NCBI GenBank assembly: GCA_051294375.1
Contig: CM119263.1
Span: 2,488,182-2,552,181 of the forward strand
Origin: Paraspadella gotoi
Lineage: Eukaryota > Animalia > Chaetognatha
Length of the DNA: 64,000 nt
Reading direction: 5' to 3'
In this document: piece by piece, positions 1-64,000 of the stretch
How the letters are laid out: the number at the start of each line of letters is the position of its first letter
Numbering within the stretch: position 1 is the stretch's first letter
Program-made: the position numbers and the translations under genes
The notes under the pieces: generated by a model
Databases searched by the model: none
What the model was told of the DNA's origin: nothing
Seen by the model: only the letters and a program-made list of their open reading frames with translations

Positions 1-2166
1 TTCAGAAACTCACCTCTACTCACCTAACCTCGCCGCTGGCGTCCCCTGGTCGTCTCCAGCACTTCGTCGACTTCGGCAAAGATGGCGGAATTGGACGCGG
101 ACGAAATCACGACGGCCAAAGTGGAGGAGTTCATCCTCAAAGTGTCTCGACTTCTTCCTAAGGTTCTTGACCGAATGATTGATTGATTGATTGGGTCGAA
201 GTGACTGCTTAATGGATTACGAATTATTAATTTGATTGGTTGATAAATTTATTGTTTTGATTGCCAGCATCAACATAAATAGATAGTTGGATTGCTTTAT
301 GAAATTAATATATTTCTAGTAACCGACTGACTAATAGATTAAACAGTGGCTGCAATCGATTCGATTTATTGATTGATAGATCAGAGAGTTTTTATTGATT
401 TATTTTGACCGATTTACAATCGCTAATCGTTTATAATGATTCGATTTGATCGATGGAAAGATTTGAATGATTGATTGATTGGATCGATCCATCTCGATCG
501 CCATCTTTCCAGGTCGAACTCCACTGTCGCCTCGAAGGATGCGTCCGACCCAAGACCATCTGGGATTTGGCGCAGGAGAAACGAATTCCGCTTCCGAGAC
601 AAACGGAGGAAGAATTCATCGAGTTTTGCGGAGTCGCGAAAGCGAACTGAACTCTCCCCGCTCAGGATCTTTAACCAGGTTGCTCAAGAACATCTCGCTG
701 CAACGGTATGATGTGTCGAGGGGGTTGGAGGGAAGGGGGTGGTTCCGACGGCTGAATGGGGTGCCGTGGTGATGTAAGGGGAAGGTGCGATGGGTGAGCT
801 GTGCTGGAGTGAGGGGGGCAATGCAGGGCTGGAACTGTGACAGAGCTGCTAATAGTCAGAGTATATGAAACCGATCATTACGGTAGAAAGCTCCGCTAAA
901 TCAATATCAAGTTAGACATCCAATCGAACTATGTGAACGATATTCCGAAATCAGTAAATATCGAACTATATTCGTTATTCTGCGATGCTCCACCAAATTT
1001 AAAATAGAACAGAACCCAACAAAGTGTGACCAAGCCCAAACAAGTAAATAGAACCAATCAAAACGTGACTAAGCTCTCAATGAAGTAACTAGAACCGCAT
1101 CTTAAAATTCAGGTTCTCTCATCCGGTCAAGCTCTATGTCTTCGTCACCGTGTGTCGGTCGGCGAACGAGCGGCCGTGCAATCAGCGGACTGGCGGATGG
1201 AGAATCGCAGGGACAAGATAGCGCATCGATGGGCGTCAATCTATTGTAGAAGCTTGTTACCTCCGCCGGTGGATGAATGCGGGTGAGAGAACTGATAGCT
1301 ATGCCTAAATATCCATTGCTATCCGATCCTCGTTGAACTGCTTTCTCTCGGAAGACGAAGCCCATTGGTCGTGATGCGATAATATTTCACGATAATTAAT
1401 CCATCCAATTGTTGATCTATTAATCCATCCATTAACGTCACTTAAACAGGCCGGGCCTGATATGTTCTGATCGTAACTATCTAGCTATCCATTCGCTTAT
1501 GCTCTCTAAACAAGACTCGCGATGATCTAGTAAGTGCGCCAACAGGTTACATAGACTAACAGAGAGTGCCGGTTATAATAGTTGTTAATAGTTGAGTGCC
1601 TGACTTATCAATATGTGTTTTTTAAGTACAGACTGTTGAAAAAAAATTAGTATGATTTTATAGATTATCTATTATGTTTAATCGTCATGGAGCTAATATT
1701 CTTAGTATTTTCCGGATTTATCTTAATAGTTTAAACCGGATGAAGCTATTTTATATCTTCTGAATACAATGTAAATGTGCATATAATTTTTTAAGCAAAT
1801 TAATTTAATCTTTTTTAAAATCGGCAATTCTGGATTAGAGCTTTGAAGAAGTTACCGATCGAAGGTTGATTTAAATGACCAATTTTTAGAAATTTTTATA
1901 TGATTTATTTATAAAAATTGAACAAAAACTTAATAATTTATGGAATGATGTGATGTAACTTGATGATAAGTGATAGACTGGTTTTAATGGTTTTTTCAAA
2001 GTTTTAGTCGCCATTTATAATTAATAAATTTTTGAAATTTGTTAGTTCTAGACCTGGTGAGGTATCTTTCTCATAAGAATTTAAATTTTCTTAAAAATGT
2101 TTTCTTATAACATATCTTGAATAAGTGCTTTAGATATTTAAAATGCTTCCCATGCATGAAAATAAG
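1..2166 (+). pseudogene. Duplicate of ADA-like exons 1-3 and adjacent introns (probably an assembly artefact)
   Basis: Colinear with about 13191-15113. It is clean up to about 640, then full of 1-nt insertions that destroy exon 3, and it ends at an N-gap. Confidence 0.75.
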
Positions 2167-2934
2167 NNNNNNNNNNNNNNNNNNNNNNNNNCAAATCAAT
2201 AGAACCAATCGAACTGTGACGAATTCCCAAATCAAGTAAATAGAACTAATCGTTATTTGGGATGCTCCCAAATTAAAAGCCTATATACCTGTACAGGACT
2301 CAAGGTGAAATGATGGGTAGATATGAGTGAGTAAGACTGAGGGGACGCAGATGAGAGGAGAAAAGGATGTAGAAGATTGAGAAACAGTATGGGGAGAAGA
2401 TGGAAGAAAAGAAGGTGGAGAAGAGATGGGGAGGTATGGGCGTAGGTGCTGAAGGGAGGAGACGAATGGGGTAGAAATTATATGATAATAGAGGGAAGGA
2501 AATGGTAATAGATGGGAGGAAGATAGAAAAACAAGAGAATGGAGAGAAGGATAGGGGAGATCGAGAAGGGGTAGAGGGAATGGGGGAGGAGATGGGAGAG
2601 GAGAAATTAAAAGAGATTCCTTGGGATTATAACGGCGGGTGCGCGGCTTAACAATTTAATACTCTGTGGGGATATCTATATAATTGGACACTGCTATTTT
2701 TATTACATCTCTCACCTCTCGATCAAAATCTCTCACTCTCTCTCTTCTCTCTCTCATTTCTCTCTCTCTCTCTTCTTTCTCTACTCTCTCTCTTTCTTTT
2801 CTCTCTCTCTCTGTCATCTCTACATCTAACTCTCTCCTCAATCATACGCATATCATCTCTCGGGTGCAATAATCTCATCCTACTATACGAAAGGGAGTAT
2901 AAATTCGGTGTAATTAGTGGCGATTTCAAAACAG

Positions 2935-3768
2935 ACGACGAAGAAATTCCGGGTGACACGAAAACCCACGGCAGAAGTTCGACAGATCCAACAGGGACTT
3001 TTTATAACCAGAGAGTGATTTCGAGGGCAGAGAAAGAGGATGAGATGAAGAGGAAGGAGGAAGGAGGGAGGAAGGAGGCGAACCTCCCCTCGGAAATTCT
3101 TCAGCGCGATTTTCCTTATCAAAGTCATTCGCACAATCGACCGCCAATATCGGGAACGAACACAAAAATGGAAAAAAGGAAAAAAGAATAAAGAAAACGG
3201 AGATTAATTCGATAGTGAGAAGAAAAGGGGGGAGGGTGGGGGGGAGACAGGGGGGGAAAGGGGAGAGAGGGAGGAGACGGAGGATAGAAGGAGATGGGGA
3301 GAGAGGAAAGGGTAGGAGAAGGAGTAGAGGACAGAAGAGGGAGGGAGTCGGAGAATTAGGAATATGAAAAGGAGTTTTTAAAGCGGGGAGAAGGGAGGCA
3401 GGGAGTAAGAAAAGAGAGAATAGACAGAAGGAGGAAGAGAAAAGAGAGCAAGAAATATAACTAAAGTAGACAAAGAAAGAAAAAACAAATTTCAATTTTC
3501 AATTTCAGTAATTTATTATTTCGCGTTAAAACTATTTTTTTTTAGCAAGATCCAAGAAAGATATTTCTTTGGACGAAAAACTCTGAAAATTTAATCCGAT
3601 GCGAAACATTATGGAAAAAAAACAAAATACGAGACTGAACATCTCTTAGTCAAGAGTTCGACCGATACAACGAGGATAGTCGGTCAGTGGGAGAGAGAGA
3701 GAGAGGAGAAGAGAAAGAAGAGAGAAAGAGAAGAGCAGAGGAGAAGAGAGAGAGAGAAAGGAAAGAGA

Positions 3769-3801
<33 letters not shown>

Positions 3802-6800
3802 TAGAAGAATATTAAGTCTCACCCTTTCTTTCATCGATCAATTCCCCCGCCCCTTCAAGAGGCTACTAACGGGATCCACTCTGGTCCACCCAGACGTGGA
3901 ACCCGATTACCGCCGCGCGCCGACGAGGGCAGTGGTCAGAATGACCTGCGAGTCGTCGGGCCGCGAGAATTCCGCACCGTCGGAGCACGGAGATGGCCTT
4001 AAAAAGAGCGCGGCCGAGAGGCAGAGGGGGAGGGGGAAAGCGGGCGGAAAGGGGAGCGGGCAAGAAGCGGAAGATATGTAGAGGGTGGATAGCGAGAAAA
4101 TGTCGAGTCGTGGACGGTGGGAAGAAAAAGGGGGTGAAGTACAACTGAGTCATTTATTGATATTGATTTATTGGATTGATTTATGGATTAGAATTGATGG
4201 CATTACATTTGATTGATTGATTATGATTTTCTAGATTGGAAATTGAGAGTTTGAAATTTGCTTAGATTGATGTATGTGATTTATGCCATTATTGATTGAT
4301 TGTTTTAGATTAATTTGATTGATTGATTGTAAAATGTGAATTTGTGATTGATTGAGTTGATTGATATTTCCTAGATTGAATTGATTGGATTAAGACTTTA
4401 ATTATTTATTGAGTATGATTGATAACGAATCGATCGATGCACACAACCCCAAACTCTCCAGTTTCCCTAATCCGTGTTCGAGAACAACCAAGATGAGCGA
4501 AGCCTAGATTCGTTAACTGACGGACACCGAGAGGAGCGCCCGCCATATTCACTGCCAAGGATCAGGTTGGGCTTGAGCTCTGCGCGGCGCCACGGCAACG
4601 GGCGCGGAAGACGCCACCATTATGCCGTTCTATAGCTAGGAAAACTCAATCGCTAAATTCAGAAGAAAGGTGGAAAGGGGGGCGGAGGAGATGGGGAAAA
4701 ATGGGAAAAGGGATGTGTGGGGAAGAGAAAGGGGAGAAAGAAGAAGGGGAAAAGCTCCAACAAAGAAGGAGGACTAAAGGCATGGATGGGGAGAGGACGA
4801 AGAGGGAAATAGTGAAATGGAGGAGGGAGAGAATAGAGAATAAGGGGGAAGAGGGAAAGATTAGGGAGGGAGGGAAGTAAAGGGAAAAGCAGGGAGGGGG
4901 GAAACTGTGAACGGGAGGAAGGGGAACAATATTAACTAAAGTGATGGGGATAGGAAGGATGGAAGGATAGAGACGAAAGGAGAGGAGGGGAGGGAAAAGG
5001 ATGTGGATGGGGAAGAGGAAGGGAAAGGGGTAGGTGATGATTACCCAAGATGGCAAGAAGAAGATGGGAGAGAAGAAGAGAGAAGAGAGTAAAGAAGAGA
5101 AGTAGGTTGACTCCCATAATCATCCTAAAAATGCCCTTAACTACCTAAGAATTTACTTTATGTCCCTAACATCAGACGACGAAAACGACAAGTCTGACTA
5201 ACAATTGAATGGCAATTACGAATTTACGTGAAAGTTATTGAAGATAGGCAGTCGTACACCTTATCGTCGTCGGTCGCTATCGATCGTCGTCGGTCGTCTT
5301 CGTCATCACACTACATGGGCAGCAAAATCCGCCTGACTCTCAACCAGCATGCATGTAGATATCAAGCCACGGAACCGAGAGGCAACAATATGGCCGCGAC
5401 GCAGGTGATTATAATGGAAGAACTGCGATGATAGTAACATAGAATGAACGAAATGAATAAAGTGAATGAAATAAATAAGAAGAGGAAAGACCAAAAGAGA
5501 AATTCCTGCCTAGAATGTAGAAACACAGCGACAAAAATGAATGAGGAGTGAATAAAAATGAATGAATGAATAGAATGAATAGAATGAATGAATGAAAATG
5601 AAATGAATTGATGAAATGAAAGCAATGAATGTAAATGAATTGAATGAATGAATGAATGATGAATGAATGAAAATAGAATAGAATGAATGAAAATTAAATG
5701 AAATAAAATATAACTAAATCAGCCCCATCAACCAACCATCAAGCCTCCATCAACCCCACTTAAAGCGATCTCCAGGCAGATCGCAAGACAAATCGAGGAA
5801 ACAGATGCTCCTCAAACATTCAGTGGAGAAGGGCGGCCGCCGGCGGATAGAAAAGCGGCCCAAAACGGCACGCGCACTCGCGTGCGAAATGGAGCGAAGA
5901 GTAAATTGGAGAAGGCCAACACCTCGCAATGAAGGACGAATGCCAGTTGGGGGCGCATGCCGGAAGAGCGAGAAGGGCGGAGCGAATGGGCGGGGCGTTG
6001 AAATTGGGCGAAGAATTTGTAACGAACACTGTGATGGAATTAAAGTGATCGAAGATCGAGAACGAATTAACAAGAAGAAAAATTGAAAGCGAAACAGGTT
6101 AATAGTTTTATATTTATTAATATTTAACATTTAATACGATTTTAATCTTTATGTTTTAAAATGCTTTCACTCCTTCCGAATAAGGAGTGCACTCGCAATG
6201 CGGAAGTTTGCTCTCAATCCCCGCGACTGGAAGCTGCACCCCTGTTTTCCGAAGGGATAAAAACTAAGATCACGGAAGACTTTCGCTCAACAGAATCGAG
6301 TCCAACGCATCGCAGGTAAAGAGAAATGCAGATATGGTTTAAGCAGATGATATGATAAAGAGTGGATGCTTTTATATAACGTTTAACAGATGAAATGAGG
6401 ATGGTGAATCAATTTACAAGCTAAAAAGGGTTTTTTTTATTATATTTTAAATGATCAATTAATTGTTTACATTTATTATTTCCACATTTACTAAAAATCC
6501 TAATCACTTTCACAACATGACCAAACCGCTTTGCTATTCCCATAAGCCATCTGTCCATGAACCATCCAGCTCATGAAGCCATCAATCTCAGTCCCCGTAC
6601 CACCAGAACAATTGGTCCCCTTCCCGCGTACGAACCCCTTACTCTGACGAGGGACTCGAGCCTACTCATCCCAAAACGTCGATCAAGAAGCCTCCAGTTT
6701 TGGAGATTCCGCACCTCCGCCCTCACAAGGTGGAAGTTAAATTACAATTGAAGAAGTAGATTATATAGATTAAATTAACCGAAGGACTGGTTGTTTTATT

Positions 6801-8903
6801 TAATTTACTTTAGTTTTCACTTTATTTTATTTACTTTTTTTGTTTAATTTTTAATACTATTCATTTATTGTTCAAAATGTACTTTATCCAGCTTTCCTTT
6901 GTTCACTTTAACTACTCTCCTCTCTAATATTCAGAACGTTCGACACGAACGAGTCACGCGCGCACGCCGCCTCAAGAGAACTCTTATCCCGCCAAAACAT
7001 TCACCACCCTGCCGGTTTCATTATAACTCAGACACACAAAAATTAATTTAAATTTTAAAATGATCAAAACAAAAGGGAATCGATAATCCGGGTTATTCGG
7101 TCAGTACGAGGAAAACTTGAGTACGCAATGTAAAATTTAAAAATCAAGATTAATTATCCGTCAGCTCTATTTGTAAACATTGTATTTTCGGTTAGTCCAC
7201 TCTCAAGTTCTCACGCAAGCTCAATGATTGCTTCAGCCGCATCTCTGCTTCATCGTCTTCGGCCATCTGTTCGTCTACTACACCTTCGCTTAGACAACCA
7301 GCCCGCACACTCCTCAATTTAATGCAATTTTAACGAAAATAAACCAAAACCCAAATAATTGATCAGAGATTAAGGGAAATTAGGAAGACAGTATCACTTA
7401 CTTGAGATTAAGTTGGAAAGGTATATAAAGTATCAAAGAACCCCTATTTTACACGGGGAATGTATGAGGAGTGGTTAACTGAGATGGGAATTTCGCTTCA
7501 AACTCAACAGACTGAAAAGTCAAATTAGTTCTTTGTGGTCTAATCGGGTCACGTTTACGTTGCACGATTTCGCTTTTTGCTTTGCACACATCAGAAGAGA
7601 TTATTTTCAACTTTTAGCCTGAGTGTTTGTAGTATTGACAATTGCGTTGCGTGTGATAGGATTTTTAGGGTTAATTTCTTATTGATATAGATATTCTGTT
7701 ATTCATTCACACTTTGCAACGTGCCAGTTTCAAAATTTAATTATATGGAAGAATGCTAAAATCAAAATTTTAAAAAAAATATATAAAAAATATTTACTAT
7801 TAACTAAATTAAATATAATTCATTTAAAGAATGAATTATGATTTCAGTGATTCCGATCGATGGATGAACGAAATGGAGGTAGTGGAAATGTGAGCAGGGA
7901 AGAGGAACGAGGAAGATGAAGTGGTAGGGAGGATGGAGGGAAGAGGATGAAGAAAGGAAAATGGAACGTCCAGAGATATGATAACCCGGAAATTGGGCTG
8001 CTCCACCCGCCTTCGAGACACACGTTGTCAGTCCCCTCAGTGATTCGCTATAACTAGTTAAAATGCACTTACACTGACTTAAGACTACATTAACACATTT
8101 ATATACAAATAAAAATCATAGATAATAATGTATCTGTTATAATTATATGGTTAATGACAAATACTCAAAAATGAATTTCTCAGCATCACAGTTTAGGACG
8201 CAACCACCCTTCCCCCTTCTATGTTACGCCAGGCTAAGCGCACTCTGGACCTCCACCCGTCCAACCCAAAACCCAAAAAACTGCCCAACGTGAGAACGCG
8301 CTTAACAGAAACCCCAGACGGAACACCCTTTAGACAGCAACCCTATACAAATACAGTCAAAGATCTTGCCCACTTCGTCAAGGCCAAGTTGCAAGAGGGC
8401 TGCTGCTTACTTGAGACCAGGTACAGTTAAATCGAACTAAGAGGCAAGCTAGCAAGTCAGTGAAATAAACTAAAGAGAAGAATTGGCACACAACTAAAGA
8501 GGGCTAAAGTTTTTGATAGGAAACAATTTAAAGCATATAAAGGAAAAGGATTAGTAATCATGAAAGTCTTATAGCATCTGAATCCTCTAAATGATTTAGT
8601 ACGGTGCTCACAGTTCTTAGCATAAAAGGTATTTCGCATTTAAATTAACTTATTATTATTATATATTATATAATGAAACTGCAACAAAATTTCTTTCGCA
8701 ACCAAGGAATGAACTCTCTTCCTTCCGCCGAGGACAACTCGCTCCATGGGAGCGGCGACATCGGGAGAGGGAGAGATTCCGCTGACCTTGCGCGGCGCTT
8801 GCTGATGGCGAGGAGATTGTCAGTGCGGTAGAGTCGTCATGGACTGTGAGGGCGAGGGACAGGCATTTGACCCGTTGTTTTGGCTGGTGAGGGATGATAA
8901 CCA
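2935..8903 (+). other. Unidentified multi-exon gene in error-rich sequence
   Basis: GC-rich islands are bounded by AG/GT-like sites at about 2935-3150, 3547-3681, 3860-4020, 4462-4640, 5176-5404, 5777-6095, 6150-6315, 8184-8420 and 8700-8903, separated by microsatellite or AT-rich introns. Frames are broken by indels and no family is recognisable. Confidence 0.35.
5440..5705 (+). repeat. (TGAA)n-rich microsatellite
   Basis: Repeated atgaatgaatga/atagaatg. Confidence 0.8.
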
Positions 8904-11289
8904 GGTTAGACCCCAGTAGAGTTAACTGCTAGAGTCAGCTTAGCTGTTGATAAAGAAAAGATTAGGATGGCCAGGTTAGACCACAGTAGAGTCAGCTAGT
9001 GTGCTATGAGTCTTATGTGGTTTTGGAGTTCCAATCTCTTCTCAATGTAATGAAACTAATAAACTCATTGAATAAAGGGATAGGAGAGAGTAAAAAAAAA
9101 AAGAAAATAATAAAAATAAATTATAAATTAAATAAAAAAAAATAAAATACTTATGTTAGTGAAATTAAATAAATAAATATTATACGATGGAGTTAAATTC
9201 TAAAAGTGATATGTCTCTAATGACAAAAATTTTCTTCAAGTTTTATTTTGAAAATTAAGTATTGTACCAATAGAAATAAGTAGAGATAAAACTCCGCTTT
9301 GGCCATTATATTTAACAAAGATTTGTACTAGGTATATTTAAAAAAAAAAGTTATTCTTTAATAACTTTGAAAAGAACAGAGTAAGAAGGGTGGTGTTGGT
9401 ATCAAAAATTAAAAGCCTAATCATAGGGACAACGCTTTCTAAAAAGTTTATTAAAATTAAATCCATATCTTTCACAGCTTTTGTTTAAATCAGAGTTAAA
9501 GTATAACAGTTTTTGACTTTAAAAATTTCAATAGGCATATAAAAATTTTTTTTTTTCTTTTGATTTGAAAAGGAGAACTGAATTAACATTTGTTTATTAT
9601 TAATTTATTTTTATTCCATAAAATTGCACTTATATTTTCAGTTAAAGTAAAAAACAAGCAAATTTATGTTGTGACTATAATAAAGATGCATTTTTAATAT
9701 ATGATAAATACAATGTTTCAGCTTGATAATAACAGTACGGACATCTACCTTTCTGATCTGTGAAAAAAAAATAGGTCATTTTTTCATTATCTATATACTA
9801 GCAAACAAGCTTGACACAACTGCTTTGTTACATGAATAAAGTTGTAAAAAAATTAATATACTGGTAACAATTTGACAAAGCCAAAACATCATTGTATTAA
9901 ATTGTATTGATAACTATTTATTATTAAATATAAGCAAGAATCTTAAATCTTATTATTTATCATCCATTTTAATTAAGATAAAAATATTTCTCGTAAAGCC
10001 CATTGGAAAGGTTCATCGAGCTGAACTTAATGATAAAAATTATTTATATTTCTACTGCCCTATTTTCAAGATAATAAAGGTCAGGTTATCATGTAAAAGT
10101 TCATGTTATCATGATCCTCTGCATACCCTGCATCTATTTATCTTTTTTCCCTTTATCATGTATTATAAAAATTATTTGAGAGAACAACGAGTGAGGAGGA
10201 ATGCCATTGGTAAGCCTTAGTTACCATCCACTACTCCGACGAATTATTAATTGCCGTTATTTTTATCACTAATGAAGACATAAACATCTAACTATGTACT
10301 ATTATTTTTTTCTTTTAGAGTTCTATGAATAAATATGAAATAAGTAACTTTTTAAAAAAAATTTATATCATCTTTCACCATATATTCAGTCATATCCTAA
10401 AAAACAAAAAAAAAGATATTTGCATGATATTTAGATAATCAACATATGAAATTATAAACATTTCAAAAAATAAAAAGAAATATACATATATATTGAAAAC
10501 ATGATTTTTTTTATGCAGCAGAAAGTAACGTACGAAGCCATTTAATTCATTGTGTCAATAAACACAATCTCCTAAACCTAACCTCAAATATCAATCTTTA
10601 ACTAAAAAATTAAATTAACATAATTCACGAATTTAATAATAAAATGGGGCGTTCTGGGAAAATAAAGGCCGCCGTTGAAATTAAATGATATACATAATTT
10701 TTGTTAACAATTGCAATTGCGGGAAAAACAAATTGAACTAAATCCTCGCCAAAACCCGATTCCATGACATCGTCAATTCAACAGTGGCTTCGCATTTCTG
10801 TGTCGATCGAGTGACCACAATATAATCAAATTAGATGTCATTTAATGATCGTTTATAAATATTCGAGATCTCCAGTCGTCGAGTTAATATTGAAAAGGTA
10901 TTCCTGAGTTTTAAAACAAGAAAAAGAAAACGTTCCTCCTTTTTAAGAAGGAAAAACAAAGGAATTCGATTCCTGTATATTATTTATACCATTTTTAGCA
11001 ATTGGAAATGATACATGATACAACACTTCGAACAGTTTTTTTTTTTACCCAGAGAAAATCGTGCGTTTGTAACTGCCTCTTGTTTTTAAAGTTTGATGTT
11101 GGATTTTGCTTACTATGTCATTTACTTGTCGACGCCTTCCTTTAAACTCAAGTGTGTGATCTTGCCAAACTTTTGGTTTAGTTGCGACTTGCCTTAAACT
11201 CGTGTGAGAGACTCGCCGAAAGTGCATCGAAGGGCCCGGCGTGCGAACGAGGTGATGCGCGGTGGTTGAAGTCCCCGTCAGCCAGGAGA

Positions 11290-11304
11290 AAAGAGAGAGA
11301 TGAG

Positions 11305-11392
<88 letters not shown>

Positions 11393-11662
11393 GAGAGAGA
11401 AGAGAGATGAGAGAGAGAGAGAGAGAGAGAAGGACAGAGGAGAGAGACAGAGAGAGAAAAATAGAGAGAGTGAGAGAGTGTGGAGAGAGAGAGAGAGAGA
11501 GAGAGAGAAGAGAGAAGGAAAGAAGAAAAGAGAAGGAGAAGAAAAAGAGAGAGAAGGTAGAGAGAGAGAGGAGGAGGAGGAAAGGAGACGAGAGAGAGAG
11601 AGAAATGAGAGAGGAGAGAGTGGAGAGAGAGAGAGACGAGAGAAGAGAGAGAGATGAGGGAG

Positions 11663-11706
<44 letters not shown>
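11290..11706 (+). repeat. Long imperfect (GA)n microsatellite
   Basis: About 400 nt of gagaga with interruptions. Confidence 0.95.
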
Positions 11707-11710
<4 letters not shown>

Positions 11711-12769
11711 ATTCGTTGGTTTTCGACCCCGTAACAAAAAAATAGAAGATACACCGTTACTTCATAACCACTGGCGGTCGTTGTCGTCGGTTTATCGAAT
11801 GCGTCGTCGTCGTTCATCGTCGTCACAAGCCGGATCGAAGATCGAAAGCGGCGGCAGGGGCGTGGAAGGGGGTAGGGGAGATGGAGGGGGGTCAACGCAT
11901 AGCGGGGAAAGGTGGGGGTGAGGCTTCGTAGAGGGGGGAAGCGGGGGGACAGAAAGTGGTTGTTGTTCGTCCACCATCGTCGTTTTTTTTTTTTCGTTCG
12001 ACTGTCGATGCAGTGAAGTTTTTTGGGTGAACAAAACGACGAACGGTGATTCGGGAGGTGAAAAGTGAACAACGAAATACACAGTGGGAAAAAAAATATC
12101 AACTAAAATATATTATTTATTTATTTTTTTTATCGTTGAATCAATGACATAAAAACATGGAATTCTTCATTTTTCGTCGTCCGATTTTTTTTGGCAACGA
12201 TAAAATTTTCTCTTCAGCTTAAAATATCTTAATATTTGAGAAGTATTTATAGTGAATTTACTATTTATCTTTTTAAATATATATTTATAAGTAAAATAAA
12301 AATATTGTGTTTTTGCTAATAATTATTTAATAATTGCGATAATTGGATGTGATAGACTTGACATCTACATAAATAAGATAATAAATTTAGAGCGACTGTC
12401 AAGATGGAAGAATTTAAAACTATATATTTAGGACATTTTTGTTTACAGATTGTTTATTATTAATATGTCATCTGACATAAAATATTTTAGAGAAATTAGA
12501 AAAGAATGAAATTATTTAATAAAAAATATAAATAAATTAAAAAAATTATACTATTATTATTATTAGTAGTAGTAATTATATTCTTATCATTTTTTTTAAA
12601 ATCATTATTATTATTATATTATTGTTATATTATTTTTTATTATTATCATTTTATTTACTATTATTATTTTTTTAAATTATTTTTTTATAAATAAAGCTAT
12701 TTCTACACAAGGATTACGAACATCTCGATCCGAAATCTCAATTCCTTCAAACAGATAAAATCGATGGGC

Positions 12770-12965
12770 GTCGACTCTGGACTCGAAGCGACGGGCGTCC
12801 AAACCGGTCGCCCGTCATCCGGCGCGCGTACCGCGGTAGCCTCTCTCGACTCCGCCGCATAGCGCGGGCGCCCGGCGAACGTGACGGGCTGCGCGGCGCG
12901 GTGACCCACGAAGTCGACCCGAAACGAAAAACAAAAAAAAACAAAAAAATCATCGACGTCAGAGA
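12770..12965. promoter_or_regulatory. CpG-rich island upstream of the ADA-AK gene (putative promoter / first 5'UTR exon)
   Basis: Dense CG/GCGC stretch inside very AT-rich DNA, about 300 nt upstream of the ATG. There is an acceptor-like ttcag at 13191-13195. Confidence 0.4.
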
Positions 12966-13268
12966 CGAGAATTAACATTCAATTCATACAAACGCGAGAT
13001 TTGAATTGGATTTTGTATTGAGGTTATTATTAATGAATTAAGCAGTCATTCAATCAAACAGTCAGTCAGTCAATCACTTAATTCATCCTTCGATCAATCA
13101 ATCCATCCATCCGTCAATAATTGATTCAATAAATAGAAAGTAAACATGTATTTTTAAAAAAAGGTCATTATTTTTATGATTGTTTTCAACTTCAGAAATC
13201 ACCTCTACTCACCTAACCTCGCCGCTGGCGTCCCCGGTCGTCTCCAGCAGTCGTCGACTTCGGCAAAG

Positions 13269-13347
13269 ATGGCGGAATTGGACGCGGACGAAATCACGAC
13301 GGCCAAAGTGGAGGAGTTCATCCTAAGTGTCTCGACTTCTTCCTAAG
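13269..13347 (+). CDS. ADA-like domain exon 1 (MAELDADEITTAKVEEFILKVSRLLPK)
   Basis: ATG at 13269 and donor CCTAAG|GT at 13348. It ends in 'LPK', which typically precedes VELH in ADA-family proteins. The clean 81-nt version is at 82-162; this copy lacks 2 nt. Confidence 0.7.
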
Positions 13348-16300
13348 GTTCTTGACCGAATGATTGATTGATTGATTGGGTCAAGTGACTTGCTTAATGG
13401 ATTACGAATTATTAATTGATTGGTGATAAATTTATTGTTTTGATTGCCAGCATCAACATAAATAGATAGTTGGATTGCTTTATGAAATTAATATATTTCT
13501 AGTGACCGACTACTAATAGATTAAACGGTGGCTGCAATCATTCGATTTATTGATTGATAGATCAGAGAGTTTTTATTGATTTATTTTGACCGATTTACAA
13601 TCGCTAATCGTTTATAATGATTCGATTTGATCGATGGAAAGATTTGAATGATTGATTGATTGGATCGATCCATCTCGATCGCCATCTTTCCAGGTCGAAC
13701 TCCACTGTCGCCTCGAAGGATGCGTCCGACCCAAGACCATCTGGGATTTGGCGCAGGAGAAACGAATTCCGCTTCCGAGACAAACGGAGAAGAATTCATC
13801 GAGTTTTGCGGAGTCGCGAAAGCGAACGAACCTCCGCTCGATCTTAACCAGTGGCTCAAGAACATCTCCTGCACGGTAGATGGAGGGGTGGAGGAAGGGG
13901 GTGGTCGAGCTGAATGGGGCGTGGGAGTGAAGGGGAAGGTGGATGGGAGCTGGCTGGAGTGAGGGGGGCAATGCAGGGCTGGGAACATGTGACAAGCTGC
14001 AATATCAAGTAAATAGAACCGATCATTACGTGAGAAGCTCCCAAATCAAATAATAGAACCAATCGAACTGTGACGAATTCCCAAATCAAGTAAATAGAAC
14101 CAATCGTTATTTGGGATGCTCCCAATTAAATAAACAGAACCAATCAAAGTGTGACAAGCTCCACAAATCAAGTAATAGAACCAATCAAAACGTGACAAGC
14201 TCTCCAATCAAGTAACTAGAACCAATCTAAATTCAGGTTCCCATCGTCAAGCTCTACTTCCACGTGTGTCGCGGCGACGCGGCCGCCATCAAGCGGACGG
14301 CGATGGAAATGCTCGAGGACAAAGCGAACGAGGGCGTCATCTATGTAGAAGTTCGTTACCCGCCGGGGATGATGGCGGGTGAGAAAATGATAGCTATCTA
14401 AATATCCATCTATCCATCCTTGACTCTTTCTCTCGAAACAAGCCCATGGTCTGACGATAATATCCATAATTATCCATATATTATCTATTAATCCATCCAT
14501 AACTCACTTTAAACAGGCCGGGCCTAGATATCTATCTTACTATCTTACTATCCATCCCTTACTCTCTCTAAACAAGACCCGCGATATCTAGTAAGGCGCA
14601 ACAGGTTACAAACTAACAGAAGTCCGTTATAAATATTGTTAATGTTGAGGCTACTTACCACAATGTGTTTATTAAAGATCGCTGAAAAAAAATATAATTT
14701 AAGATTTATCTTATAGTTAAACGCATGAACATTTTTATGATTCTATAGTAACGCATGAAGCTATTTTATATTTTCCGAATACAATGTAATGTCAAAATTT
14801 TTTAAAATAAATTTTAATTTTTTTAAAACGGATTCTGATAGAGCTTGAAAAGTTAGACGAAGGTTATTAATACAACTTTTAGAAATTTTAATGATTTATT
14901 TATAAAAATTAACAAAAACTATAAAATTTAATGAATGATGATGATATTGATGATAATGATAACGTTTTAAGGTTTTTTCAAATTTTAGCCCATTTATAAT
15001 TAAAAATTTTGAAATTTGTAGTTCTAACCTTTATCTATAAAAATTTAAATTTCTTAAAAATTTTTCTAAACATTTCTTATATATTGTTAAATATTAAAAT
15101 GCTTCCATGCATGAGGAAATTTAATTTAATAAAATTAAAAATCAAACATAAGTAAATTTGGTTGTAAAAGGAAATATTGTAAAAAATTTAAATTTTGCCC
15201 GCCTTAATATCCTGTATCTATGCAGCTCTCTATCCAACCATGAAACCCTCTCACTCTCAATCAGGCCCGGGACTGACCATGGAGCAAGTGGCCCTCGCCG
15301 TGCAGGACGGATTCAACGTTCTCTCCAAGCAAAGAGGCGACACCATCACTGGCAGATCGATTCTCGTTATCGACCGCGAGAGGCCGCAGGAAGCGGACGC
15401 CATTGTGGAGATAGCGAAGAGGTAGGGGGGAAAGGAGAAGGAGAAAATGGAGGGAGAAGGGGAAGAGAAAAGATGAAGGGAGAAGGGCGGAAGAGGAAAG
15501 GGTTAGGGAGGGGGGAAGTAGAAAGGNNNNNNNNNNNNNNNNNNNNNNNNNGTAGGAAGAAGGTGGAAGAGAAAAGATGAAGGGAGAAGGGGAAGAAGAA
15601 GGGAAGAGAAAGGTGGACTGAGATATTGTTAGTCACGTTAGACTTAATATGAATTCACCGAGGAAATTTTGTGAATGGAATCGCAGGCTTAAGTCGAAAG
15701 GCGTCGTGGGCATCGCGCTCAGCGGAGACGAAAACACGATTCACGAAAACAACCCGACTCACGCGGCCATCGCTAAGGCCTTTGAAGTGAGTCTTCTGTG
15801 TCATTGTTTATTCACGTCGGCCTTTAGGAGTGATCTTTGCTGACATTCGCAATTGCGACAATTTTCACAGTGTTACCCGCCGTCGCTCAAGATTTTGAAA
15901 AGATTAGACTAGCGGTTGCCGACCAAATTCAAATTTTAATGGGAACAGCATTAAACTAATCCATTATTGGTATTAATTATTGTGTTAAAATATTTTTTTG
16001 CAAAAATGTTCCAAACCATGAGTAATTCGCTAATTAATATTATTATATCGCTAAATAATGTCAAAAATTTTTTTAGATATTTTAAAGTTTTAGATATTTT
16101 AAGTTTTTTTAATAGATTCTGATAGAGCTTAAAAAGTTAAGCAAAAAATATAATTACAATTTTTAAAATTTTGATGTTTTAATTTTATTAATTTTATTAA
16201 TTTTAACCCACTTATCATCAAAATATTGAAAAAACAATTATACTTTGTGCAGATAACTTTTCATAAGCTATTTGAATCTGCTTTTAAAAATAAAAAATTC

Positions 16301-16549
16301 AAAAAAAAATTTTTGACATTTCCTATCTATAAATAAATATTAAAAAAAATAATTACTAATGCTTCTTGCCATTTTAGAAAATTTTGCTCCATTGAAAGTT
16401 TTCTCAGAAATGTATAAAGTTTCATTTGGAAAGGTTCCCAATTCAAACTTCTGACCCACCCCATTGACGAAGTTTGGCTCTAATTAGACCATGGCAAGCA
16501 GTTGAAACTTGAAGTCGTCGTCGCTTTTGTGACATGTCCTTAATTGTCC

Positions 16550-16589
<40 letters not shown>

Positions 16590-19500
16590 AATTAAATTTC
16601 TATTATCATTTTTTTCACCCAGAAAGCGAAGAAACTTCGCCTTCACCGAACTGTGAACAACGGGCAAGGAGGTGAAGGATCGAGTTGGAACGTGAAGGAG
16701 GCGATCACTCGACTCAACGCAGAAAGAATCGGTCACGGATACAAGTTTTTTGAAGGCAAAGACTGGGGGGGCGGGGGGGGGTGAAAAGGGGAAGCTGGAT
16801 CGAAGTAGCGGAAAGGTGAACATTCGAAAGTTTAATTTAGAGGAAAACAAAGTTTTTAATTCTTAACAAATGAAATTATAAATTTAAAACAGTAACTTTT
16901 GCTCAATTTAAAATGAAATACGAGGCTGTTGTTGAAAGAAAAAAAATTGAGCTCTGACAACGGTGGACCGGGGTCCAATCCATTTTACGATTAATTCCTT
17001 TCGGGTTAAGCCGACTTTTCATCTTCCTTCCCCCCCCCCCCACAACCTCCTCAGGATCCTGAACTGATGCGACTGGCCAAGGACAAGGGCATCCACTTTG
17101 AGATCTGCCCCTACTCGTCTCTGCAGCGCCGCGCCGTCGACCCCAACTTGCCCTTGACCCAACACCCGCTCAAGACCCTCTTTGAGGGCGGCTTCAGCGT
17201 CTCCATCAATACCAGCGACCCGACGGTTACTCGCAAGGACATCAAGCACGAGTACATCCTAGCCTATGATCAGATGAGCATGACGTTGGATGAAATCTGC
17301 ACCACAATCCGTTTGGCGGCCAGAGCCTCGTTTCAGGTGAGTGGGCGTGGTCTTGGAGTTAAAATAGACTTTTAATATTTTATTTCTAACAGTATAATTT
17401 ATTTGGTTTAAAATAAACTAATAATAAAATCTTATATAAGGTGATAGATGTGAAAACTAAAAAAGTTTTTTAACTAAATTTAACCAAAACTTAATTCTTC
17501 TTCCAGGACGAGAGTCACCGCAACGCCCTCATCGAACGTATGGACGACACCATGTCCAACATCCGGGAGCGCGCCCGGCATTTTGTCCGCTTCCAGCGAG
17601 ACTACCAGGCCTTCTGGGGTCCGGACTTCCGGGTAACCAGTTTGAACATCTCCAACCGGGATGCATTTCCTCTCCACTCCCATCCCGACACTTCCGGTAT
17701 GGGCAACATTGTGGCCAAGAAGAAGCCAGGAGATAAGAAGGTAATTGAACCAGAGGAGAAGCCAATGCCGAACCAAGCACCCTGGGCTCTGAGGGAAATC
17801 GTAAAAGAGGAGGACGTTAAAAAAGGCGTGACGCCCGTGGAGGCGCCCAAAAACGTCATGGTGCCTGGGCTGGGAATGTCCCAGATGAGAATTCCTGTGC
17901 CAATTGTATTCGTGTGCGGCGGACCAGGGTCAGGAAAAGGCACTCAATGTCAACGCATCGTAGAAGAGTACGGCTTCACCCACCTTTCCTCGGGTGACCT
18001 ACTTAGAGAGGAAGTGGCCTCAGGGTCGGAAACAGGTCAGACGCTTCAAAAGATCATGCAGGATGGTGAGTTAGTCCCCTTGGAAACTGTCCTCACATTG
18101 ATCAAGGACAAGATGGTCGATTGCCTGAAGACATCGAAAGGTTTCTTGATTGACGGGTACCCGAGAGAGAGGGAGCAGGGAGTCAAGTTTGAAGCAATGA
18201 TTGGGCCTTGCAAATGCGTACTTTTTTTCGACGTTTCTGATGATGAAATGACGGAAAGGCTTTTAAAGCGAGCTGAGACTTCGGGAAGGGCTGATGACAA
18301 CTTAGAAACAATCAAGAAACGATTAGAAACGTTTCATGCGACTGTTGACCCAATTTGCGAGTATTATGCAAAGAAGAACAAATTGTATCAAATTGATGCT
18401 GACTCCCGTGGGCCTGACGAAATCTTTGAGGACACTAGGGCAAAGATGGACATCGTGATTGGGAAGGTAAAAGCCCCTCCGCCCAAAATAAAAGCTGATG
18501 TGTTTTTTGTCTGTGGAGGACCTGGTTCTGGAAAGGGAACGCAATGTGACAGAATCGTTAAGAATTACGGATTCACTCATATTTCATCTGGTGATTTGTT
18601 AAGAAATGAAGTCGCCTCCAATTCTCCAAAGGGAAAAGAGCTGAATGAACTGATGCAAGCAGGAAAACTCGTTCCGCTCGAAACGGTTCTCGGGCTCATC
18701 AGGTCTCAAATTGTCAAAAAGGCCAGAACATCCAAAGGTTTTCTTATTGATGGCTATCCAAGAGAAATCGCTCAGGGCATCAAATTCGAAGATCAAATTG
18801 CTAATGTCAAGGGTGTTCTGTATTTTGATGTCTCTGATGAGGAAATGACAAAGCGTTTGCTGAACAGAGGCAAGACCTCTGGCAGAGTTGACGATAACAT
18901 TGAAACAATTCAAAACAGATTGAGCACCTTTCATGCCTCAACAGAGCCTGTCTGTACTCATTACAAAAAGAAGGGGAAACTGAGAGTGATTGATGCAGAG
19001 CGTCCTCCCGAAGATGTTTTTTATGATGTGCAAGTTCAACTCAACAAGTTCCTCAAGCTTCCGCCTCCAGCCGCTCCAAGAATCGAGACTGACATCTTCT
19101 TTGTCTGTGGAGGTCCTGGTTCGGGAAAGGGAACTCAATGCGAGCAAATAGTCAAAGATTATGGCTATACCCATTTTGCAACGGGAGATTTGCTCCGCGC
19201 TGAGGTCGCCTCTGGATCTTCAAGGGGAAAAGAATTACGGGCCATAATGAAGGAGGGCAAGTTAGTGCCAATTGACACTGTCTTGGAATTGGTCAGAGAC
19301 GCGATGTTGTCAAAGAGGTCAACGTCCAAAGGTTTTTTGATTGATGGTTATCCAAGAGAAGTAGCGCAGGGTAAGCAGTTTGAAGACAAGGTCGGCGAAG
19401 TTAAGGGAGTGTTATTTTTTCAAGTGTCAGACGATGAAATGACCCAAAGATTATTAACTAGAGGAAGAATTACCGGCAGCAAGCACGATACGGAAGATTC

Positions 19501-22500
19501 TATTAGAAGTAGACTAGCAACGTTTCACGAAACTTCAGATTCAGTAAAGGAATTCTACAAAAAACAAGGAAAATTACATGTTATTAATAGTGAGCGTAGA
19601 GAAAATGAAATATTCAGAGATGTTGCTTTATCCTTGGACAAAATTTTGGGATTAAAGAAAGTTCGTTCTGATATATTTTTTGTTTGTGGTGGTCCCGGCT
19701 CAGGAAAAGGAACACAATGTGAAAAAATGGTAAGAGAATATGGCTTTACTCACTTGTCAACGGGGGATTTATTACGTGCAGAAGTTGAATCAGGATCTGC
19801 AAGAGGGAAACAACTCAATTCTTTGATGCAAGCTGGAAAACTTGTACCAATGGAAATTGTACTAAATCTCTTAGAAGAGGCAATGTTAGCAAAATTTAAA
19901 ACTTCTAAAGGATTTTTGATTGATGGTTATCCTCGCGAAGTGGAACAAGGAGTTGCTTTTGAAAAGCAAGTTGGAAAATGCAAAGGAGTATTGTACTTTG
20001 AGGTATCAGATTCAGTCATGATAAAGCGGCTATTGAATCGTGGTAAGACATCAGGGCGAGTTGATGATAACATTAGTACAATTCGCAAACGTCTACAAAC
20101 ATTTCATGATGCCACAACTCCAGTTTTTGAGCATTATGCAAATCAAGGAAAACTGCACACAATTAATGCTGAACGATCACCAGATGAAATTTTTCTTGAT
20201 GTTAAAAATGAAATAGAATGGATGCTAGGGGTTCGGCCAAATATTAAGGGAGACATTTATTTTGTCTGTGGGGGACCAGGTTCAGGGAAAGGTACACAAT
20301 GTGAAAAACTTGTAAAGAGATATGGATTAACACATCTTTCATCTGGAGATTTATTACGTGAAGCTGTTATGAGTGGATCTCCAATAGGTCAAGAACTTAG
20401 TGCTATTATGTCAGCTGGAAGGCTAGTTCCTTTAGAAACAGTATTGAAACTGATTCGTGATGCCATGATCGCTAAAGCGGCAACTTCAAAAGGATATTTA
20501 ATTGATGGTTACCCACGAGAAATAATACAAGGAATTAAATTTGAAAATCTCCTAAAACCATGTAAAGCAGTAATTTATTTTGAAGTTTCTGACAAAGAGA
20601 TGACATCGAGGTTACTCAATAGAGGTCAAAGCTCTGGAAGAGCTGATGACAATCAGGCAACCATTGCTAAAAGACTTGTTACATTTCATCGAACAACCAC
20701 GCCAGTAGTAAATCATTACAAGCATATAGGAAAGCTGATAGAAATTAATGCTGAAAAGCATCCAGATGATGTGTTTGAAGTGCTTAAAGCAGAAATGGAT
20801 GAATTAACAGGACTAAATGAAACAGCCCCGCCTGTAGAAATCTGGGACAGGATTAATAATGGTTACATGACGGTGAGTAGAAGGCATTATCTCAAAGTTA
20901 AAAAATTTTTTAAGAAAGATAAAACTTGGATTTTAGATAAAAATACCCTTAAACCAGTCGAAGTTACATGGAACCATTTCATGAAAATACGAAATGAATA
21001 CAGGCTATCTTCCCCTGAGCTTTCATGTAGACCAGGAGACAACACTTTGTTTGTAAATATTCCAGATAAAATAAATGGTACCAAAATGCGGGTGACTTGG
21101 GAAATGTGGCTTAAAGTTCGGAACCATATTGAAGTAGATATCTTTGATAAAATAAATCATTGTTGGATGGCAGTACCAAGAGATGATTATTTGAAGACAA
21201 AACATTATTATCAAACAGAACAAACATACATGTATGATAAAATAAATCAATGTGAAATGAAAGTTTCCTGGAAAAATTTTTGCATGGTTCGACACTTTTA
21301 TACTGATATGATTATTGATGCGCATCCAGGAGATAAAACATTGCATACAACTATTCATGATAAAGTCAATAACTGTCTCATGAGGGTTACTTGGGAAGAC
21401 TATCTAAAAGTAAAACATCATTATCTTCCTAAGCCAAACCTGGAAGGGAAACCCATTATATTTGTTTGCGGTGGACCTGGAAGTGGAAAAGGTACTCAAT
21501 GCGAGAAAATTGTAAAGAACTATGGATTTACTCATCTTTCCTCAGGAGATCTGTTAAGAGATGAAGTTGCTTCCGGTTCAAAAAGGGGGAAAGAGTTAAA
21601 TGCATTGATGCAATCAGGTCAGCTTGTTCCTTTAGAAGTGGTTTTAGAATTAATAAAAGATGCTATGATAGCTAAAAAAGATACTTCAACTGGATATTTA
21701 ATTGATGGCTACCCTCGCGAGGTGGCTCAGGGAAAAATGTTTGAGGACACTATAGGATATTGCAAGGGAGTGATATATTTTGATGTTTCTGACGATGAAA
21801 TGACCAAGAGGCTACTTCACAGAGGAAAAACCTCTGGCCGTGTTGATGACAATGAAGAAACCATTAAGAAAAGGTTACAAACCTTCCATGACGCAACTGC
21901 CCCTGTAACAAAGTATTATGCTGCCATTAACAAACTGTATACTATTAATGCTGAAAGGAATCCTGACGAAATTTATAAGGACGTTGTGAATGCTCTTGAT
22001 CAGATGATTTTGTCTGATTCAAAAGTTATCTTTGTAATTGGAGGTCCAGGATCTGGAAAAGGAACACAGTGCTCTAAATTACTCAAACGATATAATCTTT
22101 CACACCTTTCCTCAGGAGATTTGCTCAGGGAAGAGGTAGCAAGTGGATCAGATATTGGAAATACTGTTAAGGATATTATGAAAAGAGGAGAGCTGGTTCC
22201 CTTACAAACAATATTAACCCTAATAAAAGATGGCATGGTAAAAAGATCACTTAAAGGAAGCAAAGGTTTTTTAATTGATGGATATCCTCGTGAAGTCGCA
22301 CAGGGAGACAGTTTTGAAAGCATGATTAAGCCATGTGATAAATGCCTTTTTCTTCAAGTTTCAGATGAATCAATGACAAATCGCTTATTAGCAAGGGCAG
22401 CTATGAATAAACGATCTGATGAGAATGAAGAAACAGTTAAAAAGCGATTGAAAAGTTTCCATGGCATAATTCAACCAGTTGTTAACCATTACAAAGACAA

Positions 22501-25500
22501 AAGAAAACTGGTTGAAATAACTGCAGAAGGAAACATTGATGACATATTTTTAGCGATAACTAAGAATTTGGATAAAGTTTTTAAGCTGTCAAATCCACCT
22601 ACACAGATATGGGATCGAGTCAATAATTGTTTTATGACCGTACCCTATGATGTGTATAAAAATGTAAAACATTTTTATAAAAGAGATACTACTTATATCT
22701 ATGATCGTGTCAATAAATGTGGCATGGAGGTCACATGGGATCAGTACATGAAAGTAAGACATCTTTATGCTGATTCAAAATTAGAAGTTTCACCAAGACC
22801 AGGAGACGAAACTATATATGTTGTAGCCTTTGATCATGTTAATAAAGCTAAAACAAGGATGTCATGGGAAAACTACCAAAAATTACTTGAATGGTTTAGT
22901 GTTAAAATTTGGGACAAAGTAAACCACACTTGGATGACTATACCAAGATCTGTTTACTATACAATCAAACATCATTATGAAGATAATACTACTTTTATGT
23001 ATGATAACATAAACAAGTGCCCAATGAGAGTTACTTGGAATAACTACCTTAAAGTAATGCATCATTTTGATGGTATGTTCCCAGAAATTTCTCCGAGACC
23101 AGGAGATGTAACACTTTATGTAAAAATTCCAGACGAAGACAACAAGAAAAAAATTAGAATGACCTGGGCAGATTACCAAATGATAAAAAGTCGTTTCTTT
23201 GTTGATATCTATGACAAAGTTAATGACTCTTGGATGACAGTTCCACGCAAGATTTATCTGACTGTAAAACACCATTATAAAAAAGATAAAACCTATATTC
23301 TTGATGAAGACTGTCCAAAATTGGTTTCGTGGTCCGATTATTGTAAAAACATGCATCATTTTGCAGACGTTACCCCCGAAATTTCACCAAAACCAGGTGA
23401 TGATACTTTGTATGTTCTTATTTATGATAGGGTAAACCAATGTAACATGAGGGTATCCTGGAATATTTATCAAACTGTCAAGCATTATTACAAGCCACCC
23501 CCATTAGAAGACAAAATAATAATTTTTGTTTGTGGAGGTCCTGGAAGTGGCAAAGGTACCCAGTGTGAGAGAATTGCACAAAAATATGGGTACACCCATC
23601 TGTCTTCCGGCGATTTACTTAGGGCAGAGGTAGCAAGTGGTTCAGCAAGAGGACAAAAACTTGCAGTAACCATGCAAGAGGGAAAGCTTGTTCCCTTAGA
23701 ATCTGTTTTGAGTCTCATAAAGGATGCAATGATACAGAAATTTGATGAATCAAATGGGTTTATAATAGATGGTTATCCAAGAGAAGTTGAACAAGGAAAA
23801 AAATTTGAAGATCAGCTTGCCCCTTGTAAAGCAGTTCTATTTTTCGATGTATCAGATGAAGAAATGAAAAATAGATTATTACAGCGAGGAAAAACCTCTG
23901 GGAGAGCTGACGACAATGAAAAAACCATAATGAAGAGAATAAGAACATTCCATGAAGTTTCAGAACCCGTGAATGAATATTATAAAGAAAGAAGAAAATT
24001 ATTTACTATAAATGCAGAAAGGCGACCAGGAACTGTATTCACAGATGTAGAACAAGTTTTAGACCAAATAACACTCGAGAAAACTAAAGTATTATTCATT
24101 ATTGGAGGACCAGGAGCTGGTAAAGGTACACAATGCAAAAAATTATCTAATGAATTTAATCTTTCTCAAATGTCGTCTGGGGATCTTCTACGAACTGAAG
24201 TTGACTCTGGTTCACATCTTGGAACAGCTTTGAATGATATCATGGGAGTTCGTGAGCCAGTGGCAGTTGAAACTGTACTTAGGTTATTAAAACTAAAAAT
24301 GGTCAATGAAGCCTTAAACGGAAGTCGTGGATTCTTAATTAATGGCTTTCCACGAACAGTGAAACAAGGAGAAATGTTTGAAAAAATAATAAAACCAGCA
24401 GACACTTGTATTTATTTTAATGTTTCAGACAAAACAATGTCTGACCGATTAAAGCAAAACGCTAAAAATCAAGGAATTGAACTTGATGATGATACTATTC
24501 AAGCCAAATTAGAAAATTTTCATAAAACTTCACATCCTGTATATGTCCAGAATCGTGCAAAAGGTAAAATGATTGAAATAAAAGCAGAAGGAGATGTTGA
24601 TTCGATTTTCAAAGAAACAAGAGCACGAGTTCAACTTGTAATGAGTCCAACACCACCAGATCTTTCGAAAAAGCCCATAATTTTTGTGTGTGGCGGGCCA
24701 GGAAGTGGTAAAGGCACACAATGTAATAAAATTGTTGAAAAATATGGTTTTACTCATCTCTCCTCTGGAGACCTGTTACGGGAAGAAATTGCCTCAGGAT
24801 CGGTCAGAGGTAAACAGTTAAATGAAATGATGGTAAATGGAGAATTGGTACCATTAAAGATAGTGCTGACATTAATAAAGGAAGCAATGATTGCTAAAGC
24901 TCATACATCCAAAGGTTATTTGATTGATGGGTATCCTCGTGAAGTAGAGCAGGGAAAGCAGTTTGACTCATCCATTGCACCGTGTACAGCCGTTTTATAT
25001 TTCGAAGTTTCCCGTGGAGAAATGACCAAACGTTTGATGAACCGTGGAAAAACTTCCGGAAGAGTTGACGATAATGCTGAAACCATCAAAAAACGACTGG
25101 AAACTTTTTATACTGTAACAACTCCAGTAACCGAATATTATAATTCTATCGGAAAGCTTTTTACTATTAATGCTGAGCGTACGCCAGATGCCATCTTTAA
25201 TGATGTAGAAGATGCATTGGATAAAACAGTTTTAAAAGTCCCAAAAGTTCTTTTCATTGTTGGAGGACCAGGCAGCGGAAAAGGAACACAATGCGAAAAA
25301 CTGGTCTCTTCCTTTGGTCTCACTCATTTATCATCAGGAGATCTGTTGCGTGAAGAGGTTGCCTCAGGGTCAAAATTAGGTAAAGATTTGGATAAAATTA
25401 TGAAAAAAGGAGAACTTGTACCTTTGGAAACCGTGTTGTCTATTCTCAAGGCTGCTATGGTTAAAGCAGCTTTAAAAGGAAGCAAAGGGTTTTTGATCGA

Positions 25501-28500
25501 TGGGTACCCCAGGGAAATTCGACAGGGTACGCTCTTTGAAAGTATGATAAAACCCTGTAGTGGAGTAGTTTACTTCAAAGTTTCTGACAAAGCAATGACA
25601 GAAAGGTTGTTGAAAAGAGCCAAGACAAGTGGCAGAGTTGATGATAACAAAGAAACTATTAAAAATCGTCTTGCCATCTTTCATCAATCAACGCAACCAG
25701 TTGTTGGGCACTATAAAGCTAAAAGAATGCTTGTTGAAATTAATGCGGAAGGAGATATTTATGATATCGCAAATGAGTCATTGACCAAAGTAGATAAAAT
25801 ATTTCATCCACCGCCAGTTGACATTTATGACAAGATTAACAGAAGCTGGATGACAATACCTCGAAAAAATTACCTCAAAGTTAAACATTACTACGATAAT
25901 GATTATACATTTATACACGATAAGGTTAATGATTGCCCAATGAGGATATCATGGTATAACTTTTGTAAAGTTAAACATTATTATACAGAGAATGATATAA
26001 AAATCTCCCCACGGCCGGGAGATAAAACACTTTACGTTGAAATTTATGATAGAATTAACGTTGGATACATGAGGGTTTCGTGGGACGTTTACCAAAGCGT
26101 TAAACATTATTACGACCCGCCAAATCTCAAAGAGAAGATCATAGTTTTCGTTTGCGGTGGCCCAGGCAGCGGAAAAGGAACACAATGCGAAAAGATCGTC
26201 AAGAAATACGGTTTCACTCATTTATCATCCGGAGATCTTCTTCGGGACGAAGTCGCATCCGGGTCTTTGAGAGGTGCCGAAATTAAGAAACTGATGAAAT
26301 CCGGGAAACTAGTTCCCCTGGAAACGGTTTTGACTTTGGTCAAGGACGCGATGATCGATAAAGGACATTTGACCAACGGATTCCTGATCGACGGATATCC
26401 TAGAGAAATAGAACAAGGAAAACAGTTCGAAGAAATGATCGCTCCTTGCAGAGCCATCATTTATTTCGAAGTTTCCGACAAGGAAATGACCAAGAGATTG
26501 TTGAACAGAGGAAAATCGTCCGGCCGAGTCGACGATAACGAGAGAACTATCAAGAAAAGATTAGCCACTTTCCACGAAGCCACTAAACCAGTGGTGAGTC
26601 ACTACGAGGATCAAGGAAAACTGGTCGCCATCAACGCAGAGAGAACCCCCGACGAAATTTTCAAAGACGTCTCGAAAAATATAGATAAGATAATCTTGCA
26701 CGATCCGAAAGTGTTGTTCATCGTCGGAGGCCCCGGATGTGGTAAAGGAACTCAATGCGAAATGTTGGTCAAGAAATTCGGATTGACTCATCTCTCATCC
26801 GGGGATTTGTTGAGAGAAGCCGTCGCCTCGAAATCCCCGATCGGTCAACAATTGGACGAAGCGATGAAGAGAGGAGAATTAGTTTCACTCGCCGTCGTAC
26901 TCGAGCTGATCAAGGAAGCGATGATCAGAGCCGCGTTCAAAGGCAGCAAAGGATTTCTCATCGATGGATATCCGAGAGAGATAGAACAAGGAAAGAAATT
27001 CGAGGAGGGCATCAAACCTTGCGACAAATGTCTCTATTTCAACGTCTCCGATCGAACCATGACGTCCAGGCTCCTCAAACGGGCGAGGACGAGCGGCAGA
27101 GTCGACGACAACGCGGAAACGATCGAAAAACGTTTGGTCACTTTTCACAAATCGACTCAACCCGTCGTCTCTCATTATCAGAGAAAAGAGAAACTCGCGG
27201 AAATTCCGGCGGAAGGAAGTAAAGAGGACATTTTCGCCTCGGCCTGTAAATACGTCGAGATGGTTTTCAAACCGCATTTAGATTTAAGAACGAAACGCAT
27301 CATCTTCGTCTGCGGCGGACCCGGCAGCGGGAAAGGAACTCAATGCGAGAAGATCGTAGCCAATTACGGATTCACTCACCTCTCTTCTGGCGACCTCTTG
27401 AGACACGAGGTCGCCTCGGGCTCCTTGATCGGGAGAGAGTTGAACGCGATGATGAAAGAGGGAAAGCTCGTTCCCATGGAAACCGTTTTGAAGCTGTTGA
27501 AGGACGCCATGTTGGCGAAATCGGAATTCGCCAACGGATTCCTCATCGACGGATATCCGCGAGAGATCGCGCAGGCGCAAAAGTTCGAGGAGATGGTCGC
27601 TCCTTGCAAAGGCGTCGTTTATTTCGAAGTCTCCGACGGTGAAATGACCAACAGGCTCTTGCAACGCGGGCAAAGCTCGGGTCGTGTGGACGATAACGAA
27701 GAGACCATCAAGAGCAGACTTGCCACATTCCATCAGGCGACGGCGCCGTTGACGACTCATTATAACAAACAAGGAAAGTTATTCAAGGTCAACGCGGAGA
27801 CGACGCCCGACGAGATATTCGATGACGTCCAGAAGGCAGTAGACAAGATCATTCTCAGCGATTGCAAAGTACTCTTCGTTGTTGGCGGGCCGGGCAGCGG
27901 GAAAGGCGAGTAGATGGATGAATGAGTTAGGGTTAAGAGTGATGGATTTGAGTATAAGGGACCATTAAGTAATAGAGTGATGTGAAAATAATATAACATA
28001 TAGAATATAAAAATAAAAAACCAATAAAAATACTTTAATAATTTTATTGTTTTAATTTTATATATTAGTAAGCACTAGTGAGCTATATTTACATATAATA
28101 AATATATAATAAACTAAAATTTCAAAATACAAATTTTTAAATTTTAGGATTGGATTTGAATTCCTAACAAAAAGTTAGTATAAGAAAGTATAATTCTTTT
28201 TTAAAAATTCTTACATTAAGTTAGTCAAAAAACTTAAAAAAAGAAGAAAAGAAAAAAGAGAGGAAGACAAAGATATTTTATGTACATCTTATTCATTTTC
28301 CAATCCATTATATTAAATACAAGGCTGCTCAAATCCTTTTCAAATGACCTAATTTTACACATGCCATTTAAAAAAAAAGGAACCCAATGCAAGCGGCTCA
28401 AGCGAGACTTCAACCTCGCTCACATCTCCTCCGGCGACCTCTTGCGAGACGAAGTCGCTTCCGGATCGCAGATGGGCAAATCCTTGGCCGTCATCATGAA

Positions 28501-28906
28501 GAAGGGCGACCTTGTTCCCTTGGAAACCGTCCTGACCCTGATCCGCAAGGCGATGGTCAAAGCGGCCCTGAGCGGTTACAAGGGCTTCCTCATCGACGGA
28601 TATCCGCGCGAGGTGAAGCAGGGCGCCATGTTCGAGTCGATGATCAAACCGTGCGACGGATGCCTCTACTTCAACGTCTCCGACGAAACGATGGTGGAGA
28701 GACTGTTGAGCCGCGGCGTGTCCAGCGGAAGAGCAGACGACAAGGAGGAAACCATCAAGAAGCGTTTGGTGACCTTCCACGATTTGACGGAACCAGTCAT
28801 CGAGTATTACAAGCAGAAGGATAAGATCATTGAAGTCATTGCGGAAGGAGACGTGGATGAGATCTATGCCGACGCGATCGAAGGTTTATTACCCATTTTC
28901 GACTGA
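13269..28906 (+). CDS. Giant ~4000-aa fusion protein: ADA-like pseudoenzyme domain + 15 tandem adenylate kinase domains + 6 copies of a ~98-aa repeat (spliced gene, 9 coding exons)
   Basis: Manual splicing gives exons 13269-13347, 13694-13875, 14237-14378, 15265-15421, 15687-15786, 16623-16754, 17055-17336, 17507-27905 and 28380-28906. Phases match at all junctions except 6/7, which is ambiguous by 1 nt. Exons 1 and 2 carry 2-nt and 1-nt deletions that are absent from the duplicate at 82-162 and 513-640. Exon 8 begins GAC GAG AGT CAC (DESHRNALIER), in frame with the 3457-aa ORF at 17540. Confidence 0.82.
13694..13875 (+). CDS. ADA-like domain exon 2 (VELHCRLEGCVRPKTIWDLAQEKRIPLP...WLKNISCT)
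   Basis: ttccag| acceptor and ACG|GTAG donor. Matches human ADA [28 protein letters not shown]. It has a 1-nt deletion relative to the copy at 513-640. Confidence 0.8.
14004..14230 (+). repeat. ~40-nt minisatellite in ADA intron 2
   Basis: About 6 degenerate units of caaatcaagtaaatagaaccaatc(g/a)aa..gtgac.agctc. Related sequence at about 860-1100 and 2192-2275. Confidence 0.75.
14237..14378 (+). CDS. ADA-like domain exon 3 (VPIVKLYFHVCRGDAAAIKRTAMEMLEDKANEGVIYVEVRYPPGMMA)
   Basis: ttcag| acceptor and G|GTGAG donor. Matches ADA [36 protein letters not shown]. Confidence 0.88.
15265..15421 (+). CDS. ADA-like domain exon 4 (GPGLTMEQVALAVQDGFNVLSKQRGDTITGRSILVIDRERPQEADAIVEIAKR)
   Basis: tcag| acceptor and AG|GTAGG donor, phase 1 to 2. 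Matches ADA LTPDEVVALVGQGL...ARSILCCMRHQP. Confidence 0.85.
15687..15786 (+). CDS. ADA-like domain exon 5 (LKSKGVVGIALSGDENTIHENNPTHAAIAKAFE)
   Basis: cgcag| acceptor and GAA|GTGAGT donor. Matches ADA VVAIDLAGDE...HVQAYQ. Confidence 0.85.
15920..16468 (+). mobile_element. Foldback/MITE-like dispersed repeat, copy 1
   Basis: Colinear with 50334-51087 (gaccaaattcaaattttaatgggaacag...aacttctgacccaccc). It has imperfect internal inverted symmetry, for example tgtcaaaaattttt / aaaaatttttgaca and gattctgatagagctt / aagctatttgaatc. Confidence 0.65.
16623..16754 (+). CDS. ADA-like domain exon 6 (KAKKLRLHRTVNNGQGGEGSSWNVKEAITRLNAERIGHGYKFFE)
   Basis: cccag| acceptor. Matches ADA IHRTVHAGE...VKEAVDILKTERLGHGY. 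The donor is uncertain: GAAG|GCAAAG is one base out of phase with the next exon. Confidence 0.85.
17055..17336 (+). CDS. ADA-like domain exon 7 (DPELMRLAKDKGIHFEICPYSS...SINTSDPT...AARASFQ)
   Basis: ctcag| acceptor and CAG|GTGAGT donor. Matches ADA HFEICPWSS...YSLNTDDP...AAKSSFL. Confidence 0.9.
17507..27905 (+). CDS. Giant 10.4-kb exon: end of ADA fold, linker, AK domains 1-14, start of AK15, and three repeat blocks
   Basis: Uninterrupted 3457-aa ORF. GGPG[S/A/C]GKG P-loops start at about 17918, 18515, 19109, 19688, 20270, 21470, 22040, 23534, 24104, 24692, 25262, 26156, 26726, 27314 and 27884. Most domains also have HLSSGDLLR, GxLVP, FLIDGYPRE and the short LID RxxxSGRxDDN of AK1/UMP-CMP-kinase type. 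Confidence 0.95.
20834..21424 (+). repeat. Coding repeat block 1: two ~98-aa units between AK5 and AK6
   Basis: Units begin VEIWDRINNGYMTV and VDIFDKINHCWMAV. Each has three IxDxxNxxxMxVxWxxYxxVKHxY sub-repeats and an (R/H)PGDxTL linker. Confidence 0.9.
22601..23491 (+). repeat. Coding repeat block 2: three ~98-aa units between AK7 and AK8
   Basis: Units begin TQIWDRVNNCF, VKIWDKVNHTW and VDIYDKVNDSW. Each contains SP(R/K)PGDxT(I/L)YV. Confidence 0.9.
25817..26113 (+). repeat. Coding repeat block 3: one ~98-aa unit between AK11 and AK12
   Basis: VDIYDKINRSWMTIPRKNYLKVKHYY...SPRPGDKTLYVEIYDRINVGYMRVSWDVYQSVKHYY. Confidence 0.9.
28380..28906 (+). CDS. Terminal exon completing AK domain 15 (G|TQCKRLKRDFNLAHISSGDLLR...EGLLPIFD*)
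   Basis: Joins to GGPGSGK G| through the GC donor AAAG|GCGAGT at 27906 and the acceptor AAAAAAAAAG| at 28379, restoring GKGTQC. AATAAA at about 28987. Confidence 0.9.
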
Positions 28907-31546
28907 AATTCCTCTATTTTTTTCCCCCGTCAATTTGAATTTCGGTGCCAAGTCGTACTACCGGTTTTTTTTTTGTTTTTTTTTAAAATAAAAATAGATT
29001 TATTATGTTTATTTCACGGAGGAAAACAACACGTTCACTATGTAAAATCATACCCCTTTTTCTTTATTGTTGTTTACTGTGCCTTATTTGATTGAAAATG
29101 TCCTAAATACCTATGTTTGCTCGTTTTACCTATTTTCACTTATTTATCCAGAGAAGTTTTAGATAAATCATTTAAACGAGAAACTGAAAGGGAGAAAATA
29201 AATTTTTTCGTCATGTTTTACTGTTTTTAAATGTCTACAATTGCATATATTTAAATAACTAAATCGACAGGTTGCTCTCAACCATGAACTTCGTAGTTTC
29301 ATGATGAAGCAAAGTTGCTGCTTCCACAATTGACAGTAACCTATACAGTATACACATTTTAACGAACAGCCACTATAATAGACGGTTAATAAGACATCTG
29401 TGAAAAATAACTGTCTGAGTCTAAAATAGCTGTTCTATACTAATCTATTTAATCAAATGAATTCAATGAATTATTTTGTACAAATATCATTTACAGAAAT
29501 CAATGATATGTAATAAATAATGTTAGAAATAGAAGTAGATATTTATGCTATACTTTTACATCTTGTTTTTAATGTTATTCACAAGAATAGCGTAAAATAT
29601 GTGATGCAAAACGACTTATTTGGATGCAGGTTAATATTACCTAGCTTCGACTAACACACTGTAGATAAAGAGACAAAACAAATCACCTTGATGCAATAAT
29701 CAATATAATAATTTTTTTTCTAAAATAGCTTTTTAAAAAAATTTCGAAATAGATTTTTAAAAAATGATGATGCTTGATCCTTGGTATTTAAAGCATTCAA
29801 CCATCTTAAAAATAACGTAAATATAAATTGGCCATGAGTGCCAATATAAATATTGAATAATAATATTATAATTTCCTGCATTCTTACAATACAAGTTACA
29901 AAAAAAAAGCTTATGAAAAGACAATTCGTCGAATACATTTAGAAATCTTTTCAAATATCAACTTTCAATTCTATATTTAACAACGGAAACGCGTTAAAGA
30001 ACGAAACGAACCACATCACAGATGCCAAATCTCAGCAGTCTCTGAACCCCCCCCCCCTTCCTTACGGGTCCTGTTTTGCAACGCGGCATACTTATCTTTC
30101 GACCTCTCCAATGGAGAGTCTCCATTAGATGTCACAGACAGAGTCAGTCTACTTAGACTGATAGAAACGCAATCAAATCACTGTCATCGCTTTATTAGCT
30201 TTACTGCCTTAGCTTTGCCCTATCAAAACTAGTCATTTTTTGAAGAATGTGGTCATGATCGCGAATAATAAAATGTATAATCCTTATCAACCCCAGTTAT
30301 CTTTATTCATTATCTTTAATCTTCAACAATATGAATCGTTAACGAAACTTTAACCTGAGGTAAATTAAACGTTTTTATTTTTAAACTAATGCAGTTTTTT
30401 CTCTTCTTTATTTACAAGATGGGAGGGGACGGAGAAGGAAAGTGAGACTCAATGAGAGCGAACGTTGTTGTTGTTGCTTGACGACAATAGTGCATCCTAG
30501 TCGCCAAATATCAATTGTTCGTTTGTTATTAAGAGGATACTTTTGAGAATATTCAAAAATGAAATATACTGTATAGATTTAAAATTATTTACAAAAACTG
30601 GGCGAAATCGGAGACTTAGTAGAATGTTTTTATTTGGTTATCGAAGTTAGAAGATAAACTTTTCGATTAATAGAGCTGCTTCGACAAGCTACCGTAAAGA
30701 TAACTGTTACAACAGTTACAAATTACAAAATTGTAACTATATACAATTTGCATTAAATCACAATAAATACAGTAAATAGATATTTACAATAAAAAACGTG
30801 CTTAAGATCGTTGACAGATGGTTATATATAAAGATTTTTGTTTTAGCTTTAGAATAAAAATATTGAGAAAAATAAAATAAGCGCATTCACATCACTAATA
30901 AATAGATTAAGATACAATAACTGTAACAAAAGTGAAATCAAATAAGTTTAGTACAAAAGTAAAGGGCGAACCTGAAGTGGTGAATGAAACCAATTGCGTA
31001 CAATCAAACTAAAAGTTTGGCGTTCACAAATATAACTTGGGCTGATTGAGTTAAGTCATAAATATTATATTTAGTCTTCGTGTAAAAATTTGGAATTTTT
31101 CAAATAATAAAATATAAATATATTTTAATTATAAACTGCTAGAAAGTAGGAAGTTGGAGGAACCAAGATTAAAGAGAGGAAGGGAGGAAAAATGGCAGAA
31201 AACGGAGAAGAGTTACGTTAAGTTTAAGAATGAGAACGAATACATGTAAATACTGATATCATCAGTATATGCATACGATTGAAGATTATCAAAATAATAA
31301 GAGTAATTATAATGAAAATGATCAAGACTACTTAAAACAAAACAATTCTAAATTTAACCACGAACTTTTCTAAATTGTCAAACGACATAAACATTGATTA
31401 ATAATTTTGTATCAATATTATTGCAAAGAAATACGCTTCAGAATCGCGTGATTTAAGCACCAATGTCTCCTCGTATCGGAACGTTCCGCGTAATCGAGTT
31501 TTGTAACTCATCTGTTTACGCGCCACGCTACGCTTTTCGCCATGCG

Positions 31547-31696
31547 TCACGCGTGTTCTTTCTCCCTGTCGAAGTCCTGCGACGGGAAAGAGGTGGGTTC
31601 CCAGAATGACCGCGACGTCGAACGCTGAGCCCAGACTTTTCGTCGCAAGGTGGCCTCCGCGTTGGAGGAAATCATGAGAGTCTTGACCACGTCATT
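31547..31696 (-). CDS. PMCA: PMCA alternative last exon, a-like (NDVVKTLMISSNAEATLRRKVWAQRSTSRSFWEPTSFPSQDFDREKEHA*)
   Basis: T-rich tract then ccgcag|, phase 0, 49 codons plus TGA. xDVVxT resembles the vertebrate a-form MDVVNTF. Confidence 0.65.
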   Translation of the reverse strand, partial: NDVVKTLMISSNAEATLRRKVWAQRSTSRSFWEPTSFPSQDFDREKEHA

Positions 31697-32539
31697 CTGC
31701 GGCGTCCGAAAACGAATCAAAAACGAAAAACAAAAGCAGCGAAAACGAGAAAAGTAATTAAGTAAAATAAATAAGATATCGAGTCCAGTTAAAGCGTGTC
31801 ACGCGGCCGGATCGCTTATGGCTCAGTGAGGCCATCTCCAAGGACCATGGCGGTGATAAAGAAAAATTGGAAGATGTCAAAACTTCCGATTTTTCTTATA
31901 TTTTAAACCATTTAAACAATTTTAATTCAAATTACATCATACTCAAAAAATAATATATTCTATAATTGATTAAGCCTACCTAAATTATCAATAATAATCA
32001 TTTAATATTAAACTCATTCCTTTTTCTTACATTCTCTTTCAGCATTAAACTCACTCCAAACCCTAAACTTAGCCCAAATATTAAACATATTATGTATTAA
32101 AGTTTAAAATATTAATATAGACTGAGGGGCATGATTTTATCAGAATACATGTGAATTGTTACAATAAGTTTCTTACCATATTGGATCATCCATTTATTTT
32201 AAATATAAAAATTATTCAAACTGTAAGGTGCTAAAAAAATTGATCTAATGTGTCGATCTTCGCAGCGTGCGAGTGAGCCTAGCGAGGTGGAGGAGAGAGT
32301 GGCCTCCTAGCCGTCGCACAGTGAGCTACGTCGTGGATCAAATGTCGAAAAAGAGAAAGTCAAAGAAGTATTGACGTCATTTGTAGTAGTAAGTCTTCCA
32401 TGTGCAATCAAAAGCGAACCCATTATCCGGCAAAGGTCAATTTTTAACATAATTTATCCTTAAATATTTTTAAATGGTTTTACAAAAGACGTTTTAAAAA
32501 GATGTTTAATTATAAAAAAATCAATAAAAATTATTACCC

Positions 32540-33331
32540 AACTACCCTAAACCCTTTTAACCCTAACCACTCTTAACCCTAATCAACCCCAAAACCCTAA
32601 CCCCTAACCTAACTTTAAGCAACAACTTTATTCATTTTGTAACAGTTATTTTAAGATACCAGATTTGATAGATTTGATAGATGCCAAGCAACAGTCAAGA
32701 TTGCAAGGTCAACAACGCCCCCCCAAGCCAATTCAGAAACGCCGCCGCCAGATCTGGCGTGATTAACAATTAAAACAAGTTTGAGCAAACAATGTCGGAT
32801 CTGCCCACTAAGGCGTAATGAAAGTTACATATGAAAATTCTAAAAGTTAATTATGAACAACATACCATCAGTGACCAGTAATTTGTAAAAAAAAATTAAT
32901 TTTTGCAGTAGNNNNNNNNNNATTATTACCCAACTACCCTAAACCCTTTTAACCCTAACCACTCTTAACCCTAATCAACCCCAAAACCCTAACCCCTAAC
33001 CTAACTTTAAGCAACAACTTTATTCATTTTGTAACAGTTATTTTAAGATACCAGATTTGATAGATTTGATAGATGCCAAGCAACAGTCAAGATTGCAAGG
33101 TCAACAACGNNNNNNNNNNCGACATTGTTTGCTCAAACTTGTTTTTTCTAATAAAAGAGAGGGCCTCACACAATTTTTGGCTAAATTTTACTTTCACCGA
33201 CCGCGGTTTTGGCGGCTTTTGAAAAAACACTTAAAAATACTTATTTTTAAAAAAAATTAAAAAAATATTACCTAACTACCCTAAACCCTCTTAACCCTAA
33301 ACCACCCTTAACCCTAACCCCTCCCTAACCC
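32540..33331 (+). repeat. Degenerate (CCCTAA)n telomere-like tracts
   Basis: accctaaaccc..taaccctaacc.. tracts at about 32540-32613, 32931-33005 and 33270-33331. Confidence 0.6.
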
Positions 33332-33504
33332 CGGTCCGTGAAAGTAAAAGTAACCAATTCTTTTATTCCATCAGAATACAAAAAATATTCCTTAATTCAT
33401 AAAAAATATTCCTTACTTATTAACAAGAGATAAAAATTTTCGAAAAGTAGTGCTGTAGTCGAGCATTGCCTAAGTTCACCACGCCTATAAGAAAGAATCC
33501 TTCA

Positions 33505-33728
33505 GTTGTGTCCCGATGGCTCATTACATAAAGCCATCAGCTTATGAACACTCGGTACCGGGTTCAATCCCAACCCGGTACCTACCCTGTGGGAAGCGTG
33601 AGGATGGCCGTAAACAGCCTTTGGTGCCTGGAAAACCCTTAAGCCTGGTTCCAAGCCCAGGACCCGTTCCATGGCGAGTAGTCGGGTCGCAACTAAAAAC
33701 CTACAGGCAATTGAGCTGTTTAATAGTC
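33505..33728 (+). mobile_element. Second tRNA-derived SINE-like element
   Basis: A-box-like TGGCTCATTAC and B-box GGGTTCAATCCC at typical spacing, followed by a ~150-nt GC-richer body in AT-rich DNA. Single copy in the window. Confidence 0.45.
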
Positions 33729-36700
33729 ATTTCCGGCCAAATTTTTAGCTTCTTTTTCTGGTTTTTCGAATTTTTGTGAGTTTTTAACAAATACTAAAGT
33801 ACTAAATAATAAAATTGAAATAAACGATGTTGGGCTCAACTGAATAAAATAAGGAACATAGAATAAGAGCATGCTGTTACAACTATCGAAATATTCAAAG
33901 ACAATACAAGACGGAAAAAGAGAGATTACGTAAGTCAATTTTTCAAATTTTCATTCCTACATAATCACTCTCTCATAACAAAGACGACAGCAATTTCAAA
34001 AACCTTTTTGCTGTGATATTACAAAAAAATTATTTTTTTAAAAATTTTGTGTGCAATGCAAGTGTAAAAACACGATGGGTATTCTCTAATTCATTTAAAT
34101 CTAATTTCATGTCTAACTGAAAAATTAGTAAAATAAAAACAAGTCTATTGTGTAAGAGGAATTCATATATGTTTATTGTATAAACAATCATTTATAACAC
34201 ACTTTAAAAACTGTCGTTTCATGCCAACAAAACCAAAATCCTTTTCATCTAGAAATTAAATGAACCTTTTTATACATAACAGAACTTATCATTAAACCAA
34301 GGCCAAGCATAATTCAAGGTCCCGGTACAGCATGAAAAGACAGTTCCTGTAACCACAAGAAGTTCTCTTTTGTAAAAAACCAATGATAGTCAACAAAACA
34401 TCATTCAATTTTTGACAGACTGGTAAAGAATGAAATGATGCATCCGATAGTAAAGAGCAAATGAAACTTAAGAAAATTTAAATAGCAGCAACACATCGTT
34501 AACCTTAACTTAGATAATAACAGATGGTGTAGAAAAAAAACATGACATAACAAGTTTACTAACAATTTCAAATAAAAATATCGTGTACAAAAAATGTACT
34601 TTTTACTTGATGAATCGCTAAATCAAATTTCCCAGCATTGAAGACCCCAATAAAAATATTTAAAAAATTAAAAAAAATTATTAAAAAAGGGTACTTTTCA
34701 AGGTACAATTAAGTGTTAATCTTTAATAAGTTTGCGATTGGCTGAAGTATTAAGAAATAGTGAGTCATAATAAAATAGAGAAAAACAAGGTTAAAATCTT
34801 GACACCACAAGACAGAGAAGAGAACAGTTTGACTATAGTCCATACTCGATTTAATCAAACATGGTGTAGATTGATAATTATGAACTTTAATCGAAAGTGC
34901 TAAAACAACCGAATTATAAATTATAGTGCCTAATATTATATTTAACTAGTATTAAAACAATGATAGCAAGAATTTTCGAATTTAATGTTCAAATGTCAAT
35001 TATCGACTTAAATCATTTATAAGTGTAATAAAACTGATATTGCCTTACTTTAAAGGTATCACTTTGAATTATTAAAACGAAATATATGCAAAAATACATG
35101 GATTTAAACTCCTAGCGGTTGAAACTTTGCAAGTGAGTAGTTAACAGGTGTGTGGAAAATTGAGCTAAAAATGAATTAAATTTAAAAAATTTTAAAAATG
35201 AATAAGAAAGCTAATAAAACCTAATTTCTTTCGATCCTAAAAATAAATTCGACTAACAAGAAAAACAAAAAAGCTTTCATTTTCAGATATTTTAAAATTA
35301 TGGGTATAAAAAAATACAACTTATTTATAGACACCTATGAATTCGCTAAAATTTGTTAATACATTTTTGATTTGGAGGAAAAATAATAACCCGAATCACC
35401 AGTTAATATTAGCCAATATAGTTACACATTTAACATACATAAAGAGAACCTTCTGCGCTTCGTCCCCCTCAAAAAAAAAATTGTAGCAAAAACAAAGCAC
35501 CTTTATTCCAGAACACCTGCAACCCAACACCAACTGAATAAAATGAGTCTTCATAACCCTAAAAAGCATGGATGAAAAATTAAATGCATGATTTTTTGTT
35601 TTTTTTTAATAAAGTGGAAGCGTTCGAATGAAAACTTGGTGATGATCTGCGAATGGCATGCAGAGTAATTTTGAGGTTTATTTAGATCAACAAAAATTTC
35701 GCGAATTTTCTTGAAGCCCAAATTCCTTATTAATTTGAAAAACCAAGCTACGAAAATAGCTACGAAGGCGCATTATCTTAAAATAATGCAGATTTTCCTT
35801 AAAATGCGCAAAAGTTAAGCGCCAAATAGAGAATTAGTATAACCATTGGATGGCTACATGATTGTCTTTTAAACTATTATGAAAGGGCACCTATTGAGAC
35901 ATCTGGTTGTACGGATTTATAGTTGAAAATTATACCCAGGTAGATAGATGTTACACATACATATATATATATTTCTTTGGGAGATGGTATAGCCAACATA
36001 AACTTTATCTTTTAATTACTTGTGAAAAAATACTTATATTGAATTAATTTATATATAAACTTTTAACAACATCGTTTTAAAGTTTTGCAACGCGAACAAA
36101 CCCTCAATACCTTGTATCAAAGTTTAAATAAGCTAGCTTATCTTCGCAGAGCTAAACTCTGCTCTGTACTAGCGTAAAAACACCAACCGCAACGGAACGA
36201 CCTTGACTCGCAAACAAGCCCAAACATGACAATTAGAAGAGTATATTAGCTGGCATAATTTTTTTTCAATGTGATCTAAACTGAAACATTTTTAAGTAAC
36301 AATATTTGTTTTGTATTTCAAGACCTTTCGGGCACGACTTCAGGTCGAGCGTTTAAAATACTAAAAGCAAAAAACTTAAAACCAAACGTAAAACTGTTTT
36401 TGAAAAAAACTCTTAGCCATGGTAAAAAATAAAATCGTTGTTTGAAAACTTCACAAATTCTTTGTAATAAAAAACTCTTAAAAAAATTGTGGCATTAATC
36501 GAGAATTAACAAAACGATTCGCTAACCTTCAATATTAATATTCTTTCATCGTTTTTTCTAATGAACTAAAAAGCAAGGAGCTCTTAAGGTAATTTATATA
36601 AAGAAATATGATGGAAAACCAAAAAAAATAATCACTTGCTTTTTAAAAAAACATTGATATGTTTCATGGAACGTACAAAATTGCAAATTAGCCTTTTTTA

Positions 36701-36817
36701 AAATGCATATGATTATATTCCTTCCTCAATAAATAACATGCCCAATTAAAAATATACTTTCTCTTTTATCGACCAACGCTAATTATCTACTGGACAATTT
36801 GAACGTCAGCGAAAAAG

Positions 36818-37003
36818 TTAAATTGCTGTTTCTACACTGTTAAGATTGTTGACATTGCCATCGAGCCTGTCATACGAAGTGGGTTTGCGGTTCCTCGTAT
36901 GGAGAGAATGAAAACTATGAACAGAAGAAAAGCTTCGCCTGTCTAAACTTGAGGCGTCATATCGAGCGTCCAGTGCGTGGCGGAAGGCGTTAACAACGCG
37001 AAT
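36818..37003 (-). CDS. PMCA: PMCA alternative last exon, b-like, with class I PDZ ligand ([15 protein letters not shown]...VETAI*)
   Basis: tttacag| acceptor, exact IRVVNAFR motif, and C-terminal ETAI (compare ETSL/ETSV of vertebrate PMCA b forms). Confidence 0.9.
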   Translation of the reverse strand: MRVVNAFRHALDARYDASSLDRRSFSSVHSFHSLHTRNRKPTSYDRLDGNVNNLNSVETAI

Positions 37004-40000
37004 CTGTAAAGCGATATAGACAAATGTAATAGACATGGCGCCAATTGAGATTTATACGAACTTCGGGCCAACATAAAAAATTATCATAAATATGCAGGGT
37101 AACAAAAATAAATTAGTACAAAGCTGAAAAAAAAAAGCAGCAAACTATAAATATTTATAGTTCAAATTAGGTGAATCATAATTTAGAGTAATTGAAGGAA
37201 AGAATGTATTATTTATTAAAAGGGTGTGTACCACTAAAGACGGAGCAAAGTAAAAAGGTTGAAAAAGGGTTTGGTTTAAGGGTAAAATTATTTTAACACA
37301 GAACGAGTTGTGTATCGATCATGCGGATTCTTGGGTAAACAGTCGGAGGTTTAAATTTTACAGTAATTATTGTATATTTACACCACGGTGCGAATGATAC
37401 ATTTTAACCCAAAAAAAACTTTATTTTAAAAATTATCTTCAAAATTTTTAATTGTAATCTGTATTTGAATTAAATTTTTTTTTAAATAAAAGATGATCAA
37501 ACGTACATTAAAAAGGTATTTCAATGAAATACTTTTAATTTTTTTCCCCATAATTCCACCTTACGTTTAATCTTTTTCAAGCAACGTTTCTACAATAAAA
37601 TCTAATTTATTTAGTTTTAGTTACACAGACATTAAATATGTTACGAAAAAATCCAGGACTTAAAATTCATCCACTGGACGTAAATAAGATGTTTATATTG
37701 TCCTACCAATTGTATTTAGTCTCGGCACCGTGATGTAAGTAAACTCAGAGCAATCTAATTTATCTTTATGAAATATACAAAAAGTCAGGGATGAGTCTTG
37801 AGCAATGTAATTATCCTGACTGTGACAAAAAGGTACACACTTATTTTTAGTGTTATTTTTTATTTGAATGAGCGTTTCTTTGTGAAAACCCTAACCAACA
37901 ATTCGCACTTAAAAATTTTTTCTCTGAAAAAAAATCTTAGTTTAAACAATCCTCCAAATTGTCGCCTTTCCAACAAAATGCATGCCGACGAGACGAAAGA
38001 CGTTAGTCAGTGCATCGGACAAAGTAAGAATCGACAGGAAAACGAAAAGAAATAAAAAGTTAGCTTTTAACTCAAATTGACCCTTAAATTAAACAACCAA
38101 ATAAGACGAGAACACATCTAACGAAAAGCGTGTATTCTTTTTATAAAAAGAAATCTACAATATAGTTTTTTTTTCTTACCAGTTAAGGATTTGATGTGAA
38201 TCATAAGTTTCTAGTCATTCTGATATAGTTATCATTGGCGCCAATCTATTTTGGTTATGAAGCGACCTGAATTTGTTCAAGTTCGCGCCGCTCGGCCCCC
38301 GATCACCGCCTTCTACGTCCCCATCATCTATCATGGGCATATTCTCTATTGTCTCAACGATGGAGTCCTGTTTGAGAAGCGCCTCCGGCCGATTCATGGC
38401 CGAGAAAACTCTTCGGGCTTCGTCAGGCCGGACGCCGCGGGAGCTCCGACGGGCGGCCATCAGAGCGGATTGCAACGACATGGCCGAAGGCAGCGTGCCA
38501 CCGGGGGCGTGAACATCACCGGATTGAAAAGCCTTCACCGCTCGTATCTTTTTTTTTTTAATTCAAATTTCATTTTTAATCAGAAAATAACCCGGGGCCG
38601 GTAATACAGAGTTGAGAGCGAACCCAGAGTACGAAAGTGAAAGGAAGTAGTAATTCATGGAAATGAATGAAAGGGAGACGGGGAGACGAAATGAAATGAA
38701 GATTTTTTTTATTTGAAGAGGGGGGAACTGTGTTAGGAAAATATTCGATTACGAAGACTTGATCTATGCGGTTTTAATTTTAAAGATATATGTATTTTAA
38801 AAAAAAATATTAGGCAACCTATTTCAAAAAATTCAAGCAAAATAAATATCAATTTAAAAATATTTATAAAAAATTGAAGTGTGTTTAAATTTGAAGAAAA
38901 TTGACGAGAGTAAAATGACTGAAAAAAATAGCAGTTGATCTAAAGACAATATCTAGTTATAAATCACTTATTCATGGAAAAACTTTATTTTATTATATTG
39001 TTTATACCAATTATGGGAACATAGAATGAATTGTGATAATATTTATTTAACTTACATATGGCGTGGCTCTAGTTTAGAGAGGGATCAATACAGAAAAACC
39101 ACACATGATGAAATGTCACTACGTATACAGACCACAAGAACTTGGAGTATATCTATCATAATTACTGATAACTAAGGAGAGCCGTACTTAAATGTTATAA
39201 ATTAGTAAATCTTTGCACAAGTTTTTGGTTGTTTTACAAGAGCTAAACTCAAGTTCTGCGTTGGTCGTTTTTTTTCTTCTATAATTGGGTGTTGATGTCG
39301 TTTTTTAAATATTTGTATATTCTTCATTCACTCCTGAGATCATATCTTCGCCATGCCGGGTTCAATGAATGATAAATTATCAATATACTACCAATATACA
39401 ATATGCAGGAACAGTTTCAGAACGCGAGAGAGATATAAATATTAGAAATTCAATTTAACACTGTTAAACCATTTAAAATACAATTTATATGTTCAGTATT
39501 ATTAGACAAAAAGTAGTAACTCCTGTTAGTTACATCCCGCCGTCAATCAAACTATCAAACGGACGCGATTTAAAAAAGGTATCCTCTCAAAGTGTCAATA
39601 TAAAATAAAAATAATATTTTCTCGGGTTAGTAACCGACCGATTAACGAAGTCATTAAAATATCAAATTCTCCAGATTAAGTTTCTCAGAGAGAGAAACTG
39701 TTAAAAAAAAGCGTATATCATACGCGACGAGACGAGGTTTTTTTTCTCAAAAATAAAGAAAAAGAAAAGAGAATATGTCGAGGGTATAACTATCGGTGGG
39801 GAGAGGGATTTTATGATCGTCATCATCAGGCTTCGATCTCGATGGGAACCGCAGAGGAAGGGACGTTCATACTTTGAGTGTACGAAGCCGAGAGCGAGAC
39901 GGATTTGGCTTTGGAGGAGGCCAAGGGTTGAGGAGGATTGTAGCTGGTGGGAGAGGCCGTTCTGGACAAGTTCGAGGAAGAGGCGCGGGACTGCGGAGCG

Positions 40001-43000
40001 CCATGGCCCGAAGATTGCGCGTCGGCACTCTCCTTCGCCGCCTGCGACTTCCGGTGCTCCACTTGGCGCGCGATGGCGGCGAGGCTTTGAAAGCTGTGCG
40101 TGGAGCGTTTCTCCTCAAACTCGTTCATCGGCATTTTAAACGTGTTCACGACATGCAACTGCACGACGGCGCGACACCCCGACCCCAACAAAACCAGGAC
40201 GAGAGAATTAACGTTGAAAATTTTTGAATCGGAAAATAGAACAAAACGAAAGACGGGGGAAATGGGGGGGGGGTGTGGAGGATGTTGCCCGGGGAGATAT
40301 TGTATCGAGAAAGGGTTCCACGTCCGATTCGGATTAAAACAATTTTTAACAATTTTAGTGTTTGAAAAGTTTATTAGAAGGGCAGGCAGAAAAGGCATAG
40401 AAAGAAGGATACAAGAGGGAGAAAAGGTAGTAAAGGGTTTCACGTCCACAATTATAACGGAGGCAAAAAACAAAAAGGAAAATCGAGACAACGGGAAAGT
40501 AAATTATATCTTTATATATGGCCACTTCGATATCGTTTTAATTTTGTCCCGAAAAAGTAAAAAAAAAAAATTATTTAATTTTTCACGAAAAAGTACGATA
40601 ACTAGTGCATATACAAAAGCAAACAATATTATTGTCATTATTACTAGTATTTCGCTAAATAAACAAAATAATTATAGCTTAACCTATAAATGATGGAACA
40701 GCTGTTTGGCGAAGAGTATCAGACATGCTTATTTGAATTCATGCTTGATTTACCAATCAAATAACTCGAAGTATAAGATTGGGAAAAAAACTTTTGTCAA
40801 ATACTAAAGGTTCTTCTTTAAAAACCTATTAATAGGAAAAGTACAAACAAATCACTGCGCAGTTGATGAATTTGCTTCATGCATCAACCCAAAATAAACT
40901 TTTAGGTAATTCATAAGTCAACACTCGCAAATTAGTATTTTTATATACCTAGGCGAAAACATCAAAAACTAAAAATAAAAGTAATTATACATTAAATTGA
41001 CAGCATCTTAAGCACGAAACAGTAAGAATCACATGCATTCATTACTATGTTATACATATGCTTTATTACATATTATTACACAAATCTTACAGTTTCGTTT
41101 TTCAGTTGCCAAAAACACAAATTTGACCGAATTGAAACCATCCCAAAATAGTGACATTAACATAATAATAATTGAAAAAAGGGCGCGGAACGATTCAATG
41201 ATCCCGGTCGCTTAAATCCTGCATGGTGTTAGATGTGGACATTGCTGATTGGATAGAAGGAAATTGGTTCATTCTATTTTGGTAATTGCAGAGTCGAGTC
41301 TATATAGAGGAGCAGCAAAATCAAAAAAGGAAGTCAAAAATCAAGCGGGAAAAAAGAGAACGATAAATATACATAGGTAAATCTTTTAACTCTGTCACAA
41401 AATAAATTAACCTTTAAACTAACAATATATATACTTATAATTTCAGAATGTAAATACAATAGATTTATCAATAGCCATATAACAAATGTACATTGAGGTA
41501 AAATATATATTAATTAAGAATAAATAAAAATTATCTAAATTTTAAATAAAACTTACCTAATCGATAAAATTTTTTTCCACTTACCACGAAAGAAATGACA
41601 CCGAAAAACACATTTTATTAAAAAAAAAATTCCTTTTAGCAAAAGTTTTCTCATTTCGGAAATTCCCGATTTAATAATTTCCCGCACTTTCTTTTTGAGC
41701 TGATATTCCATTTCAATACCACTTCTTTGTTTAGCAATTAAAAAATCAAAGTATAGAGATCTTGCAAGCTGAATTTTAAAAAAAAGAAGTTTTATCAAAG
41801 TCTTTGACAAAGATTTTCATAAAAAATCGTCAATCCAGGATCTTCAATCCAAGATATTCAATCTAATTTGTCATTCTGAAATAGTCAATTCAAATGTGTC
41901 AATCCAAATATGTCATTAAAAAATGGCAATATAAGATCGTCAATATAAAATTGTTATTACTATAATATTAATGACTAATTAACTATACATTGATTTTTTG
42001 ATTATGTTAATGCATTACGAGTACTTAGCTGTCCAAACCAATGGGACGATCTGAGTTTCACCAAGCTATACGGGAGGCGAATTCTAACGTAACGTAACGT
42101 AACGTAACCTTTCTACTAAGTATTAACTAAAATGAACCATTATGACCAGAATTAAGACCATTTAAAACATCAGTGGGACAGACCCATAGACGGAGGCAGA
42201 CAGATTGACAGAGACCGTCAAATAAAAAAAGTGAGAGACAAAAACAAAAATTTTCAATCAACAAGAAATCTTGATTTATATTTTTAGATAGAGATTGCTC
42301 AATTGTTGTGGTCATGTAAATTTAATGAAGAGCCAATCGAAAGGTCATTTAAGAAACTAAAGACGATAATATTAAACAGTTTCCGGAAATTAAAATATTT
42401 CAGCTTTAATTATAATAGTCAGTCCAAGCTCCAAGGTGGAAGCCCCATGAAAAAAGAGTAAGATTAATTTTTAATGTAATAAAAATAGCCAAAACAACTA
42501 AAAAAAAATATTCATAATGAATTAACGAAATACTACAATAAAGTAGATTTAAGCATCTGTGAAGACAAAAAATGGAAATGAATCACTGGTATTGTCAAGC
42601 AAGGGAAACATGATAAAGAAAAGTTGAAAAATAAAGATATCATCACTGCAAAAGACGCACTGAAATGAGTTGAATAGACAGAATTGGCATAACAAGGAAA
42701 GGAAGTGAAAAATATAGATGGATATTGGATAATGCATAAATTACGGTAAGCCCACCCAAAATATTTCTGGGACTATTTATGTTCATGGCGGCGTATCTTT
42801 ACCCAATGGAATCTTAATTTCAAGAAGGGGATGTCACGCCAATCAAAATATTTGGTAAGCTTAAACCTTAATTCACGAGCTTCAAAGTTAACGCACATCT
42901 AGGAACTTGGTATACAGCAGTACTGCTGCTGCGACAGGTGGCTTTCCTTTCATGCACTGAACATATCACCATAATTGAGTTGACTCCAAGAAAAACGTGT

Positions 43001-46000
43001 CAATCGGGCCAATAACACAGTCCGCAAGTCCAGAGTATACTACGTTATAATTAGATTCAAACAACGATAGGTCTTTTAATCTTTTATAAAGATTATAATA
43101 CAAGATATCAGTCTTTTTTTTCTCTCCAAGAACGAAGATAGTTTGAGATGTGATTTTATAATGACAATATGAAGAAAAATTTAAGACAAATTACAATACC
43201 TACGTTATAATATCTTTGCAGAATATAAAATATAACAATAATATTATAAAATATAATCAACATTTCATATAAAATAAAAAGTATATTGATGATATTTCTG
43301 TTGCCCGCTGCTTTGTAAAAAAATTTTTTAAATTTGTAAAAAAATTATAAAATGAAATATTTTAATAATTTTAAGTATCATAAACATCAGATATCTTTTA
43401 GTTTAAGGATATTTACGGGAGAATTTGAATCTGTTTTTTAAAAAGTAATTACTCAAAACAATTTAAAACCTATTCAGTGCATAAACTGATGGGCTGAACT
43501 GACGATTAGTACAACTTTTGCAAGTTGCTTTTTGTCCTTGATGTCGATGTAAGGAAATATATGTTTAAATATGAATTGGGTAAAAAAAGAGTTGGTCACA
43601 AATTTCGCCTTGAGATGCAAGATGAATCATTCGGGATTTGAAGGGTACGATTTGGCACGACCCAAATTACAAATACGATTGATTCCTGTTTATTGATAAG
43701 AGAAATAAAATTGAAAATATTTTTAAAAATAAATGCATAATTTTTATTTACGTACCCTGTATTATATTTGTTAAGATATTTTCATTCGCATAAATCTTCT
43801 TGATAAACTGATAAACTTGTTTCCAAACAGACTGACAGAGCAACCAAAAACCAGTGAACCGATAAAAACTAATTAGGATAATGTAAACGAGAGATAATTC
43901 TGTATTATTTTGGTGCTGACCGGGAGTTTCCTTCTTGCATGATCACCCATCAACAAAACGTGTTTCAACTTTAAACTGCCTTAAATGGACATGACACCTC
44001 TCTTTTAACTTGTTTCAACGTCTGATGTAAGTTATGCTCACGGAAGAATTTTAAAACTAACGGAAGCAAAGGAATTTATAAATATATATATATATATTTT
44101 TTTTTTAGAAAAATCCTAGTTGTAATAAAATTAAATTAAAGAATTATTAAAAATGATTTTTGAAACTATTTTTTTTTTAATTAAAAAACACCATAATTAA
44201 CATCTCGTAGAAATAATTTCAAAATTATGGATTCTGAGGAAAAAAATTGACAGATGTGGTAAAGAAATGGTCTAAAAAGTTTACCTTGCTATTCAAAAAC
44301 AAAAAATTATTGAAATAAAATGACTCAAATTGAACTTTTTTATATGAAAAAATATTTTTTTTAAATTATTTTTACAAATTAGTACAGACATTTACGAAGT
44401 AGTTCAGACATTTCTTGCACCATAGAATTATTATAAGATTTCTCTGCATAATTTAATCTGAAAATAATGAACAAGCCAAAATACCAGCTAATATGTAAAT
44501 GGCAAAAATTCCACATCTAAAAATAATTTGATCTTAATAATAAAAAACCCGTTACAAAATCCTAAAATAATGAAACTGAATGAACCATTGCTAACCTTGG
44601 TTTTTTTTTAAACACTTGTCAATTCATACAAACATTTAATGAAATATATATATTCACGATTTTTTTCACAAAAAAAATCGAGAAACAAATAACATCAACA
44701 AGTTGTGACAAAATCGATGGCTAATAAGTTTCATTTCATAAAGAAACCCTTTCAGGAAAATAAATGTAATAAATAATAACTCTTGCTAAGCTAATCCTAG
44801 CAAGAACGAAGCAACTTGGAACAATCACAGGAAGCATTAGTTGAGAAATCATGAAACCAAGTATAACTTCAGGATGCCTATTGATGTAAATTAATACAAC
44901 CAAATAAGAGACTTCAACATTACGAGACTCATAAGGGTTTTGGCAATCCATCCATCACAATTTAGTAAAAAACAAAGGAAACATTAGATACACAAATTAA
45001 TGACAAAACAAAACATTGAAAACAAGACTATAAATACCTACAATGCCCTTCATTTCCCAAAATAAGACAATTAAAAAAGATTTCTTAAAATGTACTGAAA
45101 ATAAAGGACATTTATTCGCAGATTTGAGCATCTTGAAACGCAATACAAACAATACAAACATTAAGATAACAGTTAAACATAGTTTAAATTTTTATACCCC
45201 TTCTTTAAATAAACTACTAAAGTAAATGCTATAAACCTGAGCATAGAAGAGCCACATTTTTACTTTAAGGCAATTTAATTTCAAAAAAATCCCTGTTCAA
45301 TGATGTGATAAAAAGTGATTTGACAGACATTGATACGAAAATATATAAAGAACACTTGCTTTTAAAAGTTCAATTTTTTTTAAAGAATTATATATCACCG
45401 CAATTTTTTTAAAACCAAGTTGTAAAACAATTTTTATGAAAAATACTGGAGTATTAACATTCGATTTGAAAAAGAAAAGTTTCCAAAATTTATTAACATA
45501 TATAAAACCTATTCACCTATTCAGTCATTAGATAATCTTAATAATACGTAATAATATTTTTAATGATTACAATTCAAAACCGATTTTAATTTAATTTTTT
45601 CCAGAGCTAAAATTTTTTTATCATTCTTTAGACTTGTAAACCCTATTATTAAAGTAAAATTGTGACGCTGTTTTCAGGCAGGTCTGTAAAATTGTTATCA
45701 TAAAAACATTGGTACTAGTCGATCTTAAAAAAAAAAAAACATCTATAGTACCATATTCCCAATTTGTCTCAAAGATACTCAAATCCAAGTTAAAATAATA
45801 TTGAACTTCATCATAAAAAACTTCAAAACGAAAAAAGTTTTAATCAAAAACATGTCAACATATATAAACAGTCTGAAACGCACAAAAAAGCTCGGTTTAC
45901 ACATTAATAAAAATCGATCGGTTATTTACCCATGATTTTACTAGGGATTTGTAATTAAATGACAAATTCTGACCGAAAACTAACTTTTGTTGTCAGCTTC

Positions 46001-49000
46001 ATGAAAACTTTAGTTTTAATTTACTAATAAGATCCCTTAATTTTTTAATTCACTTCTGTTTCTAATGATCAACAAATTTAATTTACAGTTTAATGAAAAG
46101 AATTCCCAGTGCATAATTAAATTAGGGATGTCCTATATCGCATTTTAAGAATTGAAACACCTTTAAATAATACTGCCACAGAGCTCAAGTATGAATGAAG
46201 TAAACTTTTTTAATAATTTCTTTAATTGTAATGGCCATACATGCTCTTGATTCAAAGTTCGAGTTTTGAAGTTCAGAAGTTCAGAAATAAAATCATTAAA
46301 AATAGCATGTATATGGGTATCCAATATTTGAAAATCTAAGACAAATAACATCAATGGGTTAGGGGTTAGAAAAGGGCATAAGAAATTGTTTTATAAAGAA
46401 TTTTAAAAACTCAATGAATATATTAAAAAAAAAATAGGAACATAAGGTATAAATTATGAAAAATAAAATTAGTTAAAAATAGTAATAAAAATTATCTTAT
46501 CTATATAAATAGTTTTAAATACATTAAAGTATATATTAGAAATAATTAAAAATGAACCTCTATGTATAAGCTTTTTTGATTAAATTTTGTGTACAATAGA
46601 AGTTTTTAAACAATTTCATTATAGGGTATAAAAAATCGACTGAACAACCAAGTAAGGTAAACTGGATGCAAAAAAATTTCCAGAAATGCTCTAGCAGTTT
46701 TTTTTGGAAAATTCAAATGAGAAAGTAAGAAAGAGAATATGTATCAATACCCTTGAATATACTAATTTCAGACTTTTAAATGTTTTACATCTTCAGCACC
46801 AGCAAAGTTTTTATTGTCATACATAATATTTTGAGATTAAAAAATTAAGGTATTACTTTAAAACAATCTAATGATAATATATTCTTATATCTTATACTTA
46901 TACTGTATAAATACATCTGAGAAAAAACTCCTATGAAATGTACTGAAAAATTGAAATGACAACAAAGATCAGCAACAACTTACTTGCAATTACAAAAATA
47001 TTTTTGGTGTTTGTTACTATATTGAAATTAATATTAGCTAAAACACTCCAAAATTGTCAAGATGTTATCTCAACATCGTTAATAGTTAACTGCACAAAAG
47101 AAATAAAAGAATATTACATTCTCCCGAATGTTTTAAGAGGTGTATCTCATAATTATGATATAATAAATGTTTCTAAGTATGTTTCGAATTTGATTTCAAA
47201 ACAATGAAAAAATTTTAAATGATGATACCGACCAACGTCTTACTTAAGTAAAGATGACAGGGAATGGGGGTTATGGTTATGGGTACAGCAATCAAAAAAA
47301 AAAAATTAAATCAATGTCCAAAAAGAGGAAGATGCATGCAAATTATGTATAAAACAAAATTTTAAAGATTAGTTTTATTATATTAAATTTTTAAGTTTTA
47401 AATAAGTGCTTTTTCCCGTAGTCCAAAAATCTTTATAAATCAATGGAATGGACCTTGTAATGCGTTTGATCATTCACTTTTTTGATCATCTGACAATCAC
47501 AGGCAACTCCAGCCTAACGCTGACAAAGGGCCGACAGAGATAGAGGTCAACGGCCGATTAATTATTTTATTTTCAAGTTCTTGAGATATGTTGTAAAGAG
47601 TGAGATATCCCTAGACAATCTTGGCCTTTGACCCCTTGTTCCGTCGCTTTTGGTCAATGGTCAGAGGTAGACTGTCGTTTGTCCATTGGTCAATTCCGTT
47701 GATGAAATTTATTAAATAAAAGAAATTGCTTCAAATGTTAACAATGTAACATACTATTTCATTTTAATTAACTAATAAAATACAGAGATGAAAAAAACGC
47801 GCATAGTTCCTCAACCCTGATAATATGAAACTAACTACTCGAATCTACAGCAATTAGGCTGCTGCTGAGTTAGTCACAACTTCTTGCAAGGTTAGGCATA
47901 CTGAGTGTCTACAACACGCATGCATAAATACTAAATAGAGGGACTGAAAAAATAAAATCTTGAAAGTCAGAAAATATTCTCAAAATTAATAATTCTAACT
48001 TTCAAAATAGTCATATAACCATGGTTAGCACTGGATAAAATGTGAATAAACACTTTTGAGAAGATATTCACGTCAGAGTTGAACTATTTTACATTTTCGT
48101 TTTATTGTTTAATTTAAGCCAAGAGAGACAAGCCACTTGATAATCCATTCTGTGTTGCTAATAAAATGAAAAATATGTTTTCTTAAAACAAAATACATTA
48201 AAATAAATATTTCAAATAATATTTTTCATCAATTTTTACAAAAATCTATTTTAAGTAAGCTTAAAAAGGTGTTTATAAATATAATCAAATCTGACGTGAA
48301 TATTACTTCTAAGAAATTGCTGCCGCGAAAATACTAAAAAGGGCTATTGTGAAATTGTGAACAAAACAGTGGTAATGAAGGCAAATATGGAATAAGGCGC
48401 ATAATTGCTACAGTATCGCACAAAACTCTGCGACAATGAGCAATGAGAGAATTAAAAAAAAATAAATTGAATGAGGTCAAACTCACCTGCGTCTGGAGTC
48501 GAGTGAGGCCTCTGATCCAGAGGATCTGTCCGCGCTTGAGCTCCGGCGGAGTTGAAATGTCTTGTGGCATTTTCTCACTTCCTGTTTGAATCGGCTCCGG
48601 TTCTGGCTCAGGCTCCTCCACGAAAAATCTGGCCGGGATGACCTCATCCGGGACGCAATTCACCACCTGCAAAAAATATTACGATACTACAGATATAATA
48701 TAAAAATTTCTTTTCGTCACTGACCACAACAAAAGAAACGACAACGTTGATGACGACGACGACGACAATAACGCCGATAATAATTAATTGACGTATTAAT
48801 TAATTTATTGAATAATTAATTAATTAATGAAAAAATCGATTGATTGAATAATTGATTGATCCATCGCCTAATTAATTAATTATTGATTAATTGATTAATT
48901 AATACATCTTGCATTCACATTTAATATAAAAAGAAAATAAGGCTTAATAAATTAGTGAAACAGGTTTTTTGTTTTTTCCATTTAAACTCATTTCTACTCG

Positions 49001-52000
49001 GATGATTTCATCTAAACTTTTCCAATTTCAAGTCAATAGCCCCATACAATGAGGAATTGGCGTTTATACAGACTGACGGACGGACAGATGGAAATCAATT
49101 TTTTTGCATAATTGATTCGATAATAAAATCGTTGCAACAAAAACAACGATAATTAAGTGGTAATCAGCTAATCCGATGATATATAACGATAATTATTTCT
49201 GACTTTCAATTTATGATCTTACCAGACTTTTACAAATCATAACATAACAAACTATAACAGACTTCTTAATAAATCTATGAAAAAATCTCTAAATCAATTG
49301 ATCTCTCAATGATCCAGTAGCTGCGCCAATGACCAACTTGCATAATTTAGTCAACTTGCATAATTTATTCAACAGGCATAACTTGGTCAGCGGGCATAAT
49401 TTGGTGAACTTTCATAATTTGGTCAACTGGAATAATTTTTTCATATATTTTTCATAATTTTGCTAATAAACCATAAAGATTTCTCAATAAACTATAAAAA
49501 AATATATTATGGAGAATTAAAATCCACCAACCGTTCATCAGCGGCCATTGGTGCCGGAGGCAAGTCATTCGCCTCCCAACCCAAAGGTCCGGGGTTCTAG
49601 CCCGGTGGTCGCCTAGCAGTTAAGAGAGACGGGGCGCTTAACCCGCCTGTAACTCGGTGTTACAGCCTGATCCGAAGCTCAGGGACTGCTTATATTGAAC
49701 GGTTCTGTCACTAACACAACAATTATCACTGTCTCTTCAATATCAATAAATCAGTCCATCAACCTAAGAATTAGCTAATTAATGATTTTATTTGTAAGAG
49801 AGAGAAACTTAAAAAAAATTCAAATTTATGTGACTTTTGCTTTTTCCATTAAAACTCTTTTTTAACGATTCCATCGAAACATTAAAGCTAGCTTAATCAC
49901 AAACTTCTACCCACACAAAAAATTTTATTCCAATCCAACNNNNNNNNNNGAATCTGCTGATAAGCAGATCCGACTAAAAATTGGAGGGTAGAAAACGTAC
50001 CTGACCCCACAAAAGAACACCCAAGCCAAAGAAAACGCACCATAGCCAAATATCAGCAGTTAAAGAGTGTGTACTAAAGGCTCGTCCCCCAAATTCGATT
50101 ATGACAACCTTAAAAATAGTTTTTTTAAATAATTAAGTCATTATAATCATGAATTAATATTCGTACTCACTGTTTCTTCCAATTAACAATTGACAGATAT
50201 TTTCAAATTAGATAAACAAAATTCATATATTATATTTTTCTTTCTTATTTGCTTTTCTAGATGTGGATCAAGATACGTTCAATTTATGTAAATGAACTTT
50301 TTCCATGCTTTTTTCCTATAAAAAGCGATAACTGACCAAATTCAAATTTTAATGGGAACAGTATTAAACTAATCCATTATTGGTGATAATTATTGTGTTA
50401 AAATATTTTTTTGCAAAAATGTTCCGAACCAAGAGTAATTCGCTAATTAAAATTAAAATATATTATATAATGTTAAAATTTTTTTTATATATTAAGTTGT
50501 TTTAATTGATTCTGATAGAGCTCAAAAAGTTCAGCAAAAATTGTAAATACAACTTTTTAAAATTTTGATGTTTTACTACTGAAAATTAGTAGCGGAAAGA
50601 AACCGAAATTTTTGTTTTTACAACGATTTGTTTTTTTAATTAGGACAAGTTTTCATCAGCAATTATCAGTTTCAAAGTCGAAACATGTCCTAAATAAAAA
50701 ACAAATCGTTGTAGAAATAAAAAAATCGTTTTCTTTCCGCTAATAAATTCACACGGAACGAAAGGAAAATTAGTAAAAACTGCTAGTGCTAAAATTATCG
50801 GATGATGATGATGATGATTTTTCAAGGTTTTTCCTAATTTTAACCGCGTTATCATCAAAATATTGAAAAGAGAAATATACTTTGTGTAGACAATTTTTAA
50901 TAAGCTATCTGAATCTGCTTTTAAAAATACAAAATTTAAAAAAACAAATTTTAACATTTTTTATCTATAAATAAATATTAAAAAATTAATTACTAGTGCT
51001 TTTAGCCATTATAGAAAATTTTGGTCCATTGAAAGTTTTCTCAGAAATGTATGTTTCATTTGGGAACTTCTGACCCACCCAATTGACACTATCGAATTGT
51101 ACCTGCGAAAAAAGCGTTCCAAACCAAATGGTGTAAAAAATAGGATTTACAAAAACTCCTTGAAACACATTCCTTTGTCCGTGAATTTTTCTGGAATAAA
51201 TTTTAAGAAATTTAATTTTTATTGAGTCAAATCTTTTTAGAGAAATAAAGGATTTCAAATGACTAACATGTTACCTTGCATTTATTTCATTAAATAAAGT
51301 CATCATAACAAAAACGTTGAAAACAATAGTAAAATGAACTGAGGGTGGTGAACCTATTCTTGCTCCGATACCGCTGTCAATATCGAATATTGGAGAACCT
51401 GTAACAAAGTATTTCATTGCTGTAAGAAGTTACTTGAAAAAAATGTTAAAAGCAATTGTTGCGATTATAAGGAAGGAACTTTTGATGCAACCAGGAATGA
51501 GAATGAAAATTTTTTTCCGCTGATAACTAAGCGCTAAATACTAAATTTGAATAGGTACTTACCAAAATATAATATCACGAAAATAACCAGAAGCTGGTAG
51601 ACTGCATGTCCCAGAATATTTTTTAACATTGTTCTGGAAATTAAAGGTTTTGTTCTTCCATATGGTTTACGATCCAAAAGAGAATCATCTGGGTATTCCG
51701 TTGCAAGAGCTAATGATGCTAATGTATCCATTATTAGATTAACCCACAACATTTGTACTGCCCGCAAAGGCGAATCCTAAATATGAATCAGATATTTAAA
51801 AAAATAGTCAAAATGTAGTGAAAGTACAAATAAAACAATTAAATATGTTTACAAAATGCAAAAAGATTAAGAAATTGACTCCATTTTTTGAGAAAACCTT
51901 TTTAATTATGTAAATGAAATATATACCTTGATAGAAGCCGCTCCAATAAAAGCAACAATAACAGCAACAACATTCACAGTAAGTTGGAATTGCAAAAACT

Positions 52001-55000
52001 TAGCGACTGAATCATAAACATTTCTTCCCCATTTCACTGCCTGAAAAGCAATAAAGTAAGAAATAGTTTCAAAAAACTGTGGTGTTAAAAAATCATATCT
52101 ATAATTTTACTTTTGTAAGTGCATTAAGGTGGGCCAGACTGATATTTTTTACAATATGAAACGGTCTGCAATAAAAATCTTTTGTAGGAATATAAAGATT
52201 GTAATTTAAAAATAATAATTCGTTATTTTTATATGAGAAAATATGTTTTATAAATAAATTAAATGATTGTATTAATATAAAATTTTTTATTAAAAAAAAA
52301 TATGGCAATTGGAAAGATCGACGACGACTAAGAACTAAGTTGTCGTATTGAAAGGTTTTCGTAACAAAATCGTCGAAATGCCGAGAGCTTATTCTTACCT
52401 TGACTATCGATGAAAAATTATCATCTGTAAGAATAATGTCTGAAGCTTCTTTTGCAACGTCCGTCCCAGCAATACCCTACAAAGATTAAAATAAACAAAG
52501 AGGTGATAAATAATATATAAACGCATGATACGATTGATACAAACCATCGCAAATCCAACGTCGGCTTTTTTCAAAGCCGGTCCGTCATTAGTCCCGTCTC
52601 CCGTGACGGCAACGACTTCACGCATGGGAGTTATGCGGGAATTTATTATTCCTAAAAGTCAGACGAAGCAACGTTGTTAATATTTTATAGTTTATAAAAT
52701 ATATCTACGTGAATTACCTTTTACTAGAGTGTATTTGTCTTGAGGGGAAGAACGCGCAAGTACTCGCAAACGAGGCCAGATTTCATCGAGTTTAGCTGTG
52801 ACGCAAGACAAAACACTCAATTTTAATGCATTTTATAAACATGTACTAAAATTATGAAGTAACTAGAATTATTACCTTGTTCTACTTCATCTCTGTGATT
52901 TTTAATTAATCTATTAAATTCTTTTCCTTCCATGACGAGAAATTCAGAATTTGGGCTGAGAATACCACATTTTGTTGCAATCGACCGCGCAGTATTTATA
53001 TTATCACCGGTGACCATACGTACTACGATTCCAGCATGCTGGCACAATTCAATTGCTTTTGGAACCTGCAAAAAGTGGAAAATGACAGATTCAAAGTATA
53101 ATGTTGGATAAAATCAGATTTTTATGAAAATTTGCAAATTACTTGTTTCACTATTTTCTATTTTTCTATTTTAATATTTTAATTTTTTTAAAAAGGATTT
53201 AGTATTTAATCTATGAGTTGAGTTAAAAAGTTTAAGTTAAAATGAGAAGTAGGCTACTCACTACACAAGCTAGCAAACACAGACCTCTGGTCGCACTGGG
53301 TCCTCTATACCAGCAATCGCTATGAGGGTCATATCTTTGAAGATTGAGTCTTCATCATTCCAATCTGGTTCCTTAGCGACATGAACCTCATTTGACGCAT
53401 GATCGCCTAATTCAAATAATAAGTATAAAAAAATGGTCTCGGCAAATGTTTTTTTACAAAATCAAGAATTATACCAAAAACAAAATCTTTGTAAGCGATT
53501 CCGATAGTTCGCAGTCCATCCATAGCCATAGGTTCAATCACAGAAGTTACGAGCTTGGATGCGTCAGACGATGAAAATGGTTGAGGTTTTCCATCAATAT
53601 CCATCATAAATGCACATTTTTTTGTAATAACTGAAGATTAAAAAGTAAAATTTAATTATTGCATTATGTCCGCATTATGCAAGCTACACTTATGTCAATA
53701 ATATCAGCAACGCCATAAAAAGAATTTTCTTTATCCATCATAAAAATGTAAGAAAGGTCAAACCTTCCGAAGCCCCTTTCGTATAAACGCGAAAGCCATC
53801 TCCCCCTGGCCGAGCGATGACGGTGCTCATTGATTTTCGCGCCGAATTGAAGGTGAAAACTTTAATGAATTTGTCTTCAGTTGTTGCATCACGATATGAC
53901 TAAAAAAATGTAGTTATTAAAATTAAAATTTTATACTTTATAAAATTTGATTAATAAGGAAGCGATTCTGGCTACAAAACAAATACGACATCATTTTGTT
54001 TATTTATTTGTTTATTTAAAAAGTAGCGCTAGAATTATGTAAGAGCAATTGTATTAAATTCTCGTCTCGGCCCATATTTTTGGCATATATAATATATAAA
54101 TATTATATATACATATATTTTTTTTCAAAATTACCTGATAATCCCTGCCTAAAACTAACTGAACAAATCCAAGAAGCGCACATTCAGTTTTATTTCCCAG
54201 CTGAACCGGAAGAGCGCTCGGATCTTCTTTGTTAATTTGAATTTGAGTAGCGTAGGAACTAAGGATACAAAATAAGACAAAAAAAAATATATAAAATTGT
54301 CAAATAATGCGAGGACAAAATGTTTTTCTGACATCATAATTCAACAGAAAATCAACTGCTCAAAAATTTACCTGTTAATGCAAATGGATTGACAAATTAA
54401 ATCCCCAAAATCAACAGAAAATAAAGAATAACGCGGAGGATCTTCATTGTGTATAAATCGTTTTCCTGATGAAATAATGTTTATTTCAAGAAATGTTTAC
54501 AAATTCTCCTAAAATCTAACCAGTAAAAATAATACTCTTATACTATTCAAAGAAAAGAGAGTTTCTGGCCCAAAGAAAAAATCAGCCAAGTATTTCATAA
54601 AGGATTTAAAAGGAGGATTAGGTTTAAAGTTTAAAGATAACCAATTAACCATACCAGCGAAAAAACTAAGAGAAAACTGAAACATACCCCCGATGTAGCT
54701 TTGAACGCAGGTCATTCTGTTAGTTGTCAGCGTTCCTGTTTTATCTGAGCATATTGCTGTGGCATTTCCCATGGTTTCACAAGCGTCTAAATGGCGAACT
54801 AGGTTATTATCCTTCATCATTTTCTGAAAGCAGAAACGTTTATATACTGATATAAAATTGGGTCTTTTCAGCGTTACGTATTTTTTAATTCTCCATCTTT
54901 ACATTAATTTTTTCACCTCCCAACTTTAAAGTAAAGAAATCGAACGAAAAAAAATAATAAATTTTTGATTTTGCGTTGGTTTTCTATAAATTACTTAAAT

Positions 55001-58000
55001 TATAAATTACTTACTCTAACTGAGTATGCGAGTGAAAGAGTAACAGCAAGCGGAAGCCCCTCCGGGACCGCGACAACAAGAACAGTCACACCGATAATGA
55101 AATGTTGCATGTAGTAACGAAGGTAGGAAAGATTGAATTTATTCCCATTAATAGCGAATTCTTCGATTGAAAAACGAAGCATCAATATAATTACAGTAAG
55201 AATAGCAATAGCCGAACCTGAAAGTATTAAAACAATATTATCGTAACGATTTAAATAAATATTCATTTACAAAAAGTTATATCAACGAACAACATTCCCT
55301 TTAATCGCTGTAATGAGAATCATTTTATTACTTCTAACGAATACTATTTTTCATTTACTATTATTTTTCCACTCATTTAACTCTTTTATACTCACCGCCG
55401 TATCCAATTTGTATCGCAAGTTTGGTTAACTTTCCCTGCAAGACACTTTTTTCCATTTTTGGTCGATCTTCTTCTTCTCTTGCAGGAGGCGCTTCTTCGC
55501 CGTCCATTTCCCCATTTTGCGGCAATGGTTTTTCCGTTCGTACCTCTTTTAATGCAACGTCATTTGCCGCAACATAATTACCGCCTGAAGGTAAATCCAA
55601 CTTCAGTTTGTTTTAACGCTTGAATTTTAAATGCCATTTCAATCATTATGACAAACTATGGCAAATACATCATGGTTTAGAACATTAAATTATTAATTCA
55701 AACCTGTATCATGAATGTGCGAATTGTGCTCTGGAGAAGCTGCCTTGTTAGCATCCTTTTCATTTTCTAAATAAAGAGAAGGAATGGTGACAGTAAATAT
55801 TGAATTACTAAAAAACTTTATATCACTCCGTACACTCATATCCTGTTACAAGGTGCAGCGGTTAATAATAATATCAGAGCATAAAATCTCACCGGCAGAA
55901 ATTTTCATATAACAATTTCAATCATAGAAATATTGGCATATTTGCAAGGAATAAATGCAAAAGCGATTTATATATCTGATAAAAATTAACTAAGCTAAAT
56001 TTAAAAGTTATAACGAGCTTGGAGTAGAGAAAATTAAACCCACTTTCTTTCCCCGACAGTCAAATCTATCAAAATACTTCATATTTACATTTAACAGTGC
56101 ACAACAGTGACCAATAATAAGTTTTTTATAGCCATTTAACCCGATGGATCATTCAAAAATACTCAATTTTTTAACTCGCCCGAAAGATAAAAAATATATA
56201 TACCAAACTTAAGCCAAGTCTTTTAGATTTTAGATAATATGTTGTGTATTAAATGTATTAAATGTTAAAAGAGAAAACTTGTTGATTGTCAAAACGCTGA
56301 TGAAGACTAACTGCAGAGTCGAAACAGGTCCGACTAAATTGTCCAAATATAATTCGTTGTTAAACAATTCAAAAATTGCTTTTCTCTAAATAGATAATAT
56401 GTTAGACAGTTGACGAGTTGCCTTACTATTTTTATGCATTTTCAAAAAATTATTAGCCTGAAAAGTAAATAGTAAACTTACTAACATCCGTGTCTCTCAA
56501 TAAAAATAAGTAATGCAAAAGTAAAACATAAAAAAGCAGAAAGTGAAGAAAAGTAAAACATCAAAGGAAAAGATGAAGAGAAAAAAAAATGAAAAACAGA
56601 GAATTCAAATAAATGTAATAATTTGAATAGTGAAATTAATAATAAAACGTTGAAGGTGAAAAGATAATAGAAGAAAATTGAAGAGAAATATCTGAAAAAA
56701 TACAGTACGTTTACAAATACATCACCGAATGAATAATCTAATCATAGTTTTGTTTTATTTATTTGAAATGTTTTTTGAAATTGTATGAAAAGGCAAGCCG
56801 ACAATTGTCGTAAGTCATTTTTTTTTCAAACGGATTTAGACCACAAGTAGATTGTTAAAGAATCTTCAAAAAAGAATCGAAATAAAAATAAAATAACGGT
56901 TGAAATCTATTTTGAATTTCTCATGATCATGCAATATATCTTTAACTTCTCACCATGTGATTTTTTTTTTGTGGGTGCGAAGAATTTATGAGGTGTTCTA
57001 CGGCTACTCATCTTCAAGTCAATAGATGAACAAATACAATCTTACCCTTGGAAGAGTAGCTTTCTAACACTGTCATACAACACAAAAAAAAATTAAATTA
57101 CATCAACAACGATGCTTGACAAGTTGAAATTAAAAAAAAAAAAGGAGCAAGGGGCCAACAAGGAGTCAACAATACCGAGAGTGTGCGCGATGTTTCAATG
57201 CAAAGTAACTTTTAACTTACGAGTCTCCTCGTTTCCTTGATCCTTCATCTTCTTCTTTTTCTTCTTTTTCGATTTTTCTGATTCTCCCTCGTCGTCGGGA
57301 TCGGGGACCGCCCCTCCCTCGGCGGCGCCAAGCAAAGCGAAAATGATTCCCGTTTGCGAGTGAATCTGTTACGAGAAACCAGAGCAACGCTGAGAATCCT
57401 CACATTTTTTTCAATTTATTAAGGGCTTGACAAAGTGATTATAGCTTAATTGAGGCAGTCGTTAATACAAATCCTTTGGTTTGAGATTTAAGCGCCGATT
57501 ACCTTCAGCATTATGGTTTTCTTATTACTGGCCTGATCGACCCTAACCCAATAAATATTGTGCTTTAAGATTGTACGATAAGACAACTGACAATATTTAA
57601 TCAAAGATGATGAAGTGATCGTTGCAATACAATAGGAGCAACTTCTAAGCAACTTACCCCAACAGCAACAACAAGCATTTTCCCGGATCCCTCCATAACG
57701 TGAGTTCCCGAGAGTAACAAAGGATCAACATTCTCCCCCTTTTTGACGTGGTCAGATTCCCCGGTCAGGGAACTTTCGTCCACTTTCAAGTCATTGCTTT
57801 GAATAATAAGGCCATCAGCTGGTAACAAATCACCTAAAAAAGAAAATAATAATAAGCAGGGACCTGCTATGTCATTATCTTGTGAGAGTGATGGAGGCCA
57901 TAAACCACCAAAGCCTGTCCAAAGTCAGGGGCAAGATACCTCATTTATTAAATAATAAAGAAAAGATTAATAAAAATTAAAAATTATTGATTATTCGGAA

Positions 58001-60032
58001 GCTGAAGTAGGAAACGTAAATATTCTGCAAGGGTTCAGAATAAATCGATCCTTATTTAATTTAACCTATTATGGTGGACTAAAATCCACCAACCGTTCAT
58101 CAGCGGCCATTGGTGCCAGAGGCAAGTCATTCGCCTCCCAACCCAAAAGGTCCGGGGTTCTAGCCCGGTGGTTGTCTGGCAGTTAAGAGGGACGGGGCGC
58201 TTAACCCGCCTGTAACATTGTGTTACAGCATGATCCGAAGCTCAGGGACTGCTTATATTGAACGGTTCTGTCACTAACATATAATAATAATCACTGTCTC
58301 TTCATTGGTGAGCCCGACTTCCGAACACAACAGCAACAACAACACTTTCAGGCGACATGCCTCAACCTGGCGATGCACTTTCCGCCCACAACACATCAGG
58401 CGACATGCCTCAACTTGGTGACCAAATTTCCACCAACAACAACAATTCACTGAAGAGACGCAACAGACTTCTTCCTACGGGAGGGGGGGATGTATGGTGG
58501 ACTAAAATCCACCAACCGTTCATCAGCAGCCATGGTGTTACAGCCTGATCCGAAGCTCAGGGACTGCTTATATTGTTATATTATTATATTATTATTATAT
58601 TTTTAATCACTGTCTCTTCACTATTTTCATAAGTTATGAAGAAACTAAAAAAGTCTACGTACATGTTACAATCCTTACATTTTTAGTGTTTGGTTATTTT
58701 AACTAAGACTCTTTAATTTAAATTCTTTTTCCTTTTTACTTAGTTCCTAATTCTTGTTTGTTTTAAAGTTTTTTCTTTCTTCAGATTCACACACACACAC
58801 AAAAAAAAAAATTTACGAGAAATGCGTAAGTTGATGAAGTTTAGATTTTACCATATAGTCAACTGAGAATGTATTAAAAGCAGTAAAAAGGCACTCACCG
58901 TACTTGACTTGGGCTATATCACCGACGACGAGATCCGCGACGGGGATTTCCTTCGCTTCCCCGTTCCGAATGACGGTGAACTTATGTTCGCCCTCGATCT
59001 TGCTCTGAAGACCTCGAAACTGGCGCTCCTTGGCCCAGTCGTTTCCCGCTGTCACGATGACGACGACGATGACCGATATTAAAATCGCCACGCCCTCGAT
59101 CCAACTCGCGCTCGATTCTGATTCGTCGGTTCCCGCTGAATCGATCAATGAAAAAAAAGCTTGGAATCGTGCGCCGAGATAACGAGTATTTTCAAAACAA
59201 TCGGAAAGTCATGAAAGCTAAGGAGGGAGGACAGGAGGGGAAAGGAGGACACTTAATGAGAATTTTACTACAAATTATAATTTTTTAAGTTATCTTTTCG
59301 CGGCAGAGATGACGAAGCCAAAACAAGCTTCACTATCAAATTTCCTCAAACGCCAATTATCAAGAAAAATAATATTTTATTTCGTATTGGCTCATGTCTC
59401 GACCACGAAGATATTGAAATTCTCGTCAGTAAAAGAAATAAAAAAAAAAAAATAATAGGTATGATTATAGGGGAATTAAATACCCGTTGTAGCGGTAGTA
59501 TTTCATACGAGTAACGGGGTATAAAATACTACCGCTACAGCATTTATAATTTTAAAAATACTAGACAAATCATGGGGCTTTTTATCCGAGTTTTTTAACA
59601 TTTCCTTTTGTTCACAAGCAATCGACCTTTTCCCCAGCGTAGACTCTTTCCCTTTCTTTCCATCTACTCACTTCCTTCCGGCGGGTGATAAAAAGAGAGG
59701 CCTAAGGAGATAAGTGCAGCAACAATTAATATTATGAGGGTCACGTCTTGAATCGCTTCTAGAACGAGGGAGAGGAAAGACTTTGGAGGTTTAGGTGGGA
59801 TCACGTTGCTACTGAACACTTTTCTCCGATGATCCGCGTCGCGAGGATCGTCGGAAATTCCTCCCGCTGCGGACGTGTGCAGTTTTTGACAGAGTTGATG
59901 GATTCCACCGAATTCGGTCTCGATCTTGGCGAGCGCTTCGTGCCCTTTTAATTGCATCAGTTCTTTCATGTCTTTAGTGGTGCATCCGTACTTCCGATTC
60001 GAGTACGGATTGTCTGAGTTGGAGTCCCCCAT
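36818..60032 (-). CDS. PMCA: Plasma membrane Ca2+-transporting ATPase (PMCA, P2B-type ATPase), modelled with the PDZ-ligand last exon
   Basis: Phase-consistent GT-AG exons: 60032-59672, 59135-58899, 57833-57658, 57365-57221, (57069-57046), 55766-55704, 55584-55396, 55217-55015, 54823-54688, 54465-54372, 54258-54135, 53899-53764, 53630-53475, 53406-53285, 53065-52876, 52795-52718, 52651-52545, 52476-52399, 52040-51927, 51776-51563, 51398-51275, 51190-51103, 50108-50001, 48666-48487 and 37003-36818. Motifs: [23 protein letters not shown] (phospho-Asp), [33 protein letters not shown] and the CaM-binding [18 protein letters not shown]|IRVVNAF. Confidence 0.96.
38215..38547 (-). CDS. PMCA: PMCA alternative last exon ([17 protein letters not shown]...APMITISE*)
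   Basis: Acceptor A11-G|ATACGA, phase 0. IRAVKAF is homologous to IRVVNAF. 110-codon GC-rich frame. Confidence 0.8.
   Translation of the reverse strand: MRAVKAFQSGDVHAPGGTLPSAMSLQSALMAARRSSRGVRPDEARRVFSAMNRPEALLKQDSIVETIENMPMIDDGDVEGGDRGPSGANLNKFRSLHNQNRLAPMITISE
39826..40158 (-). CDS. PMCA: PMCA alternative last exon ([26 protein letters not shown]...VPIEIEA*)
   Basis: gtgcag| acceptor, phase 0. LHVVNTF is homologous to the second half of the CaM-binding domain. GC-rich coding island. Confidence 0.8.
   Translation of the reverse strand: MHVVNTFKMPMNEFEEKRSTHSFQSLAAIARQVEHRKSQAAKESADAQSSGHGAPQSRASSSNLSRTASPTSYNPPQPLASSKAKSVSLSASYTQSMNVPSSAVPIEIEA
41195..41299 (-). CDS. PMCA: Possible PMCA alternative last exon ([34 protein letters not shown])
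   Basis: A long pyrimidine tract ends in tatag|, followed by a phase-0 open frame of 34 codons plus stop. Resemblance to IRVVNAF is weak. Confidence 0.4.
   Translation of the reverse strand, partial: TRLCNYQNRMNQFPSIQSAMSTSNTMQDLSDRDH
41828..42110 (+). repeat. Repeat with ~14-nt tcaatcca.. tandem units and a (TAACG)n tail; possible non-autonomous Helitron/DINE-like element
   Basis: tcaatccaggatct/tcaatccaagatat/tcaatctaatttg units at 41830-41950, and taacg x4 plus taacc at 42085-42109. Confidence 0.4.
49331..49437 (+). repeat. 18-nt minisatellite
   Basis: About 6 units of (g/t)tcaacttgcataattt(g/a). Confidence 0.75.
49510..49739 (+). mobile_element. tRNA-derived SINE-like repeat, copy 1
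   Basis: tRNA-like head 49541-49612 with GCGGCCA...TGGTCGC acceptor stem, A-box TGGTGCCGGAGG, B-box GGTTCTAGCCC and a CTCCCAA loop. Near-identical copy at 58070-58304. Confidence 0.7.
50334..51087 (+). mobile_element. Foldback/MITE-like dispersed repeat, copy 2, with a nested palindromic insert
   Basis: Homologous to 15920-16468, with an extra central segment containing an inverted repeat at 50591-50741. Confidence 0.65.
55704..55766 (-). CDS. PMCA: PMCA 63-nt symmetric exon in the first cytosolic loop ([21 protein letters not shown])
   Basis: Pyrimidine-rich acceptor tctttatttag| and donor CAG|GTTTG. Phase 1-1 and open. Confidence 0.7.
56231..56403 (+). mobile_element. Short insertion with a minimal hammerhead-ribozyme motif (Penelope-like/retrozyme fragment)
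   Basis: CTGATGA-A-GACT(aactgcag)AGTC-GAAAC-AGGTC at 56297-56330, flanked by the 13-nt direct repeat TAGATAATATGTT (56231-56243 and 56391-56403). Confidence 0.55.
57046..57069 (-). CDS. PMCA: PMCA candidate 24-nt microexon at splice site A (LLESYSSK)
   Basis: gacag|TGTTAGAAAGCTACTCTTCCAAGG|gtaag. Phase 1-1, frame-preserving and stop-free, in the first cytosolic loop. Confidence 0.55.
58070..58304 (+). mobile_element. tRNA-derived SINE-like repeat, copy 2
   Basis: Matches 49510-49739 through to ...atcactgtctcttca. It has a 5' hairpin GGTGGA-ctaaaa-TCCACC. Confidence 0.7.
58493..58620 (+). mobile_element. Internally deleted copy of the same SINE-like repeat
   Basis: Same 5' hairpin and 3' end. 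The tRNA-like middle is deleted between the short 'ggtg' matches. Confidence 0.65.
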
Positions 60033-62479
60033 TTTTTCACGTGGGGGTCTTTCTCACGAGGGAAGGGGAAGGGGTGAGAAACAAAAAAAAAGGGAGAAAA
60101 CCTTTTTTTTTCTGTTTTCCTTCAATGCGGGTGACCGGAGTCGATTTGGCGGAGTCGGAGTAAAGCTCCGATTTGCGTGAGTCGAAAGTAACGAATTTCT
60201 TCGTTGAAAAACATTGAGAGACGTCGGCGTCACCGAAGCGACGAGGACGATCCACGATCGATCCTCATTGACTCCAATTCGTGGTGAGACTTGGCTAACG
60301 TGTAGATGAGGCTACGTCGGATCGGTTCACGTCCCTTTAAATCACACTGTGACGATTCAAAGGGTAAAAAGTGAATGATTTTTGCTTTGCGGATTCAGGG
60401 AATTATGAGAAATGGAATTAGGAGGTGAAAGCCGAAGAGAGCAGAAAGTCAACAAGAACCGTTACGTTGAAAGTGTGACGCCGCACTAACTCTTATGTAA
60501 TGCATTTCCAAATAATTACGTGACCATATAAATATAAAATATTGGGATTAAAGAGCCGAAATCCATGAAGGGTATAGGTTCCCAACTGATGACCTTCCCA
60601 TTGTATAAACATAAAAAATAAAAAATATTCAAAAAATAAATAATTAAAAAGTAAAATAAAAGAAAAAAGGAAAAAAAAAATTTAATTAAAATATTTTAAA
60701 ATTATATTCATAACATAAGGGTGCCCCTATAGTCCTTTCCCCAGTATGTATCCCTATCAGAACATACAATTCTACATGGTAGTCTTATCCCTATTGGTAA
60801 AAAAATCAATATAACGTTGGCCCCCTAAAAAAAATTATCCATTCCCACCCCTTTCTGTTCAGCCTTTTAGATATTATGATTTTTCATAAATGACTTTCTA
60901 ACAGAAATGATGTGTGATATCTATTAGAAAACTAGGACAGATAGTAATCTAACCTTGTGTTGTATAGATGCTCCCTCTATTTCCAGAAGACAACACTGAC
61001 TTCCCCTTCCCAAATTGAATTATTAGATAAAAAAAACATTTTTAAAAAAGAAAGCAATATATATTTGTTTAAATAATAAAAATTAAATACTAAATCCTTC
61101 ATAAAATATAAAAATAGAAAATAGTGAAACAAGTAATTTGCAAATTTTCATATATATGTAATTAATATTAAATAATTTATCATTTATTTGTGAATTAATA
61201 ATACTAAAAATAAGCTTATAAACTTTCTAATTATAAAAAGTTTTTATTAATATCTCACTTCTCTATTAAATATTAATTAAAATAATTTAACATTCTATAA
61301 TTTTTTTTATAAATTATATCATATATTTTTAGTTAATCATGTAACTGGACTATGAAACATACATATTATTCATCTTGTTACCTTATTATTCATTACCCTA
61401 TTACTAAATATAAATTAAATTTCTTTCATATTAGCAAAACTATAAAATTAAAAATATGAAAGATCGACCAAATAACAGAAAAAAGGCAAACACTACTCTC
61501 GGCGCAACTAAAAAGACGACAAAACTGAAAAAACACTACTACTAAGATAGAAACGGAAACTTACAAAGACTACGAAGTATAAGATAAAAAGAATTTTAAT
61601 GTAAGATGTAAGCAAAATATTTATTTACCAAATATTTCTTAATGCCATTAATGATGAACTGAAAGAATAGATAGAGATAGAAATGATATTTTTAAGTTAG
61701 CAATGTTGTACGATTCTGCGTTTTTGGGAATGAACCGAGTAAACCGCTCGTTCTCACTTTCACCGACTACAGCATTCCAATGAAAGATGAATCTTTTGCT
61801 TAGACAGACTGCGGTTAGCTCTCGAGAACAAGGAAAGAAATTGAATCTCTTATCAAAGCAGAATTGAAATCAAGCCACGATTACCACCGATCAAAACCAC
61901 AAGAAACAGGGAGTGGAGGGGGCGGAGGCGTCAGGATTTTCAAGAAAGTGATTCTATCAAAAATCGACAATTTGGACCAACTCATTTTAGTATTTCTTTC
62001 CTTTATTAAAAAAAAAGTAACGAAATTTCAAGTTCAAAGACCAAATTTCAACCGTCTGGCGATGATTGGTTGAGACTTCAAAAGTTCAAGGGCCTCAGGG
62101 CAATAAAATAAAACGATGGCTCATACTATAGTCGTAGTCTGGGGCAAAACAGTCCAACGACAAATAAACTTTTAGGCAAAACTGAAAAAGACTAATTTTT
62201 AAGCGTCTTAAAGAAATTTTTAATGCATGTACGTTCTCCATTGTTTCGAATAAATGAATAGAGTTTTTTTTACTAGACTTTAAAAAAGAATTACGAAGAA
62301 TAAAATACAAACTAAATTGGAATATACATATTAGCCGTCGGACTTCAATATCCGCATTTTTTTTTGCATCGCGGATGAGATTAGATCCAAAACGATTAAG
62401 TGATGGCGTTGAGGCATAATTATTATTCCAAATATTCGGAATTGTGGGCGCTTAACGTAAAAATAATCCATGTGATACC

Positions 62480-63300
62480 CAGAGGCGCTCCGGAGTAATC
62501 CAGGGTAGGGAGAGCGCCCGGGGCAAGAAAGCGCGACCGAACGCAACGTTTCCTCTCTTTCTCTCTCTCTCTCTCCGGCGGGTGAACGAGTTCGCACGAG
62601 GGGGTGGGTGGGGGAGAGAGAGAGCCAGCGGGGAAAAAAATCACTCGGTGTCGATTGATTAACGCGACTGAAAAAAGATCCGAAGGGGGAGGTGGAGGAA
62701 TGAACGGGGTATTGTGGACGTCGAGACCCGTCGTTTCCCGAATTATCGGAACATAATCCAGTCGATAATGCACCGTGGAAGGAAAGGAGGAAGAAAGAGA
62801 AGAGAAGAGAAGAGAAGAGAGAGAGAGAGAAAAAAAAAGAAACGGGTGGCCAGAGAGGGAGGGATGGAAGTAGTGGCCGACGGGCGAAGGAACGAACAGC
62901 AAAAGCAGTGAGTGCAACTCGCAGATTCCTAGTCCTCCTCTTCTTTCCTCCTCGTCTCCTCTTCCTCGCGGAGAGAGACGGCTTCTTTCCCGGATTGGTG
63001 GGGAACCAGACTCGGCTCTTCCTCCTCCTCCTCCTCCTTATTCCTCCGGCGCGAGGAACACAAACTAGTGTAGTGGTCGTCGTGTCGGGGAAGCTCTGCC
63101 TTCCGAGCCAAAGAAGAAGAAGAGCGAAGAAAAGAAGGCATCGAGCCGCCTTGCTTTTTTTTTTCCTTTTGCTTTTTTCTTTTTCCAAGGGGACGATCGT
63201 GGGTGAGGGAGGGGGGGGAGGAGAAAGAACGCGAAGGCTGAAACCATCGCGAGGGGTCGATGCCGCGATCGACGCGGGAACGAGACTCATCCAATACCGT
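62480..63300. promoter_or_regulatory. CpG-rich island upstream of PMCA (putative promoter / 5'UTR, possibly bidirectional)
   Basis: CpG-rich stretch with (CT)/(GA) tracts, about 2.5 kb upstream of the PMCA ATG. A small + strand exon-like unit tttacag|...GAG|GTAA lies at 63505-63557. Confidence 0.45.
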
Positions 63301-64000
63301 TTTTAAACATAGTAAAAATCTCAATTCGTGCCAAGTGTGGCCCAGTGTGGGAATATTCGCATAGATCAAATTTTCGCTAATCGAGTCAAACTAGAATGAG
63401 CGGATCTTAGGGCGGTATAATTACTTAATTTACCATAATTAAATTGTAAAGCAAAATTTTCGAATTTTCCAAGGACAATAAATTGTGATCTTTTGTTTTT
63501 ACAGGTTTTTCTTTCTGGGATGTCTTTCGCAGTTCAGGTGTGTGGTCAGATCTTGAGGTAACTTCATGTTTCTAGGTCCTGAAATTTTATCGAAATCTAA
63601 TGCAAATATGTTCTGAACTGTAGCAAGAAAACTATTGATGTGAGGCGTAATTTTAAGATAACTTGCTTCCTTCTCAAAAAAAATATGTGGTCTAGCATTT
63701 GAATTCCATACAACAAATCTGTCTTAGTTGCTATTGAAACTTTTCTTAGGTCATTTTTGCCACACTGCTCGATTATAACTCCTTTTTTCGACATACTGCT
63801 TGCTGAGCTAAATTATATTTTGACTGATAAAATTTTGTAATTTCTTTCATTTTCGCTTTTCATCATTCTCTGTCTTACTCAAGGGGACTTGTTTTCAACT
63901 TATTCCTTATGCCAATAAATTAACTGTGGTTGAAAGAGATTTTCAGAAGAACTGACTAAAGATCAATTTGCACACAAATTAAGATAATTTTGTTTTTAAA

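Follow-up and report, generated by a model that had tools for sequence, protein, structure and literature searches.

A giant chaetognath protein joining an apparently inactive adenosine deaminase fold to fifteen adenylate kinase domains

Can a single gene join a dead adenosine deaminase (ADA) fold to fifteen tandem adenylate kinase (AK) domains, and what would such a protein do? The question is raised by a window of 64,000 nucleotides from Paraspadella gotoi (contig CM119263.1), for which a first-pass annotation had proposed this fusion. The features of the gene are listed in Table 1. The ORF at 17495-27913 has 3,472 open codons and, counted from the ATG at 17540, yields the 3,457 aa that had been read from it. 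It encodes 14 full ADK domains and the P-loop of a 15th, and the ninth exon does complete AK15 across a GC-AG intron, as had been proposed. The PF00406 profile gives 14 + 1 ADK matches in the window, with 15 P-loops, and an A_deaminase match completes the expected 1+15 architecture.

Table 1. Exons and encoded domains of the ADA-AK gene, in window positions
Feature	Position	Strand	Remarks
Upstream exon (5' UTR)	12766..13022	+	In contig 25 of run X7, 13022 runs directly into about 13190; true start may be further 5' than 12766
Coding exon 1	13190..13347	+	ATG 13269; 2 nt missing from window near 13325
Exon 2, pseudo-ADA	13694..13875	+	H15 kept, H17R; 1 nt missing after 13788
Exon 3, pseudo-ADA	14237..14378	+	
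Exon 4, pseudo-ADA	15265..15421	+	
Exon 5, pseudo-ADA	15687..15786	+	G184, D185 kept
Exon 6, pseudo-ADA	16623..16755	+	H214N, E217Q, H238 kept; donor is GC; window has a surplus nucleotide at 16745-16752
Exon 7, pseudo-ADA	17055..17336	+	T269R, D295S, D296 kept; PF00962 E 1.4e-16
Exon 8 (10.4 kb)	17507..27905	+	Closes the ADA fold, then a ~110-aa linker, AK1-AK14 with the repeats, and the start of AK15
AK1-AK5	17897..20803	+	AK3 without R138 and D140 in P. gotoi
Repeat block 1, two ~100-aa units	20825..21445	+	
AK6-AK7 pair	21449..22573	+	
Repeat block 2, three units	22592..23506	+	
AK8-AK11, two pairs	23513..25795	+	AK9 degenerate in P. gotoi
Repeat block 3, one unit	25808..26128	+	
AK12-AK14 and P-loop start of AK15	26135..27905	+	GC donor at 27906
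Exon 9	28380..28906	+	Remainder of AK15, with the stop codon; AATAAA at 28987

The gene yields one spliced message of ~12 kb that joins the ADA exons to the AK exon. A single 3,506-nt contig from run X7 lacks each of the six introns that separate the ADA exons as well as the intron 17336/17507 and extends to 19564, which confirms the proposed fusion at its junction. The ADA joints were present in one of the four runs examined, X7, which is not on record as RNA and was guessed to be DNA, but carries spliced contigs nonetheless. Most of the ADA exons are uncovered in X5 and X6, which carries no weight either way. For contigs from X5, X6 and X7 the match to the window ends at 27906, the exon 8 donor, and beyond it a comparison by eye finds about 590 letters that include exon-9 sequence. 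No contig of this species spanning the whole message was found among the four runs.

The seven ADA exons are spliced as had been claimed, but the claim that they are in frame does not hold for the window as given, which runs out of frame and meets a stop at codon 26. Compared with X7, the window is short of 2 nt near 13325 and of 1 nt after 13788, the latter nucleotide being present also in the DNA-like run X1, and it has a surplus nucleotide in exon 6, where X1 differs too. These three small indels are likely assembly errors. With N placeholders at the three sites the full CDS is 12,003 nt with one stop and encodes 4,000 aa (451 kDa). A noisy duplicate of the ADA exons at 1-2277 indicates that the assembly is poorly polished. 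The duplicate and the three frame-breaking differences could mean that an ADA pseudogene and an AK array were merged by an error of assembly or gene model. This is highly improbable, as the spliced X7 contig crosses the junction free of the indels and four other full-length clusters each form a single ORF. Separate ADA and AK genes, or an ADA pseudogene, are ruled out by the X7 contig and the full-length relatives.

These four clusters (4,000-4,012 aa, 70-72% identical) sit on mRNA-sized contigs and have the same layout of 1 ADA, 15 AK and 6 repeats. Pairwise identity among the five full-length proteins is 70-89%. A comparison by region gives 71-72% identity in the pseudo-ADA, 67-75% in the kinases and 61-70% in the repeats. 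Domain spacing is fixed within a few residues across species. In trees each of the 15 AK positions groups with the same position of the other species, and thus every domain has been kept. Environmental contigs are the only source of relatives, and full-length ones of 12.6-12.9 kb are found repeatedly (P0029 on 10, P0030 on 6), which would suit an abundant somatic transcript, contig counts being a poor measure of expression.

The best models for the AK domains are human AK1 (1z83, E 1.2e-61) and the isozyme-1 type TIGR01360, of which P0003 has 15 stretches. Eleven positions were checked (K21, R44, D93, R97, Q101, R128, R132, R138, D140, D141 and R149), the catalytic set in AK1 numbering. All 11 are intact in 12 of the 15 domains of the window protein; AK7 carries D141E, and AK3 and AK9, which lack the full set, have both decayed in this species, which means that the protein can do without some of its domains as enzymes. 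Across the five proteins all 11 positions are intact in 12, 13, 13, 13 and 15 of 15 domains, 66 of the 75 domains retain their LID arginines and aspartates, and the decayed positions differ between species. Judged by these residues, the AK domains probably catalyse 2 ADP -> ATP + AMP.

The ADA domain is a whole-domain A_deaminase match (E 2e-60), scores above the TIGR01430 cut-off and is 33-38% identical to vertebrate ADA. Of the deaminase models in the 25 matches listed, TIGR01430 ranks first; the deaminase tree contains neither AMPD nor ADAL sequences. Positions H15, H17, H214 and D295, the four zinc ligands of ADA, read H, R, N and S in all five proteins, which leaves three of the four gone. 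The catalytic E217 is replaced by Q or R in all five, with H238 and D296 kept. By comparison, of 117 stand-alone ADAs, 106 have the seven catalytic residues complete. The window domain is like ADA1 (PF00962, TIGR01430) over its whole length and differs from it in the loss of H17, H214, D295 and E217 and in its fusion to AK. These replacements support a loss of catalysis, and the description of the fold as dead is accepted. The pseudo-ADA retains D19 (as E), L62, G184 and D185 in addition to H238 and D296, and has gained R17, R269, D155 and W61, invariant in the five proteins. The pocket arginines suggest phosphate binding, and they lend some support to the sensing role that had been put forward.

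Six ~100-aa hairpin-helix repeats lie among the kinases in three blocks (2 + 3 + 1 units). They were overlooked by the first-pass annotation and are the most novel part of the protein. The repeat has no Pfam match above cut-off, no Foldseek match at E 0.001 and no usable match in the ESM Atlas; VIA gives weak rows only (best structural Z 3.3, rmsd 3.5 over 53 residues), and a 305-aa model is of low confidence (pLDDT 49). These nulls stop short of showing a new fold. Metagenome scans returned no sequence with the repeat and one unrelated two-domain AK, L001. The repeat is found also in proteins without AK (P0169) and is thus a module of its own; P0189 is a borderline match (E 1.3e-05).

Where did the array come from? 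The window AK domains form their own clades with a three-domain AK from environmental contigs, a protein of 606 aa that starts with MGNxCGK, presumably a lipid-anchor motif. They descend from its D2 and D3 (support 99/97 each) in a tree without 9 long-branch domains, of which window AK3 and AK9 are two. The tree shows the array to have been built up from duplicates of domains 2 and 3. By profile, 74 of the 113 multi-AK proteins listed carry an N-terminal docking-type module of ~60 aa; none of the five giants has it, and the parent is likewise without it. The best PDB match of the module is EFCAB10 (weak, E 0.039), and its role is taken to be docking.

Multi-AK proteins are common in databases, with 3-10 domains (8-10 in chytrids, 4-5 in nematodes) and one unrelated 15-mer, P0008; neither the ADA nor the repeat occurs in any of the 113 listed. 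The sea-urchin sperm and cilia adenylate kinase SpAK was reportedly described by Kinukawa et al. 2007. SpAK and the AK5-like proteins of molluscs, annelids, echinoderms, sponges and chytrids likewise consist of tandem short-LID AK1/AK5-type domains; they differ in having 3-10 domains, in mostly carrying the docking-type module and in lacking both ADA and repeat. P0008, an ENA protein of 3,425 aa, places a purine-catabolic enzyme fold, a 5'-nucleotidase, ahead of 15 AK domains. It has neither repeat nor ADA, and its domains (6 of 15 in the tree) group apart from the animal ones; it is an independent construction, itself undescribed. Chlamydomonas DAAK1, the ODA5-associated AK, has six domains and 188 kDa (PMC12680740). 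It resembles the window protein as a multi-AK chain and sits at a motor ATPase, but by its published description, the sole basis of this comparison, it has the external anchor Oda5, fewer domains and no pseudo-ADA or repeat (PMC12680740, accessible text). The earlier statement that known multi-AK proteins have only a few domains is contradicted by DAAK1 with six (PMC12680740), the chytrid proteins and P0008. As for the statement that an ADA-AK fusion or a 15-domain AK is undescribed, no named protein among those listed has this layout, and no paper on this protein was found in literature searches covering few subscription journals.

We propose, at about an even chance of being right, that the protein is an anchored polyenzyme that regenerates ATP from ADP beside ATPases. 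The probable setting is fast muscle, where the 15 AK1-type domains would recycle ADP into ATP (2 ADP -> ATP + AMP) close to the ATPases of myosin or pumps. The repeats are predicted to tether the chain, and the dead ADA to regulate it by binding AMP or adenosine. Vertebrate AK1 forms linear arrays on myofibrils and requires the anchor FHL2, to titin (PMC2680645); this was counted in favour of a muscle location. AK1 is also the closest solved structure to a single window domain (1z83), but it is a single-domain enzyme with a separate anchor, whereas the window chain would hold array and presumed anchor in one polypeptide. The accessible part of a scallop muscle paper (PMC5963113) does not mention AK. 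The best-studied multi-AK proteins (SpAK, DAAK1, AK8 and AK9) are ciliary and the repeat matches no known partner or fold, both of which count against this proposal.

A role in cilia or sperm tails, already among the options first suggested, would make the protein a scaled-up SpAK or DAAK1 feeding dynein along the axoneme, with repeats that bind microtubules. We regard this as possible but doubtful. The characterised multi-domain AKs are axonemal, SpAK with three domains in sea-urchin cilia and sperm, AK8 with two, AK9 with four and DAAK1 with six. Chytrids, which have flagellated spores, hold AK proteins of 8-10 domains; against the option, nematodes, which are not known to have motile cilia, also hold AKs of 4-5 domains. 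The ciliary option is weakened because the giants lack the N-terminal module of the AK5-like group and descend from a three-domain AK without it. Muscle appears the more likely location.

It is also conceivable that the kinase domains are nucleotide-binding beads in a structural spacer or an ADP/AMP buffer, with turnover secondary. The fixed domain spacing, the decay of some AK domains and the pseudo-enzyme state of the ADA would agree with this, but the widespread retention of LID residues and the decay of different positions in different species make it unlikely. An unanchored cytosolic or membrane-proximal enzyme of nerve or ion-pumping epithelium, in which fusion multiplies AK dosage and the ADA and repeats are passengers or oligomerisers, is quite unlikely. 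It would fit the MGNxCGK start of the parent, a likely lipid-anchor motif, and the nucleotidase with 15 AK domains built by an unrelated lineage; the identity of the ADA and the repeats, close to that of the kinases, points to constraint on both, and the repeat is its own module in P0169.

What might the anchored polyenzyme mean for these animals? On a tentative reading, marine invertebrate muscle may contain an 'energy wire' of 15 AKs held on filaments by a new repeat and gated by a zinc-free pseudo-ADA that senses AMP or ADP, with a parallel nucleotidase and 15-AK design in an unrelated eukaryote. The sensor pocket, if real, would have been rebuilt with two new arginines, a use of the ADA fold unreported in the literature found. 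The array is the longest tandem AK array met in these searches, tied with P0008, and no fewer than five species-level clusters retain every one of its domains. The same protein contributes a conserved pseudo-deaminase whose pocket has been rebuilt and a repeat domain that Pfam lacks, and each is of a size that can be expressed and assayed. The phosphotransfer-relay model has long held that covalently linked AK domains pass phosphoryl groups along by channelling, and the chain offers a natural test of this.

The splicing, layout, conservation, active-site residues and ancestry of the giant protein encoded at 13269..28906 could all be observed, and the protein is real and conserved. Its main open frame contains 15 P-loop motifs (motif scan) and 14 complete ADK domains (Pfam), and AK15, the last adenylate kinase (AK) domain, is completed in frame by a GC-AG intron joining 27905 to 28380. 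The first-pass annotation had proposed one ADA-like and 15 AK domains; Pfam agrees, with an A_deaminase match and an AK15 split over two exons, but six repeat units between the kinases had been overlooked. Contigs from four sequencing runs (X1, X5, X6 and X7) were compared with the window over 12600-28200. A 3,506-nt X7 contig, whose first 31 letters do not match the window, connects the upstream exon with all seven ADA exons and with exon 8 as far as 19564, and has the ADA-AK junction exactly where it had been placed, at 17336/17507. The ADA-exon and ADA-AK joints are found only in X7, not in the other three runs over this interval. Four more X7 contigs with short overlaps tile 19535-27906, and no single X7 contig covers the whole message. 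The X5, X6 and X7 contigs depart from the window at 27906, leaving 587-594 letters unplaced; since these include exon-9 sequence, the last junction is supported indirectly. Third-position GC in the 10.4-kb exon 8 (17507-27905) is 0.59 at the start, 0.20-0.30 in the middle and 0.57 at the end, a gradient that tracks distance from the splice sites.

Features of the giant AK locus and its surroundings
Feature	Position	Strand	Basis or remark
Noisy duplicate of 13190-15113	1-2277		83% identical; beside a 25-N gap
ATG-bearing stretch of the upstream exon	12764-12980		ATG at 12764 may open an upstream ORF
5' UTR intron	13023-13189		Ends AA in the window, not AG
Seven ADA exons	13269-17336		tblastn, relatives as queries
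High-copy intronic repeats	14600-15250, 15900-16450		Summed X1 contig depth up to 3e5
Coding intron, GC donor (one of two in eight)	16756-17054		
A_deaminase match	17010-17372		Pfam
Open frame, 3,472 codons	17495-27913	plus	ORF scan
Last intron, GC donor (the other of two)	27906-28379		Acceptor preceded by an A run, not pyrimidines
Further ADK match	28380-28906		Pfam; lacks the P-loop start
Plasma-membrane Ca2+-ATPase (PMCA) gene, multi-exon	48334-60032	minus	By eye from ORF translations

With RNA-defined exons, the window as given reaches a stop at codon 26. Relative to the window, X7 has 2 nt more near 13325 and 1 nt more after 13788, and is 1 nt shorter at 16745-16752; in X1, which is DNA-like, the reading at 13788 is that of X7, and the one at 16745-16746 is not that of the window. 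The insertion-rich copy at 1-2277 also lacks the first two stretches. The three ADA-exon indels are read as polishing errors. The claim of in-frame splicing holds once placeholders fill them, but not for the window letters themselves; the resulting CDS of 12,003 nt encodes 4,000 aa (about 451 kDa, pI 8.8), in line with the product of ~4000 aa and ~450 kDa originally proposed. Errors in the 1-2277 duplicate are mainly insertions and rise along its length (12, 93 and 142 per segment), and it resembles a long read that went into the assembly without polishing.

A search limited to proteins of 1,909-6,076 aa gave 26 matches, the best two being P0003 and P0004 (4,000 aa, PF00962 plus PF00406), and cluster look-ups added P0044 and P0347 (4,012 aa). 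All four relatives lie on contigs of 12.6-12.8 kb that barely exceed the CDS and are therefore probably mRNA-like. Each has one ADA domain, 15 AK domains and six repeats, with 70-72% identity to the window protein and 78-89% among themselves. The giant gene itself has introns and is of animal type, and its relatives were met only in collections of unnamed sequences, one of them "merc", which catalogues transcripts of marine eukaryotes. The repeat units of ~100 aa, two after AK5, three after AK7 and one after AK11, each consist of three copies of I-x-D-K/R-V-N-x-C-x-M-x-V-S/P-W/R-x-x-Y-x-K-V-K-H-H-Y, with a predicted fold of three hairpin-plus-helix elements (AlphaFold2, pLDDT 73.5, pTM 0.55). 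No Pfam family matches the repeat at or above its cut-off. When 1.84 billion representatives were searched with a profile, 24 proteins had it, some of them, such as P0169, repeat-only. The seven repeat clusters looked up all come from environmental collections and are unnamed or "hypothetical". Three JGI proteins (P0169, P0193 and P0194) are largely repeat, without any AK domain.

The deaminase had been called dead, and in 5/5 proteins (the window protein and its four relatives) H17, H214, D295 and E217 (mammalian ADA numbering) are replaced by R, N, S and Q/R; of 117 stand-alone ADAs, 106 retain the full catalytic set of seven residues. The zinc ligands of ADA are H15, H17, H214 and D295. The pocket contacts given in PMC9058408 are H15, H17, D19, L58, G184, H214, E217, H238 and D295. 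The domain is 71-72% identical between the window and its relatives, like the kinases, and 232 of its 377 columns are invariant. D19 (as E), L62, G184, D185, H238 and D296 are kept, and R17, R269, D155 and W61 are invariant gains. The pocket looks rebuilt rather than decayed, and from its sequence the domain is predicted to bind a phosphorylated adenine nucleotide. The ADA region has 247 shorter matches, and in the best 120 of these all named proteins are stand-alone deaminases. Two JGI proteins, P0052 and P0063, are ADAs with an intact catalytic set that begin with what resembles a signal peptide. Their ends are similar to those of the pseudo-ADA, and the tree places them apart from it.

Intact AK domains convert 2 ADP to ATP and AMP. 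The nearest solved structure to a single domain is human AK1, and all eleven catalytic positions are intact in 12 of the 15 window domains (AK3 and AK9 are decayed and AK7 has D141E) and in 13, 13, 13 and 15 of those in the relatives. When the domains of the window protein, P0003 and P0004 are placed in one tree, every one of the 15 positions clusters by itself, and AK7, 9, 11, 13 and 15 make up a single clade (support 99/91); the array is thus older than these species, and its second half grew by duplication of a two-domain unit. In a wider tree with other multi-AK proteins, AK7-type domains join domain 3 of a 606-aa three-domain AK from JGI contigs and the remaining domains join its domain 2 (99/97 each); nine long-branch rows were left out, and a second tree with all rows agrees. 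Three-domain AKs of this type (P0252, P0260 and kin, from JGI and Logan), which start MGNxCGK, are the apparent parent of the array. At 19109-19143, loose-end X5 and X6 contigs match one P-loop only, a sign that the organism has a further AK gene.

Of 1,635 shorter matches, the best 120 comprise one protein with two AK domains, 25 with three, 56 with four, 26 with five and 12 with six to nine; none has an ADA domain, and the seven with the repeat are pieces of the giant. Named carriers in this set are molluscs, an annelid, an echinoderm, amphioxus, sponges, nematodes, a rotifer, chytrids and algae. An N-terminal module, that of the AK5-like group, is common to 74 of the 113 repeat-free proteins listed and is missing from the giants. 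Chytriomyces proteins have up to ten AK domains and P0008 (ENA) has 15, so the earlier statement that multi-domain AKs have only a few domains does not stand. P0008 carries a 5'-nucleotidase domain where the giant has ADA, a C-terminal Cys-Cys motif and a P-loop K to R change in nine central domains; it is an unrelated, independent giant AK. The layout of the window's giant is absent among named proteins in the listed matches to the whole protein, the ADA region and the AK array, and title-level literature listings gave no paper on it.

According to PMC2680645, AK-type enzymes are tethered beside ATPases, with FHL2 as the anchor on myofibrils and Oda5 as the one at dynein. In the giant, the repeats may stand in for such an external anchor, and the pseudo-ADA would read AMP or adenosine made by the kinase chain. 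Ciliary multi-domain AKs are described in PMC12680740. A location in cilia or sperm is rated half as probable for the giant as one in muscle, because the giant is without the AK5-like N-terminal module, has a three-domain enzyme of AK1 type as its ancestor and came out at full length in several assemblies of bulk samples. These same points favor muscle, a predicted location to which we give an even chance. The giant is an extreme member of the known multi-AK chains, with new parts, a pseudo-deaminase and an unrecognised repeat.

What the first reader, a model, noticed from the sequence alone, without database searches (positions are those of the whole stretch)
13694..17336. ADA domain is a predicted pseudoenzyme: Zn ligands and catalytic Glu replaced
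Seen, using human ADA numbering: HVHLDG becomes HCRLEG (H17R, in both copies), HAGE becomes NNGQ (H214N, E217Q), IDLAGDE becomes IALSGDE (D181A) and NTDD becomes NTSD (D295S). H15, H238 (RIGHG), D296, the EVRY motif and FEICPxSS are kept. Known: H15/H17/H214/D295 bind Zn and E217 is the catalytic acid. Inference: the coordinated loss of chemistry with an intact fold suggests a nucleoside/nucleotide-binding or regulatory domain rather than decay.
Basis: partly seen in the sequence, partly recalled or inferred. Interest (0 to 1): 0.8.

Follow-up and report, generated by a model that had tools for sequence, protein, structure and literature searches.

The report
Dead deaminase heads fifteen-kinase giant protein
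In what is likely an arrow worm, a 4,000-residue protein strings 15 adenylate kinases behind a well-conserved adenosine deaminase domain that has lost its zinc site and catalytic acid, so the domain is predicted to be catalytically dead and likely serves as an AMP- or adenosine-binding cap on an ATP-recycling chain.

Summary
The substitutions are real. H17R, H214N, E217Q and D295S stand at the stated places, and contigs from two other studies show no change there. The domain is the N-terminus of a spliced ~4,000-aa protein with 15 AK1-type adenylate kinase domains and six copies of an unclassified ~100-aa repeat. Three full-length orthologues share H17R, H214N and D295S and have Arg at 217. 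The domain is 72-73% identical to them, within the 57-83% range of the kinase domains, so it is not decaying. Two corrections: D181A is found only in this window, and the 'second copy' (1-2166) is a noisy assembly duplicate. A trans-spliced leader matching chaetognath leaders points to arrow worms. The domain derives from animal ADA1. H17R also arose in two other degenerate ADA lineages, so it may be a generic plug of the zinc site. An unrelated 15-kinase protein carries a 5'-nucleotidase head in the same position. Loss of canonical deamination is about 90% likely; its role as an AMP/adenosine-binding cap (45%) or a ligand-free anchor (35%) is untested. Six literature searches found no description of this protein.

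The parts
12755..13022 (+). First (5') exon, with a spliced leader joined at the AG at 12753-12754
   Evidence: X7 contig covers 12766-13022, skips to 13199 and has a 31-nt loose 5' end absent from the window; its 3' part matches chaetognath SL2/SL4
13190..13347 (+). Exon with the start codon at 13269 (MAEL...LPK); 2-nt deletion error at 13324
13694..13875 (+). ADA-like exon: H15 kept (13703), V16C, H17R (13709), D19E (13715), F61W; 1-nt error near 13788
14237..14378 (+). ADA-like exon with EVRY (R101, Y102 kept)
15265..15421 (+). ADA-like exon with M155D (codon 15372) and R156
15687..15786 (+). ADA-like exon IALSGDE: D181A (15715, window only), G184/D185 kept
16623..16755 (+). ADA-like exon: H214N (16656), E217Q (16665; Arg in orthologues), H238 kept (16734); GC donor at 16756; 1-nt error near 16745-16747
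17055..17336 (+). ADA-like exon: C262/S265 kept, T269R (17127), D295S (17214), D296 kept (17217)
   Evidence: (PF00962, E 4e-16)
17507..27905 (+). 10.4-kb exon: end of the barrel, ~115-aa linker, 14 AK1-type domains and the P-loop of the 15th
   Evidence: X4 contig joins it to the ADA-like exons
20852..21436 (+). Two units of an unclassified ~100-aa repeat (each three hairpin-helix elements), after AK5
22604..23494 (+). Three units of the same repeat, after AK7
25823..26128 (+). One unit of the same repeat, after AK11
28380..28906 (+). Last exon, rest of AK15 and stop; joined through a predicted GC-AG intron (27906-28379)
1..2166 (+).
   Evidence: 82.8% identity, 259 gap letters, insertion-dominated error gradient, ends at a 25-N gap

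Best explanation
This is the N-terminal ADA1-derived barrel of a spliced ~4,000-residue protein with 15 AK1-type adenylate kinase domains, likely of an arrow worm; the barrel has lost three of four zinc ligands and the catalytic glutamate yet is conserved like the kinase domains, is predicted to be catalytically dead, and likely acts as a metal-free AMP/adenosine-binding cap that would tie the anchoring or assembly of the kinase chain to AMP. Steps. Shown: residue losses, conservation, fusion and splicing, intact motifs in 13 of 15 kinase domains. Follows from established mechanism: without the zinc-bound hydroxide and Glu217 the canonical deamination cannot run (about 0.9). Inferred: the array turns 2 ADP into ATP + AMP next to a fast ATPase (trunk muscle or cilia/sperm; tissue unknown); Arg17 fills the zinc site; the kept purine contacts (G184, H238, D296, D19E) and added basic residues (R17, R269, R217 in orthologues) hold an adenine nucleoside or nucleotide; binding changes where or how the chain is docked rather than switching all 15 kinases directly.
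For: Shared losses in the window and three full-length orthologues, partly also in two fragments. Identity 72-73% in the barrel against 57-83% in the kinase domains and 57-60% in the linker (columns P0001, P0002, P0030). 3 of 3 listed differences in its exons are synonymous. H15, R101, G184, H238, S265 and D296 are kept in all four full rows, whereas the degenerate second domains of protist tandem ADAs lose H238 and mostly D296. Invariant new residues ring the pocket: V16C, H17R, D19E, F61W, M155D, H214N, T269R, D295S. An unrelated 15-kinase protein, P0006, has a 5'-nucleotidase head in the same position (PF02872, E 1.4e-33), so an AMP-catabolic domain has been fused to such an array twice. 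Roles of His17, His214, Glu217, His238 and Asp181: passages of PMC9483566.
Against: No binding was tested. Pocket invariance is not significantly above background (25 of 31 against 231 of 357, p=0.08, four sequences). The window differs from its orthologues at contact positions F65 (I/Q), L106, D181, A183 and E217 (Q/R). H17R recurs in 10 of 11 protist second domains and in P0082, lineages that the tree keeps apart (AU p=0.002 for the protist ones), so it may only plug the empty zinc site. The AlphaFold2 model is too poor to inspect the pocket (pLDDT 48, pTM 0.42). One head could hardly regulate 15 kinases allosterically. Tissue and location are unknown.
Confidence: 0.45

Rival explanations
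1. The barrel is a ligand-free structural module: Arg17 and neighbours plug the old active site, and the domain docks or oligomerises the kinase chain on a sarcomeric or axonemal structure.
For: H17R arose in parallel in three degenerate ADA lineages. Pocket positions drift between window and orthologues, while stretches outside the pocket are strongly invariant, such as the N-terminal helix (20 of 25 columns) and the C-terminal linker helix (10 of 13). 109 of 188 columns that vary among active ADAs are invariant here. Precedents for dead amidohydrolase barrels as scaffolds (yeast Ura2 DHO-like domain, Pseudomonas PyrC', CRMP proteins) are recalled, not from a call.
Against: H238, D296 and G184 are kept, unlike in the protist second domains. 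The parallel fusion of a 5'-nucleotidase to a 15-kinase array points to an adenylate-related role for the head.
Confidence: 0.35
2. The barrel keeps a changed chemistry: a rearranged metal site (H15, H238, D296, E19, C16) or metal-free catalysis acting on AMP or another purine, removing the kinase product as AMP deaminase does in vertebrate muscle (recalled).
For: H15, H238 and D296 are invariant. The ADA fold has switched to nucleotide substrates before, as PDB hits show: Helix AMP deaminase, MAPDA, CRISPR-associated Cad1. P0006 keeps nucleotidase-type motifs at its head.
Against: Three of four zinc ligands and the general acid are gone; position 217 is Gln or Arg, neither an acid. 122 of 129 relatives keep all five residues.
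Confidence: 0.12
3. The domain is a decaying relic or an assembly artefact.
For: The assembly is noisy here: three indel errors in the exons and a false duplicate. The window carries extra changes (D181A).
Against: Same losses in orthologues at about 73% identity, spliced in-frame contigs in two studies, only synonymous listed differences, exon order and protein length (4,000, 4,000, 4,012 aa) kept.
Confidence: 0.03

Closest known systems
Animal adenosine deaminase ADA1 (PF00962; PDB 9vlv, 1w1i, 3iar)
   Same: Best sequence and Foldseek matches (E 1.3e-54); 35-39% identity to invertebrate ADAs; groups with animal ADA1-like rows at SH-aLRT 100; keeps H15, R101, G184, H238, S265, D296.
   Different: H17R, H214N, E217Q/R, D295S, M155D, T269R; fused to 15 kinases instead of standing alone.
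[quoted passage not shown]
   Same: Tandem adenylate kinase domains in one polypeptide of a marine invertebrate.
   Different: 15 domains instead of 3, an ADA-like head and six unclassified repeats; no flagellar location shown here; sequences not compared.
Tandem ADA of Dictyostelium (ADA_DICDI cluster, P0116/P0207) and other protists (P0050, Vermistella)
   Same: An ADA-fold domain that has lost its zinc ligands, with the same H17R in 10 of 11 second domains and E217R in 4 of 11.
   Different: Independent origin (AU p=0.002); paired with an active ADA domain, not kinases; H238 and mostly D296 also lost.
P0006, unnamed 3,425-aa protein with a 5'-nucleotidase domain before 15 adenylate kinase domains; Chytriomyces 9-10-kinase proteins (P0007, P0008)
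   Same: Long kinase array; in P0006 an AMP-catabolic domain at the N-terminus.
   Different: Only 40-44% identical, no ADA domain, none of the ~100-aa repeats; not characterised.
Dead amidohydrolase barrels in multi-enzyme or scaffold proteins (yeast Ura2 DHO-like domain, Pseudomonas PyrC', CRMP/UNC-33); recalled, from no call
   Same: Same superfamily, metal ligands lost, fold kept under selection.
   Different: Derived from dihydroorotase or dihydropyrimidinase, not ADA; no sequence comparison made.

Membership tests
Active adenosine deaminase (ADA1) | PF00962 / TIGR01430 barrel over the full profile | tested here: met
   P0001 residues 26-374 match PF00962 1-329, E 2e-60; TIGR01430 225 bits, cut-off 216.55; four window exons match on their own
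Active adenosine deaminase (ADA1) | Zinc ligands His15, His17, His214, Asp295 | tested here: not met
   Only His15 kept; R17, N214, S295 in window and three orthologues
Active adenosine deaminase (ADA1) | General acid Glu217 | tested here: not met
   Gln in the window, Arg in four orthologues
Active adenosine deaminase (ADA1) | Base His238 and purine contacts Gly184, Asp296 | tested here: met
   Kept in all four full rows
Active adenosine deaminase (ADA1) | Measured deaminase activity and zinc content | not testable with these tools
   Needs purified protein
ADAL/MAPDA, ADA2/ADGF, AMP deaminase | Closest sequence affinity to that subfamily | tested here: not met
   ADA1 E 1e-54 against MAPDA 1e-18, human ADAL 8e-13, ADA2 and Helix AMP deaminase 4e-6
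Protist tandem-ADA second domain | Common descent with the degenerate second domains | tested here: not met
   One-clade test rejected, p-AU 0.002, 29 rows, quick tree, long branches
AK1-type (short-LID) adenylate kinase | P-loop, S/TGDLLR, DGYPR, LID arginines and acidic pair | tested here: met
   All five motifs in 13 of 15 domains of the window and of each of three orthologues; best PDB match of domain 1 is AK1, E 7e-64
AK1-type (short-LID) adenylate kinase | Measured kinase activity | not testable with these tools
   Needs purified protein
Chaetognath trans-spliced gene | 5' leader absent from the locus, joined at an AG, matching chaetognath leaders | tested here: met
   Loose end of one X7 contig, absent from the window; last 15 nt equal SL2.0, 17 of 20 equal SL4.2 in Table 3 of PMC2481426; one contig only
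Known repeat or domain family (for the ~100-aa inserts) | Match in Pfam, PDB sequences, folds or ESM Atlas | tested here: inconclusive
   No usable match; absence does not show a new fold

The most novel reading that the evidence does not exclude
Arrow worms built a phylum-specific 4,000-residue phosphotransfer chain for burst swimming: 15 working myokinases held on the contractile or ciliary apparatus by a new repeat fold, headed by an adenosine deaminase rewired from a zinc enzyme into an arginine-lined AMP sensor. It would be an AMP-sensing module unrelated to AMPK's CBS domains, wired directly to the enzyme that makes AMP.
Probability: 0.25. Interest if true: 0.85.

Novelty: new variant of a known kind. 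Interest (0 to 1): 0.63.

Why it matters
It gives a clean, naturally conserved ADA1 pseudoenzyme with a small set of defined replacements, testable as a 400-residue domain, and shows that automatic annotation would call it active (it passes the TIGR01430 equivalog cut-off). The 15-kinase architecture is five times the triplicated sea urchin enzyme and, with the nucleotidase-headed array P0006, suggests that AMP-handling heads have been fused to kinase arrays more than once. The parallel H17R in three lineages is a candidate general rule for how this barrel does without zinc. If the host is a chaetognath, it is a concrete example of that phylum's many lineage-specific genes with a testable energetic role.

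Tried and rejected
No whole genome is held, so an active ADA paralogue in the same genome was not checked. No RNA holder listed; X4 and X7 kinds are guesses, and I read them as cDNA because their contigs skip introns while X1, X8 and X9 run through them. AlphaFold2 on the four-row alignment gave a poor model; its Foldseek hits are ADA1 but at rmsd 17-18, so no pocket was read from it. Homodimer with AMP riding along: no verdict, score 0.00. The ~100-aa repeat folded at pLDDT 77 but matched nothing in Pfam (0 of 6 units), PDB sequences, Foldseek, VIA-align (best Z 3.3) or the Atlas. A ctenophore origin was my first guess and was dropped for the leader match. Common origin with protist second domains was rejected. 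No ADA-plus-kinase fusion outside the orthologue set turned up among the 150 best profile hits or the 8 hits of 703-2005 aa; this is weak, since the 4,000-aa orthologues themselves were missing. The recalled equivalence of Met155 with Plasmodium Asp172 could not be checked and is not used. True dN/dS was not computed: no orthologue DNA was available. Earlier findings: none near, by sequence or for this fusion; those concern other proteins.
Full report
What is there. The region is part of a spliced animal gene on the + strand. Seven coding exons (13190-17336) encode an adenosine deaminase-like barrel that runs in frame into a 10.4-kb exon (17507-27905) and a last exon (28380-28906). The product is about 4,000 residues: the barrel, a ~115-aa linker, 15 adenylate kinase domains and three inserts holding six copies of a ~100-aa repeat. 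One contig of run X4 carries these exons in order into the long exon; two exons are not in the cut table, but the 232 record letters between listed pieces equal their corrected length. A contig of X7, from another study, joins the first three exons.

The observation. Every motif stands as described, and the numbering follows the alignment to mammalian ADA1. PMC9483566 (passages) gives His17 and His214 as zinc ligands, Glu217 as general acid, His238 as base and Asp181 as hydrogen-bonded to His214; His15 and Asp295 as ligands are established knowledge, recalled. Of 129 single or first ADA domains with letters at all five sites, 122 keep them all and 1 has lost four (18 gapped rows and 3 short rows left out). 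Contigs show no change at the key codons but correct three indel errors in the exons. The 'second copy' at 1-2166 is a duplicate of 13191-15114 with insertion errors that grow along it up to a 25-N gap; the contigs agree with one copy at some differences and with the other elsewhere, so both render one locus.

Not decay. A search with the long exon gave 12 hits among 2,468 candidates scored; P0001 and P0002 are 4,000-aa orthologues with the same head, and P0030 (4,012 aa) came from a cluster look-up. Their contigs of 12.6-12.9 kb are about the size of the mRNA. All three share H17R, H214N and D295S; they have Arg at 217 and keep Asp181. Fragments P0013 and P0034 agree where they reach. The barrel is 72-73% identical to these three orthologues, the kinase domains 57-83%, the linker 57-60%. 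Each of 15 kinase domains is closest to the same-numbered domain of P0001, so the array predates the split. All 9 listed between-sample differences in coding sequence that I checked are synonymous, 3 in the barrel and 6 in the long exon (21 rows of that table were not shown, and those at the exon-end error near 16745 were set aside).

Host. The X7 contig has a 31-nt 5' end that is absent from the window and joins at the AG at 12753-12754. Its last 15 letters equal the end of SL2.0 and 17 of 20 equal SL4.2 in Table 3 of PMC2481426 (passages), which states that these leaders resemble those of no other phylum. The host is therefore likely a chaetognath; this rests on one contig. The orthologues are unnamed and their phylum is inferred.

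Origin. The barrel groups with animal ADA1-like sequences (SH-aLRT 100; 46 and 29 of 164 rows used). The profile search also returned 11 protist tandem ADAs, including the Dictyostelium enzyme, whose second domain is degenerate with H17R in 10 of 11, and a stand-alone degenerate ADA, P0082, also with H17R. A common clade with the protist domains is rejected (p-AU 0.002), so H17R arose in parallel.

How it most likely works. The kinase domains are AK1-type, with full motifs in 13 of 15. Such an array would regenerate ATP from ADP and release AMP; PMC2680645 (passages) describes linear arrays of adenylate kinase in myofibrils and a triplicated enzyme in sea urchin cilia and flagella. The head cannot run the canonical reaction. 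For a binding role: G184, H238, D296, R101 and H15 are kept, D19 is conservatively changed, basic residues are added at 17, 269 and (in orthologues) 217, and an unrelated 15-kinase protein, P0006, has a 5'-nucleotidase head. Against it: pocket invariance is 25 of 31 against 231 of 357 (p=0.08), the window drifts at F65, L106, D181, A183 and E217, and the parallel H17R looks like a plug. I put the AMP/adenosine-binding cap at 0.45, a ligand-free anchor at 0.35, changed chemistry at 0.12 and decay at 0.03. The structure model was too poor to decide.

Novelty. Searches for adenylate kinase with chaetognath (one unrelated paper), for an adenosine deaminase domain fused to adenylate kinase (none), for inactive adenosine deaminases and for multi-domain adenylate kinases found no description; these were seen as listings only, and subscription papers are not covered. 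PMC12460157 (passages and 3 supplement files) does not mention adenylate kinase or deaminase; marker tables that I could not see may list the gene. PMC2566580 (passages, 5 supplement files) and PMC9058408 (passages) were also consulted. Dead amidohydrolase domains and tandem kinases are each known kinds; this combination and scale appear undescribed. Verdict: real, conserved pseudo-deaminase head of a giant kinase array; new variant of a known kind; interest 0.63.

Noticed in passing
window 20852-21436, 22604-23494, 25823-26128: Six copies of a ~100-aa aromatic-rich repeat of three hairpin-helix elements, kept in number and place in all full-length orthologues and found in no other of 225 fetched proteins; no family or fold match.
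   Followed up: yes
P0006: Unnamed 3,425-aa protein with a 5'-nucleotidase domain (apparently cut at its start) before 15 adenylate kinase domains; an independent AMP-handling head on a kinase array.
   Followed up: partly
P0050, P0059, P0076, P0094, P0099, P0101, P0104, P0110, P0116, P0118, P0147: Protist tandem ADAs (Dictyostelium, Vermistella and unnamed) with an intact first and a degenerate second domain, H17R in 10 of 11; P0059 has a further N-terminal domain.
   Followed up: partly
P0082: Stand-alone degenerate ADA (H15F, H17R, H214E, E217G, D181A) that groups with flatworm ADAs such as P0038.
   Followed up: partly
P0007, P0008: Chytriomyces proteins with 9-10 tandem adenylate kinase domains, annotated as hypothetical.
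   Followed up: no
window 16756-17054 and 27906-28379: Two introns of this gene begin with GC instead of GT; the first is supported by the X4 junction, the second is inferred.
   Followed up: partly
window ~36800-60050, - strand: Neighbouring gene looks like a plasma-membrane Ca2+-ATPase (recalled motifs), with what look like two alternative C-terminal exons near 36818-37051 and 39826-40200.
   Followed up: no
window 14492-15187, 15884-16579, 50334-51087: AT-rich multi-copy element in introns, with very high contig depth.
   Followed up: no
window 32530-32717 and 32922-33109: 188-nt exact duplicate between 10-N gaps, with degenerate TAACCC-like runs; probably another assembly artefact.
   Followed up: no
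window 12764: An ATG in the first exon may give an N-terminal extension or an upstream ORF; P0030 and P0034 have short extensions. Indel errors obscure the frame.
   Followed up: no

Follow-up and report, generated by a model that had tools for sequence, protein, structure and literature searches.

The window, the whole stretch of DNA that was analysed (64,000 nucleotides of Paraspadella gotoi contig CM119263.1), is AT-rich, intron-containing and animal-type in character. It holds on its forward strand a gene whose exons together amount to about 4,000 codons, giving a product of about 4,000 amino acids in which an adenosine-deaminase-fold (ADA-fold) domain is followed by 15 adenylate kinase (AK) domains of the AK1 type with six repeat units interspersed. 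A stop-free open frame at 17495-27913 (3,472 amino acids, 15 P-loops) contains the giant exon, which is 10.4 kb long. A first-pass annotation of this DNA described the repeat region within the giant exon but included neither the final exon nor those upstream that encode the deaminase fold. The following features were observed:

13269..17336, forward strand: ADA-fold domain, likely a pseudo-enzyme, in seven exons (about 13269-13347, 13694-13875, 14237-14378, 15265-15421, 15687-15786, 16623 to about 16755, and 17055-17336); from tblastn with P0061, Pfam and motif comparison
17507..27905, forward strand: giant exon, which runs from the last ADA helix through a linker and AK1-AK14 into AK15 and includes each of the six repeat units; from the open frame and motif and profile mapping
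17918..27905, forward strand: 15 AK1-type (short-lid) adenylate kinase domains, with P-loops at 17918, 18515, 19109, 19688, 20270, 21470, 22040, 23534, 24104, 24692, 25262, 26156, 26726, 27314 and 27884; from P-loops, motifs and PDB matches
20831..21424, forward strand: repeat block 1 between AK5 and AK6, units 1 (20831-21130) and 2 (21131-21424), six sub-repeats
22598..23491, forward strand: repeat block 2 between AK7 and AK8, units 3 (22598-22897), 4 (22898-23197) and 5 (23198-23491), nine sub-repeats
25814..26113, forward strand: repeat block 3 between AK11 and AK12, unit 6, three sub-repeats
28380..28906, forward strand: last exon, which completes AK15 and carries the stop; from Pfam ADK (1e-42), an X6 contig and the ends of P0061 and P0006

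Gene model and orthologue

The giant exon was spanned by contigs of DNA run X1, with two letter differences and no indels listed within it, and X1 is a possible source of the assembly and hence not independent of the window. Contig 24 of X6, a run from another study that we guessed to be RNA, covers 26164-27906 and then runs on into the letters of the last exon, passing over an intron whose donor, at 27906, is GC, while a second X6 contig covers repeat unit 6. The C-terminal domain of P0061 and P0006 is the same as the AK15 completed by the last exon.

P0061, a JGI protein of 4,012 amino acids found through a cluster look-up, has the same order as the host protein: an ADA fold, 15 AK domains and 18 sub-repeats in blocks of 2, 3 and 1 units. 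At matching positions the window and P0061 were 56-70% identical in the repeat units and 64-85% identical in the AK domains, and each of the 14 window AK domains compared grouped with its positional counterpart. Six more AK-fused sequences of unit 6 were 59-65% identical to the window and 75-96% identical among themselves. The repeat is under strong constraint. We infer that P0061 is a chaetognath protein from the shared, narrowly distributed repeat.

Deaminase-fold head and kinase domains

Every ADA-fold exon was mapped by tblastn with P0061 (57-80% identity), and the reading frame runs on into the giant exon. Pfam A_deaminase (PF00962) matched the window exons at 4e-16 (exon 7) and 5e-5, and matched P0061 at 9e-67 over profile positions 1-329 of 330. 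The likeness to the ADA1 family is a full-length fold match with 33-38% identity to named ADAs, from which the present domain differs in being fused to kinases and in having the second His, the third metal His, the catalytic Glu and the first Asp of the DD pair replaced. In a comparison that took in 31 other ADA-family proteins, HxH was found as HCR or HSR, HAGE as NNGQ and DD as SD in the window and P0061, and the HIGHG-type His was retained. By established ADA chemistry these substitutions take away the catalytic Glu together with three zinc ligands, which makes the domain a likely pseudo-enzyme. ADA exons 1 and 2 seem to be frameshifted. Assembly errors appear to account for this, because the frame is intact at those points in a noisy duplicate at 1-2159.

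All 15 AK domains carry the P-loop (GxPGxGKGT) and (S/T)GDLLR, and the DG(Y/F)PR motif reads DGYPR in 14 of the 15 and NGFPR in AK9. The short lid with its GRxDD arginines was observed in 12 of 15 domains in the window (changed in AK3 and AK7, lost in AK9) and in 15 of 15 in P0061. A complete motif set is present in 12 of the 15 window domains, and AK9, degenerate in the window species, is intact in P0061. The motifs of the kinase string are thus mostly intact. The best PDB matches of the kinases were to muscle-type AK1 (E 1.2e-68, compared with 1e-53 for matches to the enzyme AK5). Domains AK6-15 form five A-B pairs in which two subtypes alternate.

Repeat units and predicted fold

Six units of about 98 amino acids had been placed in blocks of 2, 3 and 1 after AK5, AK7 and AK11, and we confirmed them at 98-102 amino acids; a sub-repeat profile likewise found exactly 18 copies, the number first counted. 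Block 2 scored 364 bits against this profile, compared with at most 9.5 in 500 shuffles. Identity between units was 36-60%, while shuffled controls averaged 24% with a maximum of 36%. The proposed 14-position consensus was met at 6-14 positions by the 18 sub-repeats and at no more than five by 2,759 other 27-mers of the host protein; its (W/P) column was misassigned, holding W in 12 and R in 5 of the 18, with Pro one place earlier. Within the SPRPGDxTLYV linker described as conserved, PGDxT is the sole invariant part, and exact SPRPGD occurs in 3 of 6 units. The units are rich in W, Y and H (W 3.6% versus 0% and Y 8.4% versus 2.5% in the AK domains), with a neutral to basic net charge (0 to +10).

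The blocks sit in inter-domain linkers, always preceding an A-B kinase pair, and two equivalent B-to-A linkers (AK9-10 and AK13-14) have no repeat insert. With 2, 3 and 1 units per block, and blocks 2 and 4 AK domains apart, the arrangement is not periodic as had been suggested. Fourteen columns were invariant across 24 units, the invariant columns differing by module. Conserved residues of surface type likewise differ between the three modules (W12/P16/R17; C41/P42/W47; R87/W90), as would suit a specific interface.

AlphaFold on unit 6 (25-row alignment) gave three modules of a beta-hairpin plus helix, as predicted in the first pass, with a pTM of 0.77 and a pLDDT of 90.2, which reached at least 88 in four of the five models. 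The secondary structure of the modelled module agrees with a beta-beta-alpha layout, on which fold searches gave no verdict; the invariant D-x-x-N lies at the hairpin turn, and the PGD loop links the second strand-strand-helix module to the third. The module-specific invariant columns suit a unit in which the three modules may pack as a single compact domain whose surface is conserved. The AlphaFold model of the kinase-free protein P0004 was unreliable (pLDDT 46.9, pTM 0.29).

The view that the repeat belongs to no named family held up against Pfam, NCBIfam and PDB sequences. Pfam gave no family for any of the six units at E<=5 and matched the blocks only at E>=0.04, and the best NCBIfam E-value was 0.018, far under the curated cut-off. 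A designed double-psi beta-barrel (mkDPBB) gave a weak profile match (E 1.7); the unit model consists of three hairpin-helix modules. C2H2 zinc fingers and other small modules have a beta-beta-alpha layout, and the present repeat resembles them in its tandem hairpin-plus-helix modules of about 27 residues. The C2H2 ligand set (Cys-x2-4-Cys, His-x3-5-His) was rejected, as no Cys or His column is invariant in the 24 units (best C 20/24, H 18/24), and here three module types appear packed into one domain. An unnamed marine repeat protein, P0052, has Y-D-x-x-(N/T)...(S/T)-W-x-x-Y modules that keep the register (E 2.4e-5 in a search of 1.84 billion; hhalign probability 56%; 30 bits versus at most 5.4 in 500 shuffles). 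At about 20% identity, acidic and with no PGD linker, it differs from the host repeat and is possibly a remote member of the family. Within the libraries searched, the repeat is an undescribed domain family.

Kinase-free repeat proteins

Searches with the repeat returned 5 matches among 140 candidates, 13 among 2,123, and 24 at E<=0.001 among 1.84 billion representatives. In a source look-up, which covered 9 of the 24 representatives, every sequence came from JGI, merc, ENA or Logan and none from NCBI or UniRef. Nineteen long matches (491-834 amino acids) contain the repeat and no P-loop, including P0004 with 11 sub-repeats and P0026 with 16. The three-sub-repeat unit holds in the host protein but is not the smallest repeat: P0004 and P0026 have in part a two-module period, in which the PGD linker alternates with a short linker. 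Proteins of the P0004 group also begin with a helical segment in which a heptad pattern is seen.

Seven of the 19 kinase-free proteins start with a peptide encoded by a splice leader, either complete or reduced to its last three residues (P0003, P0007 and P0008 with LSSFNLFK; P0002, P0004, P0015 and P0057 with LFK), while the other 12 start at Met. Neither start was observed in 171 other proteins compared. LSSFNLFK is our in-frame hand translation of the last 24 nucleotides of chaetognath SL2.0 as given in Table 3 of PMC2481426, where the coding stretch starts just past an in-frame stop. The match was made at the protein level and on kinase-free relatives only. An excerpt of the same paper describes chaetognath splice leaders as resembling those of no other phylum, and about half of Paraspadella gotoi genes are trans-spliced according to an excerpt of PMC12460157. 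Because of these chaetognath starts, the leader-bearing kinase-free transcripts are very likely from arrow worms, and the repeat family as a whole likely belongs to them.

Discussion

We propose that the repeat is a docking module by which the adenylate kinase chain is tethered to a filament that bears motors, and we regard this as having about an even chance of being right; the myofibril is a likelier site than the axoneme. The repeat blocks would dock the 15-AK chain onto the filament lattice, where the kinase string would turn ADP released by the motors into ATP on site and pass phosphoryls on from domain to domain along the filament. As for the dead deaminase fold, it would serve to sense AMP or adenosine or as a head for interactions, and the kinase-free repeat proteins would be structural parts of this lattice that bind at the same site. 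Of the periodic anchor in the first-pass annotation, the periodic part fell away, while anchoring stands as the leading idea, since kinase-free proteins too are built from the repeat, which does not depend on the kinase. Docking also draws on the constraint on the repeat, its module-specific conserved residues, its neutral to basic composition rich in W, Y and H, the placement of the blocks before A-B pairs, and the closeness of the kinases to muscle-type AK1 with their mostly complete lid motifs. The irregular size and spacing of the blocks, unlike a molecular ruler, count against docking, and the basic, aromatic composition of the units fits ligand binding or self-association equally well.

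Among known systems, the excerpt of PMC2680645 describes AK in linear arrays in myofibrils, AK anchored by FHL2 or Oda5p, and a three-domain AK used in sea-urchin flagella. With such precedents of AK1-type kinases arrayed on myofibrils and held by FHL2 or Oda5p, a built-in anchor is the most economical reading. The host protein shares with AK1 (myokinase) held by FHL2 in myofibrils or Oda5p in axonemes an AK1-type catalytic domain and the proposed holding of the kinase beside ATPases (PMC2680645), but there the anchor is a separate protein, while here the putative anchor is an unrelated module fused into the chain. It shares with known tandem-AK chains several AK domains per polypeptide and a proposed ATP supply to motors, and differs in its 15 domains, pseudo-deaminase head and built-in repeat blocks. 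By analogy, the host protein is a variant of the anchored multi-domain adenylate kinases, its anchoring being putative. Of the even odds given to a built-in anchor, the larger part falls to the muscle lattice and the smaller to the cilium or sperm, settings that the present data do not separate. Excerpts of PMC2020476 and PMC4254178 describe phylum-specific sarcomere types in chaetognath locomotor muscle, which make lineage-specific filament proteins plausible and are proof of nothing. Kinases are not mentioned in the excerpt of the Spadella atlas preprint.

The repeats may instead bind each other, the kinase-free proteins polymerising into a scaffold of their own with which the giant kinase co-assembles, so that no host filament is involved. 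Such self-assembly is favoured by the way in which P0004 and P0026 string modules together open-endedly, linker types alternating, by the edge beta-hairpins of the unit 6 model and by the long, coiled-coil-like N-terminal helices with a heptad pattern in the P0004 family. A single unit, however, gives a compact model by itself (pTM 0.77) and P0026 lacks the helical N-terminus, and we consider self-assembly improbable on balance. No better odds attach to a binder of a small ligand or polymer (nucleotide, RNA, glycogen or chitin, metal) serving either to sense or to tether to a fuel particle. The modules are aromatic, basic and rich in His and Cys, their layout resembles zinc fingers, and they are fused to nucleotide enzymes and a likely ligand-binding pseudo-deaminase; however, the variable Cys and His columns make a fixed metal site unlikely, and no carbohydrate- or RNA-binding Pfam family was matched.

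A spacer role, also suggested in the first pass, becomes quite implausible if taken as a passive rigid spacer between kinase pairs. The position of the blocks in linkers would suit it, as would the equivalent linkers with no insert, but conservation of the repeat is near that of the enzyme domains and the kinase-free proteins consist mostly of repeat. An assembly artefact, or a collapsed or expanded repeat, is suggested by noisy neighbouring parts of the window, including 1-2159, which duplicates 13191-15114; we nonetheless give it almost no credence. The X1 contigs span the giant exon, window AK domains are only 39-72% identical to non-matching P0061 domains, their DNA copies are only about 65-70% alike, and the same layout in P0061 already contradicts an artefact.

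Returning to the docking module, its fullest form is a speculative one, in which arrow worms evolved a filament-binding repeat unrelated to described folds and used it both to build lineage-specific sarcomere proteins and to fasten along the myofibril a ~440-kDa AK wire of 15 enzymes, headed by a nucleotide-sensing pseudo-deaminase. If true, this would be a single-polypeptide phosphotransfer relay on the myofibril, and the repeat-anchored kinase chain an undescribed way to supply ATP to motors. The idea that linear AK arrays pass phosphoryls along filaments is hard to test with loose monomers, and a natural chain of 15 AK1-type domains with candidate anchors offers a ready-made test object, its dead deaminase head being a possible AMP/adenosine sensor. 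The repeat also marks a set of likely chaetognath-specific proteins and is a Pfam-ready domain, and its proteins are molecular candidates for the unusual sarcomeres of these abundant, little-studied animals.

Assembly of the adenosine deaminase exons

The stretch at 13191-15114 has a noisy second copy at window positions 1-2159 (83% identity, with 259 gaps), which spans exons 1-3 of the adenosine deaminase (ADA)-fold part of the host gene and ends at an N gap; this duplicate is likely an assembly artefact. The ADA reading frame is interrupted in the assembly by small indels or substitutions at ~13327, ~13779 and 16745-16747. These breaks are likely errors, since the duplicate copy or contigs of X1, a DNA run that is a possible source of the assembly, carry other letters at these positions.

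Introns and composition of the host gene

GC splice donors were observed in two of the eight introns, at 27906 and probably at ~16756, and the last acceptor is preceded by a run of A rather than by pyrimidines. A high-copy interspersed repeat lies inside an ADA intron (~15900-16480), with a further copy at 50334-51087. Across the single exon 17507-27905, GC3 begins at 0.65, falls to about 0.2 and then rises to 0.68, and the CpG observed/expected ratio is 1.33 at the 3' end versus 0.56-0.59 mid-exon.

Features of the host protein

Within the ninth adenylate kinase domain (AK9, 24104-24640), the LVP and lid-arginine motifs are gone in the window copy, while they are intact in the counterpart in P0061, the 4,012-aa orthologue with the same layout. 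An internal MGNIVAKKK, encoded at 17699, resembles a myristoylation start, judging by the motif; its Met is present in another protein, P0074, and absent in P0061.

Neighboring gene and a marine repeat protein

One further gene was observed:

~48300-60050, minus strand, multi-exon gene with motifs including DKTGTLT and a 10-residue one

By these motifs it is a putative P-type Ca-ATPase (PMCA-like) gene. P0052 (merc), an acidic repeat protein of 572 aa from a marine eukaryote, is possibly a remote member of the Trp/Tyr/His-rich repeat family.
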